Shown here: one piece after another, positions 1 through 47,396 of the stretch | Layout of the letters: every line of letters begins with the position of its first letter | Numbering within the stretch: position 1 is the first letter of the stretch | NCBI GenBank assembly: GCA_964386265.1 | Contig: CAYLRB010000004.1 | Span: 1 to 47,396 of the forward strand | Direction of reading: 5' to 3' | Source: an uncultured Candidatus Peribacteria bacterium | GTDB lineage: Bacteria > Patescibacteriota > Gracilibacteria > UBA1369 > UM-FILTER-41-14 | DNA: 47,396 nucleotides | Made by a program: the position numbers and the translations under genes | The notes under the pieces: generated by a model | Seen by the model: only the letters and a program-made list of their open reading frames with translations | The model's database searches: none | What the model was told of the DNA's origin: nothing

Positions 1-1236
1 AGCTTTGAGTAAATATTCTTTAGTTAGTTTCTTGCTTAGCTCTACGCCAGGTTGATCAAAAGCGTTGATGTTAAAGAATTCACCTAGGAGCCCAACGCTA
101 AGTTGGAAGAACATAATTAGCTCGCCGATGGACTCTTCACTAATTTCAGGTATTGTTAATGTTGCGTTTGGAGTTTTGTAATTTGTTAGTGCATCTAATG
201 TGGCTTGATGTTCTGTATCTAATAGTTGCTTGAATGTAACATTGTTTAAGAATTCGAAACCAGATGTTGTTACTTCGATTTTGCTAGAGTCAGCTTGTTG
301 ATTTTCGACTTTTATAGTCAGGATTAATTTGTCTTTAGGGCCTTCGGTGTATAACTGGCTTTGTGAATGTTGATCGGTGACGCCAAGTGCATTTATGGGG
401 GTGATACCTACGTTTACTTGCTCCCCTGCTCGGTTTACTTCTTTGCCAATGCTTTCCGCAAGCAGTTGTCTATACCAGTCAGCGATGGTGAATAACTTGT
501 TGCTATATGGCATCAAGACTGTCATGTTGACGTTTTGTGTTGTGTAAAGTTGGTGTTGGTAAAAAGCGAGATCGTAAGCTGCGTGCGTTGTTGAACTAAA
601 AAACTGTTCTTTTAGTTGTTCAGCACCTTTTAGTAATTTTTCTATGTCTATGCCAAGTAGGGCAGCTGGTAGTAGCCCCACCGCTGTTAAAACAGAGAAT
701 CTGCCACCGATTTTAGGTGGTACATCAAAAGCGGGAATATTTTCTTTGGTTGCAATTTCCCGTAGTAAGCCAACTTCAGGGTCGGTAATAAAGACGAATT
801 GATCTTTGGAATATTTTTTTTGAAAATAATAGTATTGGCTTAATGTTTCAGGTGTTGTGCCGGATTTTGTTATTACGATGAAAAGAGCTTTGCTAAGGTT
901 GAAACTGGCTTCGAAATCTGCGATGAGGTCAGGATCAATGTTGTCCAAGATGTGGATCGTAGGACTGTTTTTTCGTTGCTCGCTAGTTAGCTCGTTCCAA
1001 TAGTATGGTTTCAGGCTTTTTAGTAATGCAGTTATTCCAAGTGCTGAGCCGCCGATACCCAAAATTACTATTCTCTCAAATTTGTTTTTTACAGATTCGC
1101 TAAACTGTTTGATTCCTTCAATATCAACATGTTCATGAAGGTTTAACCAGCCTTGGTCTCTGGATATTAGTGCAAGTTTTTTTGTGCTGAAATCTTGAGC
1201 TTGATCTTTAGAGTATGTCGGTAGATTTAGGTTCAT
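1..1236 (-). CDS. pgi: glucose-6-phosphate isomerase (3' end cut by window edge)
   Basis: Minus-strand frame is open from ATG at 1236 to position 1 (412 codons). It is absent from the ORF track because it runs off the window. My own translation starts MNLNLPTYSKDQAQDF and contains VILGIGGSALG and ITKSGTTPETL, the motifs typical of phosphoglucose isomerase. Confidence 0.8.
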   Translation of the reverse strand, partial: MNLNLPTYSKDQAQDFSTKKLALISRDQGWLNLHEHVDIEGIKQFSESVKNKFERIVILGIGGSALGITALLKSLKPYYWNELTSEQRKNSPTIHILDNIDPDLIADFEASFNLSKALFIVITKSGTTPETLSQYYYFQKKYSKDQFVFITDPEVGLLREIATKENIPAFDVPPKIGGRFSVLTAVGLLPAALLGIDIEKLLKGAEQLKEQFFSSTTHAAYDLAFYQHQLYTTQNVNMTVLMPYSNKLFTIADWYRQLLAESIGKEVNRAGEQVNVGITPINALGVTDQHSQSQLYTEGPKDKLILTIKVENQQADSSKIEVTTSGFEFLNNVTFKQLLDTEHQATLDALTNYKTPNATLTIPEISEESIGELIMFFQLSVGLLGEFFNINAFDQPGVELSKKLTKEYLLKA

Positions 1237-1353
1237 CGTTTTTGATTAATTAATTGTCAATAATTTAGTCTTTAATTTTATGAAATACAACATGCTATTT
1301 TTATTGACCTTTGGGGGGAAAGTACTATTCTGTGTCAGGTTTGATAATTCAAC

Positions 1354-1809
1354 TTGATGAGATTTAAAATTGCATATGGATCGGGTGGTGGAAACACGGA
1401 ATTAGTTTGTCAGTTTATCGCAAAATGTTTGCAGGAAGCTGGTCATCAAGCTGATTTATTGCGCTTTAAGTTGATTCAGCCTGCAGATTTATTGAGCGAT
1501 GTTGACTGTATAATTTTGGCGAGTCCAACGTATGGACACGGTTTGCTTGAGCAGTACACAAATAAGTTTATGGCAAAAGCTGAGCAGGAAAATTTTGATT
1601 TTAAACAGGTGCCATGTGCGGTTGTTGGCTTGGGTGACATGATGTACGATTCAGATTATTTTATTGAAGCAGCTAAAATTTTGAAGGAGTTTGTAGTTAA
1701 GCATAATGGTAAAATGACAGAACATCCTTTGATGATTGCCAAATCACCAATCCCCCATTTGGATACAAGTGTGCGTAAATGGGTTGAGCGTGTAATTCAA
1801 GCTATTTAA
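1354..1809 (+). CDS. flavodoxin (short-chain)
   Basis: KIAYGSGGGNTE FMN phosphate-binding loop at the N-terminus, ~150 aa, ILASPTYG segment. ATG at 1357 is a more likely start than TTG at 1354. Sits directly upstream of the ferredoxin/flavodoxin-dependent oxidoreductase genes. Confidence 0.8.
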   Translation: MMRFKIAYGSGGGNTELVCQFIAKCLQEAGHQADLLRFKLIQPADLLSDVDCIILASPTYGHGLLEQYTNKFMAKAEQENFDFKQVPCAVVGLGDMMYDSDYFIEAAKILKEFVVKHNGKMTEHPLMIAKSPIPHLDTSVRKWVERVIQAI

Positions 1810-1825
1810 TTTAAGGCTAAGTCTA

Positions 1826-3559
1826 ATGAATAATAATTTGCAACGATACAGAATTGGAATTTTGGGAGAAAGTGGGTCAGGTTTGCTTAGTACTGGTGAA
1901 ATTTTGACTAAAGCGCTAAAAAATTTGGGATTTTATTTGGTGGCAGATCGCGAATATATGTCTTTGATTCAAGGTGGACACTCTGCTTACATTTTAAATA
2001 TTAGTAAGGAGCCTATTTGGTCTTTGTCTGAAAGTGTTGATTTGATGTTAGCGTTAGATAAGCAAAGTTTGGAAGCTTTAGATAGTAAATTGATTGATAA
2101 TGGTTTGTTGTTACATGGTTACGAAAAGCCAAAAGGTTTAAGGCAAATTTTGGAGAGACTTGAAGCTCGTGGTGTTAAAGAGTTTGCTTTGCCAAGTAGA
2201 GAGATGGCTTATGCGAATGGTGGAACTGTTTTGATGACCAACATGGTTTTAATTGGAGCGTTGTGGAAGTTGCTTGGTTTACCGTACCAAGTGATTGCTG
2301 ATGAAGTTACTGAGCGTTTTAAGAGTAAGCCTAAATTGTTAGAAATTGATTTGCTGTGTTTGCAAGCAGGCTTTGATGCGGTTGAAAAACAGGTTGAGCT
2401 TGAACTACCTACAGAGATTCAGGATTCGATTGTTCTAAACGGTAATTTGAGTTTAGCTTTGGGCGCTGTTCACGCTGGATGCCGTGTCTATTATGCTTAT
2501 CCAATGAGTCCTTCGAGCAGCATTTTGACATATATGATGGAGATGGCTCCAAAAACTGGGATGTTGGTTAAGCAGGTTGAGGATGAAATAAGTGTTGTTC
2601 AGATGGCAATCGGGTCGATGTATGCGGGAACTCGTGCTTTGGCAGCTACATCTGGTGGTGGCTTTGATTTAATGACGGAGTCAGTTTCATTAGCAGGTAT
2701 TATTGAAAATCCGCTGGTGGTAATCAATGCTCAACGTCCTGGTCCTGGAACAGGTTTGCCGACTTGGACAGCTCAAGGTGATCTTAATTTAGCAATGTAT
2801 GCTGGTCACGGAGAGTTTGCTCGCATGGTGATTGCTGTTTCGGAGGTTGAAGATTGTTTTGAACTAATTCAGCATGCTTTCAATTATGCGGAAAAGTATC
2901 AAATGCCAGTTGTAGTTTTAACAGAAAAAGTTATTGCTGAGTCCCTGTGGTCAATTAAGCCTTTTGAGCAGAATACTGTGCCGATCGAACGTGGGTTAGT
3001 AACTGATTCAAAAGAGTTGGCAGGTTTACTGCAAGCGGATAGGTATAAAATTACTGAATCAGGTGTGTCTAAACGCTGGTTGCCGGGTAGTTCAGACACT
3101 TATTATTTTGCGAATGGCGACGAACATTTAGAAGATGGCTCATTAACTGAGGATGCCGAACCAGCTGCAGCAATGTATGCTAAGAGGAATCGCAAATTGG
3201 ATGCTGTTTTGGCTGAATTGCCAGAACCTAAACTATATGGCACGGAAACGGATGCAGATATTGCATTTGTTGGTTGGGGTAGTACAAAAAATGCGATGTT
3301 AGATGCAATTAAGTTGGCAGCTGACCAAGGTAAAAAAATTGCGTATTTGCATTATAGCTTTGTATATCCATTAAAGACCGAGCGATTAAAGCAGTTTGTT
3401 GCGAATAATAAAAGAATAGTTTTGATTGAAGGTAATTATAACGGCCAGCTAGGTCAGTTAATAACGCAAGAGACTGGAATTCAATTTACGGAGAAATTGC
3501 TAAAATATGATGGGCGGCCGTTCTTTATTGAGGATATTATGAACTTTATTTTAACTTAA
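1826..3559 (+). CDS. 2-oxoacid:ferredoxin oxidoreductase, fused gamma-alpha subunit
   Basis: 577 aa. N-terminal ~190 aa is gamma-like (GESGSGLLSTGE). It is followed by an alpha domain with YYAYPMSPSSSIL (the YPITPSS-type motif) and ATSGGGFDLM. Confidence 0.8.
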   Translation: MNNNLQRYRIGILGESGSGLLSTGEILTKALKNLGFYLVADREYMSLIQGGHSAYILNISKEPIWSLSESVDLMLALDKQSLEALDSKLIDNGLLLHGYEKPKGLRQILERLEARGVKEFALPSREMAYANGGTVLMTNMVLIGALWKLLGLPYQVIADEVTERFKSKPKLLEIDLLCLQAGFDAVEKQVELELPTEIQDSIVLNGNLSLALGAVHAGCRVYYAYPMSPSSSILTYMMEMAPKTGMLVKQVEDEISVVQMAIGSMYAGTRALAATSGGGFDLMTESVSLAGIIENPLVVINAQRPGPGTGLPTWTAQGDLNLAMYAGHGEFARMVIAVSEVEDCFELIQHAFNYAEKYQMPVVVLTEKVIAESLWSIKPFEQNTVPIERGLVTDSKELAGLLQADRYKITESGVSKRWLPGSSDTYYFANGDEHLEDGSLTEDAEPAAAMYAKRNRKLDAVLAELPEPKLYGTETDADIAFVGWGSTKNAMLDAIKLAADQGKKIAYLHYSFVYPLKTERLKQFVANNKRIVLIEGNYNGQLGQLITQETGIQFTEKLLKYDGRPFFIEDIMNFILT

Positions 3560-3565
3560 ACTGCT

Positions 3566-4480
3566 ATGGTTTTACATGATCCACATTTTAAGGAGTTGAT
3601 TGCTCATGGTAAGGGCTGTGAACAATGGGATTCGCACCGTAAAATTACTTGGTGTGGTAACTGTGGTAATTATGGTATTCAGGCAGCTATTAAGAGGGCG
3701 TTAACCTTGGAAGGATTAGGCGTTCGTGATGTTGTATTTTGTTTTGATGTTGGTTGTAGCGGTAATGGTTCAGATAAAATTGAAGGTTATACAATACATG
3801 GTTTGCACGGACGAGTGTTAAGTTTGGCAGCAGGCGTTAAATTAGCGAATCCAAATTTAAAGGTTTTTGCTGAAGCTGGTGATGGAGCAACTTTTAGTGA
3901 GGGAGTAAATCATTTAGTTCATGCAGTACGCAATGATTATCCGGTGATTTTTTTACACCACAATAACGAGAATTATGGTCTAACGACTGGGCAACCATCG
4001 GCTTTGTCTCCTAAAGGTGCTAAGCTAAATGCAGCGCCGGAAGGTGGTGTTGCGGTTGAACCTTTAAATCCTTTAGATTTTGTTTTGAGTTTGAAGCCGA
4101 CATTTGTAGCACGTGGTTTTTCAGGAGAAGTTAACCATCTTACTGATTTGATTAGAGAAGCATTAAAGCACCCAGGGTTTGCATTTATTGATGTATTGCA
4201 AGCTTGTCCTACTTACAATCGTGAAACTCCTGATGACTGGTATTCGACTCGTGTGCGAGACGTTGCGGAGTTAGCTGGTTATGATTGTATGGATATTTGG
4301 CAAGCGCGTAGGATTGTACAAAATGAAGATGAAAAGTTTTATTTAGGTGTTTTATACAAAAATCCTCGGTCGGCAGACTTTTTTGCTGCTCAACAAGCTC
4401 ACAGAGCTGGACGGAATACAACTTCGATTGAAGAGGTTAAGGGATATGATGTATCTGATTTATTGAAAGGGCTTGTTTGA
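3566..4480 (+). CDS. 2-oxoacid:ferredoxin oxidoreductase, beta (TPP-binding) subunit
   Basis: TWCGNCGNYGI N-terminal Cys motif and the GDGATFSEGVNHL TPP-binding GDG motif. Lies 6 nt after the alpha subunit gene. Confidence 0.8.
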   Translation: MVLHDPHFKELIAHGKGCEQWDSHRKITWCGNCGNYGIQAAIKRALTLEGLGVRDVVFCFDVGCSGNGSDKIEGYTIHGLHGRVLSLAAGVKLANPNLKVFAEAGDGATFSEGVNHLVHAVRNDYPVIFLHHNNENYGLTTGQPSALSPKGAKLNAAPEGGVAVEPLNPLDFVLSLKPTFVARGFSGEVNHLTDLIREALKHPGFAFIDVLQACPTYNRETPDDWYSTRVRDVAELAGYDCMDIWQARRIVQNEDEKFYLGVLYKNPRSADFFAAQQAHRAGRNTTSIEEVKGYDVSDLLKGLV

Positions 4481-4488
4481 GATGTGGC

Positions 4489-4800
4489 CTACCGACGCAT
4501 ATGATACTCGTTATACAAGTTATCTGCCTTGGTAAGATTGCCTGAAAGTTGTAGTTTCCACTCAGCTGGATCTTTTTGCTCATTTTTGATCATGCCGTTA
4601 TGCGCATATTGGTGATGTATGTCACATAATGGTACTACGGACTCATGACTTCCCCCTTCTGCATACCTTTCTCTGTGATGTAACACCTCAACTTCACGGT
4701 TACACCCCTTGTATACACAAAGCTTTGGCATTGCTTTTTTGATTGCTGCCGGTATATATCGTGTTCTTATTTGTGACCCCAGGATCACTTTTTGCAGCAC
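4489..4800 (-). CDS. small stand-alone HNH nuclease-domain protein
   Basis: 103 aa. CVYKGCNREVEVLHHRERYAEGGSHESVVPLCDIHHQYAHNG matches the C..C..H-H..(G)G..N/H..C..HH..H beta-beta-alpha-metal finger pattern. GTG start. Confidence 0.6.
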   Translation of the reverse strand: MLQKVILGSQIRTRYIPAAIKKAMPKLCVYKGCNREVEVLHHRERYAEGGSHESVVPLCDIHHQYAHNGMIKNEQKDPAEWKLQLSGNLTKADNLYNEYHMRR

Positions 4801-4834
4801 AACCTAGTGCACGCTACATACTGCAACTTAACTT

Positions 4835-5746
4835 TTATGCAATAGCGGTATCACTTTTCATATATTGCAGTGAGCTGGCATGATTTACGCCGTCTGCCAT
4901 TTTGATGATTTTAACTTTGCCATCTTTGCTTGTGAAATTACCTTTGTCATCTAGTTTTCCGCCAAGACCTTCCGCGATAAGTGGAATTCCGGTCTGATTT
5001 TTTGGTATGGCTCCGTAGTAAATAGTTATACCATCTGGGTAAGCACCGTTATTCAAGTTTGCTAAAAGTGTTTCTGCTTGTTGCTTGTGACAAACTGGGT
5101 CATAAGCTTTGACTGATTTTGGTAACTTTTCTGTTAAGCTCATTAGATTTACAAAGCCATAACTGTGGCACTCTGCATCGAATTTATCTTTATTAATTTT
5201 GATTCCCAATTGTTCACTTAAGTTTGAAATTATTGCAGGAATTTGATTTATGGTTCCTCCTGACCCTTTTCCGCCATAAGGTGCAATGACAATTTGATTG
5301 CCTTTAGTTGGCATGTTTGCACTTAACTTGTTGCCAAATTCATTAAAACTAGGTGGCGTTTTTCTTGTGGCTCCATGGAAGTATAGTTTTGGCTCCGCGT
5401 TCGGATTGACGTTTGGAGGGACAAAAGCAATGTAAGGAGGTTTTGCATCAGGAAATTCCATTTTTTTGTACTCACCTACGGTTTCTTGTTCAGCTTGTTC
5501 ACTGCCGCTTTTTGGAGATTGATTGGGGCTATTGTTTATTGAGTCTAAATTTAGACCTAAGCTTTCTAAAATAGGCTTAATTCCTTTAACAAATTCTGTA
5601 AATGCCTTTGTTAAGTTTTCAAAGAATTCTGGTGACTGGAGATCTTTAAATACATCTTGTAACCTGTCTCCAAATCCCTCACCAGCAAAATTGTCGATTT
5701 CATTTTTTGGCTTTTCGGCACCTGTTTCTTTAAGATTTTTAGTCAT
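4835..5746 (-). CDS. hypothetical protein, possible alpha/beta-hydrolase-like C-terminal half
   Basis: 303 aa with a low-complexity N-terminal half. The C-terminal half has LYFHGA and ECHSYGF, a loose H-G ... x-S-x-G nucleophile-elbow pattern. Lies 4 nt downstream of the preceding ORF. The function call is weak. Confidence 0.3.
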   Translation of the reverse strand: MTKNLKETGAEKPKNEIDNFAGEGFGDRLQDVFKDLQSPEFFENLTKAFTEFVKGIKPILESLGLNLDSINNSPNQSPKSGSEQAEQETVGEYKKMEFPDAKPPYIAFVPPNVNPNAEPKLYFHGATRKTPPSFNEFGNKLSANMPTKGNQIVIAPYGGKGSGGTINQIPAIISNLSEQLGIKINKDKFDAECHSYGFVNLMSLTEKLPKSVKAYDPVCHKQQAETLLANLNNGAYPDGITIYYGAIPKNQTGIPLIAEGLGGKLDDKGNFTSKDGKVKIIKMADGVNHASSLQYMKSDTAIA

Positions 5747-5749
5747 TTG

Positions 5750-6700
5750 TTAACTTAAATTTGGGTCGATGTAAACATGAGCAGCGCCATCTTTTTTGAT
5801 GTTGGCAGCCACGAATAAAGCAAAGCCGTCTTCAGTGCGTAGGCAGCCTTGCGAGCCTTTGTCGCCATTGGCTAGTTTTTGTTGGCTAGGTGTTCCATGT
5901 AAACCAATGCCTCTGGTGGTAGCGTTGGAATTGTTGCCTTCAAGACCTTCAAACCTTAAAAAGACGGTAGAAATTTTGCCGTTTGCAGGCCTTTCACTTA
6001 TATTTCTTAATTTGCTGTTGCCGGGAGGGGTTTTGCCGGTATTGCGCTCATTCCCGTAACCACCATATCCTAATGTGGCTGGACCAATGTATAGTTCATA
6101 TGTTTTTGGATTTTGCGGATTGAAATCTTCACGACTTACTGGTTTGATCGCAATTACTTTTTGACTTCCACTGTCTCCGCCTGCAACTAGTAGCATCTCA
6201 TTTTGATTCCAGCCATGTTCTTTTGCAGAGTCAATTTGTTTTTCTAGGTTGTTAACTAGAGTTAATTTTTCAGATGTATCAGTAATCTTTTTTGTTGAAT
6301 TAAGCTTTTGTTTGATTATGTCAGAGTCTTTACGATTGGATAGTAGTTCATTAAATGCTTTGGCAATTTCGGGATCTTCTAGATATTTGTTGAAGTCAGG
6401 ATCATTAGTGAACTTTTCGATTTCTTGTTTATTGGCCTTGCCATCTACGATTTTTTGAACATCAGGATTATCCTTTAGTTTGCCCAAAATGCCGTTGGCC
6501 ATGTTTTGTAAATTTCCCTTGAGATTTTCCCACAATAATTTTAATTCTTTGCCAGCTTGAACTACATCGCTTAGCTTTTTGATGGCATCTTTAATTCCGT
6601 CAAATTGGCCTGATTCTGACTGTTCAGATTGTTCGTTTTGGCTGTTTTTGTTTAAGTTGTCTGGATTTGCCACACAAATAGCTAAATAACATCTAGTCAT
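5750..6700 (-). CDS. L,D-transpeptidase (YkuD) domain protein with long K/N/E-rich N-terminal region
   Basis: The C-terminal GIGLHGTPSQQKLANGDKGSQGCLRTED fits the YkuD catalytic signature H-G-x(n)-S-x-G-C-(I/L/V)-R. Confidence 0.6.
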   Translation of the reverse strand: MTRCYLAICVANPDNLNKNSQNEQSEQSESGQFDGIKDAIKKLSDVVQAGKELKLLWENLKGNLQNMANGILGKLKDNPDVQKIVDGKANKQEIEKFTNDPDFNKYLEDPEIAKAFNELLSNRKDSDIIKQKLNSTKKITDTSEKLTLVNNLEKQIDSAKEHGWNQNEMLLVAGGDSGSQKVIAIKPVSREDFNPQNPKTYELYIGPATLGYGGYGNERNTGKTPPGNSKLRNISERPANGKISTVFLRFEGLEGNNSNATTRGIGLHGTPSQQKLANGDKGSQGCLRTEDGFALFVAANIKKDGAAHVYIDPNLS

Positions 6701-6730
6701 TATAGCATAAATGTGAGGAAAAAGGAACTA

Positions 6731-7336
6731 TTATTGTGTAGGTGGTAGTTTACAGTATTCTACTAATTGAGCTAACTCAGGATCGGTTGTTTGACAAGTA
6801 TGAGCAGTGGAAACTCTTAATTTTGATTCAGTAGTTGGGCTGCAGGTTTTTACATTATTGTTTGGGTTTTGACCTACTGTTAAAGTGGTACAGATTTGTC
6901 TTGGCTCTGGGAAAAAGTTTTTATTCATTATTTGAACGGCACTTGTATCTATTGATAGATAACCAGCGGTATTTAATTTTGTGTACCCGATTTGCCAAAA
7001 TTGAGTTGTTGTATCAGGAGCTGGGGTAAATATACATTGAGTTGTTCCTTGCATATTTGGGTCAGCTTGTTCAAAAATAATATTTGGTTTTTTGTGTAAA
7101 ATAATGCAGTCTATGTGTGCAGTTGGAGCAATATTTTTGCAAGTGATGTCTACAGATTTGAGAGGTTCGTTGTTGAGAGTAGTACTTTCTGCTACAGCAA
7201 TACTGCAGACTCCATCTTTTATACCATTTGTTATTTGAGCAGGAATGCTCGGTTTTTGTTGTTGGCAGCCTGCTAGTAATGTACCAGCAGCTAAGATAAG
7301 GTTTAAAGATGTATTTTTTAACGTGTTTGTTGACAT
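6731..7336 (-). CDS. Cys-rich lipoprotein, unknown function
   Basis: N-terminal LILAAGTLLAGC lipobox (L-A-G-C) after a short hydrophobic segment. The mature part has nine Cys residues. Lies upstream of and co-oriented with the two ORFs above. Confidence 0.55.
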   Translation of the reverse strand: MSTNTLKNTSLNLILAAGTLLAGCQQQKPSIPAQITNGIKDGVCSIAVAESTTLNNEPLKSVDITCKNIAPTAHIDCIILHKKPNIIFEQADPNMQGTTQCIFTPAPDTTTQFWQIGYTKLNTAGYLSIDTSAVQIMNKNFFPEPRQICTTLTVGQNPNNNVKTCSPTTESKLRVSTAHTCQTTDPELAQLVEYCKLPPTQ

Positions 7337-7435
7337 ATAGGTAGATTATGTAGATATTTGCACCAAATCTACATATTATTTTAAATATGTCAATAGATTA
7401 GTTTTCCTTTTCTATCGTTTAAATCCCCCTACTTC

Positions 7436-8086
7436 CTACCCTTTTTTGCTCACCTCCATCCAGTCTTTTAAAAACTTTTCTTGTCCGATGTCCGTCAAAG
7501 GATGTTTGAACAGTTGAGTTAACACTTCGGGTGGCATAGTAGCAATATCTGCTCCAAGAGCTGCTGCTTGACTAATGTGGCGAGGATGTCTGATGCTTGC
7601 AACTAATACTTCGGTACTGAAATCATAGTTGTTGTATGCGTTGACTATTTCCGCAATTAAGTCCATCCCTTCGTGGCTAATGTCGTCTAAACGGCCGACG
7701 AACGGGCTAATAACTGTTGCTCCGGCTTTAGCAGCTATAATTGCTTGATTAACTGAGAAAACTAAAGTTACATTTGTTGAAATCCCCTCTTGTGTAAGTT
7801 CGTGGCAGGCCATGATCCCTGCTGGTGTCATTGGTAGTTTGACATAAATGTTTTTCGCCCATTTAGCATAAGCTTTTCCTTGTTCGACCATTTCATGTGG
7901 ATCAAGGGTTGTTACTTCGCAGCTAACTGGTCCTGTTACAACTTCGCAAATTTCTTTTATGCGTGTTTCTAGGTTTACCCCTTCTTTAGCTATGATACTT
8001 GGATTTGTTGTTACGCCATCAACTAACCCATAAAGTAGAAAACTTTTGATTGCTTCAAGATTGGCGGTGTCTAGGAAAAATTTCAT
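7436..8086 (-). CDS. tal: transaldolase / fructose-6-phosphate aldolase family (short, TalC/Fsa type)
   Basis: 216 aa. MKFFLDTANLEAIK ... GVTTNPSI ... KLPMT ... ISPFVGRLDD are the hallmark segments of the short transaldolase family. Confidence 0.85.
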   Translation of the reverse strand: MKFFLDTANLEAIKSFLLYGLVDGVTTNPSIIAKEGVNLETRIKEICEVVTGPVSCEVTTLDPHEMVEQGKAYAKWAKNIYVKLPMTPAGIMACHELTQEGISTNVTLVFSVNQAIIAAKAGATVISPFVGRLDDISHEGMDLIAEIVNAYNNYDFSTEVLVASIRHPRHISQAAALGADIATMPPEVLTQLFKHPLTDIGQEKFLKDWMEVSKKG

Positions 8087-8209
8087 ATTTCAGTGGTTTA
8101 TATATAATCGCCTTGATTCTATGCTAAATAGTATTTTACTTCAAATTGAATTCACCTAAATAAAAATTCATGCTATACTGATCGGAATAACAAATAATTT
8201 GAGCTTAAT

Positions 8210-8917
8210 ATGTCAGAATCTGCAAAAGTACCGATGGATCAATTAGTGGCTGCACTTGAAGAAGAAATGCAGAAAAAGGATTTTAGAGTAGCTATCTTTG
8301 GTTCAGCTCGTTCAAAGCCGGAAGATCCAGAATATAAGTTGGTTTACAACTTGGCGAAAATGATTGCAGAGGAAGATATGGATTTGGTTAATGGAGGTGG
8401 CCCAGGGATTATGGAGGCCGCAAGTAGAGGCCACAATGCGGTACCTGATCGTGGTAAAGAGGTTCATACTTTGGGTTTGAATATTAAGTTACCATTTGAG
8501 CAAGAAGCGAATCCTTATTTAGATATTGAAACAACATTTGACACATTTTCTCACCGTTTAGACCAGTTTATGCTTTTAACAAGCGTATTTGTGGTTGCTC
8601 CGGGTGGAATTGGGACATGTTTGGAGCTGTTTTATACATGGCAATTGATGCAAGTTGATCACATTTGCCGTGTGCCAATTATTCTGATTGGCGATATGTG
8701 GCATGACTTGATTAAATGGGTAGAAAAAGAGTTGCTAGAAAAAAATAAGTTCATTAGTAAAGCAGATTTGTATCCGATCGTTTGTGTTGATACTGCTGAG
8801 CAAGCAATGTCCGTAATTAAAGTAGCTAAGGCGAATTTTGATTTAGCTGGTGACAACGCCTGTTTGAATATTGAAAGATATGCAGCGGCAGTTAAGCAGC
8901 TTGGGTTTAAGTCGTAG
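8210..8917 (+). CDS. LOG family (TIGR00730) nucleotide phosphoribohydrolase-like protein
   Basis: GGGPGIMEA and PGGIGTCLELF (PGGxGTxxE) motifs. Confidence 0.7.
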   Translation: MSESAKVPMDQLVAALEEEMQKKDFRVAIFGSARSKPEDPEYKLVYNLAKMIAEEDMDLVNGGGPGIMEAASRGHNAVPDRGKEVHTLGLNIKLPFEQEANPYLDIETTFDTFSHRLDQFMLLTSVFVVAPGGIGTCLELFYTWQLMQVDHICRVPIILIGDMWHDLIKWVEKELLEKNKFISKADLYPIVCVDTAEQAMSVIKVAKANFDLAGDNACLNIERYAAAVKQLGFKS

Positions 8918-8961
8918 TTTGGAGCGTGTGAAACGTTTGTTTTTTGACCAACACATATACT

Positions 8962-8982
8962 GAAGCACGCTTTGCGTGCTTC
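8962..8982 (+). terminator. hairpin after LOG gene (weak intrinsic terminator)
   Basis: GAAGCACGC-TTT-GCGTGCTTC forms a 9-bp GC-rich stem with a 3-nt loop, 45 nt after the stop. The downstream U-tract is poor (TATTGT). Confidence 0.4.
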
Positions 8983-9043
8983 TATTGTAAATCTAAATCT
9001 CAAATTGTAATGTTTAAGTTGTATGTAATTTAAACATTCAATT

Positions 9044-9346
9044 ATGAAAAAGCATGTTAATGGTTTTATTGATTTTATTCGACAACAAGGTGTAGTTGGC
9101 TTAGCAGTTGGTTTTATTTTAGGTGGAGCTGTTAGTAAATTGGTGGCTTCGCTTGTGCAAGATGTTATTCAGCCGGCAATTGGTATGATTTTTGGTTCTA
9201 CAGAGGGTTTAATTGGATTACATTACGCGTCGATAAATTATGGGAAATTTTTGGCAATAGGGATTGATTTTGTAATTGTTGCTGCAGTGGTTTATTTTGG
9301 CGTTAAATTGATTGGGTTGGAAAAGCTGGATAAACCTAAAGGTTAA
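9044..9346 (+). CDS. mscL: large-conductance mechanosensitive channel
   Basis: FIDFIRQQGVVGLAVGFILGGAVSKLVASLVQDVIQPAIG closely parallels the conserved MscL N-terminus/TM1 (F..F..RGNVVDLAVGVIIG..F..IV.S.V.DIIMP). Short (100 aa) with two TM segments. Confidence 0.75.
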   Translation: MKKHVNGFIDFIRQQGVVGLAVGFILGGAVSKLVASLVQDVIQPAIGMIFGSTEGLIGLHYASINYGKFLAIGIDFVIVAAVVYFGVKLIGLEKLDKPKG

Positions 9347-9410
9347 AAATAATGGATTTTATAATCAATTTTATGTTACTGTAGCAGTACGTTACGATAG
9401 CCCATGATTT

Positions 9411-10562
9411 ATGATTTCTAAAAGCTTTAAATTACTGATTACTGTTTGTTTTTGTTCCTTGGTTTTGCTTGTAATTCCGAATTTACTGCAAGCACAAGGA
9501 CAGTGTGCAGGTTTCCCAGATGTTGATGGTGATGATAATTTTTGTTCTGCAATTGAGTACGCAAAAAAAATTAATGTTATTACTGGACAAAGTTCAGGAG
9601 AGTTTGGATATGATCAAGTTTTGAATCGTGCAGAAGCGGCTGCTGTTTTAGTAAGATATTTAGATATATCTTTACCAACTGAATTTTCGGAAATTTCTAA
9701 GTTTAAAGATGTAAAAAAATCTGAATGGTATGCACCTCATTTTGAAATCTTACTAAAAAGAGGTATATTTAAAGGTTATCCTGATGGAACATTAAAACCG
9801 GCTGGTAATCTTAATAAAGCTGAGTGGATAACTCTTTGGTATAGAACTTTGGAGTTTGCTGGTAGTAAACAAGAGCAATCAATTAAAGATGTTGTAAAAG
9901 ATAAAAGCACAGAGTGGTTTAGATTTTACTTAAATGATGCTGTATCTAATGGATTTATTACTTTGAATGCTGGTAAATTTGAGCCTGATAAAGGTCAAGT
10001 AAGGCAATTAGTTGCTGATTTAATATACCGTTCAAAAGATGCATCGGCAAATCCGCCAATTCTAGAAGGTGATAGTAGTGGTCAAGGTATTGATGGTAGT
10101 AAATTGGGATTATTAGCAGGTAATGATGAGTTGAAAAATTATGCAGATGTTATGGTTGGAAATCAGTTTAGTGATGCGCCAAATAACGCTACTGTTGTTG
10201 AGCTTTCCGATAACGATAGTTTAACTGATGTTTTTAGTAAAAGTTTGTCAGCTATGTCTAAGACTAATGATTTGGTTGTTTGGGACGTTAATAGTTTGTC
10301 TGCTAGCGGTAGAAATCGACTTTTAGATGGATTAATTACTTTTGCTGCTTATTTGGATAGGTTTGAGCAGGTTCAAAAAATAGGTGATACATACTATCAG
10401 TTAAAAGTTCTTGATTTTGATATGCATGTACTTTGGAACCAGTCTATACCTGCAAACTTAAAATCGGGTACAGTCGGTGTTTTTGCAAATGGTGTTTTAT
10501 TAAGTGATTCCGATTTTCAAAGAGATTCATTGATCTTACCGGTTATTATTTGGAACAACTAA
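9411..10562 (+). CDS. secreted S-layer-homology (SLH) domain protein
   Basis: Signal peptide LLITVCFCSLVLLVIPNLLQA. SLH-type repeats: FPDVDGDDNFCSAIEYAKKINVITG, then NRAEAAAVLVRYL and FKDV..SEWYAPHFEILLKRGIFKGYPDGTLKP. Confidence 0.65.
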   Translation: MISKSFKLLITVCFCSLVLLVIPNLLQAQGQCAGFPDVDGDDNFCSAIEYAKKINVITGQSSGEFGYDQVLNRAEAAAVLVRYLDISLPTEFSEISKFKDVKKSEWYAPHFEILLKRGIFKGYPDGTLKPAGNLNKAEWITLWYRTLEFAGSKQEQSIKDVVKDKSTEWFRFYLNDAVSNGFITLNAGKFEPDKGQVRQLVADLIYRSKDASANPPILEGDSSGQGIDGSKLGLLAGNDELKNYADVMVGNQFSDAPNNATVVELSDNDSLTDVFSKSLSAMSKTNDLVVWDVNSLSASGRNRLLDGLITFAAYLDRFEQVQKIGDTYYQLKVLDFDMHVLWNQSIPANLKSGTVGVFANGVLLSDSDFQRDSLILPVIIWNN

Positions 10563-10572
10563 AATTGATCCC

Positions 10573-12276
10573 ATGTTATATTTACTGAGATTTTCAGGGC
10601 GTATTGTCTTGAAATTAGCTACAAGTTGGTCGAGATTAGTTGGTCATAATAGATTATACTTTTTGGATTTAACACTATGGTTATTTGGTGGCGGATTTTT
10701 AGCGATCTGGTTTTGGTTTGATGGGTTTGTAATAGCACACATTTACTTGTTAATGTCGATTGTTTTTTTAATGTTATGTCGCTGGTTTATTGCCACAGTA
10801 TTGCCAGTGTCAGTTCCTCCTTTGGTTAATGATCCAAAATACTTAAAGCCGTTGTTGGATAAATTTTCAAGCGAATTGGCTGAGTTAATACCTCAACTTG
10901 AAACTCAGTTGAAGGAGTTTTTTGATTTGTCAGGCTGGAAAGCAGATGATTATAGGCAGTTAACGGTTCATGATGTTGCAAATTTAAAGCAAGCTTGGTG
11001 GAAAATAATATTAACAATGAAAAGGTTAGAAACAGTACGCCGTAGGTTCAGTAGATTTTTTGAATTAGCTGATCATAGATATTGTTTTAGGGCGTTATTA
11101 ATTTCATATACAGCCCAGATGCAAATTCTTGCAACAAGTTTAGCAATTATGGAGCGTGTAAATGATCATAAGTTTGTTGAAGAAATTTTAGATGATCAAG
11201 AGTTGTCGCTTGGGCTTTTGCCAGATAATTACCAACGGCTTGTTAGGAACACTTTACATATTAGTGAGTTGTTTCAGGCTTATTTATATGCAATTTATTT
11301 CCAGGATTTAAAAGTTAAGCATAGTTTAAAAGATAGCAAGCTCGGCAAATATTTAAGCTTGGCAATTTTATTTGTAATTGATTCATTTGTGCGAATTGGT
11401 TATTGGAATGCTTTTAATTCAACTAGGCGTTTAGTACGGCGAGAGTCATTTAGGCTGATTTTTCCAATTCAAAAAAACTTGGCTGAGGCAATTGGTAATA
11501 CTAGACTGGCTGTGCGCAGCGAGTATTTGATTGGGCGTGATGACATTTTTAAGATGTATGAGAGTCTTGAGCCATTGGATTTGATAACTACTCGTTCGGC
11601 TTGGTACTTAAGTAATGCTTGGCTGCCAGGATTTTGGACACATGTAATTGTTTACTTAGGAGAACCTGAGAGATTTATTAATTATTTCGAGTTGGATTCT
11701 GATGTTTTGAATTACATTCAAGAGAGTTATGGTCATAAATCTTTGAAAGATCTGCTGGATAAGCATCATCCATTGGTTTGGTCTCGTTGGAAGGAGTCGG
11801 AAGATGGGTTCGCCTGCAATATAATTGAGGCTGTGGCACAGGGTGTTATCATTAGACCATTAGAAGTCGCGTGTGAGGCAGATTATGCAGCTAGTATAAG
11901 ACCAAGAATAAGTAAAGTTGAAAAGTTGAAGATTGTTTTAGAAATGTTTGGTCATTTTGGAAAACCTTATGATTTTAATTTTGATTACACTATTGATAGC
12001 GCATTAGGATGTTCGGAGCTTGTTTATAAATCTTTTAATAAACATGTTAGCTTACCGGTGAAAATCAAACAGGTTTCAGGTCGATTAACGTTACCTGTAC
12101 ATGAGTTTTTGAGAAGTTTTGCTCGTGAACGTGGATTTTTCACGAAAAAACCTAAAAATAGTCGGCATTTCTGGGATTTTGTTTTTTTCTTGGATGGAAG
12201 GCCTCGTCTTGGTCATGCAGAGTGGCGTGATGAAAAAGCTTATTTAAAGTCGGTTGGCCGAACTCGCTGGGACTAA
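10573..12276 (+). CDS. membrane protein with C-terminal YiiX-like permuted papain-fold (NlpC/P60 superfamily) domain
   Basis: N-terminal TM helices. The C-terminal region has His before Cys, as in permuted papain-like amidases: GFWTHVIVYLGE ... ALGCSELVYKSF (the yCSELV motif of the YiiX family). Confidence 0.5.
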   Translation: MLYLLRFSGRIVLKLATSWSRLVGHNRLYFLDLTLWLFGGGFLAIWFWFDGFVIAHIYLLMSIVFLMLCRWFIATVLPVSVPPLVNDPKYLKPLLDKFSSELAELIPQLETQLKEFFDLSGWKADDYRQLTVHDVANLKQAWWKIILTMKRLETVRRRFSRFFELADHRYCFRALLISYTAQMQILATSLAIMERVNDHKFVEEILDDQELSLGLLPDNYQRLVRNTLHISELFQAYLYAIYFQDLKVKHSLKDSKLGKYLSLAILFVIDSFVRIGYWNAFNSTRRLVRRESFRLIFPIQKNLAEAIGNTRLAVRSEYLIGRDDIFKMYESLEPLDLITTRSAWYLSNAWLPGFWTHVIVYLGEPERFINYFELDSDVLNYIQESYGHKSLKDLLDKHHPLVWSRWKESEDGFACNIIEAVAQGVIIRPLEVACEADYAASIRPRISKVEKLKIVLEMFGHFGKPYDFNFDYTIDSALGCSELVYKSFNKHVSLPVKIKQVSGRLTLPVHEFLRSFARERGFFTKKPKNSRHFWDFVFFLDGRPRLGHAEWRDEKAYLKSVGRTRWD

Positions 12277-12357
12277 AAGATGGTATTGTTATTTTTGAAT
12301 GAATTTTGTTTACCTTATGGCGATTTTGTGATATAATCTCTAGATATAACAGTAGCT

Positions 12358-12534
12358 ATGAAAAATAGATCTATTAATAAAAAAGAGGAAGTTAAAAAAA
12401 TGCTTACAAGCTCTAGTCTGATTGCACAATCTGGTTATACAGTTGAGCAATGGCATAAGATTTTGGAAGTTATTCCAGCTGATCAGTTGGATGAGTTGTA
12501 TGGGTTTTTGTTGTTAGAAACTCAAGCCAAGTAG
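12358..12534 (+). CDS. possible 58-aa small protein (below ORF-track cutoff)
   Basis: ATG 12358 to TAG 12532-12534, translating to MKNRSINKKEEVKKMLTSSSLIAQSGYTVEQWHKILEVIPADQLDELYGFLLLETQAK. Preceded by TTTACC-17 nt-TATAAT (12309-12337). No recognisable family. Its 3' end overlaps the convergent MGMT-like gene by 13 nt. Confidence 0.25.
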   Translation: MKNRSINKKEEVKKMLTSSSLIAQSGYTVEQWHKILEVIPADQLDELYGFLLLETQAK

Positions 12535-12830
12535 TGCGTCAAATTGTTTAAGTCGATGCCTTCCTGTTTGAGGATGGTTGTTTTTGCTTGTGCTCCCCTG
12601 TTGTATCCACCTAGGCCTTGTTTGCTTATTACTCTATGGCAAGGAATTGCTGGATCGTAGTTTTTGTTCAATATCCACCCTACTTGACGGGCGGCTTTGG
12701 AATTGCCGGCTAGCTTAGCTACTTGGCCATAAGTCATTAGTTTGCCAACTGGTATTGTTTTGACGATTTGTTGGACACGTTCGGTAAAGTTCATAATGTT
12801 TTTTTTTGCTTGTTTAATGTAGACTAGCAC
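12522..12830 (-). CDS. MGMT-family (O6-alkylguanine-DNA alkyltransferase C-terminal domain) protein
   Basis: 102 aa. TYGQVA helix-turn-helix segment and the IPCHRVI active-site PCHR motif. The N-terminal domain of full-length Ogt/Ada is missing. Confidence 0.75.
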   Translation of the reverse strand: MLVYIKQAKKNIMNFTERVQQIVKTIPVGKLMTYGQVAKLAGNSKAARQVGWILNKNYDPAIPCHRVISKQGLGGYNRGAQAKTTILKQEGIDLNNLTHYLA

Positions 12831-12890
12831 TGACAGCTTGCTAATCCAAGGATATTTCTGTTAGTTTGGATGTAATATAAATATTGAATT

Positions 12891-13487
12891 ATGACTCTAT
12901 ATGATCTGATAAATTACGTTACTAAATTTTTGGCGCTAGGAACTATTGTTCTACATGTTGTATTACTGGCATATGTTGTTGTTTTTATTGGTGCTAGATT
13001 TTGTAAATGTATGAAGAATTTTAAGGCGAATTTGGATGACTTTATTAGCAAACAGCTTGCTTATTTGATTTTGTTTTTAAGTTTTGGGGGAATGGTTGCA
13101 AGTTTGTTTTATTCTGAGATTGCGTTGTATGAACCATGTGTACTGTGTTGGTATCAGAGAATTTTTATGTATCCGTTAGTTTTCCTTGCCATAGCAGCAA
13201 TTCTTTATAAGAAGGCAAAGCCTTTCTTGTCGGTTTATGCAATGCCTTTGATTTTTTTTGGTTTGTTGATAGGAATCTACCAAGTTTTAGCTAAGGTTAT
13301 TGCTACATTTACTTCCGTTAATGTGGATAAATTTTTGCCTTGTTCAACTGATCCAGGGGCAGTAAGTTGTTTGACTGACTATTTTGTGGAGTTTGGGTAT
13401 GTAACGATTCCGGTTATGTCACTAACGTTGTTTGTTTTTTTGACGATCGTGACAGTAATTACACTTATGAAAGAAAAAAGGGGCTGA
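12891..13487 (+). CDS. disulfide bond formation protein, DsbB/BdbC family
   Basis: EPCVLCWYQRIFMYP (the CxxC-WYQRI motif of BdbC-type DsbB), multiple TM helices and a second Cys pair (PCSTDPGAVSC). Confidence 0.7.
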   Translation: MTLYDLINYVTKFLALGTIVLHVVLLAYVVVFIGARFCKCMKNFKANLDDFISKQLAYLILFLSFGGMVASLFYSEIALYEPCVLCWYQRIFMYPLVFLAIAAILYKKAKPFLSVYAMPLIFFGLLIGIYQVLAKVIATFTSVNVDKFLPCSTDPGAVSCLTDYFVEFGYVTIPVMSLTLFVFLTIVTVITLMKEKRG

Positions 13488-13552
13488 CAACTGATCTGAA
13501 AAGTGCTAGATTGTGTACCACATTACTGGTTTTTGTTTTTTGATTAAATTTT

Positions 13553-14746
13553 ATGATTAAGTTGTTACAGAAGCTTGTGTTAGCGGTTTTTTTGTTTTTG
13601 CTTACCTTTAATATTACTGTTGCGAATACGAATTTTAGTGATCTTAGTGAGGATACTATGTATATTGATGCAATTGATTATTTGCTGGAAGAAGAGCTGC
13701 TTACTGGTTATCCAGATGGGACGTTTAGACCTGAGAGATTAGTTAATAGAGCAGAGTATTTGAATTTATTGCTTAAATCTTTTGCAATTAAAACTGAAGA
13801 TGCTAGCGAGAAATGTTTTCCCGACGTGACCTTAAATGAGTGGTACACGAATGCTGTTTGTACAGCTAAAAAATTGGGAGTTATTGAAGGTTTTAACGAT
13901 GGCAATTTTCAACCAGAAAGGTTAGTGAATTTGAGTGAGGCGGCAAAAATGCTTGTTGAAATTGCGTTAATTGCTGATTTGCCTTTGGCAGATGTATGGG
14001 AAAAGATTGATGAATCAGATTCGGATAATTGGTTCGAACCTTATTTGGAAATTTTGAGTAATAGTGGGGTTGATTTAGCGGATATTAAATTTTATCAACA
14101 ACTAAAACGGCAAGAGATTGCATATTTGTTAGCAACAATTTTGCAGGCGGACAAAGATGATTATGAGTTTTTGGAACTTGATTTTTCGGTTAAAGCTTGC
14201 GCTGATGGTCAAACAGAAAGCCAATCCCCTGTTCCATATGAAGGTGAATTACGAACTTTGTGGCTAGATTGGTTTAATGCTGAAAGAGCAGAGCGTGGAT
14301 TAGATGCATATACATATAATTCTGATTTAGATAGAACAGCTAAAAACTGGTCAGATATTGCTTTGCAAAATGGAACAATTACACATAAAAGAAGTGGCCA
14401 AACTTCTTACTATGATTATAAGATCATGCAAAACTGGTTTAGCGATCAAGGAGTCAGCTTCGCTAAAGTTGGTGGGACATTGTTTACAGAAAATATTGGT
14501 TGGGGCTATGCAAAATGTAAAGAGGGGCAAGATTGTAAGCAGCAGTTTGTTTCTGCTTTACGATCGATTTTTGATTTTTATATGAGTGAAGAAGGCAAAG
14601 CTTATAGTCCACATTTTAATTCGATTGTAAGTAAAACTTTTAATCAGGCTGGTCTAGGTTTAGCGTACGATGAAGCAAGTGGTAAGTTGTATTTAACTAT
14701 GCACTTGGGGGTGATGGATACTGCTGAAAGCAGCTGCGAGTTGTAG
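13553..14746 (+). CDS. secreted SLH-domain / CAP (SCP, PR-1-like) domain fusion protein
   Basis: Signal peptide. Two SLH-like repeats (YPDGTFRPERLVNRAEY; FNDGNFQPERLVNLSEAAKML). The C-terminal CAP-like region has WFNAERAERGLDAYTYNSDLDRTAKNWS ... TENIGWG ... SPHFNSIV ... AGLGLAY. Confidence 0.6.
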   Translation: MIKLLQKLVLAVFLFLLTFNITVANTNFSDLSEDTMYIDAIDYLLEEELLTGYPDGTFRPERLVNRAEYLNLLLKSFAIKTEDASEKCFPDVTLNEWYTNAVCTAKKLGVIEGFNDGNFQPERLVNLSEAAKMLVEIALIADLPLADVWEKIDESDSDNWFEPYLEILSNSGVDLADIKFYQQLKRQEIAYLLATILQADKDDYEFLELDFSVKACADGQTESQSPVPYEGELRTLWLDWFNAERAERGLDAYTYNSDLDRTAKNWSDIALQNGTITHKRSGQTSYYDYKIMQNWFSDQGVSFAKVGGTLFTENIGWGYAKCKEGQDCKQQFVSALRSIFDFYMSEEGKAYSPHFNSIVSKTFNQAGLGLAYDEASGKLYLTMHLGVMDTAESSCEL

Positions 14747-14753
14747 GGCTGAA

Positions 14754-15599
14754 TTACGATAAAAATAGTGTTTTTATAAATAACACAAAACCTACGAGCG
14801 CGTTTATATATGGATATAGTGAGTAAAACTTTATGATTTTAGTGGAGCCACCTCTTACTGAGAGTTCGGCAAATGCAATGTATATAAAGCCGATTATTAG
14901 GCTTAATAGTTTAAGCACAGGGAAACTTATTATTGTGGCAATAAAGTAGCAGAGCTGACAAAAACGGATTGTTTTTGTAAATCCGAGTTTTGTGGCAATA
15001 GTATTTAATCCAGCTTGTTTATCAGCTTCAATATCTGGTACTGCAGAAATGGCATGCATTGCCATTGCCCAAAGGCCAGCTGCAATGACTAGCGAGATGT
15101 TTAATGAATTGCTACTAAAAAGTTGAAAACCAACTATTCCAGGTAAAATATATAAAAAATTGCTGAGCGAGTCGAATAATGGACGGCTTTTAAATCGTAG
15201 AGGCGGAAGTGAATAGGTTAGCCCTAAGAAGATAAACCAGCTTAAGCTTAGAATTATTGATGAATTGCTTATAGTAAGCCAAAGTATAAATGGAAAATTG
15301 CTAAGTATAAGTGTGTATAGAAGTGATTTTTCCCAATTCTGTTGGAATCTTATTTCGTAGCCCTCTTTTTTTTCGTTGAATTTATCGGTATCTTGATCAG
15401 CTAGGTCATTAATTCCATAAATAAGTAGATTTGCTGGTAGGCTAAAAAATATTAATCCAATCCAAAATAAAGGTTGTTCTATAAGCTGGGTAATTTCTAT
15501 TGAACTTGTTGCTCCAATTAAAAAAGGGCCGATTAAATACATCCAAAATCGAGGACGACTTATCAGTAAAATTTGTTTAATTGTTGGCTTTTTACTCAT
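14754..15599 (-). CDS. UbiA-family prenyltransferase (candidate lycopene elongase-type enzyme)
   Basis: Polytopic membrane protein with the Asp-rich NDLADQDTD (NDxxDxxxD) motif. Its start overlaps the crtI stop by 8 nt. Substrate assignment is inference from context. Confidence 0.65.
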   Translation of the reverse strand: MSKKPTIKQILLISRPRFWMYLIGPFLIGATSSIEITQLIEQPLFWIGLIFFSLPANLLIYGINDLADQDTDKFNEKKEGYEIRFQQNWEKSLLYTLILSNFPFILWLTISNSSIILSLSWFIFLGLTYSLPPLRFKSRPLFDSLSNFLYILPGIVGFQLFSSNSLNISLVIAAGLWAMAMHAISAVPDIEADKQAGLNTIATKLGFTKTIRFCQLCYFIATIISFPVLKLLSLIIGFIYIAFAELSVRGGSTKIIKFYSLYPYINALVGFVLFIKTLFLS

Positions 15600-17106
15600 T
15601 GATTTTCGTTAGAGGTTGTGCGGATTTGTCTTTTTTTAAACGTTTGTAGACAAGCTCGGCACTTATTAAGCACATTGGTACACCGATTCCAGGATTAGTA
15701 TTTCCACCTACATAATAAAGATTTTTGACTTTTTTGCTTTGATTGTTTGGTCTAAATATGGCGGTTTGACTTAATGTGTGCGCTAGTCCTAGCGCGCTGC
15801 CGCCAAAACTGTGGTAACGACTTTTAAAATCTTCACCTGTGAAGTAGCTTTTGTAAATAATCCTTTCTTTTAAATCGTTAATTTGCATACTGGTTGACAT
15901 GGTTTCAAGTATTTGTTCACCATAATTTTCTATTTGGCTTTCGGTAAGCTCCATATTGGCTGCTACTGGAACTAGTACAAAAATGTTTTCGCAATTTTCT
16001 GGTGCTACGTTTGGTTCAGTTTTACTTGGCATGCAAACGTAAAATGATGGGTCTCCGGGCAGCTTAGGCTGATCGAAAATTTCTTTAAAATTTGTTGGCC
16101 AGTCTTTGCAGAAGACTAAATTATGATGGCTGAGTTGAGGTAGCTTACCTTTAACACCTAAGAACATAATGAAACCAGATGGTGCAATAACACGGGTTTT
16201 CCAGTATTTTTTTGAGTAACTTTGGTATTCTGGAGATAGTAATTTGTTTTCCGTGTGTTCTATGTCGCCATTACTAACAATTAAGTCTGCAGCAATTTTT
16301 TGGCCATTGTTTAATTCGACCTCAGTTGCGATTTGTTCGTTGTTTACATTTATTTTAGTAACTTCTTGGTCACAGAAAATTTCTGCACCGTGTTTTTTGG
16401 CAATGTTTGCGAGAGCGTCTGCAACGGCTTTGATTCCTCCCAGTGGATAAAACACGCCTTGAGTTAAATCCATGTGGCTAAGTAAACTGTATAGGGCAGG
16501 TGTGTTATATGGTGAGCTACCAAGGAATACTAGGGGATATTGGAGTAGTTTTTGTACGTTTTCATTTTTCGTGAATTTTTTTGTGTAACGATCCATTTTT
16601 TGAAAAAGTGATAGTTTATAACCGTTTTTAATAACATCCCAATTAAAAAAATCGGTTATTGAGTCGTAATTTTTGTGTAGAAATTTGTTAATTGCTGTTG
16701 TGTATTGAAATTCTGCTTTATCTAAATAGTCTGGAAGCCATCTTTTTGCAGTTGGGTCTAATTGACTAATTCGCTTTAAGTTTTCTGTAGGATTGGCAGT
16801 AATATCTAAACTTAGGTTAGTGTCCTTGTAAAAAATTCGATACGCAGGATCGAGTTTTACAATTTTTAAATGTTGATCAATATCTTCATCTAGCAGTTTG
16901 AAAAAATTACTAAATATGTCTGGACCTAAATACCAAGATGGGCCCATGTCAAAAATAAAGCCATCAGTAATTAGTTGAGCAGCACGACCACCAATTTGCT
17001 CATTTTTTTCTAAAACTTTTACTTTATATCCAGCTTTACTAAGAATTGCAGCAGTAGCTAGGCCACCAATTCCAGCTCCGATGATGATTGCTTTTTTCTT
17101 TGCCAT
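15592..17106 (-). CDS. crtI: phytoene desaturase family FAD oxidoreductase (CrtI/CrtN type)
   Basis: KKAIIIGAGIGGLATA dinucleotide-binding fold at the N-terminus, 504 aa. C-terminal YYVGGNTNPGIGVPMCLISAE is typical of CrtI-family enzymes. Confidence 0.8.
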   Translation of the reverse strand: MAKKKAIIIGAGIGGLATAAILSKAGYKVKVLEKNEQIGGRAAQLITDGFIFDMGPSWYLGPDIFSNFFKLLDEDIDQHLKIVKLDPAYRIFYKDTNLSLDITANPTENLKRISQLDPTAKRWLPDYLDKAEFQYTTAINKFLHKNYDSITDFFNWDVIKNGYKLSLFQKMDRYTKKFTKNENVQKLLQYPLVFLGSSPYNTPALYSLLSHMDLTQGVFYPLGGIKAVADALANIAKKHGAEIFCDQEVTKINVNNEQIATEVELNNGQKIAADLIVSNGDIEHTENKLLSPEYQSYSKKYWKTRVIAPSGFIMFLGVKGKLPQLSHHNLVFCKDWPTNFKEIFDQPKLPGDPSFYVCMPSKTEPNVAPENCENIFVLVPVAANMELTESQIENYGEQILETMSTSMQINDLKERIIYKSYFTGEDFKSRYHSFGGSALGLAHTLSQTAIFRPNNQSKKVKNLYYVGGNTNPGIGVPMCLISAELVYKRLKKDKSAQPLTKINE

Positions 17107-18032
17107 TTTGTTTTATATATATAATAAGTTTTGAATGTAATTTTTACTTTTTCCCAAAAGGTTGGACGATAGAAATTGGAATCACCGATGATTTTGTAGT
17201 TATTATTTCTTATTTTTTGTAGTTGATATCCATATAAGTTTGCAGCTAATAATACAGGAAATTGCCCAACTTTTTTTAAGTTTCGAATTCCAATTATAGC
17301 AGTTTGGTAAAGGTTTTCTGCTCTGTCCACTTGCCATGTCATAAAAGCTTGCCACTGTTGTTCGGGCATATTATTTTGGATAATTTCGTCGGCTGTGAGA
17401 TTGAATTTTGCCAGTTCGTTGATTGGCAAATAGATGCGATTTCGGTCTTTTATATCTTCGCCAATATCTCTTAAGAAGTTTGTAAGTTGCATTGCATAGC
17501 CAAGTTTTGTGGCATAACTTAGTGATGTCTTGAATAAATCGGGAGATTTTACACCAATTATGTGACTTAACATAATACCAACAACGGCAGCAGAACCGTA
17601 CATATATTCGCAAAGTTCGTTATATGTTTGATAACGATTTTTTGTTAGGTCACTAGCCATGGCATTTAAAAAGTCGACACTATAGCTATAGTCGATTTGA
17701 TACTTTTTATGTAATTTTTTGGTTGCAAGCAAAACAGGGTGTGAATTTTTTGATTCACTTTTTATTGTTTTTTTCCATTCATCTATCCAATTGTGTAGTT
17801 TTTGTTGTACTTCTGGTAATGAGATATCTTCTGTATCCACAATATCGTCGGGAATGCGGTAAAATGCATAGAGTGTGTAGACTGCTTCTCTTAGTTTGCG
17901 TGGGAAAAGTTTTGTTGCCCAGTAGTAAGTTTTTCCACGCTTTTTCATTAAATCTTTTGCAGAGTAAGATTCTGTTTGATCTGTAGTTGGTTGCTTAGGC
18001 ATTGCGATTGGATAGGAAGTCAATAAATTCAA
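17058..18032 (-). CDS. crtB: phytoene / dehydrosqualene synthase family
   Basis: YAFYRIPDDIVD and NFLRDIGEDIKDRNRIYLP are the two Asp-rich motifs of the squalene/phytoene synthase family. The start may be the internal Met (MPKQ, 18002). The 3' end overlaps the crtI start by 49 nt. Confidence 0.8.
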   Translation of the reverse strand: MNLLTSYPIAMPKQPTTDQTESYSAKDLMKKRGKTYYWATKLFPRKLREAVYTLYAFYRIPDDIVDTEDISLPEVQQKLHNWIDEWKKTIKSESKNSHPVLLATKKLHKKYQIDYSYSVDFLNAMASDLTKNRYQTYNELCEYMYGSAAVVGIMLSHIIGVKSPDLFKTSLSYATKLGYAMQLTNFLRDIGEDIKDRNRIYLPINELAKFNLTADEIIQNNMPEQQWQAFMTWQVDRAENLYQTAIIGIRNLKKVGQFPVLLAANLYGYQLQKIRNNNYKIIGDSNFYRPTFWEKVKITFKTYYIYKTKWQRKKQSSSELELVA

Positions 18033-19068
18033 TTAGTTCTGTTTTTGGCAGTGCGGTTGACAGGTTTGTGTTTTCTAGTAATTGACGTGCAGAAGAAAAA
18101 TGGCTCAAAATTAAATTTTGGCAATTTTTCAAACTACCAGTTTTGTCAAGAAGCTGGTGTAATTGATTTGATTCATCAATGTTTAGTTTTTCTTTGTTTT
18201 GCAGTTTTGTATAAATATGTTTATCTTCGTTAGTTGCATGCTCATTAAAGTGAAGTGTAATAATGGTTTGTTGCTTATTGAGTATGTCGTTAAATTGAGG
18301 TTTGCCAGTTATACTTTCAGGCTGCAAAATATTTAATAGATCATCTTGCAATTGGAAAGCCATTCCAACTTCATAGCCAAATTTTTCATATATGACTAGT
18401 AGTTCCTGTGTATAGTCAGGATTTATAAGTGCACCAAGTTGGAGGGGATGAACTAATGTATAGTGTGCGGTTTTTAGTTGAGTTTTTAAGTTTATGGTCT
18501 CGATTGATGCTAGTTCTTGGTCTTGGGCGAGCTCAGTATCAAGCATTTGTCCATAAACAATATCTCTTTTGAGTTGTTTATATGTTTGTTTGATTTGATT
18601 GGCATTTGGGATCGATGTATCACTGTAAAAACAGTCATCTGCTGTAGCTAGTAAAAAATCTCCAACTAAAATTGCTTGGCTTTGTGCTTGATGTTTTGCA
18701 GTTTGGCTGTCTAGAGTTGATTGAAATTTTTGAAAAAGCATTTCATGCACTGTAAGCTCATCTCTGCGCATTGGGCTTTGGTCGATGATATCATCGTGTA
18801 CTAGAGCGAATGCGTGTAAAAATTCCAAACAAGCCGAGATGTTAAACGATATAACTTTATTTGCATTTGGGCCAGCAGCAAGCCAGCTAAGGTAAGCTCG
18901 AATTCTTTTGCCACCTGTTAAAATTTTTTTTGCTTGTTGAAAACTTTGTTCAATTGATTCTGTTAGTTTCCAATTGTCGGTGGTGAGTTCTTTTGTGCAC
19001 AAATCTAAAAAAGATTTTTCAAATTGGTTTTTAAATTCCTGATAACTTTTTGGCCATGGATTACTCAT
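17995..19068 (-). CDS. polyprenyl diphosphate synthase (GGPP/FPP synthase type)
   Basis: First Asp-rich motif LVHDDIIDQSPMRR and second Asp-rich motif FQLQDDLLN. Confidence 0.8.
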   Translation of the reverse strand: MSNPWPKSYQEFKNQFEKSFLDLCTKELTTDNWKLTESIEQSFQQAKKILTGGKRIRAYLSWLAAGPNANKVISFNISACLEFLHAFALVHDDIIDQSPMRRDELTVHEMLFQKFQSTLDSQTAKHQAQSQAILVGDFLLATADDCFYSDTSIPNANQIKQTYKQLKRDIVYGQMLDTELAQDQELASIETINLKTQLKTAHYTLVHPLQLGALINPDYTQELLVIYEKFGYEVGMAFQLQDDLLNILQPESITGKPQFNDILNKQQTIITLHFNEHATNEDKHIYTKLQNKEKLNIDESNQLHQLLDKTGSLKNCQNLILSHFSSARQLLENTNLSTALPKTELIEFIDFLSNRNA

Positions 19069-19382
19069 AGTAGATGTGCTGTTAATTCATATCCGATTAA
19101 ATTTTTTTGATTCTCCCCTACTTTTCTTAAACCGATTTTTACAGCCCTGTTTATTAAGTTGAACTGTTTAGTTGGATTGCTAATCGTAATTGTTAATTGC
19201 TCGTCGTTTTGAAGTTTTATTAAGCCAATATAAGCTTCTGACTGTTTTTGTAAACTATTTTCAAGCTTTGTGTAACTAATTATTGTGCCTTGTAAACCAA
19301 GGTAATTACTTAACTCCATTTGTCTCCGATGCAGCATCGTAGCTGTGCGAGTTTCAGAAATTTTTTTTGTGGATGTTGGCAA
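19065..19382 (-). CDS. small OB-fold-like protein, candidate DUF35-type partner of thiolase/HMG-CoA synthase
   Basis: 105 aa with a TTG start, immediately downstream of the thiolase and overlapping the next gene by 4 nt. The pattern GTIISYTKL...AYIGLIKLQNDEQLTITISNP...AVKIGLRKV resembles the OB-fold half of DUF35 proteins. No Cys4 zinc ribbon. The call is mainly positional inference. Confidence 0.35.
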   Translation of the reverse strand: MPTSTKKISETRTATMLHRRQMELSNYLGLQGTIISYTKLENSLQKQSEAYIGLIKLQNDEQLTITISNPTKQFNLINRAVKIGLRKVGENQKNLIGYELTAHLL

Positions 19383-19407
19383 AGGGTGTTGAATAAAAAA
19401 TATTGAT

Positions 19408-20526
19408 TTAAACGTTTAAGTTTTTAATTAGTGATACAACAGAGGTTCCGCCCGTGCCACCTACATTATGAGTCAAACCAAATTGTTGGTTTTCTTCTTT
19501 AAGCCAGCGACAAACTTCGATAATTTGTTTAATTCCAGTTGCTCCTACGGGATGTCCGCAAGCTTTTAAGCCGCCTGATGGATTAATTGTTAGTTTATTA
19601 CTTGCGTCTGATAGGAATTGATATGCTTTGCCTGGTTGCGCAAATCCTAAATCTTCTAAGGCAATAAATAAAGCGATTGAAAAACAATCATGCAGCTCAA
19701 TAACTGAAATATCTGTTGTTTTTATGTTTGTCAGTTTTACTAGATTTTGCATGGCAATTTGTGTGGCGGGAATTTCTGTTAAACTTGAGCGTTTTGCTAA
19801 GTTTGGCGTATCAGTTGCTAAGCTGCTAGCAACAAATTCTAGTTTACTAACGTTTTGATTCGAGCTTAAGATAATTGCAGCTGCACCATCGCTAATTGGT
19901 GAACAATCTAGTAATCTCAGAGGTTCTGCAACATTTGGACTTGTTAGTACTTCATCAATTGAGATTTGATTGCGAAATTGTGCATATGGATTCTTGGCTG
20001 CTTGTTTGTGCATCAGAACTGGTGCTATGGCAAGTTCACTGCTGGTAATACTATATTTTTCAAAATACGCTTTTGCCATTAGCGCATAAAGCCCGGGAAA
20101 GCTTACGCCACTTGCTTGTTCTTCGGGACTGGCAGCTTGCATTAGTGATTTGCTAACTTCTAAGTTGTCGTGGTCGGTCATTTTTTCGGCACCTACAATT
20201 AAGATAGTTTTTAGATTACCGCTTTGAATAAGTTGCATTGCATTCCAGAGTGCTATTCCACCAGACGCGCATGCAGCTTCTACTCGTATTGCTGGTATGT
20301 GTAAACCATAATAGGCTGTAATTGCTGCTTGCAATTGGCTTTGACTAGCTAGTTCACCACTCAGCATTGAACTTAATATTAAGGCATCTAAGTTGCTTGG
20401 TTTTAGATTTGCGTTTTTAAGAGCGCCATCAATTGCTTCAATAGATAAGTCTAATATGGATTTTTCATAATGCTCACCAAACTTTGTTTGACCGTAGCCT
20501 TGAATGTAAACTTTTTTTGTAATCAT
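19408..20526 (-). CDS. acetyl-CoA acetyltransferase (archaeal/SCP-x-type thiolase)
   Basis: 372 aa. VEAACASGG (active-site Cys), GHPVGATG and NVGGTGGT C-terminal thiolase motifs. Confidence 0.8.
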   Translation of the reverse strand: MITKKVYIQGYGQTKFGEHYEKSILDLSIEAIDGALKNANLKPSNLDALILSSMLSGELASQSQLQAAITAYYGLHIPAIRVEAACASGGIALWNAMQLIQSGNLKTILIVGAEKMTDHDNLEVSKSLMQAASPEEQASGVSFPGLYALMAKAYFEKYSITSSELAIAPVLMHKQAAKNPYAQFRNQISIDEVLTSPNVAEPLRLLDCSPISDGAAAIILSSNQNVSKLEFVASSLATDTPNLAKRSSLTEIPATQIAMQNLVKLTNIKTTDISVIELHDCFSIALFIALEDLGFAQPGKAYQFLSDASNKLTINPSGGLKACGHPVGATGIKQIIEVCRWLKEENQQFGLTHNVGGTGGTSVVSLIKNLNV

Positions 20527-20529
20527 ATT

Positions 20530-21564
20530 TTACTTTGAAAGCAGATATTTTGAGTAAGGTATTGTTGTAAGTTTGGCAATTTTTTCTGGTAAACTTGTAC
20601 CATGATTAAAATCTGCAATGTTGTTAGTAGTTTCTAGTAGCATGATGTCAGATCCTGAACCTGACCCGTATGATGCTACTAAAATTAGCTCGTTTGGTTT
20701 CGCGTTTGCCAGTACATTGCAGAGGCTGATTAGGCTGTTGGCGGCATAGGTGTTGCCAATTTCTTTTACTAATAAGCTATGTTGGATGCCTTTTTCGCTA
20801 AAGCCTAAGTCATTGGCAAGTCTTATCGGCAGTTTAGCATTTGGGGCATGTAAAGCTAGGTGGTCAATTTTTTTAGGATCTAAACTTAGACTTTTTAAAG
20901 TTGTTTGGATTGCTTCTGTTAAGACTGAGTTGTAAGCAAAGCCACTGAAACGTCCAGCATGCTCGGGAAATTTTGAATCTTGGCTGCGCCAAAAATCTGG
21001 GTGATTAAAAGTATATGATTTTGTTGATATTAGTTTAGCAATTAGAGGTGCAGCAGTTTGATTGGCACTGCCCCATATTAAAGCCGCTGCTCCACTACCT
21101 GCAGTATATCCTAGTGCATCACCGGGTGCACCTTCACCTTTATCACTGCCAATGGCTAGTCCGAACTCAATTTGTCCCGCTGCAATAAAAGCGCTAGTAA
21201 TTTGAGAAGCAGCTGTTCCGGCTTTGCAGGCAAACTGTAAATCCGCTGCAAAACATTCTGGATTGAGATTTAAAAAGCTGCTGATATATGAACTTGTTGG
21301 GTTCACTGCAAACGGGTGCGTTTCTGACCCTGTGAACACTGCTTTTATTTGTTGTGTTGAAAGCGATATTTTTTCTAAAGCTTCCAAACTTGCGGCAGTT
21401 GCAAGGGTTAAACTGTCTTCATTGTCATCGCAAACTGAGCGATAATTGATGCCAAGGGTGTTAACTAGGGATTCGTTATTTAGAGCTTTAGCGATCTCTT
21501 TTGTGTCTAATTTGTAACTTGGCAATGCACAGCCATAGCTTATAATGCCGGTTTGTAATGACAT
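20530..21564 (-). CDS. mvaS: hydroxymethylglutaryl-CoA synthase (short, archaeal-size form)
   Basis: 344 aa condensing-enzyme fold (LQFACKAGT catalytic Cys region; HAPNAKL; SYGSGSG). Positioned between HMG-CoA reductase and the thiolase. Confidence 0.75.
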   Translation of the reverse strand: MSLQTGIISYGCALPSYKLDTKEIAKALNNESLVNTLGINYRSVCDDNEDSLTLATAASLEALEKISLSTQQIKAVFTGSETHPFAVNPTSSYISSFLNLNPECFAADLQFACKAGTAASQITSAFIAAGQIEFGLAIGSDKGEGAPGDALGYTAGSGAAALIWGSANQTAAPLIAKLISTKSYTFNHPDFWRSQDSKFPEHAGRFSGFAYNSVLTEAIQTTLKSLSLDPKKIDHLALHAPNAKLPIRLANDLGFSEKGIQHSLLVKEIGNTYAANSLISLCNVLANAKPNELILVASYGSGSGSDIMLLETTNNIADFNHGTSLPEKIAKLTTIPYSKYLLSK

Positions 21565-21580
21565 ACTTTATAATGTGCTT

Positions 21581-22717
21581 TTAAGTTTTGTTGCGCATTT
21601 TGGAATGACTAGTTGCTAAGCTGTTTGTTGCAATAGCTGCTAACAAAGAAAGTTCGCCAGCTAATACTGCAGCTGCAATTACTTCGGATAATTCATGAGC
21701 TTGTTTGCCATTGCCGGATGGATTTGTGAGATTCATCAAACCAATAGCTTCTTTTTGGTGTGTTAACTTTGTTCCGCCTCCGATTGTACCACAGATTAGT
21801 GCCGGTAAGTTAATAGAAATTTTAAGTTTATTGTTGTTTAAGATTTCTACTTTTGTCGATCCGTGACTTCCCTCTACTACATGCGCTAAATCTTGGCCAG
21901 TAGCTAAAAAAATTGCGGCAACAATGTTGGCATGATGGGAGTTGTTGCCAAGCAGTTTTGCTAAACTTGAGCCATTAATTACTTTGGCATGATAGACTTC
22001 ATAGATTTTTTGAGGCGTTGTTTTTAGTGTTTTATTTAAGGTTTCTTGATCGAGAACTGCTGTTGCTATAACGCTGTGGCCCCTGCCAATTGTAGCATGT
22101 CTTTCACTTGGTTTTTTGTCAGCGCATAAATTGCTTGATAGTGCTATTTGTTCAGCATCAAGTTCTTGTAAAATAAATTGATTAAGTAATTCTGAGCTGG
22201 CGATTGTTGCCATGTTCATACCCATGGCGTCTTTGCTATTAAACCAAAAGCAAAAGTATAATAAATTGTTTACTATTTGGATATCTGTTGTTTTTACTAG
22301 TTCAAGATAGTTACTTGTTGTTTTTGTTATTTCAGCTAGTTGATTAAAATTGTTTTTAAACCAATTAAGGTAAAATTCGACTGGTTGTGGATTGTGCAAT
22401 TTGATAACTGGTGCTCGTGAGATTCCAAGATAGTTGCATGTTGTTTCTATGCCACCACATTCTTGGATTGCTTTTAATCCTCGGTTAACACTGGCAACTA
22501 GTGCAGCCTCAGTTGTAGCAAGTGGGATGACATATTCATTGTTGGCAAAACTGCCTTTTATTTTTATTGGGCCAGCTAAACCAATCGGTACGGTAATTGC
22601 ACCAATAACATTTTCACAGTTGTTTTGAAATTCTAGTAATTGTGCTTCCCCAAGTTCGATAATTTTGGAAGGAGATATTTTGCTGCTTGCAAGAATTTTT
22701 TTTGTTCGTTGATCCAT
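21581..22717 (-). CDS. mvaA: HMG-CoA reductase
   Basis: EAALVASVNRG, DAMGMNM and CGTIGGGT motifs. 378 aa soluble catalytic domain only. Confidence 0.85.
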   Translation of the reverse strand: MDQRTKKILASSKISPSKIIELGEAQLLEFQNNCENVIGAITVPIGLAGPIKIKGSFANNEYVIPLATTEAALVASVNRGLKAIQECGGIETTCNYLGISRAPVIKLHNPQPVEFYLNWFKNNFNQLAEITKTTSNYLELVKTTDIQIVNNLLYFCFWFNSKDAMGMNMATIASSELLNQFILQELDAEQIALSSNLCADKKPSERHATIGRGHSVIATAVLDQETLNKTLKTTPQKIYEVYHAKVINGSSLAKLLGNNSHHANIVAAIFLATGQDLAHVVEGSHGSTKVEILNNNKLKISINLPALICGTIGGGTKLTHQKEAIGLMNLTNPSGNGKQAHELSEVIAAAVLAGELSLLAAIATNSLATSHSKMRNKT

Positions 22718-22768
22718 GTAGTTATTTTATGGTTTAATACTTTTAAAATCAATTTAAAGCTTATTTTT

Positions 22769-23704
22769 GTGGAAATTCAAGTTCCAACTAAACTAATTAT
22801 TGTTGGTGAGCATCTGGTTTTGTGTGGATATTCGGCTTTGGCTGTGCCTTTGCCATCGTTTTCGCTTGAATTAAAGGTTGATTTATTGGAACAAGCTAAT
22901 GTGCAGCTAGAAAATTTTGAGATTAGTGTGCCTTTGTTTCCAAATTTAAGTGGTTTAGAAGATTGGCTACCAATGATGAGATCTGATGCAGATTTTGTTA
23001 AAGCTAAGTTTGGGTTGAAAGGTGAAAATTTCAATTACAAAGTTGTTATGAGGATGCCGCCAGGCTCTGGTGGTGGAACATCTGCTGCTTGGTCTGTAGC
23101 TTTGGTTAAGTCTTTGGTAAAGTTTGCGAAGGTAAATTATTCAGAGCACGAGTTACTAAAAATAGTTGCAGATTTGGAAGATAGTCACCATGGTGGAAAA
23201 GCCAGCGGTATTGATCATCTTACAATCTGGCGCGATAGTCCCTCTTTATTATTGAATGGTGAGTTGCAACTTTTGGAATTCGATTTTTTTAGTTATCCTT
23301 TTTGGAATGATAGTCGGTTGATTTTTACGGGTTTGCCTAGGGAAACAACTGCGGAAATGCGTAAAATTGTAAAAGAGAATATTCAAAATGCTCCCGAAGC
23401 GTTGGCTAACTTTAAAGATCAGGCAAATCTTTTACTAGATGCAATAGCGCAAAATAATAAGCCTAAAATCAAGGAGATAATAAATAGTTACGGTATTATT
23501 TTGGAAAATGTTGGAGCAGTAAGTGATCGTGTTAAAGCAGCGGCAGATGAGCTTAGGAATCAAAAACTTGCTGCAAAAGTTTGTGGTGCGGGGGGAGCTA
23601 CTGATGGATCAGGCTTGTTATTGGTTTATGGCGACATCAACAATATAAAATTTGATGAGTGGCTTTTAAAGTATGGTTTTATTGATTTAACAAACTCTAA
23701 GTAA
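22769..23704 (+). CDS. mvk: mevalonate kinase (GHMP kinase)
   Basis: I moved the start to the in-frame GTG at 22769 (MEIQVPTKLIIVGEHLVL, matching the APGK.ILFGEH-type N-terminus). The track ORF from 22640 would overlap hmgR by 78 nt. GHMP motif PPGSGGGTSAAWSVAL; C-terminal KVCGAGGA. Confidence 0.75.
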   Translation: MEIQVPTKLIIVGEHLVLCGYSALAVPLPSFSLELKVDLLEQANVQLENFEISVPLFPNLSGLEDWLPMMRSDADFVKAKFGLKGENFNYKVVMRMPPGSGGGTSAAWSVALVKSLVKFAKVNYSEHELLKIVADLEDSHHGGKASGIDHLTIWRDSPSLLLNGELQLLEFDFFSYPFWNDSRLIFTGLPRETTAEMRKIVKENIQNAPEALANFKDQANLLLDAIAQNNKPKIKEIINSYGIILENVGAVSDRVKAAADELRNQKLAAKVCGAGGATDGSGLLLVYGDINNIKFDEWLLKYGFIDLTNSK

Positions 23705-24710
23705 CATTGCGAGGGCCTTTACCAATTGGACTTGTAATTAATTCTTTAATCGTTGGATCAGTTTTTAGAATTTTCGTTAATTGTGGTTCAAACTGTTTTT
23801 GGCAGATAATGTGAATATTGGGGCCGGCGTCTATTGTGTAAGCGAATTCCAGGTTGTTGCTTAATTTATGCAGTTTTTCGATTAAATCTAGACTTGCAGG
23901 CTTTAAGTAGATTAATGCTGGTAAGCTTGTTAGCATAACACTATGTAGCATAAGCGCTTCTTGCTCGCATATGGTTTTAAATTGGCTGAAGTTGTTGTTA
24001 ATTAATGCTTTACTACAAAGTTCAAGGTTTCGTTTTGTTTGTTCGCAGCGTGCTTTAAAAATTGGGCTAGTAGCTGCCAGTAAATGTCCGTCTAGTGAAC
24101 TGTGATCTTTTTGAGATGAGTCTACGACAGCAATTAGGTCAACGAGTTCTAAATCTGTTTCTACTTCATCAATTTCTAAACTGTTATTTTCGCAATTTAG
24201 TTTAACTATTGATTGTCCTAGGCTGCGTACTGCCGAGTATGAGCCACTCCAACTGACCATTTCTACTAACTTGTCTTTACTGAATGTCTGCCAGTTATGA
24301 CCACAAGCATTAATAACGGAAAGTGTTAGTGCGCAAAATCCAGATGCAGAAGATGCAATGCCAGCACTAGTTGGAAAATTATTAGTGCTTGTAATTTCTA
24401 AATTGCCATTAAAGCCAAGAGAACTTTTGATTTTTTTTACAAGTTCGTAAGCAGCAAGATTGCGAGTAGATGTTTCTGGATCAAGGTATACGGCTTCAGT
24501 ATTTGATGGGGTTAGGATTTTAATTTCGTCTTTTGAGGCTGTGCTTGCGTGAGGTGTTGCCGTTGTTTGGCTGGTGCATGCAGCTAAATTCATAGAAAGG
24601 CTACCTGTAATTGGTAGACTTTGTTCAGTTAAACCCCAATGTTTAACAAAAGCTATATTAGCTTCGGCGATAACGGTTGCTGTTTCTAGTTTGTGCAATT
24701 TTGTGACCAT
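23697..24710 (-). CDS. mvaD: diphosphomevalonate decarboxylase family (could be a phosphomevalonate decarboxylase)
   Basis: ANIAFVKHWG and NFPTSAGIASSASGFCAL signatures of the MVD branch of GHMP kinases. Confidence 0.75.
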   Translation of the reverse strand: MVTKLHKLETATVIAEANIAFVKHWGLTEQSLPITGSLSMNLAACTSQTTATPHASTASKDEIKILTPSNTEAVYLDPETSTRNLAAYELVKKIKSSLGFNGNLEITSTNNFPTSAGIASSASGFCALTLSVINACGHNWQTFSKDKLVEMVSWSGSYSAVRSLGQSIVKLNCENNSLEIDEVETDLELVDLIAVVDSSQKDHSSLDGHLLAATSPIFKARCEQTKRNLELCSKALINNNFSQFKTICEQEALMLHSVMLTSLPALIYLKPASLDLIEKLHKLSNNLEFAYTIDAGPNIHIICQKQFEPQLTKILKTDPTIKELITSPIGKGPRNVT

Positions 24711-25252
24711 AGTTCCTTGAAAATAGGATTTTCATCTAACAGTAATGCTTCTTCTCTACACCAAATCGAAAGATGGTCCCAGGTGTTGTCATCTGGACTT
24801 TTGAGTGCATTTATTAGTTCAGACCAAGATTGCCATTTTGTATTTTCAACCTCTGCGGGATTTGGTTTTGGTTCTTGATTTGTGAATCCAATATATACTG
24901 GGCACAGCTCATTTTCCATAATACCCAAAAAGCTAGCCTTATACTTGTAGTTCGGCAGTATTACTTTTACATCAATATCTTTTAGGTTGAGTTCGTGACG
25001 TAGTCTGCGATGTACGGCAGCTTCAATTTCTTCATTTGGTAAGGGGTGGCCACAGCAGCTGTTAGACCATACCCCCGGCCAAGTGATTTTTGTTAACGCT
25101 CTTTGTTGGAGAAGTAGCTCCCCTTTTGAATTAAACAGAAAGCAAGAAAATGCTAAATGTAGTGGTGTTGTAGCTTGATGAACTTCGCTTTTTAGTTGCG
25201 TTCCGATTGGTTGATGTTCGGAATTGAGTAAAACAACAGTTTCGGGTTGCAT
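24686..25252 (-). CDS. idi: isopentenyl-diphosphate delta-isomerase, type 1 (Nudix)
   Basis: AFSCFLFNSKGELLLQQRA ... WPGVWSNSCCGHP ... E..AA.RRL..EL pattern of type 1 IDI. Confidence 0.8.
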   Translation of the reverse strand: MQPETVVLLNSEHQPIGTQLKSEVHQATTPLHLAFSCFLFNSKGELLLQQRALTKITWPGVWSNSCCGHPLPNEEIEAAVHRRLRHELNLKDIDVKVILPNYKYKASFLGIMENELCPVYIGFTNQEPKPNPAEVENTKWQSWSELINALKSPDDNTWDHLSIWCREEALLLDENPIFKELWSQNCTN

Positions 25253-25282
25253 TTATTAGCAGTTAGTTATCTTTAGCTAAAT

Positions 25283-25669
25283 TTAGCTTGTAAAACCTTG
25301 GAACGCAAGGAATAAGCCAAGTAAACTCATTACTAAGCCTTTTAGAAGAACTACTTGTGATTTCTTTTTGAATGAACCAACTAAATCTGACATTAAACCT
25401 GGTGCAACAAGTAGAACAATACCTTTAACAACTGAGATCCAGCCAAGCAAAGTGATAATTACAGGCCATTCTGCTGACCAAATATTGTGAGTTTGAATAA
25501 TTGCTAAACCCATTACTAAGCTTAAAAATCCGCCAACTGTTAGCACGCCTTCGTTTTTAGCTACAGATTTTGCCATTTCCATGTAGTATTTTTGATTTAG
25601 CATCATGCCGATTCCAGCAACAATAAATGTTAGTGAGAAGAGCTTTGCTAAAAAGATAGAGGTTTCCAT
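25283..25669 (-). CDS. small integral membrane protein, unknown function
   Basis: 128 aa with four hydrophobic helices. No recognisable motif. Confidence 0.4.
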   Translation of the reverse strand: METSIFLAKLFSLTFIVAGIGMMLNQKYYMEMAKSVAKNEGVLTVGGFLSLVMGLAIIQTHNIWSAEWPVIITLLGWISVVKGIVLLVAPGLMSDLVGSFKKKSQVVLLKGLVMSLLGLFLAFQGFTS

Positions 25670-25770
25670 ATTTATTTTAATTTATAATAACAAGCGTAAT
25701 TTAGCATAATGGTCTGTACAATCTAAGTTAAATTGCTTGCGAAAATTTAAAAATAATGTGAGAAATCTTG

Positions 25771-25798
25771 AAAAATTTACCCTCGGGGGTAAATTTTT
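25771..25798. terminator. orphan bidirectional terminator-like hairpin
   Basis: AAAAATTTACCC-TCGG-GGGTAAATTTTT forms a 12-bp stem flanked by an A-run and a T-run. It lies between two divergently transcribed genes, so it terminates neither annotated CDS. Confidence 0.45.
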
Positions 25799-25886
25799 TA
25801 TTTAGGTAATCGTCAAATTGATGCTCGCGCCGCTTTATAAAGTTTAAGACAAAAATGGCAAAATACTCCGCTAGCGCTTTGTATGG

Positions 25887-25914
25887 TTGACAAAACTTTG
25901 GTTTCGTATAAAAT
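25887..25914 (+). promoter_or_regulatory. sigma70-like promoter for the DEAD-box helicase gene
   Basis: TTGACA (25887-25892), 16-nt spacer, TAAAAT (25909-25914). This would give an ~80-nt 5' UTR. Confidence 0.45.
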
Positions 25915-25999
25915 AAGTGTCTTGGTGAATATCGATTTAAGTTTGGAGTTTGCTTAAATGTCGTTGTTCATAAGCAAGCTTTATATTTAAATTATTACA

Positions 26000-27271
26000 A
26001 TGAGAGCTAAGAGTTATAAAAAGAAAAGTTTCGGTTCATCTCCTGATGGGGGAAGTTTTGGTGGTGGTAACGGTGGTGGTAGATTTGGAAGTTTTCGCAA
26101 AAGAAGGTCTGGAGGAGGTTCTCCATCTGGTCGCAACAAGAGATTTGAAGGTAAAAAAATTCAGCTTAATCAGCTGATTAATAAACCAAAAGAGCAGCAA
26201 GAAGTTGCAAAGTACGTTGCAGATCATACTTTTGCTGATTTCGGTTTAATCGAAAAGTTAATTCAAAATCTTAATGCCAAAGGTTACGAACACCCAACGG
26301 CAATTCAAGATCAGTCGATTCCTGCTGTATTGCAAGGACGTGATATGATTGGCTTGGCCAATACTGGTAGTGGTAAAACGGCAAGTTTTTTACTGCCGAT
26401 AATTCAAAATTTAAAAACTAAATTACAGCCTGGTCAGCAAGCTTTGGTGGTTGCTCCTACTCGTGAGTTAGCTATGCAGATTGAAAATGAGTTCCGCAGT
26501 TTTACTCCCGATATGAAGCTTTATTCGGCATTGTGTGTTGGTGGGATGAGTATTGAAAGACAAAAATCGGCTTTAAGACGCAGACCACATTTGATTATTG
26601 GTACGCCAGGTCGTCTTATTGATTTGATGAAGCAAAGATGTTTGCGCTTAGATCAAGTTGGTATGTTTGTTTTAGATGAAGTTGATCGAATGTTGGATAT
26701 GGGATTCATTAACGATGTAAAATATTTGATTGAACATTTGCCTCAAGAGAGACAATCGCTTTGTTATAGTGCGACGATTACAAATCAGATTAAGCAAATT
26801 TTGCATGATTTATTGAGAGATCCAGTTACTGTGTCGGTTCGTACTAGTGAAACAGGTGCTCATGTACCACAAGATGTCGTAAGGTACAAAACAAAGGAGC
26901 ATAAATTGGAGGTACTGATTGGTATGCTTCAAAAGCCAGAGTTTGAGAAAGTGATTATTTTTGGAGAAACGAAATTTGGTGTTCAAAAATTGGCTGATAA
27001 ATTATTAGAAGCAAATTTAAAAGTTGAAGTTATTCATGGTGATAAATCTCAAGGGCAAAGACGTTTTGCTTTAGAGCAATTTAAAAAAGATAGAGTAAAC
27101 ATTCTGGTTGCAACTGATGTTGCGGCACGTGGTATTGATGTACCAAATGTTTCACATGTAGTTAATTTTGAAGTTCCACAAACTTACGATGACTATATCC
27201 ATCGAATCGGACGTACAGCTAGGGCTGGTAGCGGTGGTCAAGCTTTGACTTTTGTTAAGGAAAGCTATTAG
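26000..27271 (+). CDS. DEAD-box ATP-dependent RNA helicase with N-terminal Gly/Arg-rich extension
   Basis: F..F Q-motif region, NTGSGKTASF (motif I), PTRELA (Ia), DEVD (motif II variant of DEAD), SAT (III), HRIGRTARAG (VI). The first ~50 aa are GGS/RGG-rich. Confidence 0.85.
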   Translation: MRAKSYKKKSFGSSPDGGSFGGGNGGGRFGSFRKRRSGGGSPSGRNKRFEGKKIQLNQLINKPKEQQEVAKYVADHTFADFGLIEKLIQNLNAKGYEHPTAIQDQSIPAVLQGRDMIGLANTGSGKTASFLLPIIQNLKTKLQPGQQALVVAPTRELAMQIENEFRSFTPDMKLYSALCVGGMSIERQKSALRRRPHLIIGTPGRLIDLMKQRCLRLDQVGMFVLDEVDRMLDMGFINDVKYLIEHLPQERQSLCYSATITNQIKQILHDLLRDPVTVSVRTSETGAHVPQDVVRYKTKEHKLEVLIGMLQKPEFEKVIIFGETKFGVQKLADKLLEANLKVEVIHGDKSQGQRRFALEQFKKDRVNILVATDVAARGIDVPNVSHVVNFEVPQTYDDYIHRIGRTARAGSGGQALTFVKESY

Positions 27272-27298
27272 ACTAATATTTGAATTTAAGTTTGTATT

Positions 27299-28396
27299 GT
27301 GGAAATTTCGTTAACACCAACTAATAAAGAATTAGGGTTGTCGCAGTTAACTCATGGAAGACAAGATCAGTTTATTGAGCTGTTCCCTGATGAACCTAAA
27401 TACCGCTGGCAACAAATTGAAGAATCGTTACTTGCCGGCGTGTATGGTGGTTGGGATGAGTTGACTAATTTGCCTAAGTTTTTGAGAGAGGAGTTGAAAC
27501 TTAAAATGCCTTGGTTAAGTATTGAGCCAAAAGTTACTTTACAGAGTAAAAATAGAGATACTTATAAAGCTGCGTTTGCTTGTGAAGCTGGCGAATTTGA
27601 GTCAGTTTTGATGTCGAATGCTCGTGGTGATTGGACGATCTGTGTTTCTTCGCAGATTGGGTGTGGGATGGGATGTTCGTTTTGTGCTACAGGTAAAATG
27701 GGGTTTAAGTATAATCTACATAGTGATCAAATTGTGGATCAGTACCGTTACTGGAATTTTTTTATTAAGCAAAACCCTGAAGTTGGTGGGCGAATTAGCA
27801 ATATTGTTTTTATGGGTATGGGTGAACCGCTTGCGAACTATAAAAATGTAACAAAAGCAATTAGAGACTTGTTAAAACATACTGATTTGGGGCCAACAAA
27901 AATTACGGTTTCGTCGGTTGGTGTTGTTCCCGTATTGAAGAAGATTCTGTCAGATCCAGAATGGCCGCCAGTTAGAATTGCTATTTCACTCCATAGTGCT
28001 GATAAAATTACGCGAGGGGAAATTATTCAAACTTCTTATGAAAACTTTCTGGAAGACCTTAAAGAGTGGTCAATTGCTTATTTGAATACTTTGGGAAATC
28101 GCAGGCATCATATTACTTTTGAGTATGTAATGTTGAATGAAGTAAATGACAGTTTAGATGCAGCAAAAAAACTGGCAAATTTTGTTAAAAATATTGGCAA
28201 TTCAGAAAGTGTGAAAGTTAATTTAATTCCGTACAACTATACAGGAGATGTTTATCGCTGCAGTGAAGAAGAGCGTTTTGTTGCATTTATGAAGGTTTTG
28301 CAAGATGCTGGTGTAAATGTAACTCGTCGCAAAACAATGGGTGACGATATTAATGCTGCTTGTGGACAACTAATTACTTTGAGGCAAGAGGGCTAG
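27299..28396 (+). CDS. rlmN: 23S rRNA/tRNA adenine-C2 methyltransferase, radical SAM (RlmN/Cfr family)
   Basis: CVSSQIGCGMGCSFCATG radical-SAM CxxxCxxC cluster, GMGEPLAN, and a C-terminal INAACGQL Cys. GTG start. Confidence 0.8.
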   Translation: MEISLTPTNKELGLSQLTHGRQDQFIELFPDEPKYRWQQIEESLLAGVYGGWDELTNLPKFLREELKLKMPWLSIEPKVTLQSKNRDTYKAAFACEAGEFESVLMSNARGDWTICVSSQIGCGMGCSFCATGKMGFKYNLHSDQIVDQYRYWNFFIKQNPEVGGRISNIVFMGMGEPLANYKNVTKAIRDLLKHTDLGPTKITVSSVGVVPVLKKILSDPEWPPVRIAISLHSADKITRGEIIQTSYENFLEDLKEWSIAYLNTLGNRRHHITFEYVMLNEVNDSLDAAKKLANFVKNIGNSESVKVNLIPYNYTGDVYRCSEEERFVAFMKVLQDAGVNVTRRKTMGDDINAACGQLITLRQEG

Positions 28397-29321
28397 TTTT
28401 TCGCTTGTTTTGTAAATAATCTGAAATAGCTTTTGGGTTTGAAACCCAGTTTCGACTTTCTTTAAAAGCATCAATTTTACCTTGGCGAGCTAATAAACTT
28501 AAATAATCTTGAGAAAATGGTGTGCTTTTGGCCAAATCTCGCAGCGAAATATAATCATATTCTGTTGATTGATATCCGCCGCATGCCTCTAGGTGTAGGT
28601 CTAGGGATCTTTCAACAGCTTGGGCTACTAATAATTCAAGTTTTTGATAATTTCCATTGTTTGCTAAATTAAGTGCTTCGTAGTATTTAAACCGATCATT
28701 TTTTAGGATAATTGCAGGTGGAAAACCTGCTTGCATTAATATTAGATTCATTAATAGTCGCCCAGTCCGTCCATTGCCATCGAAAAATGGATGAATCCAG
28801 ACGAATTTATGGTGAAAATGAGTCGCTAAGGTTACAGGATTAGCTAAATTCATTTGTTTTTTTGTCCATGTAACTAAATTCTTCATTAATTCTGGCACTT
28901 TTCGAGAGTTGGGTGGTATAAAATTTGCACCGATAATTCTGACTCTGCCGTTTCTGTATCTGCCTTTAAAATCTTCTTCTATTCGGTCTAATACAAGAGT
29001 TTGAATATTTAGGATAATATTTTCGGTTATTTGTGATGATTTTTGAACTAATTTTGATAAGAATTCAATGGCATGTTGATGATTTTGAGCTTCAAAGTGC
29101 TCGCGTAAAGATTTTCCTTTTATTGTAATCCCTTGTTCAATTAGTAACTTGGTTTCTCTTAATGTTAGAGAATTGCCTTCAATGGCATTTGAGTTGTATG
29201 TCCATTCTAGATTTAATTGCTCTGTTAATCGATTCAAAATTACTTTAGACAGCGGTCTATTTTTGTATAGTAGAGCCTTTTTTTCTTTAATTCGCTGCAA
29301 AATGTTTTCAGTCGTGCTCAT
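28374..29321 (-). CDS. Fic (Fido) family protein
   Basis: HPFFDGNGRTGR Fic core motif. There is an upstream SNAIEGN segment of the (S/T)xxxE(G/N) inhibitory-helix type. The 3' end overlaps the convergent rlmN by 23 nt. Confidence 0.8.
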   Translation of the reverse strand: MSTTENILQRIKEKKALLYKNRPLSKVILNRLTEQLNLEWTYNSNAIEGNSLTLRETKLLIEQGITIKGKSLREHFEAQNHQHAIEFLSKLVQKSSQITENIILNIQTLVLDRIEEDFKGRYRNGRVRIIGANFIPPNSRKVPELMKNLVTWTKKQMNLANPVTLATHFHHKFVWIHPFFDGNGRTGRLLMNLILMQAGFPPAIILKNDRFKYYEALNLANNGNYQKLELLVAQAVERSLDLHLEACGGYQSTEYDYISLRDLAKSTPFSQDYLSLLARQGKIDAFKESRNWVSNPKAISDYLQNKRKTSPLASK

Positions 29322-29428
29322 GTGGTTTGGTATTGGATAAGTATAAAAATTATACTATCCGATATTTTGTAGGTCAACTTTTTTGAGATCTAAAACTGTG
29401 TTATACGTATTTTGTATTAAGCAATTTA

Positions 29429-30313
29429 ATGAATTTTGTGAATAAAACTTTGAGTCGTTTACAGACAACATCGGCCTGTTTTGATGATAAATTGGCTTTG
29501 TTGCGTAATGAGTTAGTTGAGATTTTAAACGGTAAATCTGTTTATGTTTTAGATGGTGGGCGTGGTGTGGTTGGGGAAATTGTTGATAAATCTTTGGAGA
29601 AAACTAAAGACTCAATTGTTAAAGATTATATTGAGAAGAATCTATTTGCAGGGAAAAAACCAAATACTGCAGGTGAAATGTTTCAGAGTTTGTTTTCTGA
29701 CAATGTGTTAGTTGAAAATATCGATCTAGCTAAATCTTCATTTTTAGTAGAAAACTATCGGCAAAAGGCTGGTTTAATTGTTTTGGCTGGATCACCTTTG
29801 GACTGGGATGCGAGTTTGGATGATCAATTTTGCTACTTAGCTAAGGATTATTTGCAAATTTATGAGTCTGCAAGAAGCGGCAAAATTCCTCTATTGGGAG
29901 TTTGTTTTGGCTTTCAAACTTTAGCTTCTGTTGTTGATGGATTGAGTGTTAAAGCTCTGAATAGAAAAATTAAGCGACATGTATTGGTTCATTCTGTTTG
30001 TGGTCAGGAGTTAAGTTTGTATTCAAACCATGGTCAGGGGGTAAAAATGCGGGCTGGAGAGTTTAAATCGCAAAAAATTCAGCCACTTTTCTATCACAGA
30101 AAATTGTTGTATGGAGCTTTAATTATTGACGAAGGTTATACTGCTCTTGGTTTACAGATGCACCCTGAGGGAATGATTTTACAAACTTTGGTTGATGTTG
30201 CCGTTTTATCAGATTTGGATGATGACGATTTTTTACGAATGATAAACATGCGTAGTGATTCATTGAAGTTTGTGTTGGAGAAAGTGCTGGCGTATTTGCG
30301 AGATAGTCTGTAA
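29429..30313 (+). CDS. class I glutamine amidotransferase-like protein
   Basis: LLGVCFGFQTLA nucleophile elbow (GxCxGxQ) and LQMHPE. The N-terminal ~110 aa are unassigned. Confidence 0.55.
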   Translation: MNFVNKTLSRLQTTSACFDDKLALLRNELVEILNGKSVYVLDGGRGVVGEIVDKSLEKTKDSIVKDYIEKNLFAGKKPNTAGEMFQSLFSDNVLVENIDLAKSSFLVENYRQKAGLIVLAGSPLDWDASLDDQFCYLAKDYLQIYESARSGKIPLLGVCFGFQTLASVVDGLSVKALNRKIKRHVLVHSVCGQELSLYSNHGQGVKMRAGEFKSQKIQPLFYHRKLLYGALIIDEGYTALGLQMHPEGMILQTLVDVAVLSDLDDDDFLRMINMRSDSLKFVLEKVLAYLRDSL

Positions 30314-30337
30314 ATTTTTATTAATGAATTTCGAATT

Positions 30338-31456
30338 ATGAACTTTGCTTACTTTGGCCGCCTAGCTGTTGAAAAAGGGTTTGATCAGATTATTAGTAGT
30401 TGGCTTGAATTACAAAAAAAATCTGATTTGAAAGCTGGTTTATTGGTTTTTGGAAATGGCCTTTTGGTAGAAAAGTTTTTAAATTCTGGTCTAGGTATAG
30501 TTGATTGGAGTACTAAGTCTGATGCGGATTTGCTTAATGCTAGTGTTGAAGCTGGTGAGATTTACTATGCTGGTCAGCGTAATTTTAAAGAAGTTATTAA
30601 GCCTATGTTGCAAAAGCACATTGATTATACTTTGATGCCTTCACGATATATTGAAACTTTTGGTTTAAGTGCTCTTGAGTCTTTGGGCGCTGGTGTTCCG
30701 GTTATTGGTTTTAGACATGGTGGGCTTAAAAATTTTGTTTCGGAAGATCTTGAAATTAAGTCTAGTTTACTTGAAAAAATTGAGGAACTTTTTGAGAATT
30801 CGCATAAACCAGATGTCTTGCCAATAGCAAATTTGGATTTGTTCAGCTCAGCTAGTTGGTTAAAAAAATTTAAGCAGCTTATACCGGCAGAAGCTAAAAG
30901 AATACTGCTTCTTAATGACTTTGTGGGGCAGATTGGTGGTGCAGAAATATTTGTGGACAGAGTTGTTAACTTGCTAAAAACAAATGGCTATGATGTTGAA
31001 CTACATAGCGGTTGTGAAGTAAGTGAAAAACCTTCGTGGCAGTCAATGTTAAAAGCTGTTTTTAATTTGTCAGCGTACTTTAAGCTACGAAAAAAACTCA
31101 AAAAATTTAAACCTGATGTTGTTTGGTGTCACAGTTTGATGCGCGGTTTTGGTCCGCTACCATTAGCCGCACTAGATGGTTCAACTTTTAATATTTTGAC
31201 ACACCATGATGCAGGTTTATTAATTCCCTACCCTAGTTTGTTGACTAGCGAATCTGATTTGCTTAATGGTCAAAGTAACCTTTCATTCACGAAAAAAATT
31301 GGTGGCTTTTTAAAGTCGGTTTTGTTGGTTAGAAGACTTAAAAAAAGGTTTGCTAAGTTTGATTTGCAGCTAGTGCCTAGCGAGTTTTTGCTTGAGCCAG
31401 TTGAACGATTTTTGCCAAATGTTGTGGCGGAAGTTTTACCGCATTTTGTTGATTGA
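30338..31456 (+). CDS. GT-B (GT4-like) glycosyltransferase with swapped domain order (C-domain first, N-domain second)
   Basis: aa 1-~140 match the C-terminal Rossmann domain of GT4 enzymes: FAYFGRLAVEKG, LLVFGNG, PSRYIETFGLSALESLGAGVPVIG..GGL. aa ~186-372 match the N-terminal domain: RILLLNDFVGQIGGAEIFVDRVVNLLKTNGYDVEL, KPDVVWCHS, LTHHD, VPSEF, VLPHFVD. Confidence 0.55.
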   Translation: MNFAYFGRLAVEKGFDQIISSWLELQKKSDLKAGLLVFGNGLLVEKFLNSGLGIVDWSTKSDADLLNASVEAGEIYYAGQRNFKEVIKPMLQKHIDYTLMPSRYIETFGLSALESLGAGVPVIGFRHGGLKNFVSEDLEIKSSLLEKIEELFENSHKPDVLPIANLDLFSSASWLKKFKQLIPAEAKRILLLNDFVGQIGGAEIFVDRVVNLLKTNGYDVELHSGCEVSEKPSWQSMLKAVFNLSAYFKLRKKLKKFKPDVVWCHSLMRGFGPLPLAALDGSTFNILTHHDAGLLIPYPSLLTSESDLLNGQSNLSFTKKIGGFLKSVLLVRRLKKRFAKFDLQLVPSEFLLEPVERFLPNVVAEVLPHFVD

Positions 31457-31458
31457 TA

Positions 31459-32124
31459 TTACCATTTGATGGTTGGCAGATGGTGTTTAGCTAAGTATTC
31501 GTTTGCTTTGCTAAAATGTCCACAGCCAAAAAATCCGTTGTAAGCTGAAAGTGGTGATGGGTGAGCAGCTTTTAATACAAGATGCTTGCTTTCATCAATC
31601 ACTTTGCCTTTTTCTTGTGCATAACGACCCCAAAGTAGAAAGACGACGTTTGTTTTATGTGATGAAATCGTTTCAACAATTGTATCCGTAAACTGTTCCC
31701 ATCCCTTTTTTTGATGTGAGCCTGCTTGGCCAGCTCTAACAGTTAAAGTTGCATTTAAAAGTAAAACACCTTGTTTTGCCCAATGTTCTAAATTGCCAGT
31801 TGAAGGAATGGGCTTTTTAAGATCTGTAGCAATCTCTTTGTAGATGTTTTGAAGTGAAGGTGGGATTGCAATTTTGTCATGAACAGAAAAGCATAAACCA
31901 TTTGCTTGCCCAGGCCCGTGGTACGGGTCTTGCCCAAGGATTACAACTTTTACTTGTTCAAATGGGCAAAGGTCAAGTGCGCGAAAAATCTCTTTACCAG
32001 GTGGATAGATCTTTGTTTTTTTGTACTCATCGCGGATAAATTCTGTAAGTTCACTAAAGTATGGTTTTTCAAATTCTGATTCCAATTTTTTCTGCCATGA
32101 AGGATGAATTTTGACTTGGGTCAT
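31459..32124 (-). CDS. ung: uracil-DNA glycosylase, family 1
   Basis: [22 protein letters not shown] and AAHPSPLSA motifs. The start is placed at ATG 32124 ([11 protein letters not shown]), not at the TTG-initiated track ORF ending at 32178. Confidence 0.85.
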
Positions 32125-32141
32125 GGTGGGAGTTGGAAAGG

Positions 32142-32170
32142 TTGATTGGAGTTTAGTAATTAAGTATATT
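32142..32170 (+). promoter_or_regulatory. candidate promoter of the effector/cas operon
   Basis: TTGATT (32142-32147), 17 nt, TATATT (32165-32170), ~25 nt upstream of the effector start. Such matches are common in AT-rich DNA. Confidence 0.25.
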
Positions 32171-32193
32171 ATGATCAATATAATTTTAGAATA

Positions 32194-35100
32194 TTGTCAA
32201 TGGCTATAAATAACAATTCAAATAGAGTTAAAAAATTTGAAAAAGCTGGTTACAGTATCCATTTTGATCGCTTTCGTGATATGCGATGTGACATATCGGC
32301 AATAAGAACTCACAAGTTTAAATGTAAAATCCCTAGAGGTGCAGAAAATAGCTTGTGCGAAAAATTTGAAGGTGTTGCAGGCGTGGTAGGTTCGAGTGAT
32401 AAGGGGTCTTTACTTTGGTTTCTTGTGCAGCTTTATGGGTTGGGTTTTTTATTTGTTTCAAAAGAAGGGAGTAAGAATGCTCTACTAAACAAGCTATATG
32501 GCAGAGATAGTGATGAGTTGGAAATTTCGTCAGACTACAGAGACCACATTCAAAATAAAGAAGCTTTAGCGGAGTTTCTTACTAAAAGCCCTCGCAATGT
32601 TCTTGAAGCTATAAAAGATGATCTCCTTCCCCAGTCGATAATCAAAGGCCTTGTCACGATTTTTTGTCAGAAGGAAAGCAAAATTGATACAAAGAAATTG
32701 CCGGAAAATTCAGTGTTGAAACGAGCTCATGACGGATTGTTAGATCTCGCAAGAAAGAGGAATCGATTGAGTCAAGGTGATATTCAGGAATTTTTTGGTA
32801 TCAAAATTGATGCTCAAGATACTGGTGGAACAACTTTTGTTATTCAGGAAATTCCTTTAGCAGATCTAAAAAAAAACGCTGTTGGAATTGAAATTTATGA
32901 TGCTTATTTTCGTTGTTTGCTGCCCGCATCACAAAAGACCGGTTATGATATTCAGTCGCTTGCGGGTGTTTCAGAAAATCAAAATGCTCTTTCTAACCTT
33001 TTTGGAAAATCACTAAAGGCTTTTCAAAATAGTTACGATGAGTGCAGACGTTTGTTAAGTTTCGGAAATCCTGACTATTTAAAAAAGCATCCAGAGATAT
33101 TAGATTTTCTTGCAAATGCAGTGCATCGAATTGCTCGTGATGTAAATTCATCTGCTACATCTGACTTCATTGCTGATAATTGGGGAGAATATAGAAATCT
33201 AGTGGGGGGAAGGTTACAGGGCTGGCTTTCTAACTTCCAAAATCGTTTAAAATTGTTTGAAGAAGCTCTTTCAGATGGAGTAAAAGGCGATAAAGTTGAT
33301 TCGAAAAAAGTAGCAAAAACTCATAAAGAAGTTTTTGAAGAAATAAAAAATAGCTGTGATTGGAGAAGAGTTTTTCCCCCAACACAGCGTCTAAATTTTG
33401 AGAAGTTATGTGAGTTGAGAGCTTCTCTTGCTAAGTCTTTGAAAGCGATTAAAGGAGAAATAAAATCAGAAAATAAACAAAAAGATTTCGGCACTTTGCT
33501 TAATGAATATAATGTGTATTTGCAAGGCTTCAGAGAGTTTTTAATGAAGTGGAGTAACGAGGGAATTCCGGAGAATTTTGAAGATGAAGATGGCAAAACG
33601 CATAAAATCAAAATCGAGAAATTGAAAAAGGGCGACGCCCAAATTCAAGCTGTTCCTGGAGAATTTGAGATATTTATAAATCTAACTGGCGGTGATTCAA
33701 AGAAGAAAAAATCGAAGAAAAACTTTGAGGAACAGAAAGAAGAGAAAAGTGAGAATTTAGATCAGAAGGTAATTGGCTATTGGTCAAGCTCCTTTGTTCC
33801 ATCTGTGCTAGATCGCTATCCGCGTTTTATTGGTCAGGCGCAAAAAGATCCCCAGAAAGAAATTGATAATGCTCGTAAATCTTTATTCATGATGGCTTCA
33901 GAGGCTATTCAATTTGTCAGAGAAATTCGTAAGAACAACGCAAAAGACAAAAAATTTTCTGCCGAAAAATGGCTGAAGGGAAAAAGAGGAAATGGTCACG
34001 GATTATTTCATAAGAATCTTGACACCTTGCGAGGACTGGCTTCGCGATTTGATGAAACTAAAATTGAAAAATCGCATTCATTCAAATTTCTACAAAAATT
34101 TGTCGATCCTCAAAATTCTCTTGATGATGAGCAAAATGGAAAATGGCAGAAGAAAAATTTGTCAGCAGTGAATTTTTTTGTTTCTGGTTATGAGTATCGA
34201 AACAAAAACTTTTTAGCCGCAAAAGAAGTTAGTTTCGATGATTATTTAAAAATTTTTGAAGAGCATTTTAGACTAGATAAAGTATGCTCAGAAGCTGATT
34301 TAAAAAACTGGCTCGGCTTTCAAGGTGACAACATTTCTTGGTTCACAAATGAATTCGGAGAAGTTTTAAAAATTTATCTCTCTTTGCTGCTACGTGATCT
34401 TGATAAAAAAATTGAATTACCAACTTCATTGCAAGATTTTCATGAGCTAAAGAAAACAACTTTGGCTAGTTTGTTGTTTGATGATTCAGGAAAGATGAAG
34501 TCTGGTAATGTGGATGTAGAAACGGTTCGCGGATTTTTTGCCTCAAGTATTGGCTCGGAAATTCGCAGCAAAATTTCTATTCTTTCGCGTAAAAATTACC
34601 TGAAGCGCAATGTCATCCAAATCACCAACGGCGCACAAACTTTATTGCGTTATGTTCCAATTGAGTGGGGGAATTTTGATCATCTTAGCGAGAAGTCTCG
34701 TAAAAAAATCTGTCGCAATTACATCAAACGTAAAACATATAAAACTTATTCCGGTTTTTCAGAAGAAAATTTAGAGATACTGAAAACCGAAGAAATCAAA
34801 GGCTCAACCAGCGCTGAGATTGCAGCAGCAATTTGGAAAAATTTCTCCACTCAAAATAATGATACGCAAAGAAAATTGGCGCAAATTCTTGGTGAAATGC
34901 CGCATCGCTGGGAAGTTGTTTTGAAAACAGAACAGCCAATCAACGGTCTTGATACAATTGAAAGTGGTTTGTTGTTGGAAAAGTCGAACAAAAGAAATGT
35001 CTTTAATTTCTGCTTAAAAAAAACTGGCTATCTTCACTCATTGCCAATCCAAACTTCAGTTTACCAAAAGCAGTTTCTCGATAAATTTTTATGGGGAGAT

Positions 35101-36201
35101 AAGAAAGGGGTGCTCACTGAGAAAATCATGGGAGCTAGCGTCATTATTGAACAGATCATTGATATAAAAACAGGCTTGCTGAAAAGGCCGAAAAATAGTG
35201 AAGAAAATTTTTCACTTTACTGCGCTATCCCATTCCAGTTCGCAAAAGAAGAAGGCGAAAAGAATCGATTCAAAAAAGAAGAAAAACACAGTGGCAAATA
35301 TCGACTCTCAACTAATGACCATGAAAATGTTCTTGGCATTGATCTAGGTGAATATGGTTTTGGTTGGGCGTTGTTTGATCCAGTAACTCAGAAATTTGGA
35401 AAAAAAGGTTTTGTTGAAATTCCTTTGTTACAAAAAATGCGTGATGGTGCCGCAAATTGGAAAGATGCACAAGCTAGCGGAATTTTTTCTCGTCCAACGA
35501 CTTACCTTGCTGACATTCGCGAACAAGCTGCTGGACAAATCCGCAACCAAATTCACCATTTAGCAATTACTCACAAAGCCAAACCTGTTTACGAAGATTC
35601 AGTTGATGGCTTTGAAAGTGGCGGTCAACGCGTTTCTAAGCTCTACAAAACTCTCAAAACATCTGACGTAATTTCTGGTGTTTCGAATTCAGCTGATGAA
35701 GCTGTACGTAGTCATTTTTGGGGAAATAAGTTTGTACAAATTGGCGGTGTTATTGGTGCGGCGAAGACTTCGCAGACTTGTAGAAAATGTGGCAAATGTG
35801 CTACTCATGAAGTTAGAAAACTTGAAGTAGATGAGGTTGAGATTGTGAACAAAGTGATAATAGGTTCTGGCGTTTATTGTGACTTTGAGAATGGAAAATT
35901 TTCTAAGAAGGAAGTAGAAGCCGCCGTGAAAAAAGCTCAACGTTTTGAGTCTGAAGAAGAAAAAAAAGCTCGCGAATCAGGAAAAAAATTTCGTGGAACT
36001 GTGGAGCAATTTGAGTGTCAGATGGTTGATTGTTATAATGTTACTGACGCTGATGCACAAGCTGCGCAAAACATTGCTCTGAAGTTTTACCTGAAGTCTG
36101 CTGTGACCGCGGAGGAGAAAGAATTATTTCAAACTGAGGATGGGAATTTTTCTACTTTGAGATATTTTCTAGCAAAGTCTAAGGATTTTTTAACTGAATA
36201 A
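32194..36201 (+). CDS. cas12d: type V CRISPR single effector, Cas12d (CasY)-like RuvC nuclease
   Basis: 1335 aa (TTG 32194; ATG alternative at 32200), first gene of the cas4-cas1-cas2-array operon. RuvC-I is [12 protein letters not shown] (D1050, nt 35341). RuvC-II is KPVYEDSVD (E1134, nt 35593). RuvC-III is [16 protein letters not shown] (D1285/D1287, nt 36046-36054). A Cys4 zinc ribbon (CRKC at C1196/C1199; CQMVDC at C1275/C1280) is inserted between RuvC-II and RuvC-III. No HNH domain. Several segments resemble CasY.1 as I recall it. Subtype assignment within the Cas12c/Cas12d clade is an inference. Confidence 0.85.
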
Positions 36202-36207
36202 TTTATT

Positions 36208-36771
36208 ATGCTTCCATTGTCATATGTAGCGGAGTATACATATTGTCAGCGTAGTGCTTTCTACCTATTGGTTGATACTAACTCCGTATACCGTAATGAA
36301 AATGAATACATTCAGGAGGGTAGACTTGTCCACCAGAAAATTGATATAGGCTATGCATATGCAAAAGCTGAGAGAAGGGTTGAGTCATCTTTTTTTGTAT
36401 TTTCTAAAGCATTAAATATTCTTGGGAAAATAGATTTAGTTGAATTTTTTGAAGATAAAATCGTACCAATTGAAGTAAAAAGGGGAATAAGGAGAAATAA
36501 TGAAATGCACACTGTGCAATTGATATTAGCTGCATTGTGCTTACAAGAAATGTTTCCTGCTCATCGCATTGAAAAAGGGGCAATTTTTTTTACTGGAGAT
36601 AGAAAAAGAATAGAAATTGAATTCGATGACCATTTGATACAAAAAACATTAAATTTAGTTTATGAATTGAACAAAAAAACTGATAAAATTTTAGATCCTA
36701 GAAATTTTAAGATGCAGAAAGGGAAAATCTGTCAAGGATGTTGTTTTTATGACTTGTGTCATGTGGAATAG
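36208..36771 (+). CDS. cas4: Cas4 (RecB-like nuclease with Fe-S Cys cluster)
   Basis: N-terminal YTYCQRSAFY Cys, GKIDLVE (motif II Asp), IEVKRG (ExK), QLILAAL (Q motif), C-terminal CQGCCFYDLC (C-x2-C-x5-C). Lies 6 nt after the effector stop. Confidence 0.85.
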   Translation: MLPLSYVAEYTYCQRSAFYLLVDTNSVYRNENEYIQEGRLVHQKIDIGYAYAKAERRVESSFFVFSKALNILGKIDLVEFFEDKIVPIEVKRGIRRNNEMHTVQLILAALCLQEMFPAHRIEKGAIFFTGDRKRIEIEFDDHLIQKTLNLVYELNKKTDKILDPRNFKMQKGKICQGCCFYDLCHVE

Positions 36772-36809
36772 TATTGTATATTTGTATCTTTGTGTTTCTA
36801 ATCTATAAA

Positions 36810-37799
36810 ATGACTTATTTAGTCGAGAGGCCAACATTGTTTGTTGTTGCAAGAAAAAATGATGTCATTGAGAAATATGGTGAAAATATTAGAATTCGCA
36901 ATTCAAATACAGCTGAACTTAGGAAGAAAGTACCAGCAATACATGTCAGAGATATTGTTGTTTGTGGTGATATAAATATTGATTCGACTGTGATTGTGCT
37001 TGCCGAAAAATACTCTATTCCAATTCACTTTTTAAGTAATGGCGGAAAATTCAGGGCATCAATCTACTTTGATTTTTCGAAAAATGTTTTTTTGAGATCA
37101 AAACAATTTGAAATGGCGAATAATATTAAAACAAAAGTAGATTTAGCTATTAACTTTGTTCAAGCCAAAATTTATAATCAAAATATCGCTTTGAGAAAAA
37201 TTAGAGCAAAAGGAAGGCTAAAGCCTAATTTGAATAAGATCATTGATTTAAATGTGTTAAGAGGTGTTGAAGGTGCATCTGCACAAAAGTATTTTTCAAT
37301 TTGGAAAATCGAAAGTGTAATTAAAAACAAAAATTTTAAATTCCAAGGTCGCTTTAAACGACCCGCTACGGATGAAGTAAATGCACTACTATCATTTTGT
37401 TTTTCACTATTGCATAGTGAGATACATACACAACTTATGATTGCTGGCTTGGATCCCTTTGTTGGTTTTTTGCACGAGCAATCATTTGGTCACTCTGCAT
37501 TAGCTAGCGACTTTTTAGAGACTTTTAGAGGTCCGGTTGAACACTTTGTTTGGAAGACTTTGAATCGAAAAGAATTTGATAAATCAGAGGATTTTGAGCG
37601 AGATGTAAGAAATGGTACAGTGCAGCTCTCAACAAAAGGGTTTAAGAAGTTTTTTCCTAAATGGACTAAATTTTTAAGAACTGACGAATTAAACCTTGGT
37701 TATAATTTAACTAGATTAATTGAAATTGATATTAGAAGTTTTGTCCATTTTTTAATGGGTGACAAAGAAGAACATACTCCATTTAAATGGCAAATATGA
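36810..37799 (+). CDS. cas1: Cas1 integrase
   Basis: The start is placed at ATG 36810 (MTYLVERPTLFVV); the GTG-initiated extension from 36756 overlaps cas4. LRGVEGASAQKYF (catalytic Glu region), NALLSFCFSLLHSE, GLDPFVGFLHEQSFGHSALASDFLETFR (His and acidic residues of the Cas1 active site). Confidence 0.85.
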   Translation: MTYLVERPTLFVVARKNDVIEKYGENIRIRNSNTAELRKKVPAIHVRDIVVCGDINIDSTVIVLAEKYSIPIHFLSNGGKFRASIYFDFSKNVFLRSKQFEMANNIKTKVDLAINFVQAKIYNQNIALRKIRAKGRLKPNLNKIIDLNVLRGVEGASAQKYFSIWKIESVIKNKNFKFQGRFKRPATDEVNALLSFCFSLLHSEIHTQLMIAGLDPFVGFLHEQSFGHSALASDFLETFRGPVEHFVWKTLNRKEFDKSEDFERDVRNGTVQLSTKGFKKFFPKWTKFLRTDELNLGYNLTRLIEIDIRSFVHFLMGDKEEHTPFKWQI

Positions 37800-38089
37800 G
37801 GGAGAGATTTTTTGTGATATACGATTTTGTTAGTGATAGTAGACGCGCAAAATTTGCGAAAATTTTAGAGAAATATGGTATAAGAATTCAGTATTCGGTA
37901 TTTGAATTCTCTTTAACTAAAGCTAGAAAAACAGAGCTGTTTGCAAAGATGAAACAAAATGATTTTTTGCGTAATAATAGACAAGAGTCAATAATGATAT
38001 TGCCAATTTCAAATGAATTTTTACGAAAAATCGAGAGATATGGTGATACAACTGATATATTTGATCAAGCTGGTATATTCTTAGTTTGA
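37787..38089 (+). CDS. cas2: Cas2
   Basis: FVIYDFVSDSRRAKFAKILEKYGIRIQYSVFEFSL is the classic Cas2 N-terminal beta-alpha-beta with catalytic Asp. The likely real start is ATG 37796, forming an ATGA overlap with the cas1 stop. Confidence 0.85.
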   Translation: MANMRERFFVIYDFVSDSRRAKFAKILEKYGIRIQYSVFEFSLTKARKTELFAKMKQNDFLRNNRQESIMILPISNEFLRKIERYGDTTDIFDQAGIFLV

Positions 38090-38423
38090 CTTTTTTACTA
38101 TTGTTTTATATCTTGTTTATGGTTCTTTAAATTTTGTTTCAACCACCTTTTAGATTTATTTAAAGGGGAAATGACACATTATTGAAGGATTGGCTTAGAT
38201 TCTAAACTGCCAATTATTTGGTTATTGATGCAAATGATTGGTTGTTTGGAATTAAAAGCGCCTATTCTAAGGATTTATCTTTATTTAAAGGTAATATACA
38301 GCTCTTTACGCGGAACAGAGGTTTGCATGATGTATTTGTTTGTCATATGGTAATGCTTGAAAATGTTTACATCAGACTGAATAAGACAAACCTTTTATTG
38401 ATCTTTTACAAGCTGTTTATGGA
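38090..38423 (+). other. CRISPR leader / non-coding region between cas2 and repeat 1
   Basis: 334 nt, AT-rich, with no credible ORF (the 75-aa track ORF runs into repeat 1). Contains promoter-like TTGCAT-17 nt-TATGGT (38323-38351) about 70 nt upstream of repeat 1. Confidence 0.6.
38189..38241 (+). ncRNA. candidate anti-repeat (tracrRNA/scoutRNA-like) element
   Basis: 38189-38199 ATTGGCTTAGA is the exact reverse complement of repeat nt 2-12. 38222-38230 TTATTGATG is the exact reverse complement of repeat nt 14-22. The two blocks lie in two alternative hairpins (38189-38214; 38210-38241). Transcript ends and strand are unknown. Confidence 0.3.
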
Positions 38424-39374
38424 GTCTAAGCCAATTCATCAATAAGCAAGTCATAGAAACCTATAAATGTACAAGGTGGATGGGCTATCATTGGTCTAAG
38501 CCAATTCATCAATAAGCAAGTCATAGAAACTGCCGTAGTAATACCCTTTTTCCCTTAACATCGTCTAAGCCAATTCATCAATAAGCAAGTCATAGAAACC
38601 TTTACTTTAATTCCAACAACTACTTAACATGGGTCTAAGCCAATTCATCAATAAGCAAGTCATAGAAACATGCGGCTTCGCTTTTTTGACGCAAAAGTTC
38701 CTCAGTCTAAGCCAATTCATCAATAAGCAAGTCATAGAAACATTGTTGAGACAAAGACCTTAATTCACCTACGGCAGTCTAAGCCAATTCATCAATAAGC
38801 AAGTCATAGAAACTACAATTATTATATAACTAAGCTCAGAAAGCTTGTCTAAGCCAATTCATCAATAAGCAAGTCATAGAAACATTAGCTGAAATACTAT
38901 TAGGTTTAATCACAAATGTCTAAGCCAATTCATCAATAAGCAAGTCATAGAAACATTAGCTTCTTCACGGTTGAGGACATGGTTTTTGTCTAAGCCAATT
39001 CATCAATAAGCAAGTCATAGAAACGTATGATAGGGTTACATTCATCATCTAACCCCACAGTCTAAGCCAATTCATCAATAAGCAAGTCATAGAAACTTAA
39101 AATACCGTCAGACGTTGAAACGCCTGGTCTAAGCCAATTCATCAATAAGCAAGTCATAGAAACTGGTCCTCTAACTGCTTAACGATCCGCTGAAAGTCTA
39201 AGCCAATTCATCAATAAGCAAGTCATAGAAACATTGAAGACGCGGAGGCCCTACTTCTCGATATAGTCTAAGCCAATTCATCAATAAGCAAGTCATAGAA
39301 ACCAGGAAGAGAAAGCTCTTTGTATCAAGCGGCCTTGGTCTAAGCCAATTCATCAATAAGCAAGTCATAGAAAC
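38424..39374 (+). CRISPR. CRISPR array, 14 identical 37-nt repeats and 13 spacers (30-35 nt)
   Basis: Repeat is GTCTAAGCCAATTCATCAATAAGCAAGTCATAGAAAC. Repeat starts are 38424, 38494, 38563, 38633, 38705, 38777, 38847, 38918, 38988, 39060, 39127, 39196, 39266 and 39338. Spacers 1-7: ctataaatgtacaaggtggatgggctatcattg; tgccgtagtaataccctttttcccttaacatc; ctttactttaattccaacaactacttaacatgg; atgcggcttcgcttttttgacgcaaaagttcctca; attgttgagacaaagaccttaattcacctacggca; tacaattattatataactaagctcagaaagctt; attagctgaaatactattaggtttaatcacaaat. Spacers 8-13: attagcttcttcacggttgaggacatggttttt; gtatgatagggttacattcatcatctaaccccaca; ttaaaataccgtcagacgttgaaacgcctg; tggtcctctaactgcttaacgatccgctgaaa; attgaagacgcggaggccctacttctcgatata; caggaagagaaagctctttgtatcaagcggccttg. 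The strand is tentative: co-oriented with the cas genes and the repeat ends in GAAAC. Confidence 0.97.
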
Positions 39375-39429
39375 ACTTTGATCAACTGAATAGATGATGT
39401 GTAATTTATTAGGTTCTTAATTTTAATAA

Positions 39430-39462
39430 ATAAAAAAAGATGAAAACTTGCATCTTCATCTT
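39430..39462 (-). terminator. intrinsic terminator of tRNA-Asn
   Basis: On the minus strand, AAGATGAA-GATGCAAGTT-TTCATCTT (8-bp stem, 10-nt loop, 39437-39462) is followed by TTTTTTTATTTATT. It starts 4 nt after the tRNA CCA end. Confidence 0.65.
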
Positions 39463-39465
39463 GAA

Positions 39466-39540
39466 TGGCTCCCCGAGTTGGGCTCGAACCAACGACCTAC
39501 CGGTTAACAGCCGGTTGCTCTACCACTGAGCTATCGGGGA
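39466..39540 (-). tRNA. tRNA-Asn (anticodon GTT), CCA encoded
   Basis: Minus strand reads TCCCCGA-TA-GCTC-AGTGGTA-GAGC-A-ACCGG-CTGTTAA-CCGGT-AGGTC-GTTGG-TTCGAGC-CCAAC-TCGGGGA-G-CCA. This is a canonical cloverleaf with 7/4/5/5-bp stems, a TTCGAGC T-loop and anticodon loop CT-GTT-AA. Confidence 0.93.
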
Positions 39541-40748
39541 ATGTGGAGTTTGAATTTTAGTACTTCTCTTCCGACAATTTGTTGTGGACGAATGTATACT
39601 AAGCTTTGTTCATTCAAAGCCGCCTTAATATAGCCAAGTGCTTCAATCTTTTCAACAGTATTTTTCAAAAAATATAATTTACCTTCCATATATGATTCTG
39701 GGCTTGTTCTAAAGACAGGTAAACTAATTACGATTTCAGTGTTTTCGTTGATAACGCTTTTTAGGCTTTTAAAAAAGGAAACGTAAATTTTATCAATGTT
39801 GTCAAAGTTTTCTATGGAGCCGGGATGAGTGGGGTTGATAGCATGGTGCATAAGTTTGCCAAGATAGCCTTCGCTGACAATAGCATCTACTTTTTTCCAA
39901 TCGACTTGCGCATCTGCAATTTTTATAGCGTCTTGTTCAAAGATTTGGCAACTAAGTTCTGGTTTTAGTTGTTGTTTGAACTTTTGTTTTAGCCAGTCTA
40001 AGTTTAGCTGACTATCTTCAATTGCTTTTGGGTCAAGGTCGCTGCCGATTACGTTTAAGTTCATTAGCAGGCCTTCCATTAGAACTGTACCGATTCCACA
40101 GAACGGATCGTATACTGTACTGCCATCTTTTACCTGAGCTAGATTTAGTAAAGTTTGCGCTAATTTTGGCGGAAACATACCGCGTTGCATGTCACGAGCT
40201 GGTTTTTGATAGTCCCGAAAGCTGTAACTGTTTAAGTCTTGGAGACCAACAGTTTTAGTGATGAAAATTTTGTCTAATATTTTAATAACTTGAATAAGGT
40301 CGATTTTATTTTGTTTCCAGCCTTGATCGTATAGATAGGCAGTGTGGCAGTTTTTGTTGTTTTTGTTTAAAAACCTTACTTTGCCTTCGCCTTCTTGTTC
40401 TTTGGCAATTTTTTTCAACTTAAGCAAAACTTGCTGTTTTACCTTGGGGTGCGCCATGTGTTCAGGCAAATAGTTGACGGCGTATTGTCTTTTGATTGTG
40501 GTTTTTTGAATTTTTTGTACTATTGTGTCTGGGTTTCTGCAGTCTTGAAAATTTGTAATCGTATCAATGATTTTAGAAATTGCAGGTATGCTACCAATTT
40601 TATCGAGCCAAGTTTGATTTAATTCAACTTCTGTCTCGAGCATGACCCATTCTTCATAATGATCAATAATCTTGCAGTCTGGCAAAGTTGCTTGCAGTTC
40701 GGCAATTGCAAATTCAGGTTGGCGACCACATTGAACTAAATATTGCAT
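39531..40748 (-). CDS. SAM-dependent RNA methyltransferase (UPF0020/Trm11-RlmL-like, putative guanine-N2)
   Basis: VYDPFCGIGTVLMEG (motif I, DPFCGSGT type) followed by VIGSDLD (motif II acidic residue). The N-terminal ~190 aa may be an RNA-binding module. The last 10 nt, including the stop, overlap the 5' end of tRNA-Asn. Confidence 0.55.
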   Translation of the reverse strand: MQYLVQCGRQPEFAIAELQATLPDCKIIDHYEEWVMLETEVELNQTWLDKIGSIPAISKIIDTITNFQDCRNPDTIVQKIQKTTIKRQYAVNYLPEHMAHPKVKQQVLLKLKKIAKEQEGEGKVRFLNKNNKNCHTAYLYDQGWKQNKIDLIQVIKILDKIFITKTVGLQDLNSYSFRDYQKPARDMQRGMFPPKLAQTLLNLAQVKDGSTVYDPFCGIGTVLMEGLLMNLNVIGSDLDPKAIEDSQLNLDWLKQKFKQQLKPELSCQIFEQDAIKIADAQVDWKKVDAIVSEGYLGKLMHHAINPTHPGSIENFDNIDKIYVSFFKSLKSVINENTEIVISLPVFRTSPESYMEGKLYFLKNTVEKIEALGYIKAALNEQSLVYIRPQQIVGREVLKFKLHIPR

Positions 40749-40752
40749 GATA

Positions 40753-41061
40753 TTATTTGATTATTGTGGCTAACTCTCCTGCTTCGTGCATTTCTTTCAT
40801 TATATCGTAGCCACCAATCAACTCTCCTTTTATGTACAGCTGAGGAAATGTTGGCCAATTGCTATAAATTTTTAAACCTTGGCGAACCTCTTCATCTTGA
40901 AGAATGTCAAATGTCTCATAGTCGGCACCATGAAAATTGAGAATGTCTAATGCTTTAGCTGAAAAACCGCATTGTGGCCAGAGTTTATTCCCTTTCATAA
41001 ATAAAAGTATATCGTTGCCTTGAATAATTTGTTCGATCTTTAAACGAATTTCTTCATTCAT
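40753..41061 (-). CDS. grxD: monothiol glutaredoxin (Grx4 family)
   Basis: CGFS active site (PQCGFSAKA), WPTFPQLYIKGELIGGYDI. Confidence 0.85.
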   Translation of the reverse strand: MNEEIRLKIEQIIQGNDILLFMKGNKLWPQCGFSAKALDILNFHGADYETFDILQDEEVRQGLKIYSNWPTFPQLYIKGELIGGYDIMKEMHEAGELATIIK

Positions 41062-41284
41062 GTGACTTTGTTTCTAAAGTTAGAGCGTGAATTGTATCAT
41101 TATTTAGTAGGCTTTGTAAAGCACCGTATACTAACTGATGTTGTTTGAGACGGTTTAAATCGCTAAATTTGTTGCTTACGACTTTAATTGCGAAATGACG
41201 GTCATCGTTAGTGCTGATTGTGAAATGTCCATCTGGAAATTCCGCTTCAAGCAGTTCGGTAATTTTTGAATTTAGGTTTTGCAT
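41054..41284 (-). CDS. BolA family protein
   Basis: 76 aa. DDRHFAIKVVSNKFSDLNRLKQHQLVYGAL matches the BolA H-F..V.S..F.G...RH..VY pattern. Overlaps the grx gene by 8 nt, the classic BolA-Grx pair. Confidence 0.75.
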   Translation of the reverse strand: MQNLNSKITELLEAEFPDGHFTISTNDDRHFAIKVVSNKFSDLNRLKQHQLVYGALQSLLNNDTIHALTLETKSHE

Positions 41285-41320
41285 ATTTATATTGTACTAA
41301 ATTTTTTTATTTTGAGAACC

Positions 41321-41348
41321 AAAAAAGTCACCCCGGGGTGACTTTTTT
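41321..41348. terminator. bidirectional intrinsic terminator (after nrdJ)
   Basis: AAAAAAGTCACC-CCGG-GGTGACTTTTTT is a perfect 12-bp stem flanked by A6/T6, 23 nt downstream of the nrdJ stop. Confidence 0.75.
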
Positions 41349-41370
41349 GGTTTAATCTTTTTAGTTTTTG

Positions 41371-44300
41371 TTATGAGCAGCCTTCAGAGTTGCCGCAATT
41401 TAAACACTTGTAGCATGAGCCGTTGCGAACTGTGATGTGACCACATGTGCTACATGCTGGTGCATCACCCATCATACTTTTTAAGTGTTGGTCGTTTAGG
41501 TCTTCTTGTTTGTTTGAGGCGTTTTGCTCAACTGTAATTGCTTGTTTTATCTTATCTAATTGTTCATCCCCTCCCCCTGTGCCCCCACCAGTATTCACCG
41601 GCGAGGTGCCAGGGGTTTTTGTATTTGTATTTGTTTTTAACAAGGAATGATACTTAGCGATCGTCTCCACTCTCGTGATCTCCGGTTTAACATGAACAAA
41701 ATCTGTTCTGTTTAGGTATTCCATACCTAGTACTCGGAAAATAAAATCTAATATTGAAGTTGCTGATTTTACATTGTCATGGTTTGTCATACCGGATGGT
41801 TCAAACCGTGTGAATGTGAATTTTTCTACATAAGTGTCTAGTGGTACGCCGTATTGCAAGCCAATTGAAATGGCAACTGCAAGTGAGTTTAGTAAGCTTC
41901 TGTAAGATGCGCCTTCTTTGAACATGTCGATAAATACTTCGCCAAGGCTGCCGTCTTCGTACTCTCCTGTTCGTACATGTATTTTTTGGCCACCAATGTT
42001 CGATTCGATAGTTAAACCTTCACGTTTTGTAGGTAGTTTGCGTTTCAAACTGCGTTGACGAGCCTCTTTTAATTGATTTAGCTCGGCAATTGCTGTGTCT
42101 AGTTTTGTTTGTAGTTCTGTTACAAGTTCGCTTACTTCAGCTCCTGAGGCACTACTTGTGTTTAATGGTTGAGATAGTTTACTTCCGTCACGGTATAAGG
42201 CGTTTGCTTTGATCCCTAGTTTCCAGCTTTCTAAATATGCACCTTTAATTTCTTCTACTGTTGCTTCATTTGGCATGTTGATTGTTTTGCTGATTGCTCC
42301 ACTTATAAACGGTTGAGCAGCTGCCATCATGTGGATATGTCCGTTGTGGTGAATAAAGCGTTTTCCAATTGATCCACACTTGTTTGCGCAGTCAAATACT
42401 GGTAGGTGTTCGTCTTTCAAATGTGGTGCTCCTTCAACCGTCATACTTCCGCAGATAATATGGTTTGCTGTTGCGATTTGTTCTTCTGTAAATCCAAGTG
42501 CTTTAAGTAGATTGAATCCAGGTTGTGAAGTTTTGTCTTTATCAAAACCTAGTTTAGTCATATTTTCTTCTCCTAGTACCCAAGCTTGGAATGCATCACC
42601 TAGGCTGAATGATTTAACAAGCTGCTGTTCGATTATTGCAAACATCTCTTCGGTAAATCCTTTTGGAGCTAGGCTTGCTCGGTTAATATCTGACTTGTTC
42701 GTTAGTGACAATGTACCTAGTACGTAGTCTAGTATTTCTTTGCGTTCTGTTTGATTGTAGCCAAGATTTTTGAGAGCTGGTTCTACAGATTGATTGATGA
42801 TTTTGAAATAGCCACCACCTGCTAATTTTTTGAATTTAACTAGAGCGAAGTCAGGTTCAATGCCTGTCGTATCGCAATCCATAAGGAGGCCGATAGTTCC
42901 TGTTGGTGCAATTACTGTTGTTTGCGCATTGCGATAACCATGTTCTTCCCCTTGTGTAAGTGCAGCATCCCAACTTTGTTGAGCAGCTTTTAGTAGATAT
43001 TCTGGGCAGTGTTGAGGATTGATTGCTACTGGTTTAATTCTTAGGTTTTCGTATTCTTCGGCAGGAGCGTTGTATGCAGCTCGACGGTGGTTGCGCATTA
43101 CTTTTAGCATTGGTTCTCGATTTTCTTCGTATCCTGGGAATGGGCCTAGTGCTTCAGATAGCTCAGCGCTAGTTGCGTATGAGTCACCTGTTAATATTGC
43201 TGTTATTGCTCCGGCAATAGCTCGGCCTTCTTTTGAGTCATAAGGGATTCCTGCGATCATTAATACTGTACCAAGATTGGCATAGCCCAAGCCAAGTGTA
43301 CGGAATTTATATGATAATTCTGCAATTTCTTTACTTGGGAATTGTGCCATTAATACACTAATTTCTAATACGATTGTCCAAAGACGAATTGCATGTTTCA
43401 TGGCAGGCACATCGAATGTACAATTTTCTTGATCAAAGAAATGTATAAGATTTAGCGAAGCTAAATTACAAGCTGTGTTGTCCAAGAACATATATTCGCT
43501 GCATGGATTACTTGCGTTGATGCGGCCTGAGTTTGGACAGGTATGCCATTCATTGATTGTACCGTCGTATTGAACACCAGGGTCTGCACATGCCCAAGCT
43601 GCTTCGGCAATTTGATTCCAGAGGTCACGCGCTTTAACTGTTTTACAAACATGTCCATTAGTTCGCCATTTTAGTTGCCAATCGCTGTCTTGTTCGAGTG
43701 CGTCCATAAATTCGTGTGGAACGCGAACTGAATTGTTTGAGTTTTGACCTGCGACTGTGCGATAGGCTTCCCCATTAAAGTCGCTATCATAACCGGCTGC
43801 AATAAGTGCTGCTACTTTTTTCTCTTCATTTTTTTTCCAGTTAATAAACTCTTCAATATCTGGATGATCTAAGTCTAAACAAACCATTTTCGCTGCTCTT
43901 CTTGTTGTTCCTCCTGATTTAATTGCGCCTGCTGCGCTGTCGCCAATTTTTAAGAATGACATTAAACCAGATGAGTTGCCGCCGCCACTTAGTGGTTCGC
44001 CTTCGCCGCGTAAGTTAGAAAAATTTGTCCCTGTTCCTGACCCATATTTGAATAGGCGAGCTTCCCTAACCCAAAGATCCATTAGGCCACCTTCGTTAAC
44101 TAGATCGTCTTTAACTGCTTGGATAAAGCAAGCATGTGGTTGTGGATGGCTATATGAGTCGTCACTTTCTACAAGTACGCCAGTGTCTGGATCAACATAG
44201 TAATGACCTTGTGATGGGCCGTTGATGTCATATTTCCAGTGAAGACCGGTGTTGAACCACTGTGGAGAGTTTGGTGCAGCCATTTGTTTGACAAGCATGT

Positions 44301-44799
44301 ACTCAAGTTCTGCTTGGAAGCTGTCAGCATCATCTTTGCTTGCGAAATAGTTGTATTTTTCACCCCAGAATCTCCAGCAACCAGCTAGGCGCTCGATTAC
44401 TTGTTTAGCACTTTTTTCTGCTCCTTTGATAATGTTTCCTTCGCTATCTTTCATGACATTCCCGTCTTTGTCGTATTGTGGTACGCCTGCTTTTCGGAAA
44501 TATTTTGAGATCATGATGTCTGAAGCAACTTGTGACCATGCTTTAGGTATTTCACAATCTGTCATCTCAAATACGGTTTCACCACCTGTGCTGCTGATTT
44601 TTGCACTGCGTAGTTCGTATTCAATGTTCTCTAGTGGTTTTTCGCCTGTGGAGGTGAAATAGCGGTCGATTTTTAGACCAATGCCAGTTGCATTTTTGTT
44701 TGTTTCGAACCTAGGTAGTTTGCCACCTAAACCACGATCGCCACTAATTTTGGCTAATGGATTCATATTTTTAAAGTTGTTAAGATTCTCCTGTCCCAA
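41371..44799 (-). CDS. nrdJ: ribonucleoside-triphosphate/diphosphate reductase, class II (adenosylcobalamin-dependent)
   Basis: 1142 aa. NPCSEY (active-site Cys loop), TVIAPTGTIG, GISKTINMP and a C-terminal Cys-rich zinc ribbon CSTCGH..CYKCLNCG typical of long NrdJ proteins. The track start is TTG 44799; ATG at 44766 (MNPLAKISG) is an alternative. Confidence 0.85.
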   Translation of the reverse strand: MGQENLNNFKNMNPLAKISGDRGLGGKLPRFETNKNATGIGLKIDRYFTSTGEKPLENIEYELRSAKISSTGGETVFEMTDCEIPKAWSQVASDIMISKYFRKAGVPQYDKDGNVMKDSEGNIIKGAEKSAKQVIERLAGCWRFWGEKYNYFASKDDADSFQAELEYMLVKQMAAPNSPQWFNTGLHWKYDINGPSQGHYYVDPDTGVLVESDDSYSHPQPHACFIQAVKDDLVNEGGLMDLWVREARLFKYGSGTGTNFSNLRGEGEPLSGGGNSSGLMSFLKIGDSAAGAIKSGGTTRRAAKMVCLDLDHPDIEEFINWKKNEEKKVAALIAAGYDSDFNGEAYRTVAGQNSNNSVRVPHEFMDALEQDSDWQLKWRTNGHVCKTVKARDLWNQIAEAAWACADPGVQYDGTINEWHTCPNSGRINASNPCSEYMFLDNTACNLASLNLIHFFDQENCTFDVPAMKHAIRLWTIVLEISVLMAQFPSKEIAELSYKFRTLGLGYANLGTVLMIAGIPYDSKEGRAIAGAITAILTGDSYATSAELSEALGPFPGYEENREPMLKVMRNHRRAAYNAPAEEYENLRIKPVAINPQHCPEYLLKAAQQSWDAALTQGEEHGYRNAQTTVIAPTGTIGLLMDCDTTGIEPDFALVKFKKLAGGGYFKIINQSVEPALKNLGYNQTERKEILDYVLGTLSLTNKSDINRASLAPKGFTEEMFAIIEQQLVKSFSLGDAFQAWVLGEENMTKLGFDKDKTSQPGFNLLKALGFTEEQIATANHIICGSMTVEGAPHLKDEHLPVFDCANKCGSIGKRFIHHNGHIHMMAAAQPFISGAISKTINMPNEATVEEIKGAYLESWKLGIKANALYRDGSKLSQPLNTSSASGAEVSELVTELQTKLDTAIAELNQLKEARQRSLKRKLPTKREGLTIESNIGGQKIHVRTGEYEDGSLGEVFIDMFKEGASYRSLLNSLAVAISIGLQYGVPLDTYVEKFTFTRFEPSGMTNHDNVKSATSILDFIFRVLGMEYLNRTDFVHVKPEITRVETIAKYHSLLKTNTNTKTPGTSPVNTGGGTGGGDEQLDKIKQAITVEQNASNKQEDLNDQHLKSMMGDAPACSTCGHITVRNGSCYKCLNCGNSEGCS

Positions 44800-44857
44800 T
44801 CTCTGCTAGCTTGTTTTGAGATTGTGACAAGTTTTTGTGTGTGTTTTTCGGTCTTGG

Positions 44858-44873
44858 ACACAATATGTTGTGT
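44858..44873. promoter_or_regulatory. NrdR box 1
   Basis: ACACAATATGTTGTGT matches 15 of 16 positions of the NrdR-box palindrome acaCwAtATaTwGtgt. It lies in the nrdJ upstream region. Confidence 0.55.
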
Positions 44874-44890
44874 CTCGTCGATCGATGTAG

Positions 44891-44906
44891 GCACAATATA
44901 TATGAC
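44891..44906. promoter_or_regulatory. NrdR box 2 (half-degenerate)
   Basis: GCACAATATATATGAC has a good left half and a poor right half (11/16). It starts 33 bp from box 1, close to the usual ~3-helical-turn tandem spacing, and overlaps the putative -10. Confidence 0.4.
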
Positions 44907-44923
44907 GATAGCTGATCGATCAA
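44895..44923 (-). promoter_or_regulatory. candidate nrdJ promoter
   Basis: On the minus strand: TTGATC (44923-44918), 17 nt, TATATT (44900-44895). The -10 lies inside NrdR box 2. Confidence 0.4.
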
Positions 44924-44967
44924 CAGAAAAATAAAAAATTGTTTAAGGCTTAGGAAAGCCAATCTTG

Positions 44968-45010
44968 ACAAATAAATAAAATAAAAATCCCTCCTGACAA
45001 GAGGAGGGAT
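44968..45010 (-). terminator. intrinsic terminator after the 62-aa ORF
   Basis: On the minus strand, ATCCCTCCT-CTTGTC-AGGAGGGAT (9-bp stem, 44987-45010) is followed by TTTTTATTTTATTTATTT. Confidence 0.7.
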
Positions 45011-45041
45011 GGTGGTTATCTTGTTCAATAAATTTGAACGA

Positions 45042-45230
45042 TTAGTTGAAGTATTCTTCTAGTGATCTGTGGGCGGGGCAATAAACTATTTTGACTTGTT
45101 TACCAGTTTGTTTGGCAATATCAAAGATTTCCTGTTCTGGTAATTGTTGGCAGTCAGGGCAAACCGCTATTGCTGCTGATGGTGTTTCTGGTTGTTGTGT
45201 TTCTCGGTGAGTCTTTGATTCTAAACTCAT
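45042..45230 (-). CDS. small Cys/His protein (possible zinc-binding), unknown function
   Basis: 62 aa with CPDC ... CPAH. It has its own terminator and is co-oriented with dcd upstream. Confidence 0.4.
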   Translation of the reverse strand: MSLESKTHRETQQPETPSAAIAVCPDCQQLPEQEIFDIAKQTGKQVKIVYCPAHRSLEEYFN

Positions 45231-45312
45231 ATTTAATAAATAAAAAATAGTGCTATATATTTACATCAAAAAAATAAATGTCAATGTAATTATTAGTTGC
45301 ACTTGGTAAGTT

Positions 45313-45900
45313 TTAAAACTTCAACTCTGGGTCAATATTAATCATACTCTCTTGTGGTAGTTCTTGGCCTTGGTATTTGGAAGTTGCTTTCATGTGATAA
45401 GGAACTTCAGCTACCGAGCTCATAGTTTCAAATGCTAGTTGGCAAACGCGCATACCTGGATAAAGAGCGACTGGTAAACGGTTTATATTTGTGATTTCTA
45501 AAGTGATTGTGCCTTCAAAACCGGCATCAACAAAGCCAGCGGTTGAGTGAACGATAATGCCTAAACGGCCTAGTGAGCTGCGTCCTTCTACGCGGGCAAC
45601 AAGATCGTCTGCAATTTTAATTTTCTCTAAAGTTGCACCTAGAACAAATTCTCCCGGTTGAACATAAAATGGTTGCCCGGGCTCTTCTATAGTAATTAGT
45701 TGTGTTAGATCTTTGAATCCTTGTGGATCGCGAGGGTCTAACACAGCATGTTGGCTGTGTTTATAGATTTTGAAGTGTTTACCAAGCCTCAAATCCATTG
45801 ATGAAGCATTGATATTGCTAAAATGGTCATCATTTGGAGATGTAATTACAATGTCTCCAGTAGCAATTTTGCTTTTAATATCTCTATCTGAAAGAATCAT
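45313..45900 (-). CDS. dcd: dCTP deaminase
   Basis: MILSDRDI N-terminus, VEGRSSLGRLGI and GFEGTITLEI motifs of the Dcd/dUTPase-fold family. Confidence 0.85.
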   Translation of the reverse strand: MILSDRDIKSKIATGDIVITSPNDDHFSNINASSMDLRLGKHFKIYKHSQHAVLDPRDPQGFKDLTQLITIEEPGQPFYVQPGEFVLGATLEKIKIADDLVARVEGRSSLGRLGIIVHSTAGFVDAGFEGTITLEITNINRLPVALYPGMRVCQLAFETMSSVAEVPYHMKATSKYQGQELPQESMINIDPELKF

Positions 45901-45911
45901 AAGTTTTTATA

Positions 45912-47288
45912 TTAAGATTTAAAATAAAGGTCTACGAGGTTAGTTGCTTGACCAATGTAGTTGTGTGGAGTTACTGCTAACATAGCTTCTTTGGCCTCTT
46001 TTGGTGCATCTAGTTCGTTTATGAAATTGGTAAACGTTTCTTGGTTTACATTTTGACCACGAGTTAAGGCTTTTAATTGTTCGTATGGTGCTTCAATGTG
46101 ATGTCGTCTCATAATAGTTTGTAGAGCTTCTGCTACGATGACCCAATGATTTTCAAGGTCTTGGCTAATTACTTCTTCGTTCACAGCTAATTTTCCTAAA
46201 CCTTTTTGGAAAGAGCCATAGCTTAAAAAACTGTAGCCAACTGCAATTCCAAGATTTCTTTGTACTGTTGAATCACTTAGATCTCTTTGTAGGCGTGAGA
46301 TCATTAGTTTTTGCTCGAGAAAACAACATATTGCGTTTGCAAGTTCAAGATTTCCTTCGGCATTTTCAAAATCAATTGGATTTACTTTATGAGGCATTGT
46401 TGATGATCCAATTTCTCCACTTACTGTTTTTTGGCCAAAGTAGTTGAGACCAATGTAAAGCCAGCAATCAGTGGAAAGGTCTAAAATTATTGAATTAGCT
46501 CGGCGTAATTTGCTGTAGAAACGGCTTGTGCTATCGTGTGGTTCAATTTGAGTAGTCCACATATTGGCTTTTAGTTCGAGATGTTGCTCGATGAATTTTG
46601 CGGTTTCTTTAATCCAGTCTACTTTGTCACTTGATACTGTATGAGCATTGTAGTTGCCAGTTGCACCGTTAAATTTGGCTAAAAATTCATGTTCTGTAAG
46701 CTCCTTAATTGCAAATTTTAAGCGGGCTGCATAGTTTATAAACTCTTTACCTAGTGTAGTTGGACTAGCAGGTTGTCCATGCGTTCTTGATAACATAGGC
46801 AGAGCCTTGTAGCGTTCGCCAAGTTCTTCGATCATCTCTAGTGTCCTAGTTAATGCAGGTTGCAGGATTTGTTCTTTAGCGTTTTTTAGCATCAATGAGT
46901 ATGCTGTATTGTTGATATCTTCTGAAGTACAAGCAAAATGTACAAATTCAAGTAAATCAGGTAGCTTTAGCTCTTTTAGTTTTTCTTTTAGGTAGTATTC
47001 AAGCGCTTTTACATCGTGGTTTGTTGTACTCTCGATTTCTTTGACTTGCTGTGCTGCGGCTATATCAAAATAGCTATGTACTTCCATTAGGGCGTTTACT
47101 TGTTCAGTGCTTAATGTGTGTGTGCCAGATAGCTTTAGTTCATTGCAAAGATAAATAAGCCATTTTATCTCAACAAACAGTCTGTATTTGATTAATGCAA
47201 ACTCGGAAAAATATTGTTGTAGAATTTCAGTTTTATTGTTGTAACGACCGTCGAGAGGGCTGATGGCCATCAATGAATGCATGTCCAT
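45912..47288 (-). CDS. purB: adenylosuccinate lyase
   Basis: SPLDGRY N-terminus, TSEDINN, the GSSTMPHKVNPIDFEN signature loop, 458 aa. Confidence 0.9.
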   Translation of the reverse strand: MDMHSLMAISPLDGRYNNKTEILQQYFSEFALIKYRLFVEIKWLIYLCNELKLSGTHTLSTEQVNALMEVHSYFDIAAAQQVKEIESTTNHDVKALEYYLKEKLKELKLPDLLEFVHFACTSEDINNTAYSLMLKNAKEQILQPALTRTLEMIEELGERYKALPMLSRTHGQPASPTTLGKEFINYAARLKFAIKELTEHEFLAKFNGATGNYNAHTVSSDKVDWIKETAKFIEQHLELKANMWTTQIEPHDSTSRFYSKLRRANSIILDLSTDCWLYIGLNYFGQKTVSGEIGSSTMPHKVNPIDFENAEGNLELANAICCFLEQKLMISRLQRDLSDSTVQRNLGIAVGYSFLSYGSFQKGLGKLAVNEEVISQDLENHWVIVAEALQTIMRRHHIEAPYEQLKALTRGQNVNQETFTNFINELDAPKEAKEAMLAVTPHNYIGQATNLVDLYFKS

Positions 47289-47298
47289 AGTTGATTTT

Positions 47299-47396
47299 TT
47301 AAATATGTAAGTTAGCTTTTATACGTGGCAGTGGGTCACCGATTTCTACATCCAGTTTTAGGCCAGTGATTTGTTCATAGGCTTGAATATATTTTT
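47299..47396 (-). CDS. 3' end of an upstream co-oriented gene (5' part outside window), function not assignable
   Basis: The minus-strand frame reads ..KYIQAYEQITGLKLDVEIGDPLPRIKANLHI then TAA (47301-47299), 10 nt before the purB start. Too short to identify. Confidence 0.4.
   Translation of the reverse strand, partial: KYIQAYEQITGLKLDVEIGDPLPRIKANLHI

Follow-up and report, generated by a model that had tools for sequence, protein, structure and literature searches.

A type V CRISPR-Cas locus of the Cas12c/Cas12d branch with a Cas12d-like effector, a cas4-cas1-cas2 module and a predicted tracrRNA-like gene

Canonical type V-C and V-D CRISPR-Cas systems carry a divergent Cas1 only and take up spacers of 17-19 nt. 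As a contrast sample we measured 49 canonical Cas12d loci, 27 of which had cas1 and none of which had cas4 or cas2 (0/49). Arrays were counted where the repeat ends in AAAGGC (29 arrays); these repeats were 23-26 nt long in 29/29 and 25-26 nt in 27/29, with spacers of ~17-22 nt (median 17-21). The preliminary description of the locus studied here had portrayed V-D as minimal, with cas1 only and short repeats and spacers, and this picture was borne out on the real canonical loci, in agreement with published V-D descriptions (PMC10691335; bioRxiv 10.1101/2023.12.12.571249). Sequence diversity is high within canonical Cas12d too: P0034 shares only 26% identity with P0157. V-C loci likewise have cas1 only and short spacers (PMC10691335). 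A different logic is found in V-B (Cas12b) and V-E (Cas12e/CasX), where one Cas12 is combined with cas4-cas1-cas2, repeats of 36-37 nt, spacers of at least ~30 nt and a tracrRNA whose anti-repeat is long (PMC10691335; PMC11127173). The locus studied here, with its predicted tracrRNA, follows this second plan.

The locus lies in a 47,396-nt stretch of DNA from an uncultured Candidatus Peribacteria bacterium (contig CAYLRB010000004.1), called the window below. All elements are placed on the + strand in the order cas12, cas4, cas1, cas2, a 334-nt region and the CRISPR array, and the earlier reading of this block (a 1335-aa ORF, 6 nt, cas4, 38 nt, cas1, ATGA, cas2, 334 nt and 14 repeats of 37 nt) was confirmed base for base. 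The features are as follows.

32194..36201, + strand: cas12 effector, Cas12d-like (1335 aa from TTG at 32194; NF033951 match)
35341-35343, + strand: RuvC-I D1050, by alignment to Cas12c2 D928
35593-35595, + strand: RuvC-II E1134, by alignment to Cas12c2 E1014
36052-36054, + strand: RuvC-III D1287, by alignment to Cas12c2 D1201
C1196/C1199/C1275/C1280 of the effector: zinc ribbon cysteines
36208..36771, + strand: cas4, PD-(D/E)XK nuclease bearing a Cys cluster at its C terminus (187 aa; Pfam Cas_Cas4, TIGR00372)
36756..37799, + strand: cas1 (ORF opens at GTG 36756, likely start ATG 36810; Pfam Cas_Cas1)
37787..38089, + strand: cas2 (100 aa from ATG 37787, or 97 aa from ATG 37796; Pfam CRISPR_Cas2)
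38086..38114, + strand: predicted sigma-70-type promoter of the tracrRNA-like gene (consensus scan; layout kept in relatives)
38120..38249, + strand: predicted tracrRNA-like gene, ~130 nt (conserved position, repeat complementarity, covariation)
38250..38423, + strand: putative array leader (fills the interval from tracr terminator to first repeat; A+T-rich, 31% G+C)
38424..39374, + strand: CRISPR array (14 identical 37-nt repeats, 13 unique spacers)

All four cas ORFs were intact. The public gene call for cas12 starts at ATG 32200 and gives 1333 aa; its spacing to cas4 is 6 nt. The likely cas1 start is ATG 36810, which fits the point where homologue and Pfam alignments begin, and it leaves a cas4-cas1 gap of 38 nt. 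If cas2 starts at ATG 37796, it overlaps the cas1 stop through ATGA and has 97 aa, as in homologues.

The effector passed the NCBIfam Cas12d model NF033951 (374.8 bits over residues 72-1301; cut-off 250) but failed the Cas12c model (79.6 bits; cut-off 250), and PADLOC scored it at 216 for Cas12d and 162 for Cas12c, upholding its initial assignment as CasY/Cas12d-like. Thus V-D (Cas12d/CasY, e.g. KbCas12d = CasY.1, CasY15) provides the best profile match, and it shares with the locus the RuvC D/E/D, the C-terminal zinc ribbon, a similar effector size class and an occurrence mostly in uncultured, CPR-type bacteria. The sole Pfam match on the effector was the Cas12f-like TNB zinc ribbon, and the Pfam search of the locus found no HNH or Cascade-type matches; together with the alignment, this agrees with the original argument that a split RuvC and a zinc ribbon, with HNH and Cascade-type genes absent, place the system in class 2 type V. 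The RuvC triad (1335-aa numbering) does occupy the catalytic positions, aligning to D928, E1014 and D1201 of Cas12c2, and is invariant among 123 relatives, while each of the four zinc-ribbon cysteines is kept in 119-121 of them. An AF2 model of effector residues 700-1335 (pLDDT 85.7) had its best PDB structure matches in Cas12c1 (7vyx; E 2.6e-17) and Cas12c2 (7v93/7v94; E 2.4e-16), the closest solved folds, and a PDB sequence search with the effector returned Cas12c2 as the only match. No NCBIfam or PADLOC model for Cas12b or Cas12e matched, and CasX structural matches were far weaker than those to Cas12c; the effector belongs to neither family. The effector is a distant relative of Cas12d/CasY with the RuvC D/E/D and zinc ribbon intact.

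Related effectors form a clade of 16 clusters at 90% identity (~20 representatives at 50% identity), each scoring >870 bits on a common profile, on which the canonical Cas12d continuum (98 representatives) reached ≤262 bits, leaving a clear gap below the clade. Identity between the clade and canonical Cas12d was 24-28%, and the effector studied here is ~150 aa longer than its canonical counterparts. The effector tree was built by neighbour-joining with a single Cas12c representative. The clade was monophyletic in 49/50 bootstraps, and in 57/60 when P0023, P0024 and P0025 were added; over where it sits with respect to Cas12c and canonical Cas12d, the bootstraps of this neighbour-joining tree split 32/60 vs 22/60, and the clade was about equally distant from the one Cas12c representative and from canonical Cas12d. 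Of the two possibilities first envisaged, a V-D variant or a separate lineage of the Cas12c/Cas12d clade, the evidence thus lands within the range they span, with a robustly monophyletic group.

These data bear on whether the locus is simply an ordinary V-D system, namely a canonical-like Cas12d with a short scoutRNA in which only the adaptation module was swapped, altering the lengths of repeats and spacers as a by-product. The effector exceeds the NCBI Cas12d equivalog cut-off, so annotation pipelines would call it Cas12d, and the diversity of canonical Cas12d (P0034 vs P0157) also speaks for this reading. However, the fall in profile scores from >870 to ≤262 bits sets the clade apart from 98/98 canonical representatives, the effector has clade-specific insertions (e.g. 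P0001 residues 812-885), and the repeats belong to a different family, 37 nt ending in GAAAC rather than 25-26 nt ending in AAAGGC.

The identities of the adaptation genes were confirmed: Cas4 by Pfam Cas_Cas4 (3.6e-18) and TIGR00372 (99.4 bits, cut-off 65), Cas1 by Pfam Cas_Cas1 (2.5e-66) and the generic cas1 model (193.6 bits, cut-off 71.7), and Cas2 by Pfam CRISPR_Cas2 (1.8e-14) and TIGR01573 (51.5 bits, cut-off 24.5). The best PADLOC models for Cas4 were Cas4c and Cas4d, and the nearest subtype models for Cas1 were I-D and I-C; the module is of type I-C/I-D-like ancestry. Cas1 of the clade is 18% identical to Cas1 of canonical V-D loci. The suggested comparison of architecture with nearest-neighbour loci found cas4-cas1-cas2 not only in the window but also in 12 loci besides, including that of the intermediate P0023, against 0/49 canonical loci with cas4 or cas2; among clade loci with enough flanking sequence, none lacked the module.

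The array contained 14 exact copies of GTCTAAGCCAATTCATCAATAAGCAAGTCATAGAAAC (37 nt), a count far beyond chance, and 13 spacers of 30-35 nt, every one different, in contrast to the 23-26-nt repeats and ~17-22-nt spacers of canonical V-D. The initial impression that the full adaptation module and the long repeats and spacers are unlike V-D therefore held in the window. Complete arrays from nine clade loci also had 37-nt repeats ending in (G/C)AAAC, with spacers of ~29-40 nt. The array is predicted to run along the + strand, so that each spacer lies 3' of its repeat, given the co-oriented tracr anti-repeat and the (G/C)AAAC repeat 3' end conserved across the clade. A protospacer search with 125 clade spacers gave no match.

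The 334 nt from the cas2 stop to the first repeat (38090-38423) had been taken as non-coding; instead, a conserved tracrRNA-like gene is predicted inside it, with ends at 38120-38249 and the following elements. The remainder, by position and composition, is the putative leader.

38120-38124 paired with 38141-38145, + strand: SL1 stem
38125-38140, + strand: SL1 loop, CUUUAAAUUUUGUUUC
38136-38140, + strand: SL1 loop "dock" GUUUC, able to pair with GAAAC at the 3' end of the repeat
38146-38168, + strand: hairpin 2
38171-38175, + strand: AR-1, AUGAC, pairs with repeat nt 27-31
38179-38200, + strand: AR-3, pairs with repeat nt 1-22
38202-38249, + strand: predicted terminator hairpin

The promoter-like site consists of TTGACT, 17 nt and TATCTT, its -35 hexamer overlapping the cas2 stop codon; its scan score alone was not above shuffled background, and TTGAC(T/A), 17/18 nt and TAnnnT also occur at the cas2 stop in L004, L005, L006, L008 and L018. 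The window copy of the terminator was not called by the terminator scan, and its U-tract is weak. The tracrRNA-like element recurs, conserved in its position, in 12 further loci. It lies downstream of cas12 in L013, between array and cas12 in L015 and upstream of cas12 in L016. Its fold reached -43.2 kcal/mol (z = -6.0), and no Rfam family matched it. Up to 31/37 repeat bases can pair with the RNA, in segments nt 1-14, 16-22, 27-31 and 33-37. RNAduplex gave energies of -27 to -41 kcal/mol for the element with its own repeat, which was the best partner in 9/9 rows of a 9x9 matrix. In the SL1 stem, 5/5 pairs showed compensatory changes, which 0/500 shuffles reached. Between tracr and repeat, 17 pairs were 100% paired and 10 compensatory (0/500 shuffles), in segments that had been chosen by complementarity, a selection bias. 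The dock shows a compensatory change in L013, where repeat end CAAAC faces loop GUUUG, and deviates in L005, L007 and L016. In its dock (GUUUC with repeat GAAAC) the RNA recalls the scoutRNA principle of Cas12c/d; in its long anti-repeat it recalls a classical tracrRNA.

Like V-D, the system would need a second small RNA, one whose short dock can pair with the 3' end of the repeat, and the presence of this 5-nt dock-like element suits the ordinary V-D explanation. A scoutRNA, however, pairs with 3-5 nt, whereas 26-31 repeat bases are predicted to pair here and the long pairing covaries; with the effector and repeat data, this makes an ordinary V-D system unlikely. We also considered that the effector uses crRNA only and that the element is a leader or regulatory feature (an antisense-repeat remnant or autoregulatory cr-like RNA). 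The gene is a prediction from sequence, and it sits in the leader-proximal region, where other systems have regulatory repeats. In addition, the minimum-energy fold of the RNA alone sequesters part of the anti-repeat, and the SL1-only covariance model is weakly specific: the window copy scored 21.4 bits (E 0.04) alongside two equal-scoring off-target matches in the window, so SL1 by itself is not diagnostic. Yet the promoter-like site and the strong terminator hairpin are retained with the element in 12 further loci, the element relocates as a unit (L013, L015, L016), nearly the entire repeat is paired with covariation, and Cas12c and Cas12d, the nearest characterised relatives, both require a second RNA (PMC9522604; PMC11127173). 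A crRNA-only effector is thus very improbable, and this is a real type V system, probably guided by two RNAs.

The predicted pairing also recalls V-C. In the Cas12c2 structure, three segments of the crRNA repeat are paired with the tracrRNA, -4 to -1 and -11 to -8 among them. The pairs predicted for the present locus fall at -5 to -1 and -11 to -7, and there is in addition a long third duplex. The order of anti-repeat segments along the tracrRNA nevertheless differs from Cas12c2, and the third duplex is much longer.

In the proposed mechanism, Cas4-Cas1-Cas2 would pick ~33-nt spacers and insert them at the leader end. The array would be transcribed from the + strand, every repeat would hybridise with the tracrRNA, and the duplex would be loaded onto Cas12. 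The pre-crRNA may be cut at the RuvC site of Cas12, the route known from Cas12c, or by host RNase III, for which the repeat:anti-repeat helix of ~20 bp would be suitable, as in II, V-B and V-E; such RNase III-type processing of the duplex between crRNA and tracrRNA is plausible both here and in V-B/V-E. The Cas12-crRNA-tracrRNA complex would then locate PAM-flanked DNA for cutting by RuvC. Cas12c2 binds dsDNA in vitro without cutting it despite an intact RuvC site (PMC9522604), and by analogy DNA cleavage by the present effector is not guaranteed. This behaviour, and the lack of a match in the protospacer search, would suit a system that binds DNA without cutting and silences transcription like Cas12c2, or one that is decaying or non-functional. 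Against this, the genes are intact with D/E/D and zinc ribbon conserved, the repeats are perfectly uniform and the spacers diverse, related arrays reach 32 repeats, which points to ongoing acquisition, and the full adaptation module is kept throughout the clade; we regard a bind-only or decaying system as quite unlikely.

The signs of activity in the window (14/14 identical repeats, unique spacers, four intact cas ORFs) go with a likely reading, drawn from sequence comparison, of a complete and probably active type V system that forms a distinct conserved lineage in the Cas12c/Cas12d branch and, judged by profile scores, stands closest to Cas12d. Rather than a single odd case, the locus belongs to a conserved family whose layout recurs in about twenty uncultured bacteria; it is a novel form of Cas12c/Cas12d-type system, possibly a new subtype.

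The CRISPR-Cas locus extends over positions 32194-39374 of the window and consists of the following elements.

Genes and array of the CRISPR-Cas locus
32194-36201, plus strand: cas12 open reading frame, 1335 aa from a TTG codon (1333 aa in the public gene call, which begins with the ATG at 32200)
36208-36771, plus strand: cas4 open reading frame, from the ORF call
36756-37799, plus strand: cas1 open reading frame, with a likely internal ATG start at 36810
37787-38089, plus strand: cas2 open reading frame, with a likely internal ATG start at 37796
38424-39374: CRISPR array of 14 repeats (37 nt, exact copies) separated by 13 different spacers (30-35 nt)

With the internal ATG starts of cas1 and cas2, the spacings given in the preliminary description (6 nt, 38 nt, an ATGA overlap, and 334 nt before the array) were reproduced, and its repeat count, repeat length, and spacer lengths were exactly as described. 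The assignment to class 2 type V also holds for 32194-39374, which encodes a single effector with a split RuvC and a zinc ribbon, no HNH, and no Cascade genes. ORF calls and profile searches revealed no second effector gene within this interval.

The flanks of the locus are ordinary chromosomal genes encoding a uracil-DNA glycosylase (UDG), a glycosyltransferase, a methyltransferase, a glutaredoxin, a class II ribonucleotide reductase, and tRNA-Asn. The UDG family gene (31459-32178, minus strand) is divergent and starts only 15-21 nt upstream of cas12, leaving little space for a cas12 promoter; the same junction recurs on an independent contig (homologous locus L017). The tRNA-Asn(GTT) gene (39466-39540, minus strand) lies 92 nt past the last repeat on the opposite strand, where it forms the downstream locus edge and could be an integration landmark. 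The class II (B12-dependent) ribonucleotide reductase (41371-44799, minus strand; 1142 aa) has a C-terminal TSCPD domain, and its barrel domain was matched in two stretches; an insertion, for example an intein, is possible. A Fic/DOC-family gene upstream of the locus (28374-29321, minus strand) and a DNA/RNA methyltransferase-like gene downstream of it (39531-40748, minus strand) may have other defence or toxin functions. The window also encodes PFOR (1826-3559), two SLH-domain proteins (9411-10562 and 13553-14746), and a mevalonate/isoprenoid cluster (17995-24710) with HMG-CoA reductase, thiolase, an ACP-synthase-III-like protein, mevalonate diphosphate decarboxylase, a polyprenyl synthetase, and a phytoene-desaturase-like oxidase. 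Related genome bins are inconsistently labelled as Rickettsia, Rhizobium, Alphaproteobacteria, Peribacteria, Gracilibacteria, or Moraniibacteriota, and the mevalonate, PFOR, and SLH genes are odd beside the first two of these labels.

The effector matched the NCBIfam Cas12d/CasY equivalog model NF033951 with 374.8 bits against a cut-off of 250, the match spanning residues 72-1301 of the protein and positions 72-1179 of the 1180-position model. Canonical Cas12d members scored 776-835 bits on the same model (776 for P0034 and 835 for P0157). The Cas12d-like nature of the protein, originally proposed from published CasY sequences, was thereby borne out, independently also by the PADLOC models (216 and 203 bits for Cas12d; 162 and 156 bits for Cas12c). 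The NCBIfam Cas12c model NF033950 gave 79.6 bits, below its cut-off of 250 and confined to the RuvC region; a true Cas12c representative scored 501 bits. Membership in V-A, V-B, or V-E was ruled out, as none of the corresponding NCBIfam and PADLOC profiles matched. The only PDB sequence match to the effector was Cas12c2, in which D928, E1014, and D1201 were named as catalytic residues (PMC9522604); the effector residues D1050, E1134, and D1287 align opposite them. This D/E/D triad is invariant in all 123 full-length relatives aligned, and the canonical Cas12d protein P0034 has D827 and E913, like KbCas12d. The alignment with Cas12c2 and the invariance of the triad speak against the possibility, raised at the outset, that these residues lie off the RuvC catalytic positions. 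The effector also carries a TNB zinc-ribbon match, and the four zinc-ribbon cysteines are kept in 119-121 of the 123 relatives.

A first AF2 model, based on six sequences and covering 1134 aa, was too poor (pLDDT 58.6) and was discarded, and a second model of residues 700-1335 based on 58 sequences reached a pLDDT of 85.7. The best Foldseek matches of the latter among PDB structures, which include no Cas12d for comparison, were Cas12c1 (7vyx, E 2.6e-17) and Cas12c2 (7v93, E 2.4e-16), with CasX and Cas12a trailing at approximately 1e-10. The modelled WED/RuvC/TNB half of the effector is thus predicted to have a Cas12c-type fold. A clade-specific insertion (residues 812-885 in the numbering of the clade protein P0001) appears in the AF2 model as a helical insert in the WED region. 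Since a helical WED subdomain of Cas12c2 touches the tracrRNA (PMC9522604), one may speculate by analogy that the insertion holds a larger tracrRNA.

Word-indexed searches identified 16 clusters of close relatives with 37-64% identity, and further searches of this kind added almost nothing. When 1.84 billion representatives were searched exhaustively with a profile, 372 relatives emerged, about 20 of them scoring above 870 bits. These were followed by a few intermediates (P0023, P0024, P0025, and P0028, with 582, 472, 462, and 318 bits, respectively) and by a continuum at or below 262 bits that corresponds to canonical Cas12d. In a neighbour-joining tree of 123 full-length proteins (939 columns), including 98 canonical Cas12d representatives and one Cas12c (P0156), the clade containing the window protein was monophyletic in 49 of 50 bootstraps, and in 57 of 60 when P0023, P0024, and P0025 were added. 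With this method and the single Cas12c sequence, the clade was sister to canonical Cas12d in 32 of 60 bootstraps versus nearer to Cas12c in 22, a split that favours neither placement. The window protein shares 24-28% identity with canonical Cas12d; for the Cas12c representative, the figure is 25%. Based on these results, we concluded that the locus is a member of a conserved family rather than a one-off. Database entries for clade members are nameless or read 'hypothetical protein'. No effector relative was found in viral contigs, and a viral origin of the effector was rejected on this ground.

To compare locus architectures, we collected clade loci from species-representative genomes (12 loci) and by exact protein look-up (several more), together with 49 canonical Cas12d loci from metagenomes. 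The cas4-cas1-cas2 genes adjoin cas12 in every clade locus with enough flanking sequence, namely the window and 12 others, including that of the intermediate P0023. The same gene order in 13 independent contigs from different samples excludes an assembly chimera. In the window, the three genes are adjacent and in one orientation, and each product exceeds its curated cut-off (Cas4, TIGR00372, 99.4 bits versus 65; Cas1, TIGR00287, 193.6 versus 71.7; Cas2, TIGR01573, 51.5 versus 24.5). The nearest subtype models for these proteins are I-C and I-D (I-D and I-C for Cas1). In the homologous locus closest to the window (L001/L002; Cas12 identity 64%), cas12 and cas4 are separated by an additional gene of 201 aa (6812-7417 in L001 and 4915-5520 in L002), which shows only a faint Abi_2 match and is absent from the window. 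L002 also contains a single CRISPR repeat (7735-7771) followed by an ordinary gene, representing either an array collapsed by the assembler or a one-repeat array.

The arrays of nine clade loci all have 37-nt repeats, which end in GAAAC in the crRNA sense (CAAAC in L013), and spacers of approximately 29-40 nt (median 31-34). In contrast, repeat length is 23-26 nt in all 29 canonical arrays with a repeat ending in AAAGGC (25-26 nt in 27 of these arrays), and their spacers measure about 17-22 nt, with medians of 17-21. A cas1 gene was detected in 27 of the 49 canonical loci and cas4 or cas2 in none, using models built from the clade's own proteins, which very divergent homologs could escape. This agrees with the description of V-D adaptation as cas1 alone, without cas2 or cas4 (PMC10691335). 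The contrast drawn in the preliminary description between minimal V-D loci and the full module, long repeats, and long spacers of the window was therefore substantiated by measurement on canonical loci. Clade Cas1 proteins share only 18% identity with canonical V-D Cas1, and the latter scored 72-78 bits on the generic cas1 model, barely at its cut-off, compared to 194 bits for the window Cas1. The low identity and the differing model scores imply adaptation modules of different origin, which plausibly explains the differing spacer and repeat geometry.

Alignment of the cas2-to-array regions from nine loci revealed a conserved element right after cas2. The 334-nt region is thus predicted to hold a tracrRNA-like gene, whose RNA is encoded separately from the array and whose anti-repeat covaries with the repeat, as in tracrRNA-dependent class 2 systems such as types II, V-B, V-C, V-E, and V-F. 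Its predicted parts are listed below in order.

Predicted parts of the tracrRNA-like gene (promoter at 38086-38114; RNA at approximately 38120-38249)
-35 hexamer: promoter-like TTGAC(T/A), overlapping the cas2 stop codon
-10 hexamer: 17-18 nt downstream of the -35 hexamer
SL1: first stem-loop, with the loop CUUUAAAUUUUGUUUC
Hairpin 2: variable in sequence
AR-1: 5-nt anti-repeat segment AUGAC
AR-3: anti-repeat segment of approximately 20 nt
Terminator: G+C-rich hairpin followed by a U-run

The window RNA has a predicted fold energy of -43.2 kcal/mol (z = -6.0). The element is located downstream of cas12 in L013, between the array and cas12 on the array's strand in L015, and upstream of cas12 in L016, and it is also present in L018. 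L016, the locus of P0023, which lies next to ribosomal protein genes and secY, has SL1-like elements at 3560-3690 and 9240-9275; the element upstream of cas12 has an anti-repeat and a terminator, and a second SL1 stem-loop is found just past cas2. Neither the tracr region nor the repeats matched any Rfam family, whether gathering thresholds were applied or E values up to 1 were admitted. An SL1-only covariance model ranked the non-seed copies in the order L004 (33.5 bits), L005, L015, window, L006, and L007, the window copy receiving 21.4 bits (E 0.04) along with equal-scoring false matches; SL1 alone is therefore not diagnostic of the element. RNAalifold found no structure in a MAFFT alignment of the nine copies because their variable-length segments misalign, and per-sequence folds, an in-register six-sequence seed, and RNAduplex were used instead. 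The AUUUUG motif in the SL1 loop (window 38130-38135) is invariant in the nine aligned core-clade copies, with L016 deviating. No partner for this motif was identified; a candidate for pseudoknot pairing is the GCAAA conserved in the terminator hairpin loop. A 30-nt direct repeat with 73% identity precedes both the predicted tracrRNA start (38093-38122) and, immediately, the first CRISPR repeat (38393-38422), both copies ending in TGTTTATGG; it is not conserved in L004 and is probably due to chance, although it could represent a promoter or leader motif common to both sites.

The predicted RNAs can pair with 26-31 of the 37 bases of their repeats, with RNAduplex energies of -27 to -41 kcal/mol, and each had its own repeat as the best partner in a 9x9 matrix (nine of nine rows). 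The window RNA is predicted to pair with repeat nucleotides 1-14, 16-22, and 27-31, and the loop GUUUC (the dock) can take nucleotides 33-37. In the six-sequence seed, 93% of the SL1 stem cells are paired and all five pairs show compensatory changes, a result matched by none of 500 shuffles; slid controls reached at most 0.16 versus 0.93. For the intermolecular duplex, 17 pairs were 100% paired across seven loci, and compensatory changes occurred in 10 of the 17, a count biased by the selection of segments by complementarity, with no match among 500 shuffles. A single compensatory event was seen in the dock: L013 combines the repeat end AUCAAAC with the loop GUUUGAU. The contacts at repeat positions -5 to -1 and -11 to -7 have the same register as the repeat:anti-repeat contacts R:AR-2 and R:AR-1 in the Cas12c2 structure (PMC9522604), although the order of the anti-repeat segments along the RNA differs between Cas12c2 and the window. 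The scoutRNA of V-D systems, a second RNA, is only 3-5 nt complementary to the repeat (PMC9522604). An exact anti-repeat scan of the canonical loci for scoutRNAs was swamped by chance matches.

The components and their complementarity are present in the locus as described; by analogy with Cas4-containing modules, Cas12c, Cas12d, and tracrRNA-dependent systems, we infer the following pathway. Cas4-Cas1-Cas2 would insert spacers of approximately 33 nt at the leader end, and the pre-crRNA transcribed from the plus strand would hybridise with the tracrRNA. RNase III may cleave the long duplex, the route taken in types II, V-B, and V-E; alternatively, the RuvC of Cas12 may trim the pre-crRNA, as in Cas12c2. 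The Cas12-crRNA-tracrRNA complex would then cut PAM-flanked DNA. V-D systems are characterized by a 5'-TR PAM and RuvC-dependent cleavage of double-stranded DNA. No protospacer was found in viral contigs by exact match for the leader-proximal spacers of the window, L005, L006, and L011, in phage genomes by BLAST of all 13 window spacers, or in any fetched locus for 125 clade spacers at up to three mismatches. Overall, we predict that the locus functions as a type V system that depends on a tracrRNA and acquires spacers through a conventional adaptation module.

The locus thus shares with V-D an effector profile above the Cas12d cut-off but differs from it in having cas4-cas1-cas2 rather than cas1-only adaptation, a 37-nt repeat with 30-35-nt spacers rather than repeats of about 25-26 nt with 17-19-nt spacers, and an RNA with extensive predicted repeat pairing rather than a scoutRNA, although a 5-nt dock-like element is present here as well. 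The modelled half of its effector is closest to the solved V-C folds, whereas its Cas12c profile score is below the cut-off. The original interpretation, a V-D variant or a separate lineage in the Cas12c/Cas12d clade, is supported: the effector is Cas12d by profile, and the locus lacks three locus-defining features of V-D. We consider the locus a variant of the Cas12c/Cas12d kind and possibly a new subtype. A more far-reaching reading, which we regard as conceivable but somewhat doubtful, is that the clade is an unnamed type V subtype branching between Cas12c and Cas12d that kept the ancestral complete state (Cas4-Cas1-Cas2, full-length repeats and spacers, and a full tracrRNA with dock), from which the minimal V-C and V-D systems arose by reduction to Cas1-only adaptation, 17-19-nt spacers, and a scoutRNA. 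If so, the clade would supply a natural Cas12d-type nuclease with guides of approximately 30 nt. The searchable full-text literature contained no Cas12d-like effector with cas4-cas1-cas2; large surveys or patents may already list the proteins. New type V variants are reported often.

Cas12c and Cas12d are usually called minimal systems: adaptation relies on Cas1 alone, no shorter spacers are known, and a scoutRNA takes the place of the tracrRNA. The existence of a conserved lineage with a full module, normal spacers, and a long predicted anti-repeat indicates that these minimal traits are no fixed property of the effector family. The clade offers about 20 candidate Cas12d-type nucleases with crRNA and tracrRNA candidates, and the longer guides of these enzymes could give them greater specificity than Cas12d achieves with guides of 17-19 nt. 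The lineage also provides a natural comparison for the co-evolution of spacer length, repeat length, integrase composition, and guide-RNA architecture, and it bears on the origin of the scoutRNA from the tracrRNA, or the reverse.

Follow-up and report, generated by a model that had tools for sequence, protein, structure and literature searches.

A divergent Cas12d (CasY)-family effector with a predicted tracrRNA-like partner in an uncultured Candidatus Peribacteria bacterium

Results

Organization of the CRISPR-Cas locus

The window analysed here, a contiguous stretch of 47,396 nucleotides from an uncultured Candidatus Peribacteria bacterium, contains a CRISPR-Cas locus in which all features described below are on the + strand. 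The cas12d-like effector gene (32194..36201), identified as an ORF and through NCBIfam Cas12d, hhalign and Foldseek, is followed by cas4 (36208..36771; Pfam Cas_Cas4 E 3.6e-18, TIGR00372, best PADLOC model Cas4c/Cas4d), cas1 (36756..37799; Pfam Cas_Cas1 E 2.5e-66) and cas2 (37787..38089; Pfam CRISPR_Cas2 E 1.8e-14). Array detection revealed a CRISPR array (38424..39374) with 14 copies of a 37-nt repeat (GTCTAAGCCAATTCATCAATAAGCAAGTCATAGAAAC), all identical, separated by 13 spacers of 30-35 nt, and a predicted tracrRNA-like gene (38120..38255, 3' end uncertain) is situated between cas2 and the array. The cas1 gene is type I-C/I-D-like and not of the V-C/V-D type: its closest NCBIfam models are I-D/I-C, and its product matches canonical V-D Cas1 only in part, at 19-29% identity.

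The effector ORF encodes 1335 aa when read from its TTG start; with the ATG at 32200, used by the public gene call, the product has 1333 aa. A preliminary description of the sequence had given the CasY proteins as shorter, and this was borne out: canonical Cas12d ORFs, measured stop-to-stop, have 1082-1286 aa and effectors of the window clade 1253-1475 aa, so the window protein exceeds canonical CasY, but it is typical for its own clade. The alignment that had been suggested for locating insertions showed two clade-specific ones (aa 459-526 and aa 825-882), approximately 127 extra residues relative to canonical Cas12d. A fusion of two genes or a frameshift artefact was excluded, since collinear full-length homologues of the effector are found on more than 20 independent contigs. 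The MAGs that contain the related loci carry labels of Candidate Phyla Radiation lineages.

Affiliation of the effector with the Cas12d family

The NCBIfam Cas12d equivalog model (NF033951) matched the effector with 374.8 bits (cutoff 250), the match running over aa 72-1301 of the protein and over 72-1179 of the 1180 profile positions, and Cas12d was also the best PADLOC model (216 bits), in line with the earlier proposal of a CasY/Cas12d-like type V effector. Canonical Cas12d representatives reach 770-815 bits on the same NCBIfam model, approximately twice the window score, thus the effector is a divergent member. A midpoint-rooted NJ tree, constructed without Cas12c outgroup, consisted of two sister clades, with the window effector outside the canonical members.

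The preliminary description had correctly assigned the catalytic motifs to the last ~290 aa, but it stated that the first ~1050 aa bear no family signature and that the N-terminal region is not interpretable by eye. Taken literally, family membership would be confined to the C-terminal part, and the rest would be a novel recognition lobe without family. It is true that Pfam found nothing in the N-terminal region, that a PDB search with the single sequence gave just one weak stretch there, and that the last ~290 aa, with 242.5 bits, account for about two thirds of the score against the Cas12d profile. Nevertheless, residues 1-1045 alone matched the Cas12d model (E 2.6e-35, 122 bits, aa 72-1031) and recovered canonical Cas12d representatives in a search of 1.84 billion proteins; hhalign of the window-clade profile against canonical Cas12d extended over residues 6-1271 (E 5e-126, 1072 columns), and the clade profile matched the N-terminal halves of Cas12c1 and Cas12c2 with domain E-values of 3e-17 and 2.9e-15. 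Since all of these comparisons cover the N-terminal part, and the Foldseek matches described below are full-length, the family-less lobe was rejected; we regard it as extremely improbable.

BLASTP against canonical members aligned the effector from about aa 750 on (27-29% identity), together with the REC1 motif. The homology reaches beyond RuvC into REC/WED, where exact CasY strings were found opposite the REC1 motif and the WED helix. Of the five strings that had been given for CasY.1, four are present letter for letter in a canonical Cas12d ORF (L023:924-4244), and the fifth would fall past the end of that contig. In the BLASTP alignment of this ORF with the window effector (29% identity, 505 aa) each of these strings meets the motif that had been paired with it, the 12-aa one being located at nt 35053-35088. 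The ORF need not be CasY.1 itself; its RuvC Asp/Glu are at ~936/1022, whereas a preprint gives D827/E913 for KbCas12d/CasY.1. A Lys-rich stretch had been described in both CasY.1 and the window protein, and the L023 ORF indeed has EKKKKPKKRKKKSDAEDEKE at the equivalent position.

Canonical Cas12d/CasY (KbCas12d/CasY.1, CasY15) and the window effector have in common, besides the full-length homology, the RuvC motifs, the zinc ribbon, the REC1 motif W..YR..GG.L..W.SNY/F, the SxYQxQFL helix and the Lys-rich linker; they differ in the halved profile score, the separate NJ clade and the two insertions. By sequence, the effector is assigned to the known Cas12d (CasY) family, homologous along its whole length and more distantly related to Cas12c, and within the family it apparently represents a little-studied branch that is sister to the canonical type V-D effectors.

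RuvC nuclease and zinc ribbon

The motifs listed in the preliminary description are all present as exact strings, and the positions given for RuvC-II, RuvC-III, both cysteine motifs and the 21-aa REC1 string were accurate. The RuvC-I motif (aa 1048-1058) lies at 35335..35367, three nucleotides from the 35338-35370 given earlier, and its catalytic residue had been correctly named as D1050, which aligns to Cas12c1 D969 and Cas12c2 D928. RuvC-II, KPVYEDS (35581..35601), contains the catalytic E1134, which had also been named correctly, and its Y-E falls on the RuvC-II motif of Cas12c in the alignment. For RuvC-III (36043..36087) D1285 and D1287 had both been suggested; the alignment to Cas12c1 D1266 and Cas12c2 D1201 selects D1287 and not D1285. 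Between RuvC-II and RuvC-III, the TNB/Nuc domain (~aa 1190-1282; 35761..36039) holds a CCCC zinc ribbon with the ligands C1196, C1199, C1275 and C1280, in CRKC (35779-35790) and CQMVDC (36016-36033), and gave a weak Pfam Cas12f1-like_TNB match. Among 24 family members no variation was seen in the D1050, E1134, D1287 triad or in the four Cys. R1250, likewise invariant, aligns to Cas12c1 R1233, a residue with a described R1233A phenotype (PMC9723637). The last ~290 aa are thus predicted to form a single split RuvC with an inserted zinc-ribbon TNB carrying R1250.

Intact RuvC motifs are no proof of DNase activity, since some Cas12c proteins with intact RuvC residues do not cut DNA in vitro: Cas12c2 has the complete D/E/D triad, and its RuvC trims pre-crRNA (PMC9522604). 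A DNase-free Cas12c is also cited in the literature. The window effector might similarly bind DNA without cutting it and silence transcription, its RuvC acting mainly on pre-crRNA. We consider this unlikely, as canonical Cas12d was reported to cut dsDNA with collateral ssDNA cleavage, and with R1250 the effector retains the TNB Arg without which Cas12c1 does not cleave.

Structural model and domain map

The structure prediction and fold comparison proposed in the preliminary description were carried out, and the significant profile and structural similarity to Cas12 proteins, whose absence had been named as a refutation, was found. AF2 models of the effector (pLDDT ~69-70) had their best Foldseek matches in the PDB with Cas12c2 (7v94; E 4.7e-26, TM 0.43-0.47) and Cas12c1 (7vyx; E 5.8e-22, TM 0.47), full-length and over more than 1200 alignment columns, followed by CasX. 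As the PDB holds no Cas12d structure, this list cannot separate Cas12c from Cas12d. In the profile alignment T39, N262/N264, R334, D1050, E1134, R1250 and D1287 fall on functionally tested Cas12c residues (Cas12c2 chain numbering offset 14, verified through D928). The domain boundaries below are approximate because of the moderate AF2 confidence, the alignment of only 15 sequences and the TM values of 0.43-0.47.

The first ~1045 aa could be modelled as a Cas12c-type REC lobe and WED. WED strand beta1 (aa 35-44; 32296..32325) was placed by the 7vyx profile alignment and corresponds to AF2 strand E35-44; its I37/R38/T39/K43 align to Cas12c1 L52/K53/T54/K58, which lie next to the first base pair between guide and target and to the guide-adjacent repeat:anti-repeat duplex (PMC9723637). 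The AF2 strands E85-87 and E215-217 bracket seven helices (~aa 88-214; 32455..32835, approximate bounds), and by analogy with the PI domain of Cas12c2 (residues 88-240), inserted between two REC1 strands (PMC9522604), this helical insert between two REC1 beta strands may be PI-like. In the NQNALS motif (aa 262-267; 32977..32994) N262/N264 align to Cas12c1 N297/N299, which have roles in PAM readout and unwinding (PMC9723637), and Q263 and L266 are invariant within the clade. The REC1 motif (aa 328-348; 33175..33237), which aligns to NHWGGYRSDINGKLSSWLQNY in canonical Cas12d, has family-wide invariant Y, R, G and W residues; R334 aligns to the PAM T-reading Arg (Cas12c1 R374, Cas12c2 R351), and the subsequent helix corresponds to REC1 alpha8, located over the seed. 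According to this alignment to Cas12c, N264 and R334 are the predicted PAM-reading residues.

The first clade-specific insertion (aa 459-526; 33568..33771) is situated in the REC1-REC2 linker, ahead of REC2, with a gap fraction of 80% or more in canonical Cas12d and low pLDDT at 501-524. It contains the Lys-rich loop noticed earlier, whose exact limits are nt 33697-33753 and not ~33760, at a position equivalent to the Gly/Lys-rich linker K509-Q527 of Cas12c1, which runs along the guide (PMC9723637). The second one (aa 825-882; 34666..34839), recognized from alignment gaps and AF2, is helical and lies within the WED-II region, its helices 837-851, 857-865 and 873-884 being placed between beta strands.

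The Cas12c structures (C2c3, type V-C; 7vyx, 7v93, 7v94) are the best whole-chain structural match of the effector and share with it the domain order, WED beta1, the PAM-reading N299/R374 sites, the Gly/Lys-rich linker, the RuvC triad and the TNB Arg. Besides these sole solved relatives, PADLOC Cas12c models scoring close behind Cas12d (156-162 bits), and a dual RNA whose several separated anti-repeat segments resemble the Cas12c1 sgRNA, might suggest that the effector is a Cas12c (type V-C) rather than a Cas12d. However, NCBIfam Cas12c gave 79.6 bits, under its cutoff of 250 and far below the Cas12d score, sequence identity to Cas12c is ~12-15%, and the structural matches do not discriminate. 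V-C, like V-D, uses short spacers (~17-22 nt processed by Cas12c2; PMC9522604), unlike the window locus, and in the Cas12c systems described so far little of the repeat is retained (21 nt of the Cas12c1 crRNA are repeat-derived, and for Cas12c2 18 nt were used), in contrast to the 37-nt repeat and ~33-nt spacers here. The complete adaptation module of the window is a further difference; V-C loci are not known to encode adaptation proteins other than Cas1. We therefore find a Cas12c identity very improbable and retain the Cas12d assignment.

A predicted tracrRNA-like helper RNA

The tracrRNA-like gene was recognized by pairing, covariation and fold (fold z-score -6.0) and stands at a conserved position in 11 loci; an Rfam search with it gave no match. 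It begins with hairpin H1 (38120-38145, conserved loop UUUAAAUUUUGUUUC), the stem of which covaries (permutation p<5e-5), followed by hairpin H2 (38146-38167), the anti-repeat (38170-38201) and a 3' hairpin (38198-38253). A promoter-like site (38086-38114) matches no better than shuffled sequence does. The anti-repeat forms 14+7+5 bp (26 bp) with repeat nt 1-31, and this duplex has an energy of -32.7 kcal/mol, compared with -14.5±2.7 when the repeat is shuffled. Own-repeat duplexes of the clade have 25-28 bp; among the six shuffle-controlled loci, z is about -3 in L002 and between about -5 and -9 in the other five, whereas canonical scout regions range from about -1.5 to +1.5, except L025 at -3.4. 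A stem-loop and then a T run, read by eye as rho-independent terminators, succeed the anti-repeat in most loci; the window gene has no canonical U-tract terminator. A trans-encoded anti-repeat near the array, expected of a tracrRNA, is present. In L012 the candidate showed no long anti-repeat.

The scoutRNA of canonical V-D has only ~5 nt complementarity to the repeat, and such an element was found here as well: the H1 loop GUUUC complements the last five nucleotides of the repeat, and its topology is that of the loop GCCUU in canonical loci. L010 carries a compensatory change, with GUUUG in the loop and CAAAC at the end of the repeat, and in L002 and L004 this 5-nt pairing is not kept. Considering that canonical Cas12d needs no more than ~5 nt, the short pairing could be the functional one and the long anti-repeat an inert remnant, e.g. 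an inverted degenerate repeat. This we judge improbable, since a remnant would not co-vary with the repeat: the anti-repeat varies by locus, the own repeat is the best partner in 8/9 loci, with compensatory changes in the GUCAU/GUCGU/GUUAU segment, and in 10 loci the anti-repeat keeps a fixed place between H2 and the terminator hairpin. The helper RNA is thus predicted to pair extensively with the repeat, unlike a short-complementarity scoutRNA.

Discussion

The locus differs from canonical type V-D in its adaptation genes, repeats, spacers and helper RNA. In 36 loci the split between clade and architecture is clean. The window and 13 related loci possess cas4, cas1 and cas2 together, with 37-nt repeats (AGAAAC at the end in the window), spacers of 29-36 nt and long anti-repeats in the clade, whereas canonical loci with cas1 inside the contig (14/19) have cas1 alone, in accordance with the published description of their adaptation module, and the canonical loci as a group carry 25-26-nt repeats ending AAAGGC, 17-20-nt spacers (17-19 nt being the usual V-D definition), short complementarity only and a different Cas1 lineage. 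The same gene set, cas4-cas1-cas2 and effector, is known from V-B (Cas12b) and V-E (Cas12e/CasX), which likewise have a trans-encoded RNA with long anti-repeat, a possible RNase III substrate. The window effector is nevertheless not closely related to these (NCBIfam CasX gave a marginal C-terminal match only), and its tracrRNA, without Rfam counterpart, bears a scout-like 5' hairpin.

Taken together, we consider it likely that the ORF is an intact RNA-guided nuclease of the Cas12d family, from a sister clade to canonical V-D, with a predicted tracrRNA-like partner. In the course of events suggested by the sequence, a tracrRNA-like transcript would be made from the region between cas2 and the array and its anti-repeat would pair with nt 1-31 of every 37-nt repeat, while GUUUC of the 5' hairpin loop might pair with the final five repeat nucleotides GAAAC in scoutRNA fashion. 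The dual RNA, presumably after processing, would be loaded into the effector, which would read a short 5' T-containing PAM, form an R-loop and cut the DNA at its single RuvC site. The PAM is probably TA/TR, as suggested by a single protospacer match of another locus than the window (L003 spacer 14, 32/34 to Microviridae VP1, TA immediately 5'). Spacers of 30-35 bp would be acquired by a Cas4-Cas1-Cas2 of type I-C/I-D flavour.

We tentatively put forward, at somewhat less than even confidence, that the window clade is a third Cas12c/Cas12d branch, undescribed as far as our incomplete literature search extends, and in effect a new V-D-like subtype, in which a CasY-type effector is combined with I-C/I-D-like Cas4-Cas1-Cas2 and 37-nt repeats via a hybrid helper RNA consisting of a scoutRNA-like hairpin and a full-length anti-repeat. 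Such a branch could be either ancestral to the reduced V-C/V-D systems or the product of a module swap. If it is ancestral, the minimal V-C/V-D systems, with cas1 only, 18-nt spacers and a short-complementarity scoutRNA, would be reduced descendants; in the case of a module swap, a new anti-repeat would have been recruited. Under the same proposal the clade would have adapted to guides of ~33 nt through its own insertion in the guide-contacting linker between REC1 and REC2.

The effector as a divergent member of the Cas12d family

The open reading frame at 32194-36201 (+), which a preliminary description had presented as a CasY-like effector, is real and, judged by its sequence, is a divergent member of the known Cas12d family. 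Its residues 72-1301 match the NCBIfam Cas12d/CasY equivalog with 374.8 bits (cutoff 250), the NCBIfam Cas12c model gives 79.6 bits, below its cutoff, and PADLOC ranks Cas12d first (216 bits) and Cas12c next (162 bits). A Pfam scan of the effector gave only a sub-threshold TNB match and was uninformative for the N-terminus; word-indexed homologue searches, with the single sequence and then with a profile, yielded nothing beyond the close clade (14 and 16 proteins, respectively) and no named CasY.

It had been supposed that all recognisable catalytic motifs lie in the last ~290 amino acids and that the first ~1050 carry no family signature. The second part of this statement does not hold. Residues 1-1045 alone match the Cas12d model with an E-value of 2.6e-35 (122 bits), the last 290 residues giving 242.5 bits, and the same N-terminal 1045 residues retrieve Cas12d-scoring proteins by phmmer: an exhaustive search of 1.84 billion representatives yielded only 30 proteins, three of which reach 770-815 bits on the Cas12d model. 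Additionally, the profile of the clade (the branch of the window effector, sister to canonical Cas12d) aligned to the canonical Cas12d profile over 1072 columns, covering residues 6-1271, with an E-value of 5e-126. Furthermore, two overlapping AlphaFold models (aa 136-1335 and aa 1-1200, pLDDT 69-70) were matched best in the PDB by Cas12c2 and Cas12c1, with alignments of more than 1200 columns (Foldseek search, E-values down to 4.7e-26, TM-scores 0.43-0.47), followed by CasX and Cas12a.

The quoted motifs were each found exactly once by exact string position, although the RuvC-I motif containing D1050 had been placed 3 nt off (its correct span is 35335-35367) and the Lys-rich stretch, which is present, ends at 33753. 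Across 24 family members there is no variation at D1050, E1134, D1287 or the four cysteines of the zinc ribbon. Four of the five peptides attributed to CasY.1 occur exactly in a canonical Cas12d ORF of a metagenome contig (L023, 924-4244), and the fifth would fall past the end of this contig. BLASTP (29% identity over 505 aa) puts each peptide on the window motif with which it had been paired, and a Lys-rich stretch occurs at the corresponding place of the L023 ORF too. Equating this ORF with CasY.1 was considered and not adopted, because its residue numbering differs from that of a KbCas12d preprint.

Residue map based on Cas12c structures

The anatomy of the effector is mostly ordinary, and homology to Cas12c structures makes its N-terminal region readable. 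For Cas12c1 and Cas12c2 the family profile was aligned to the N-terminal half of the chain, and catalytic positions already known (A969 of the D969A chain; D928 in Cas12c2, with a 14-residue tag) served to check the chain numbering. With residue roles taken from the Cas12c structure papers (PMC9723637, PMC9522604), I37-R38-T39...K43 corresponds to L52-K53-T54...K58 of Cas12c1, in WED strand beta1, which contacts the first guide:target pair; N262/N264 in the NQNALS motif to N297/N299 of Cas12c1, in PAM readout and unwinding; and R334 to R374 of Cas12c1 and R351 of Cas12c2, the arginine reading the PAM T, after which follows the REC1 helix over the seed. The Lys-rich loop is equivalent to the Gly/Lys-rich linker K509-Q527 of Cas12c1, the REC1-REC2 linker that runs along the guide, R1250 to R1233 of Cas12c1, the TNB arginine essential for cleavage, and D1050/E1134/D1287 to the RuvC catalytic triad D969/E1060/D1266.

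Seven helices stand between strands 85-87 and 215-217 in the AF2 model, and since this arrangement matches the PI domain of Cas12c2, which is inserted between two REC1 strands, we infer a PI-like insert at about aa 88-214, with approximate domain boundaries. Proteins of the clade carry ~127 residues that canonical Cas12d lacks, and two blocks account for most of these: aa 459-526, a part of the REC1-REC2 linker that contains the Lys-rich loop, and aa 825-882, a helical stretch inside WED-II. The PDB copy that was searched yielded no solved structure of a Cas12d, thus T39, N264, R334, R1250 and D1050/E1134/D1287 constitute a directly testable mutagenesis list.

Architecture of the locus

In the window the effector gene is followed by cas4, cas1 and cas2, and then by an array in which 14 identical repeats of 37 nt are separated by spacers of 30-35 nt. 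When 36 related loci were compared, a neighbour-joining tree separated their effectors into two clades, and this split coincides with the locus architecture. In the window clade (17 loci) cas4-cas1-cas2 is found wherever the flanks are available, the repeats are 37 nt long and end with (A/G)AAAC, and the spacers have 29-36 nt, whereas the 19 canonical loci have cas1 alone (in the 14 where cas1 lies within the contig), repeats of 25-26 nt ending with AAAGGC and spacers of 17-20 nt, a canonical V-D pattern that agrees with the literature. The nearest models of the window Cas1 are of I-C/I-D type, and it shows 19-29% partial identity to canonical V-D Cas1. Canonical Cas12d and Cas12c share three oddities, namely adaptation by Cas1 alone, spacers that are very short and a helper RNA almost without repeat complementarity; in contrast, the window clade displays none of them, while the same effector architecture and a scout-like hairpin are kept. 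At the system level, three locus-level features that define type V-D are lacking here.

The cas4 gene of one clade member (L004, 2280-2843 (-)) is broken by an in-frame stop codon; it could be a pseudogene, the sequence could be in error, or an alternative genetic code could be in use. Two larger relatives of ~1560-1570 aa, encoded at 3483-8198 of locus L012 and represented by protein P0023 (1561 aa), have only 28% identity and may form a further branch of the family. P0023 scores 239.5 bits on the Cas12d model, just below the cutoff; in L012 the array is situated between cas2 and the effector gene, a motif like H1 (the first hairpin of the helper RNA) is on the opposite strand, and a search for a long anti-repeat in this locus found none.

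The CRISPR-cas block of the window lies between a uracil-DNA glycosylase-like ORF and a tRNA-Asn (GTT) gene (39466-39540 (-), ~90 nt past the last repeat), amid otherwise housekeeping-looking genes. About 3 kb upstream of the block, an ORF at 28374-29321 (-) carries HPFFDGNGRTGR, which by eye we take to be a Fic-domain motif.

A predicted tracrRNA with a scout-like head

The cas2-array spacer of ~335 nt holds a conserved module that recurs in 11 loci and begins with two hairpins, H1 and H2; in the window the predicted gene occupies 38120 to about 38255 (+). The H1 loop is nearly invariant, UUUA(A/C)AUUUUGUUUC, and its stem covaries: pairing within the own locus amounts to 4.1 bp-equivalents versus 2.5 across loci, a value reached in none of 20,000 permutations. 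This own-versus-cross-locus test was used in place of RNAalifold, which found no structure in the gapless H1 alignment because the register of the stem shifts between loci. H2 is variable, and in this hairpin the MAFFT alignment of the whole tracrRNA was of too low a quality to support a covariance model. After H2 comes an anti-repeat and then, usually, a stem-loop with a T run, which on visual inspection resembles a rho-independent terminator.

The window anti-repeat (38170-38201) would form 14+7+5 bp with repeat nucleotides 1-31, at -32.7 kcal/mol versus -14.5±2.7 for shuffled repeats, and the own repeat is the best partner of the RNA in eight of nine loci. In six of seven canonical loci the corresponding region does not surpass shuffled controls (the exception, L025, has z -3.4), and its pairing mostly comes down to GCCUU:AAGGC. 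The H1 loop ends with GUUUC, the complement of the unpaired repeat end GAAAC; in L010 both sides have changed so that they still pair (GUUUG with CAAAC), in L003 the pairing includes a wobble, and L002 and L004 depart from the pattern. The GCCUU of canonical V-D loci, which is complementary to the 3' end of the repeat (AAGGC), is single-stranded beside the 3' strand of a closing stem, the same topology as in the window H1 loop, and it is probably the core of the scoutRNA. Between array and cas12d of L019, L023, L032 and L034, an inner hairpin is enclosed by an outer stem, and the single-stranded GCCUU borders the closing strand of this stem on its 5' side.

The fold of the window RNA has a z-score of -6.0, and 6 nt upstream of H1 is the end of a promoter-like site, TTGACT-17-TATCTT; taken as a whole, the promoter scan did not rise above shuffled sequence, no canonical terminator was found for the window RNA, and Rfam holds no family matching it. 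We predict from these features that the helper RNA is a tracrRNA with a scout-like head. In L010 the tracrRNA-like gene (6869-6960) is downstream of the effector gene and away from the array, with a 19-nt anti-repeat and a strong terminator. The window also contains a 30-nt direct repeat (73% identical, ending ...TGTTTATGG) immediately upstream of H1 (38093-38122) and of the first CRISPR repeat (38393-38422), which may reflect a promoter or start-site context common to both, a past duplication, or coincidence.

Spacer target and PAM

A search of 125 spacers against 50,697 phage records gave one match, which belongs to spacer 14 of L003 and not to a window spacer: it agrees at 32 of 34 positions with the VP1 capsid gene of a Microviridae record from pig faeces (MG945571.1, 1732-1765), with TA directly 5'. 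The match points to microviruses as targets and to a PAM of TA type. Exact-pattern scans of IMG/VR gave no match, and with a single hit the PAM stays a hint.

Proposed mechanism and implications

Most steps of the mechanism we infer as follows. The dual RNA would load the effector, a 5' T-containing PAM would be recognised via the PI-like insert, N264 and R334, and R-loop formation would be followed by RuvC cleavage helped by R1250. For crRNA maturation there are two candidate routes: host RNase III might cleave the long duplex, or RuvC might trim the 3' end, as it does in Cas12c (PMC9522604). DNA cleavage by the effector is not guaranteed, since Cas12c2 keeps its catalytic triad and yet does not cut DNA in vitro (PMC9522604).

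No Cas12d variant with Cas4 or a tracrRNA was found in the literature, the coverage of which was incomplete, so that an earlier description may exist; public homologues of the effector bear no informative names. Casδ (NAR 2025) was rejected as a prior description, being 867-936 aa long, needing no tracrRNA and having no adaptation module, as was the type V system of Vampirococcus with Cas4/Cas1/Cas2, which is Cpf1-based and belongs to another clade.

In genome editing, a nuclease of the Cas12d type whose PAM may be as short as TA/TR and whose guides exceed 17-19 nt could be of interest. The system around the effector offers a natural comparison for the relation between scoutRNA and tracrRNA, and the same comparison of window and canonical loci bears on the co-evolution of effector, guide length and integrase, for which the insertion at aa 459-526 is a candidate determinant with regard to guide length, located in the linker which follows the guide in Cas12c1.

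Follow-up and report, generated by a model that had tools for sequence, protein, structure and literature searches.

The 334-nt gap between cas2 and the CRISPR array very probably encodes a trans-acting guide-helper RNA of approximately 130 nt (about positions 38120-38249, plus strand) for the Cas12d-like effector of the same locus. As reconstructed by comparison with related loci, the predicted RNA is a genuine hybrid of a tracrRNA and a scoutRNA, in which a scoutRNA core is joined to a long anti-repeat of the tracrRNA type. All positions refer to the window, that is, the whole 47,396-nt stretch of DNA that was analyzed. An earlier reading of this DNA, referred to here as the original prediction, had proposed that the gap encodes a trans RNA of the tracrRNA or scoutRNA kind for a Cas12c- or Cas12d-type effector, and the comparison with related loci strongly supports this proposal. 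The observation on which it was built is partly confirmed, and the interpretation is partly supported: its core idea stands, while the anatomy that was proposed is for the most part wrong.

Results

The locus and its effector

The effector gene, cas4, cas1, cas2, the gap, and the array follow one another on the plus strand (Table 1). Over its full length, the effector matches the NCBIfam equivalog model for Cas12d/CasY (NF033951) at 374.8 bits, above the curated cut-off of 250 (effector residues 72-1301, model positions 72-1179 of 1180), as is found for type V-D effectors, whereas the Cas12c model matches it weakly, at 79.6 bits. Five relatives that were tested against NF033951 scored 353-384 bits. 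Values of ~370 bits are only moderately above the cut-off, and the effector represents a distinct, rare subfamily: the protein search found 13 clusters of homologues, with identities of 37-64%, among 5.8 billion, a further search with the family profile contributed two more, and the Cas12d-like subfamily comprises 16 protein clusters among 5.8 billion. None of the source records gives these homologues an informative protein name, and no relatives were found in viral contigs. Residues D1048, E1132, and D1285 are invariant in 14 homologues and, judging from the motifs in which they stand, are the predicted RuvC catalytic residues. The sole solved structure matched to the effector by sequence was Cas12c2 (7v93), over C-terminal residues 1045-1176 (E 6.5e-7), and no solved Cas12d chain was matched by sequence among the solved structures searched.

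The locus is type V with a Cas12d-like effector but is not canonical V-D, because its 37-nt repeats, its 30-35-nt spacers, and its cas4-cas1-cas2 genes differ from the V-D locus as described, which has cas1, short repeats of ~26 nt, and short spacers of 17-19 nt (bioRxiv 10.1101/2023.12.12.571249). The repeat does not fold on itself (0 kcal/mol), in agreement with the original prediction that it has no internal hairpin. We read the array as transcribed from the plus strand, because complementarity joins transcripts of the same strand and the terminator fixes the strand of the helper RNA. In L005 and L024, a degenerate repeat stands at the array end farthest from the helper-RNA element, an arrangement that fits a leader on the helper-RNA side. 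A search of phage and plasmid collections yielded no credible protospacer for the 13 spacers.

Table 1. Features of the locus, in window positions
Feature	Positions	Strand	Basis
Cas12d-like effector, 1335 aa	32194-36201	+	NCBIfam NF033951
cas4	36208-36771	+	Pfam Cas_Cas4, E 3.6e-18; TIGR00372, 99.4 bits
cas1	36756-37799	+	Pfam Cas_Cas1, E 2.5e-66
cas2	37787-38089	+	Pfam CRISPR_Cas2, E 1.8e-14
Promoter-like site TTGACT-17-TATCTT, overlapping the cas2 stop codon	38086-38114	+	Promoter scan, 9/12 matches
Predicted helper RNA of the tracrRNA/scoutRNA type, ~130 nt, ends inferred	38120-38249	+	nhmmer homology
Hairpin H1, arms 38120-38124 and 38141-38145, conserved loop CUUUAAAUUUUGUUUC	38120-38145	+	Co-variation, 17 rows
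Dock GUUUC, last 5 nt of the H1 loop, complementary to the repeat end GAAAC	38136-38140	+	95.7% of cells paired
Hairpin H2, variable in sequence	38146-38168	+	-6.8 kcal/mol, z -2.3
Middle anti-repeat AUGAC, pairing with repeat nt 27-31 (GUCAU)	38171-38175	+	RNAduplex, co-variation
Long collinear 22-nt anti-repeat, pairing with repeat nt 1-22	38179-38200	+	RNAduplex, co-variation
Intrinsic terminator, stem 38210-38220/38231-38241, tail UUGUUUGG	38210-38249	+	-10.4 kcal/mol, z -4.0
CRISPR leader (putative role), conserved GGTTTGCA at 38320-38327	38250-38423	+	Alignment A1
CRISPR array, 14 identical 37-nt repeats GTCTAAGCCAATTCATCAATAAGCAAGTCATAGAAAC, 13 spacers of 30-35 nt	38424-39374	+	Repeat finder

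Conservation of the predicted RNA

The loci compared with the window were the contigs of the homologous clusters together with loci from genome and metagenome scans. Where the sequence reaches, the loci nearly always run from cas12, in some cases via an extra gene, to cas4-cas1-cas2, the gap, and the array, and the repeats are 37 nt long with the 3' end GAAAC, the sense repeat of L022 ending in CAAAC. A profile of the gap run with nhmmer detected the homologous region in 12 distinct loci, the window included (38087-38249), and L022, L024, L030, L031, and L032 were added via the H1 covariance model, a motif scan, or by eye. L022 is arranged otherwise, with the RNA gene directly after the effector gene and the array ~6 kb off on the other strand, and its RNA gene keeps the dock and the anti-repeat despite this distance. 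In L024, the array stands between cas2 and the RNA gene.

The loop of H1, CUUUAAAUUUUGUUUC, is nearly invariant between loci and its arms differ, with all five pairs changing on both sides over 17 rows and 90.6% of cells paired. The covariance model of H1 (R1) matches the window at 38118-38147 with 22.9 bits, barely above a probably false match of 22.3 bits. The latter, at 40295-40325, was rejected as chance, as it lies within a methylase ORF in antisense orientation and has neither an anti-repeat nor a terminator in its vicinity. Hairpins at the position of H2 are unrelated in sequence, and 13 of 15 loci have one with a z score of -2.3 or lower. A terminal hairpin lies 3' of the anti-repeat in all 12 loci folded, with -14.7 to -24.9 kcal/mol over the last 80 nt, and T-runs are visible in the sequence after the terminal hairpins of related loci. 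In the window, a linker of 9 nt separates the long anti-repeat from the terminator hairpin. A simple terminator scan did not call the terminator of the window, the stem of which is AT-rich and the U-tail imperfect.

At the other end of the element, the hexamers TTGACT (38086-38091) and TATCTT (38109-38114) may act as a promoter. Of the eight loci in alignment A1, six share the aligned TTGAC and two, L009 and L011, do not have it at that spot; in the promoter scan, promoter-like sites were no commoner in the region than in shuffled sequence. With these boundaries, the element would be transcribed as a separate RNA of ~130 nt. The original prediction had placed the promoter at TTGTTT-17-TATTTA and proposed an RNA of ~75 nt. 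That sequence is indeed present at 38134-38162, but it lies inside the H1 loop and H2 and was not called by the scan, and the ~75-nt form has to be given up in favor of the conserved ~130-nt element, since it omits the most conserved part of that element, H1 with the dock.

Predicted pairing with the repeat

Pairing the gap against the repeat with RNAduplex gave a single composite duplex of -32.7 kcal/mol, a value that none of 1000 shuffled gaps reached (-19.0 +/- 2.8 kcal/mol; z -5.0), and the best of the 546 other 334-nt tiles in the window gave -26.4 kcal/mol. In this duplex, the long anti-repeat, TTATTGA-A-GGATTGGCTTAGAT (38179-38200), faces repeat nt 1-22 in a helix that contains two G.U pairs and a single A.A mismatch, and the long anti-repeat, the middle anti-repeat, and the dock jointly cover 32 of the 37 repeat nt.

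The original prediction had recognized two anti-repeat blocks in the gap. Block 1, ATTGGCTTAGA (38189-38199), matches the reverse complement of repeat nt 2-12 exactly, as it had stated, and is also unlikely by chance: the 47-kb window has a single copy outside the array, where 0.05 would be expected. This block is the core of the real anti-repeat. Block 2, TTATTGATG (38222-38230), is likewise the exact reverse complement of repeat nt 14-22, and the caution that this 9-mer is marginal alone was well placed, its occurrence being at chance level window-wide (1.16 expected, with unrelated matches at 4185 and 15254). It lies in the loop of the terminator and is not conserved: in the 10 other loci for which the repeat is known, exact anti-repeat words of at least 8 nt are confined to the RNA body, and the terminator loop contains none. 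Block 2 is probably incidental, because TTATTGA, the collinear partner of repeat nt 16-22, adjoins block 1 directly on its 5' side, and the pairing in swapped, bipartite order that had been proposed is replaced by collinear pairing over 22 nt. Both hairpins that had been described do fold (38189-38214, -5.5 kcal/mol, z -2.3; 38210-38241, -10.4 kcal/mol, z -4.0) and share 38210-38214, but they do not hold as a pair of mutually exclusive features, the second being the terminator and the first a non-conserved fold-back. Folding of the anti-repeat back on the following 30 nt has a z score of -3.2 in the window and a marginal -2.0 in L007 and is absent in 12 other loci. Setting the region beside related loci bore out an anti-repeat that co-varies with the repeat of each locus but yielded no counterpart of block 2 in the 10 others with a known repeat.

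Cognate pairing was tested by scoring every gap RNA with all 12 repeats. In 10 of the 12 loci, the lowest energy came from the cognate repeat, and the gap RNA of the window scored -32.7 with its own repeat against -24.6 with the next best. The exceptions were L011, which is a near tie with its sister locus L009, and the distant L024, which fails the test. Pairs were also counted over four helices in composites of 17 rows (a 12-row version was made as well), consisting of a hand-aligned H1, a motif-aligned middle anti-repeat, and the MAFFT columns of the long anti-repeat, each joined to the repeat. In the 17 rows, 86.4% of cells were paired, a value biased towards pairing by the hand-made alignments of H1 and the middle anti-repeat with their N-padded segments, compared with 66.6 +/- 1.3 when partners were shuffled among sequences (reached in 0 of 500) and 33-47% when partners were slid by 1-3 columns. 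Hand-aligned segments were used because indels in the loops and in H2 break the MAFFT register; for the middle anti-repeat, MAFFT gave columns that did not agree from locus to locus, and an alignment on the sequence motif was used instead. RNAalifold predicted no pairs on the plain MAFFT alignment of the 12 RNAs.

Of the 22 pairs of the long anti-repeat, 19 show changes in both partners between loci. All five pairs of the middle anti-repeat are compensatory between loci (for example GTCGT/ACGAC, GTCAT/ATGAC, GTTAT/ATAAC, and TTCTT/AAGAA), and 93.8% are paired. Three of the five dock pairs show changes on both sides. The dock of L022 is GUUUG against a repeat ending in CAAAC, and in the published CasY.1 pair GCCUU stands in the same place relative to the closing stem and faces the repeat end AAGGC (bioRxiv 10.1101/2023.12.12.571249). 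Co-variation of the dock comes from these two cases, L022 and one sequence from the literature, because the anchor GAAAC is invariant in 12 loci. A dock of 3-5 nt on the repeat 3' end, as in a scoutRNA, is thus found in the predicted RNA, with deviations in L005 (GUAUU, four of five paired) and L007 (GAAUC, three of five paired). The complementarity is not limited to this short contact, as it would be in a scoutRNA, but includes the further 5-nt and 22-nt contacts that co-vary, and an anti-repeat kept by co-variation with its cognate repeat is what is seen in a tracrRNA. Because G.U pairs are tolerated on one strand only, these contacts point to a function at the level of RNA.

Discussion

The arrangement described above suggests how the helper RNA may work. 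It would be transcribed from the promoter overlapping the cas2 stop codon, ended by the intrinsic terminator, and bound to every repeat of the plus-strand pre-crRNA through three contacts: the dock GUUUC at the 3' edge of the H1 loop would bind the GAAAC repeat end beside the spacer, AUGAC would bind repeat nt 27-31, and the collinear 22-nt anti-repeat would bind repeat nt 1-22. The repeat is free of hairpins, and the helper RNA would supply its second strand in trans. The resulting composite scaffold would be bound by the Cas12d-like protein and would serve it in both maturation and DNA targeting, and the helper RNA would presumably be required for activity. The 22-bp duplex would be long enough to serve as a substrate of the host RNase III, as a repeat:anti-repeat duplex of ~20 bp suits this enzyme in type II and V-B systems (PMC9522604; PMC11246509). 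The pre-crRNA might be processed by RNase III on the 22-bp duplex or, alternatively, trimmed by the RuvC site, as Cas12c does (PMC9522604).

Other readings of the region have to be weighed against this one. The original prediction envisaged an RNA of ~75 nt (~38170-38250), starting from TTGTTT-17-TATTTA, that pairs with the repeat through two blocks in swapped order and whose hairpins form a conformational switch. In its favor, the two blocks are exact, the two hairpins are more stable than shuffled sequence, the anti-repeat of the window folds back on 38203-38214 to an unusual degree (z -3.2), and Cas12c offers examples of non-collinear anti-repeats (PMC9723637). Such an RNA would, however, be without H1, the dock, and the middle anti-repeat, and its promoter, uncalled by the scan, would sit inside the conserved H1 loop and H2. 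In addition, 12 of 14 loci show no fold-back, anti-repeat words are missing from the terminator loops of the 10 other loci, and repeat nt 16-22 have a collinear partner immediately 5' of block 1. We regard this model as very unlikely. There is a similarly small chance that the element acts in cis, as the 3' UTR of the cas operon mRNA or as the 5' part of the pre-crRNA produced by read-through, and pairs mainly with the first repeat or regulates the array. A weak terminator with an AT-rich stem and the tail UUGUUUGG, a modest promoter match, and the position of RNA and array on one strand ~175 nt apart would all agree with an element of this kind in the window, but other loci have strong, GC-rich terminators with U-runs after the anti-repeat. 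Moreover, the RNA gene of L022 keeps its dock and anti-repeat ~6 kb from the array and on the opposite strand, that of L024 lies beyond the array on the side away from cas2, and trans action is established for the Cas12c and Cas12d RNAs (bioRxiv 10.1101/2023.12.12.571249; PMC9522604).

The region also adjoins the leader, and leaders carry conserved motifs such as GGTTTGCA at 38320-38327, so that the element might be thought of as a DNA-level part of the leader, for example a site for integration or for binding of a regulator, with the anti-repeat as a decayed inverted copy of the repeat that has no function as RNA. Compensatory changes that keep the helices of H1, H2, and the terminator as well as complementarity to the own repeat, together with the tolerance of G.U on one strand only, argue for RNA instead, and in L022 the element lies away from the leader. 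We consider a purely DNA-level role extremely improbable and take a trans-acting helper RNA as the best account of the gap.

It is already known that Cas12c and Cas12d need a trans RNA encoded near the array, and the scoutRNA of type V-D systems (Cas12d/CasY) reportedly goes back to Harrington et al. in 2020. Like the V-D scoutRNA, the helper RNA is encoded beside the array (in the window, it occupies the cas2-array gap and shares the orientation of the array), and like it the helper RNA has a closing stem with a 5-nt dock on the last 5 repeat nt at the 3' edge of the loop. The comparison with CasY.1 draws on one published sequence set, in which the KbCas12d/CasY.1 scoutRNA1 is aaaggguuuccaguuuuuaacuaaacuuuagccuuccacccuuu and the crRNA repeat is cuccgaaaguaucggggauaaaggc (bioRxiv 10.1101/2023.12.12.571249, supplement). 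In that scoutRNA, the closing stem is AAAGGGU/ACCCUUU, and GCCUU near the 3' arm is complementary to AAGGC (bioRxiv 10.1101/2023.12.12.571249). On this comparison of sequences, H1 with its dock corresponds to the core of the Cas12d scoutRNA as published, and the copy in L031 has an inner hairpin in the H1 loop, as does CasY.1. In contrast to the V-D scoutRNA, the helper RNA adds 27 anti-repeat nt (5 and 22), and the repeat of the window is 37 nt long and without a hairpin, whereas the CasY.1 repeat of 25-26 nt carries a 5' hairpin. The latter, CUCCGA/UCGGGG, is formed by the 5' half of the CasY.1 repeat itself and ends three nt before the anchor. Its counterpart in the window would be the trans helix AUGAC/GUCAU, which lies one nt before the anchor and runs into the 22-bp duplex. 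The natural RNA pair thus resembles the engineered CasY.1 single guide opened at the loop of the repeat hairpin.

The tracrRNAs of Cas12c contact the repeat through three short repeat:anti-repeat duplexes. One of these involves a dock of 4 nt just 5' of the 3' arm of the closing stem, which pairs with repeat positions -4 to -1, the last 4 nt of the repeat (PMC9522604; PMC9723637). Like the V-C tracrRNAs of Cas12c1 and Cas12c2, the helper RNA would form several separate duplexes with one or two unpaired repeat nt between them. The V-C duplexes, however, are 4-8 bp long, non-collinear, and involve only the last 18-21 repeat nt, whereas the two upstream contacts of the helper RNA are collinear and reach the repeat 5' end; the weak match of the effector to the Cas12c model (79.6 bits) is a further difference from V-C. 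As in the tracrRNAs of type II Cas9, V-B, and V-E, a long anti-repeat of ~20 bp is followed by a terminator, in the helper RNA a predicted one, but the long duplex of the helper RNA would occupy the two-thirds of the repeat nearest its 5' end, at a distance from the spacer, and its spacer-proximal contacts are a 5-bp helix and a 5-nt loop dock, as in V-C and V-D.

What is new here, as far as it can be read from sequence comparison, is one RNA that carries both a scoutRNA core and a long anti-repeat. Titles and the opening lines of abstracts on scoutRNA and Cas12d, an incomplete portion of the literature, indicate no such variant, and the Cas12d guide architecture in the part of the literature examined is given only as "crRNA plus scoutRNA". 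It is conceivable, although we lean somewhat against it, that this clade is a missing link between tracrRNA- and scoutRNA-dependent type V systems and that the repeat hairpin of CasY and the trans helix described here are the same element in cis and in trans. Were this reading true, scoutRNAs would be tracrRNAs that lost their anti-repeat once the repeat had taken over that strand, or the reverse, and the 22-bp duplex would make the system dependent on RNase III, unlike Cas12c and Cas12d. The comparative model would also amount to a direct single guide RNA design for uncharacterized nucleases that use 30-35-nt spacers. The comparison itself yields a base-pair-level guide model for a rare Cas12d-like subfamily, which says which strand and which ~130 nt to synthesize for nuclease testing, suggests how a single guide might be built by joining the helper RNA to the crRNA, and offers a concrete, testable account of the relation between scoutRNA and tracrRNA.

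Other features around the gap

Rfam gave no match overlapping the cas2-array gap at E values up to 1 in a search of 31000-40000, and the matches in this interval were a tRNA and two sub-threshold ones at 39367-39540. An ORF at 38218-38445 (75 aa) extends into the first repeat. Just past the array lies a tRNA-Asn gene on the minus strand, and the genes around the locus are ordinary chromosomal ones, for example those for ribonucleotide reductase, pyruvate:ferredoxin oxidoreductase, and adenylosuccinate lyase.

Variation in the hairpins of the predicted helper RNA

In the original prediction, part of the anti-repeat of the helper RNA, the predicted tracrRNA/scoutRNA-type RNA of the cas2-array gap, formed a hairpin (38189-38214) by pairing with a repeat-like sense copy of the CRISPR repeat. 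The anti-repeat can indeed fold on this copy, CTAAACTGCCAAT (z -3.2), which overlaps the foot of the terminator hairpin, but among the related loci a similar fold-back was found only in L007. The fold-back of the window could be a lineage-specific masking of the anti-repeat, or it could be due to chance.

H1, the 5' hairpin of the helper RNA, carries at the 3' edge of its loop a dock, GUUUC, complementary to the repeat end GAAAC. In the related locus L031, an inner hairpin is inserted in the H1 loop (see table), an arrangement shared with the CasY.1 scoutRNA from the literature and with stem 2 of Cas12c. L031 also belongs, with L015 and L026, to a subclade in which a second, H1-like hairpin is located ~70 nt 5' of the cas12 start codon. 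Placed in the cas12 5' UTR, it might imitate the hairpin that binds the effector and serve, for instance, in autoregulation. In the window, only 16 nt are available upstream of cas12.

The H1 covariance model also matched the window at 40295-40325 (+), antisense inside the methyltransferase open reading frame, with 22.3 bits. Since there is no anti-repeat or terminator near this match, it was judged to be a chance hit, and it shows that the H1 model by itself is not specific at this score.

Surroundings of the CRISPR locus and its relatives

A conserved motif lies ~100 nt 5' of the first repeat, with the helper-RNA terminator on one side and the array on the other. It might belong to the promoter of the array or be a leader recognition element. 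The two copies of a 30-nt direct repeat both end in GTTTATGG, one just 5' of H1 and the other just 5' of the first CRISPR repeat. This may reflect chance in AT-rich sequence or the duplication of an upstream element.

Features of the window and of related loci (L numbers)
Feature	Locus	Position	Strand	Remarks
Uracil-DNA glycosylase gene	window	31459-32178	(-)	ends 16 nt before cas12 start
tRNA-Asn(GTT) gene	window	39466-39540	(-)	92 nt past last repeat
DNA methyltransferase-like gene	window	39531-40748	(-)	flanks CRISPR locus
GGTTTGCA-like conserved motif	window	38320-38327		same alignment columns in L002, L005, L008, L009, L011, L015, L020
Direct repeat, 30 nt	window	38093-38122 and 38393-38422		73% identical; repeat family D3
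Second, H1-like hairpin GCCAT-TTTAAATTTAGTTTT-GTGGC	L015; L026; L031	2522-2552; 680-710; 653-683		H1 covariance model, 17.6 bits
Inner hairpin TGGTGAC-TTAG-GTCATCA in H1 loop	L031	about 6865-6912		5' of dock
Array and helper RNA gene	L022	1-680 and 6868-6990	opposite	~6 kb apart
Extra gene between cas12 and cas4	L001/L002; L004; L005; L007	about 4915-5520 (L002); 4312-4791; 9174-9866; 2979-3629
Prophage-like genes (ERF recombinase, terminase, others)	L009 / L010	17176-24041 / 7232-14097

The locus on the Peribacteria-labelled contig L022 is arranged differently: the effector gene is followed directly by the helper RNA gene, with no cas4, cas1 or cas2 behind it, and next comes a tRNA-like sequence, judged by eye. 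Here the dock reads GUUUG and the repeat ends in CAAAC. Elsewhere among the relatives, the extra genes between cas12 and cas4 are Abi_2-like or encode NYN-domain or DUF3800 proteins. Two of these loci, L005 and L007, have their adaptation module in the orientation opposite to that of cas12. The prophage-like genes of L009 and L010 start ~280 nt past the array.
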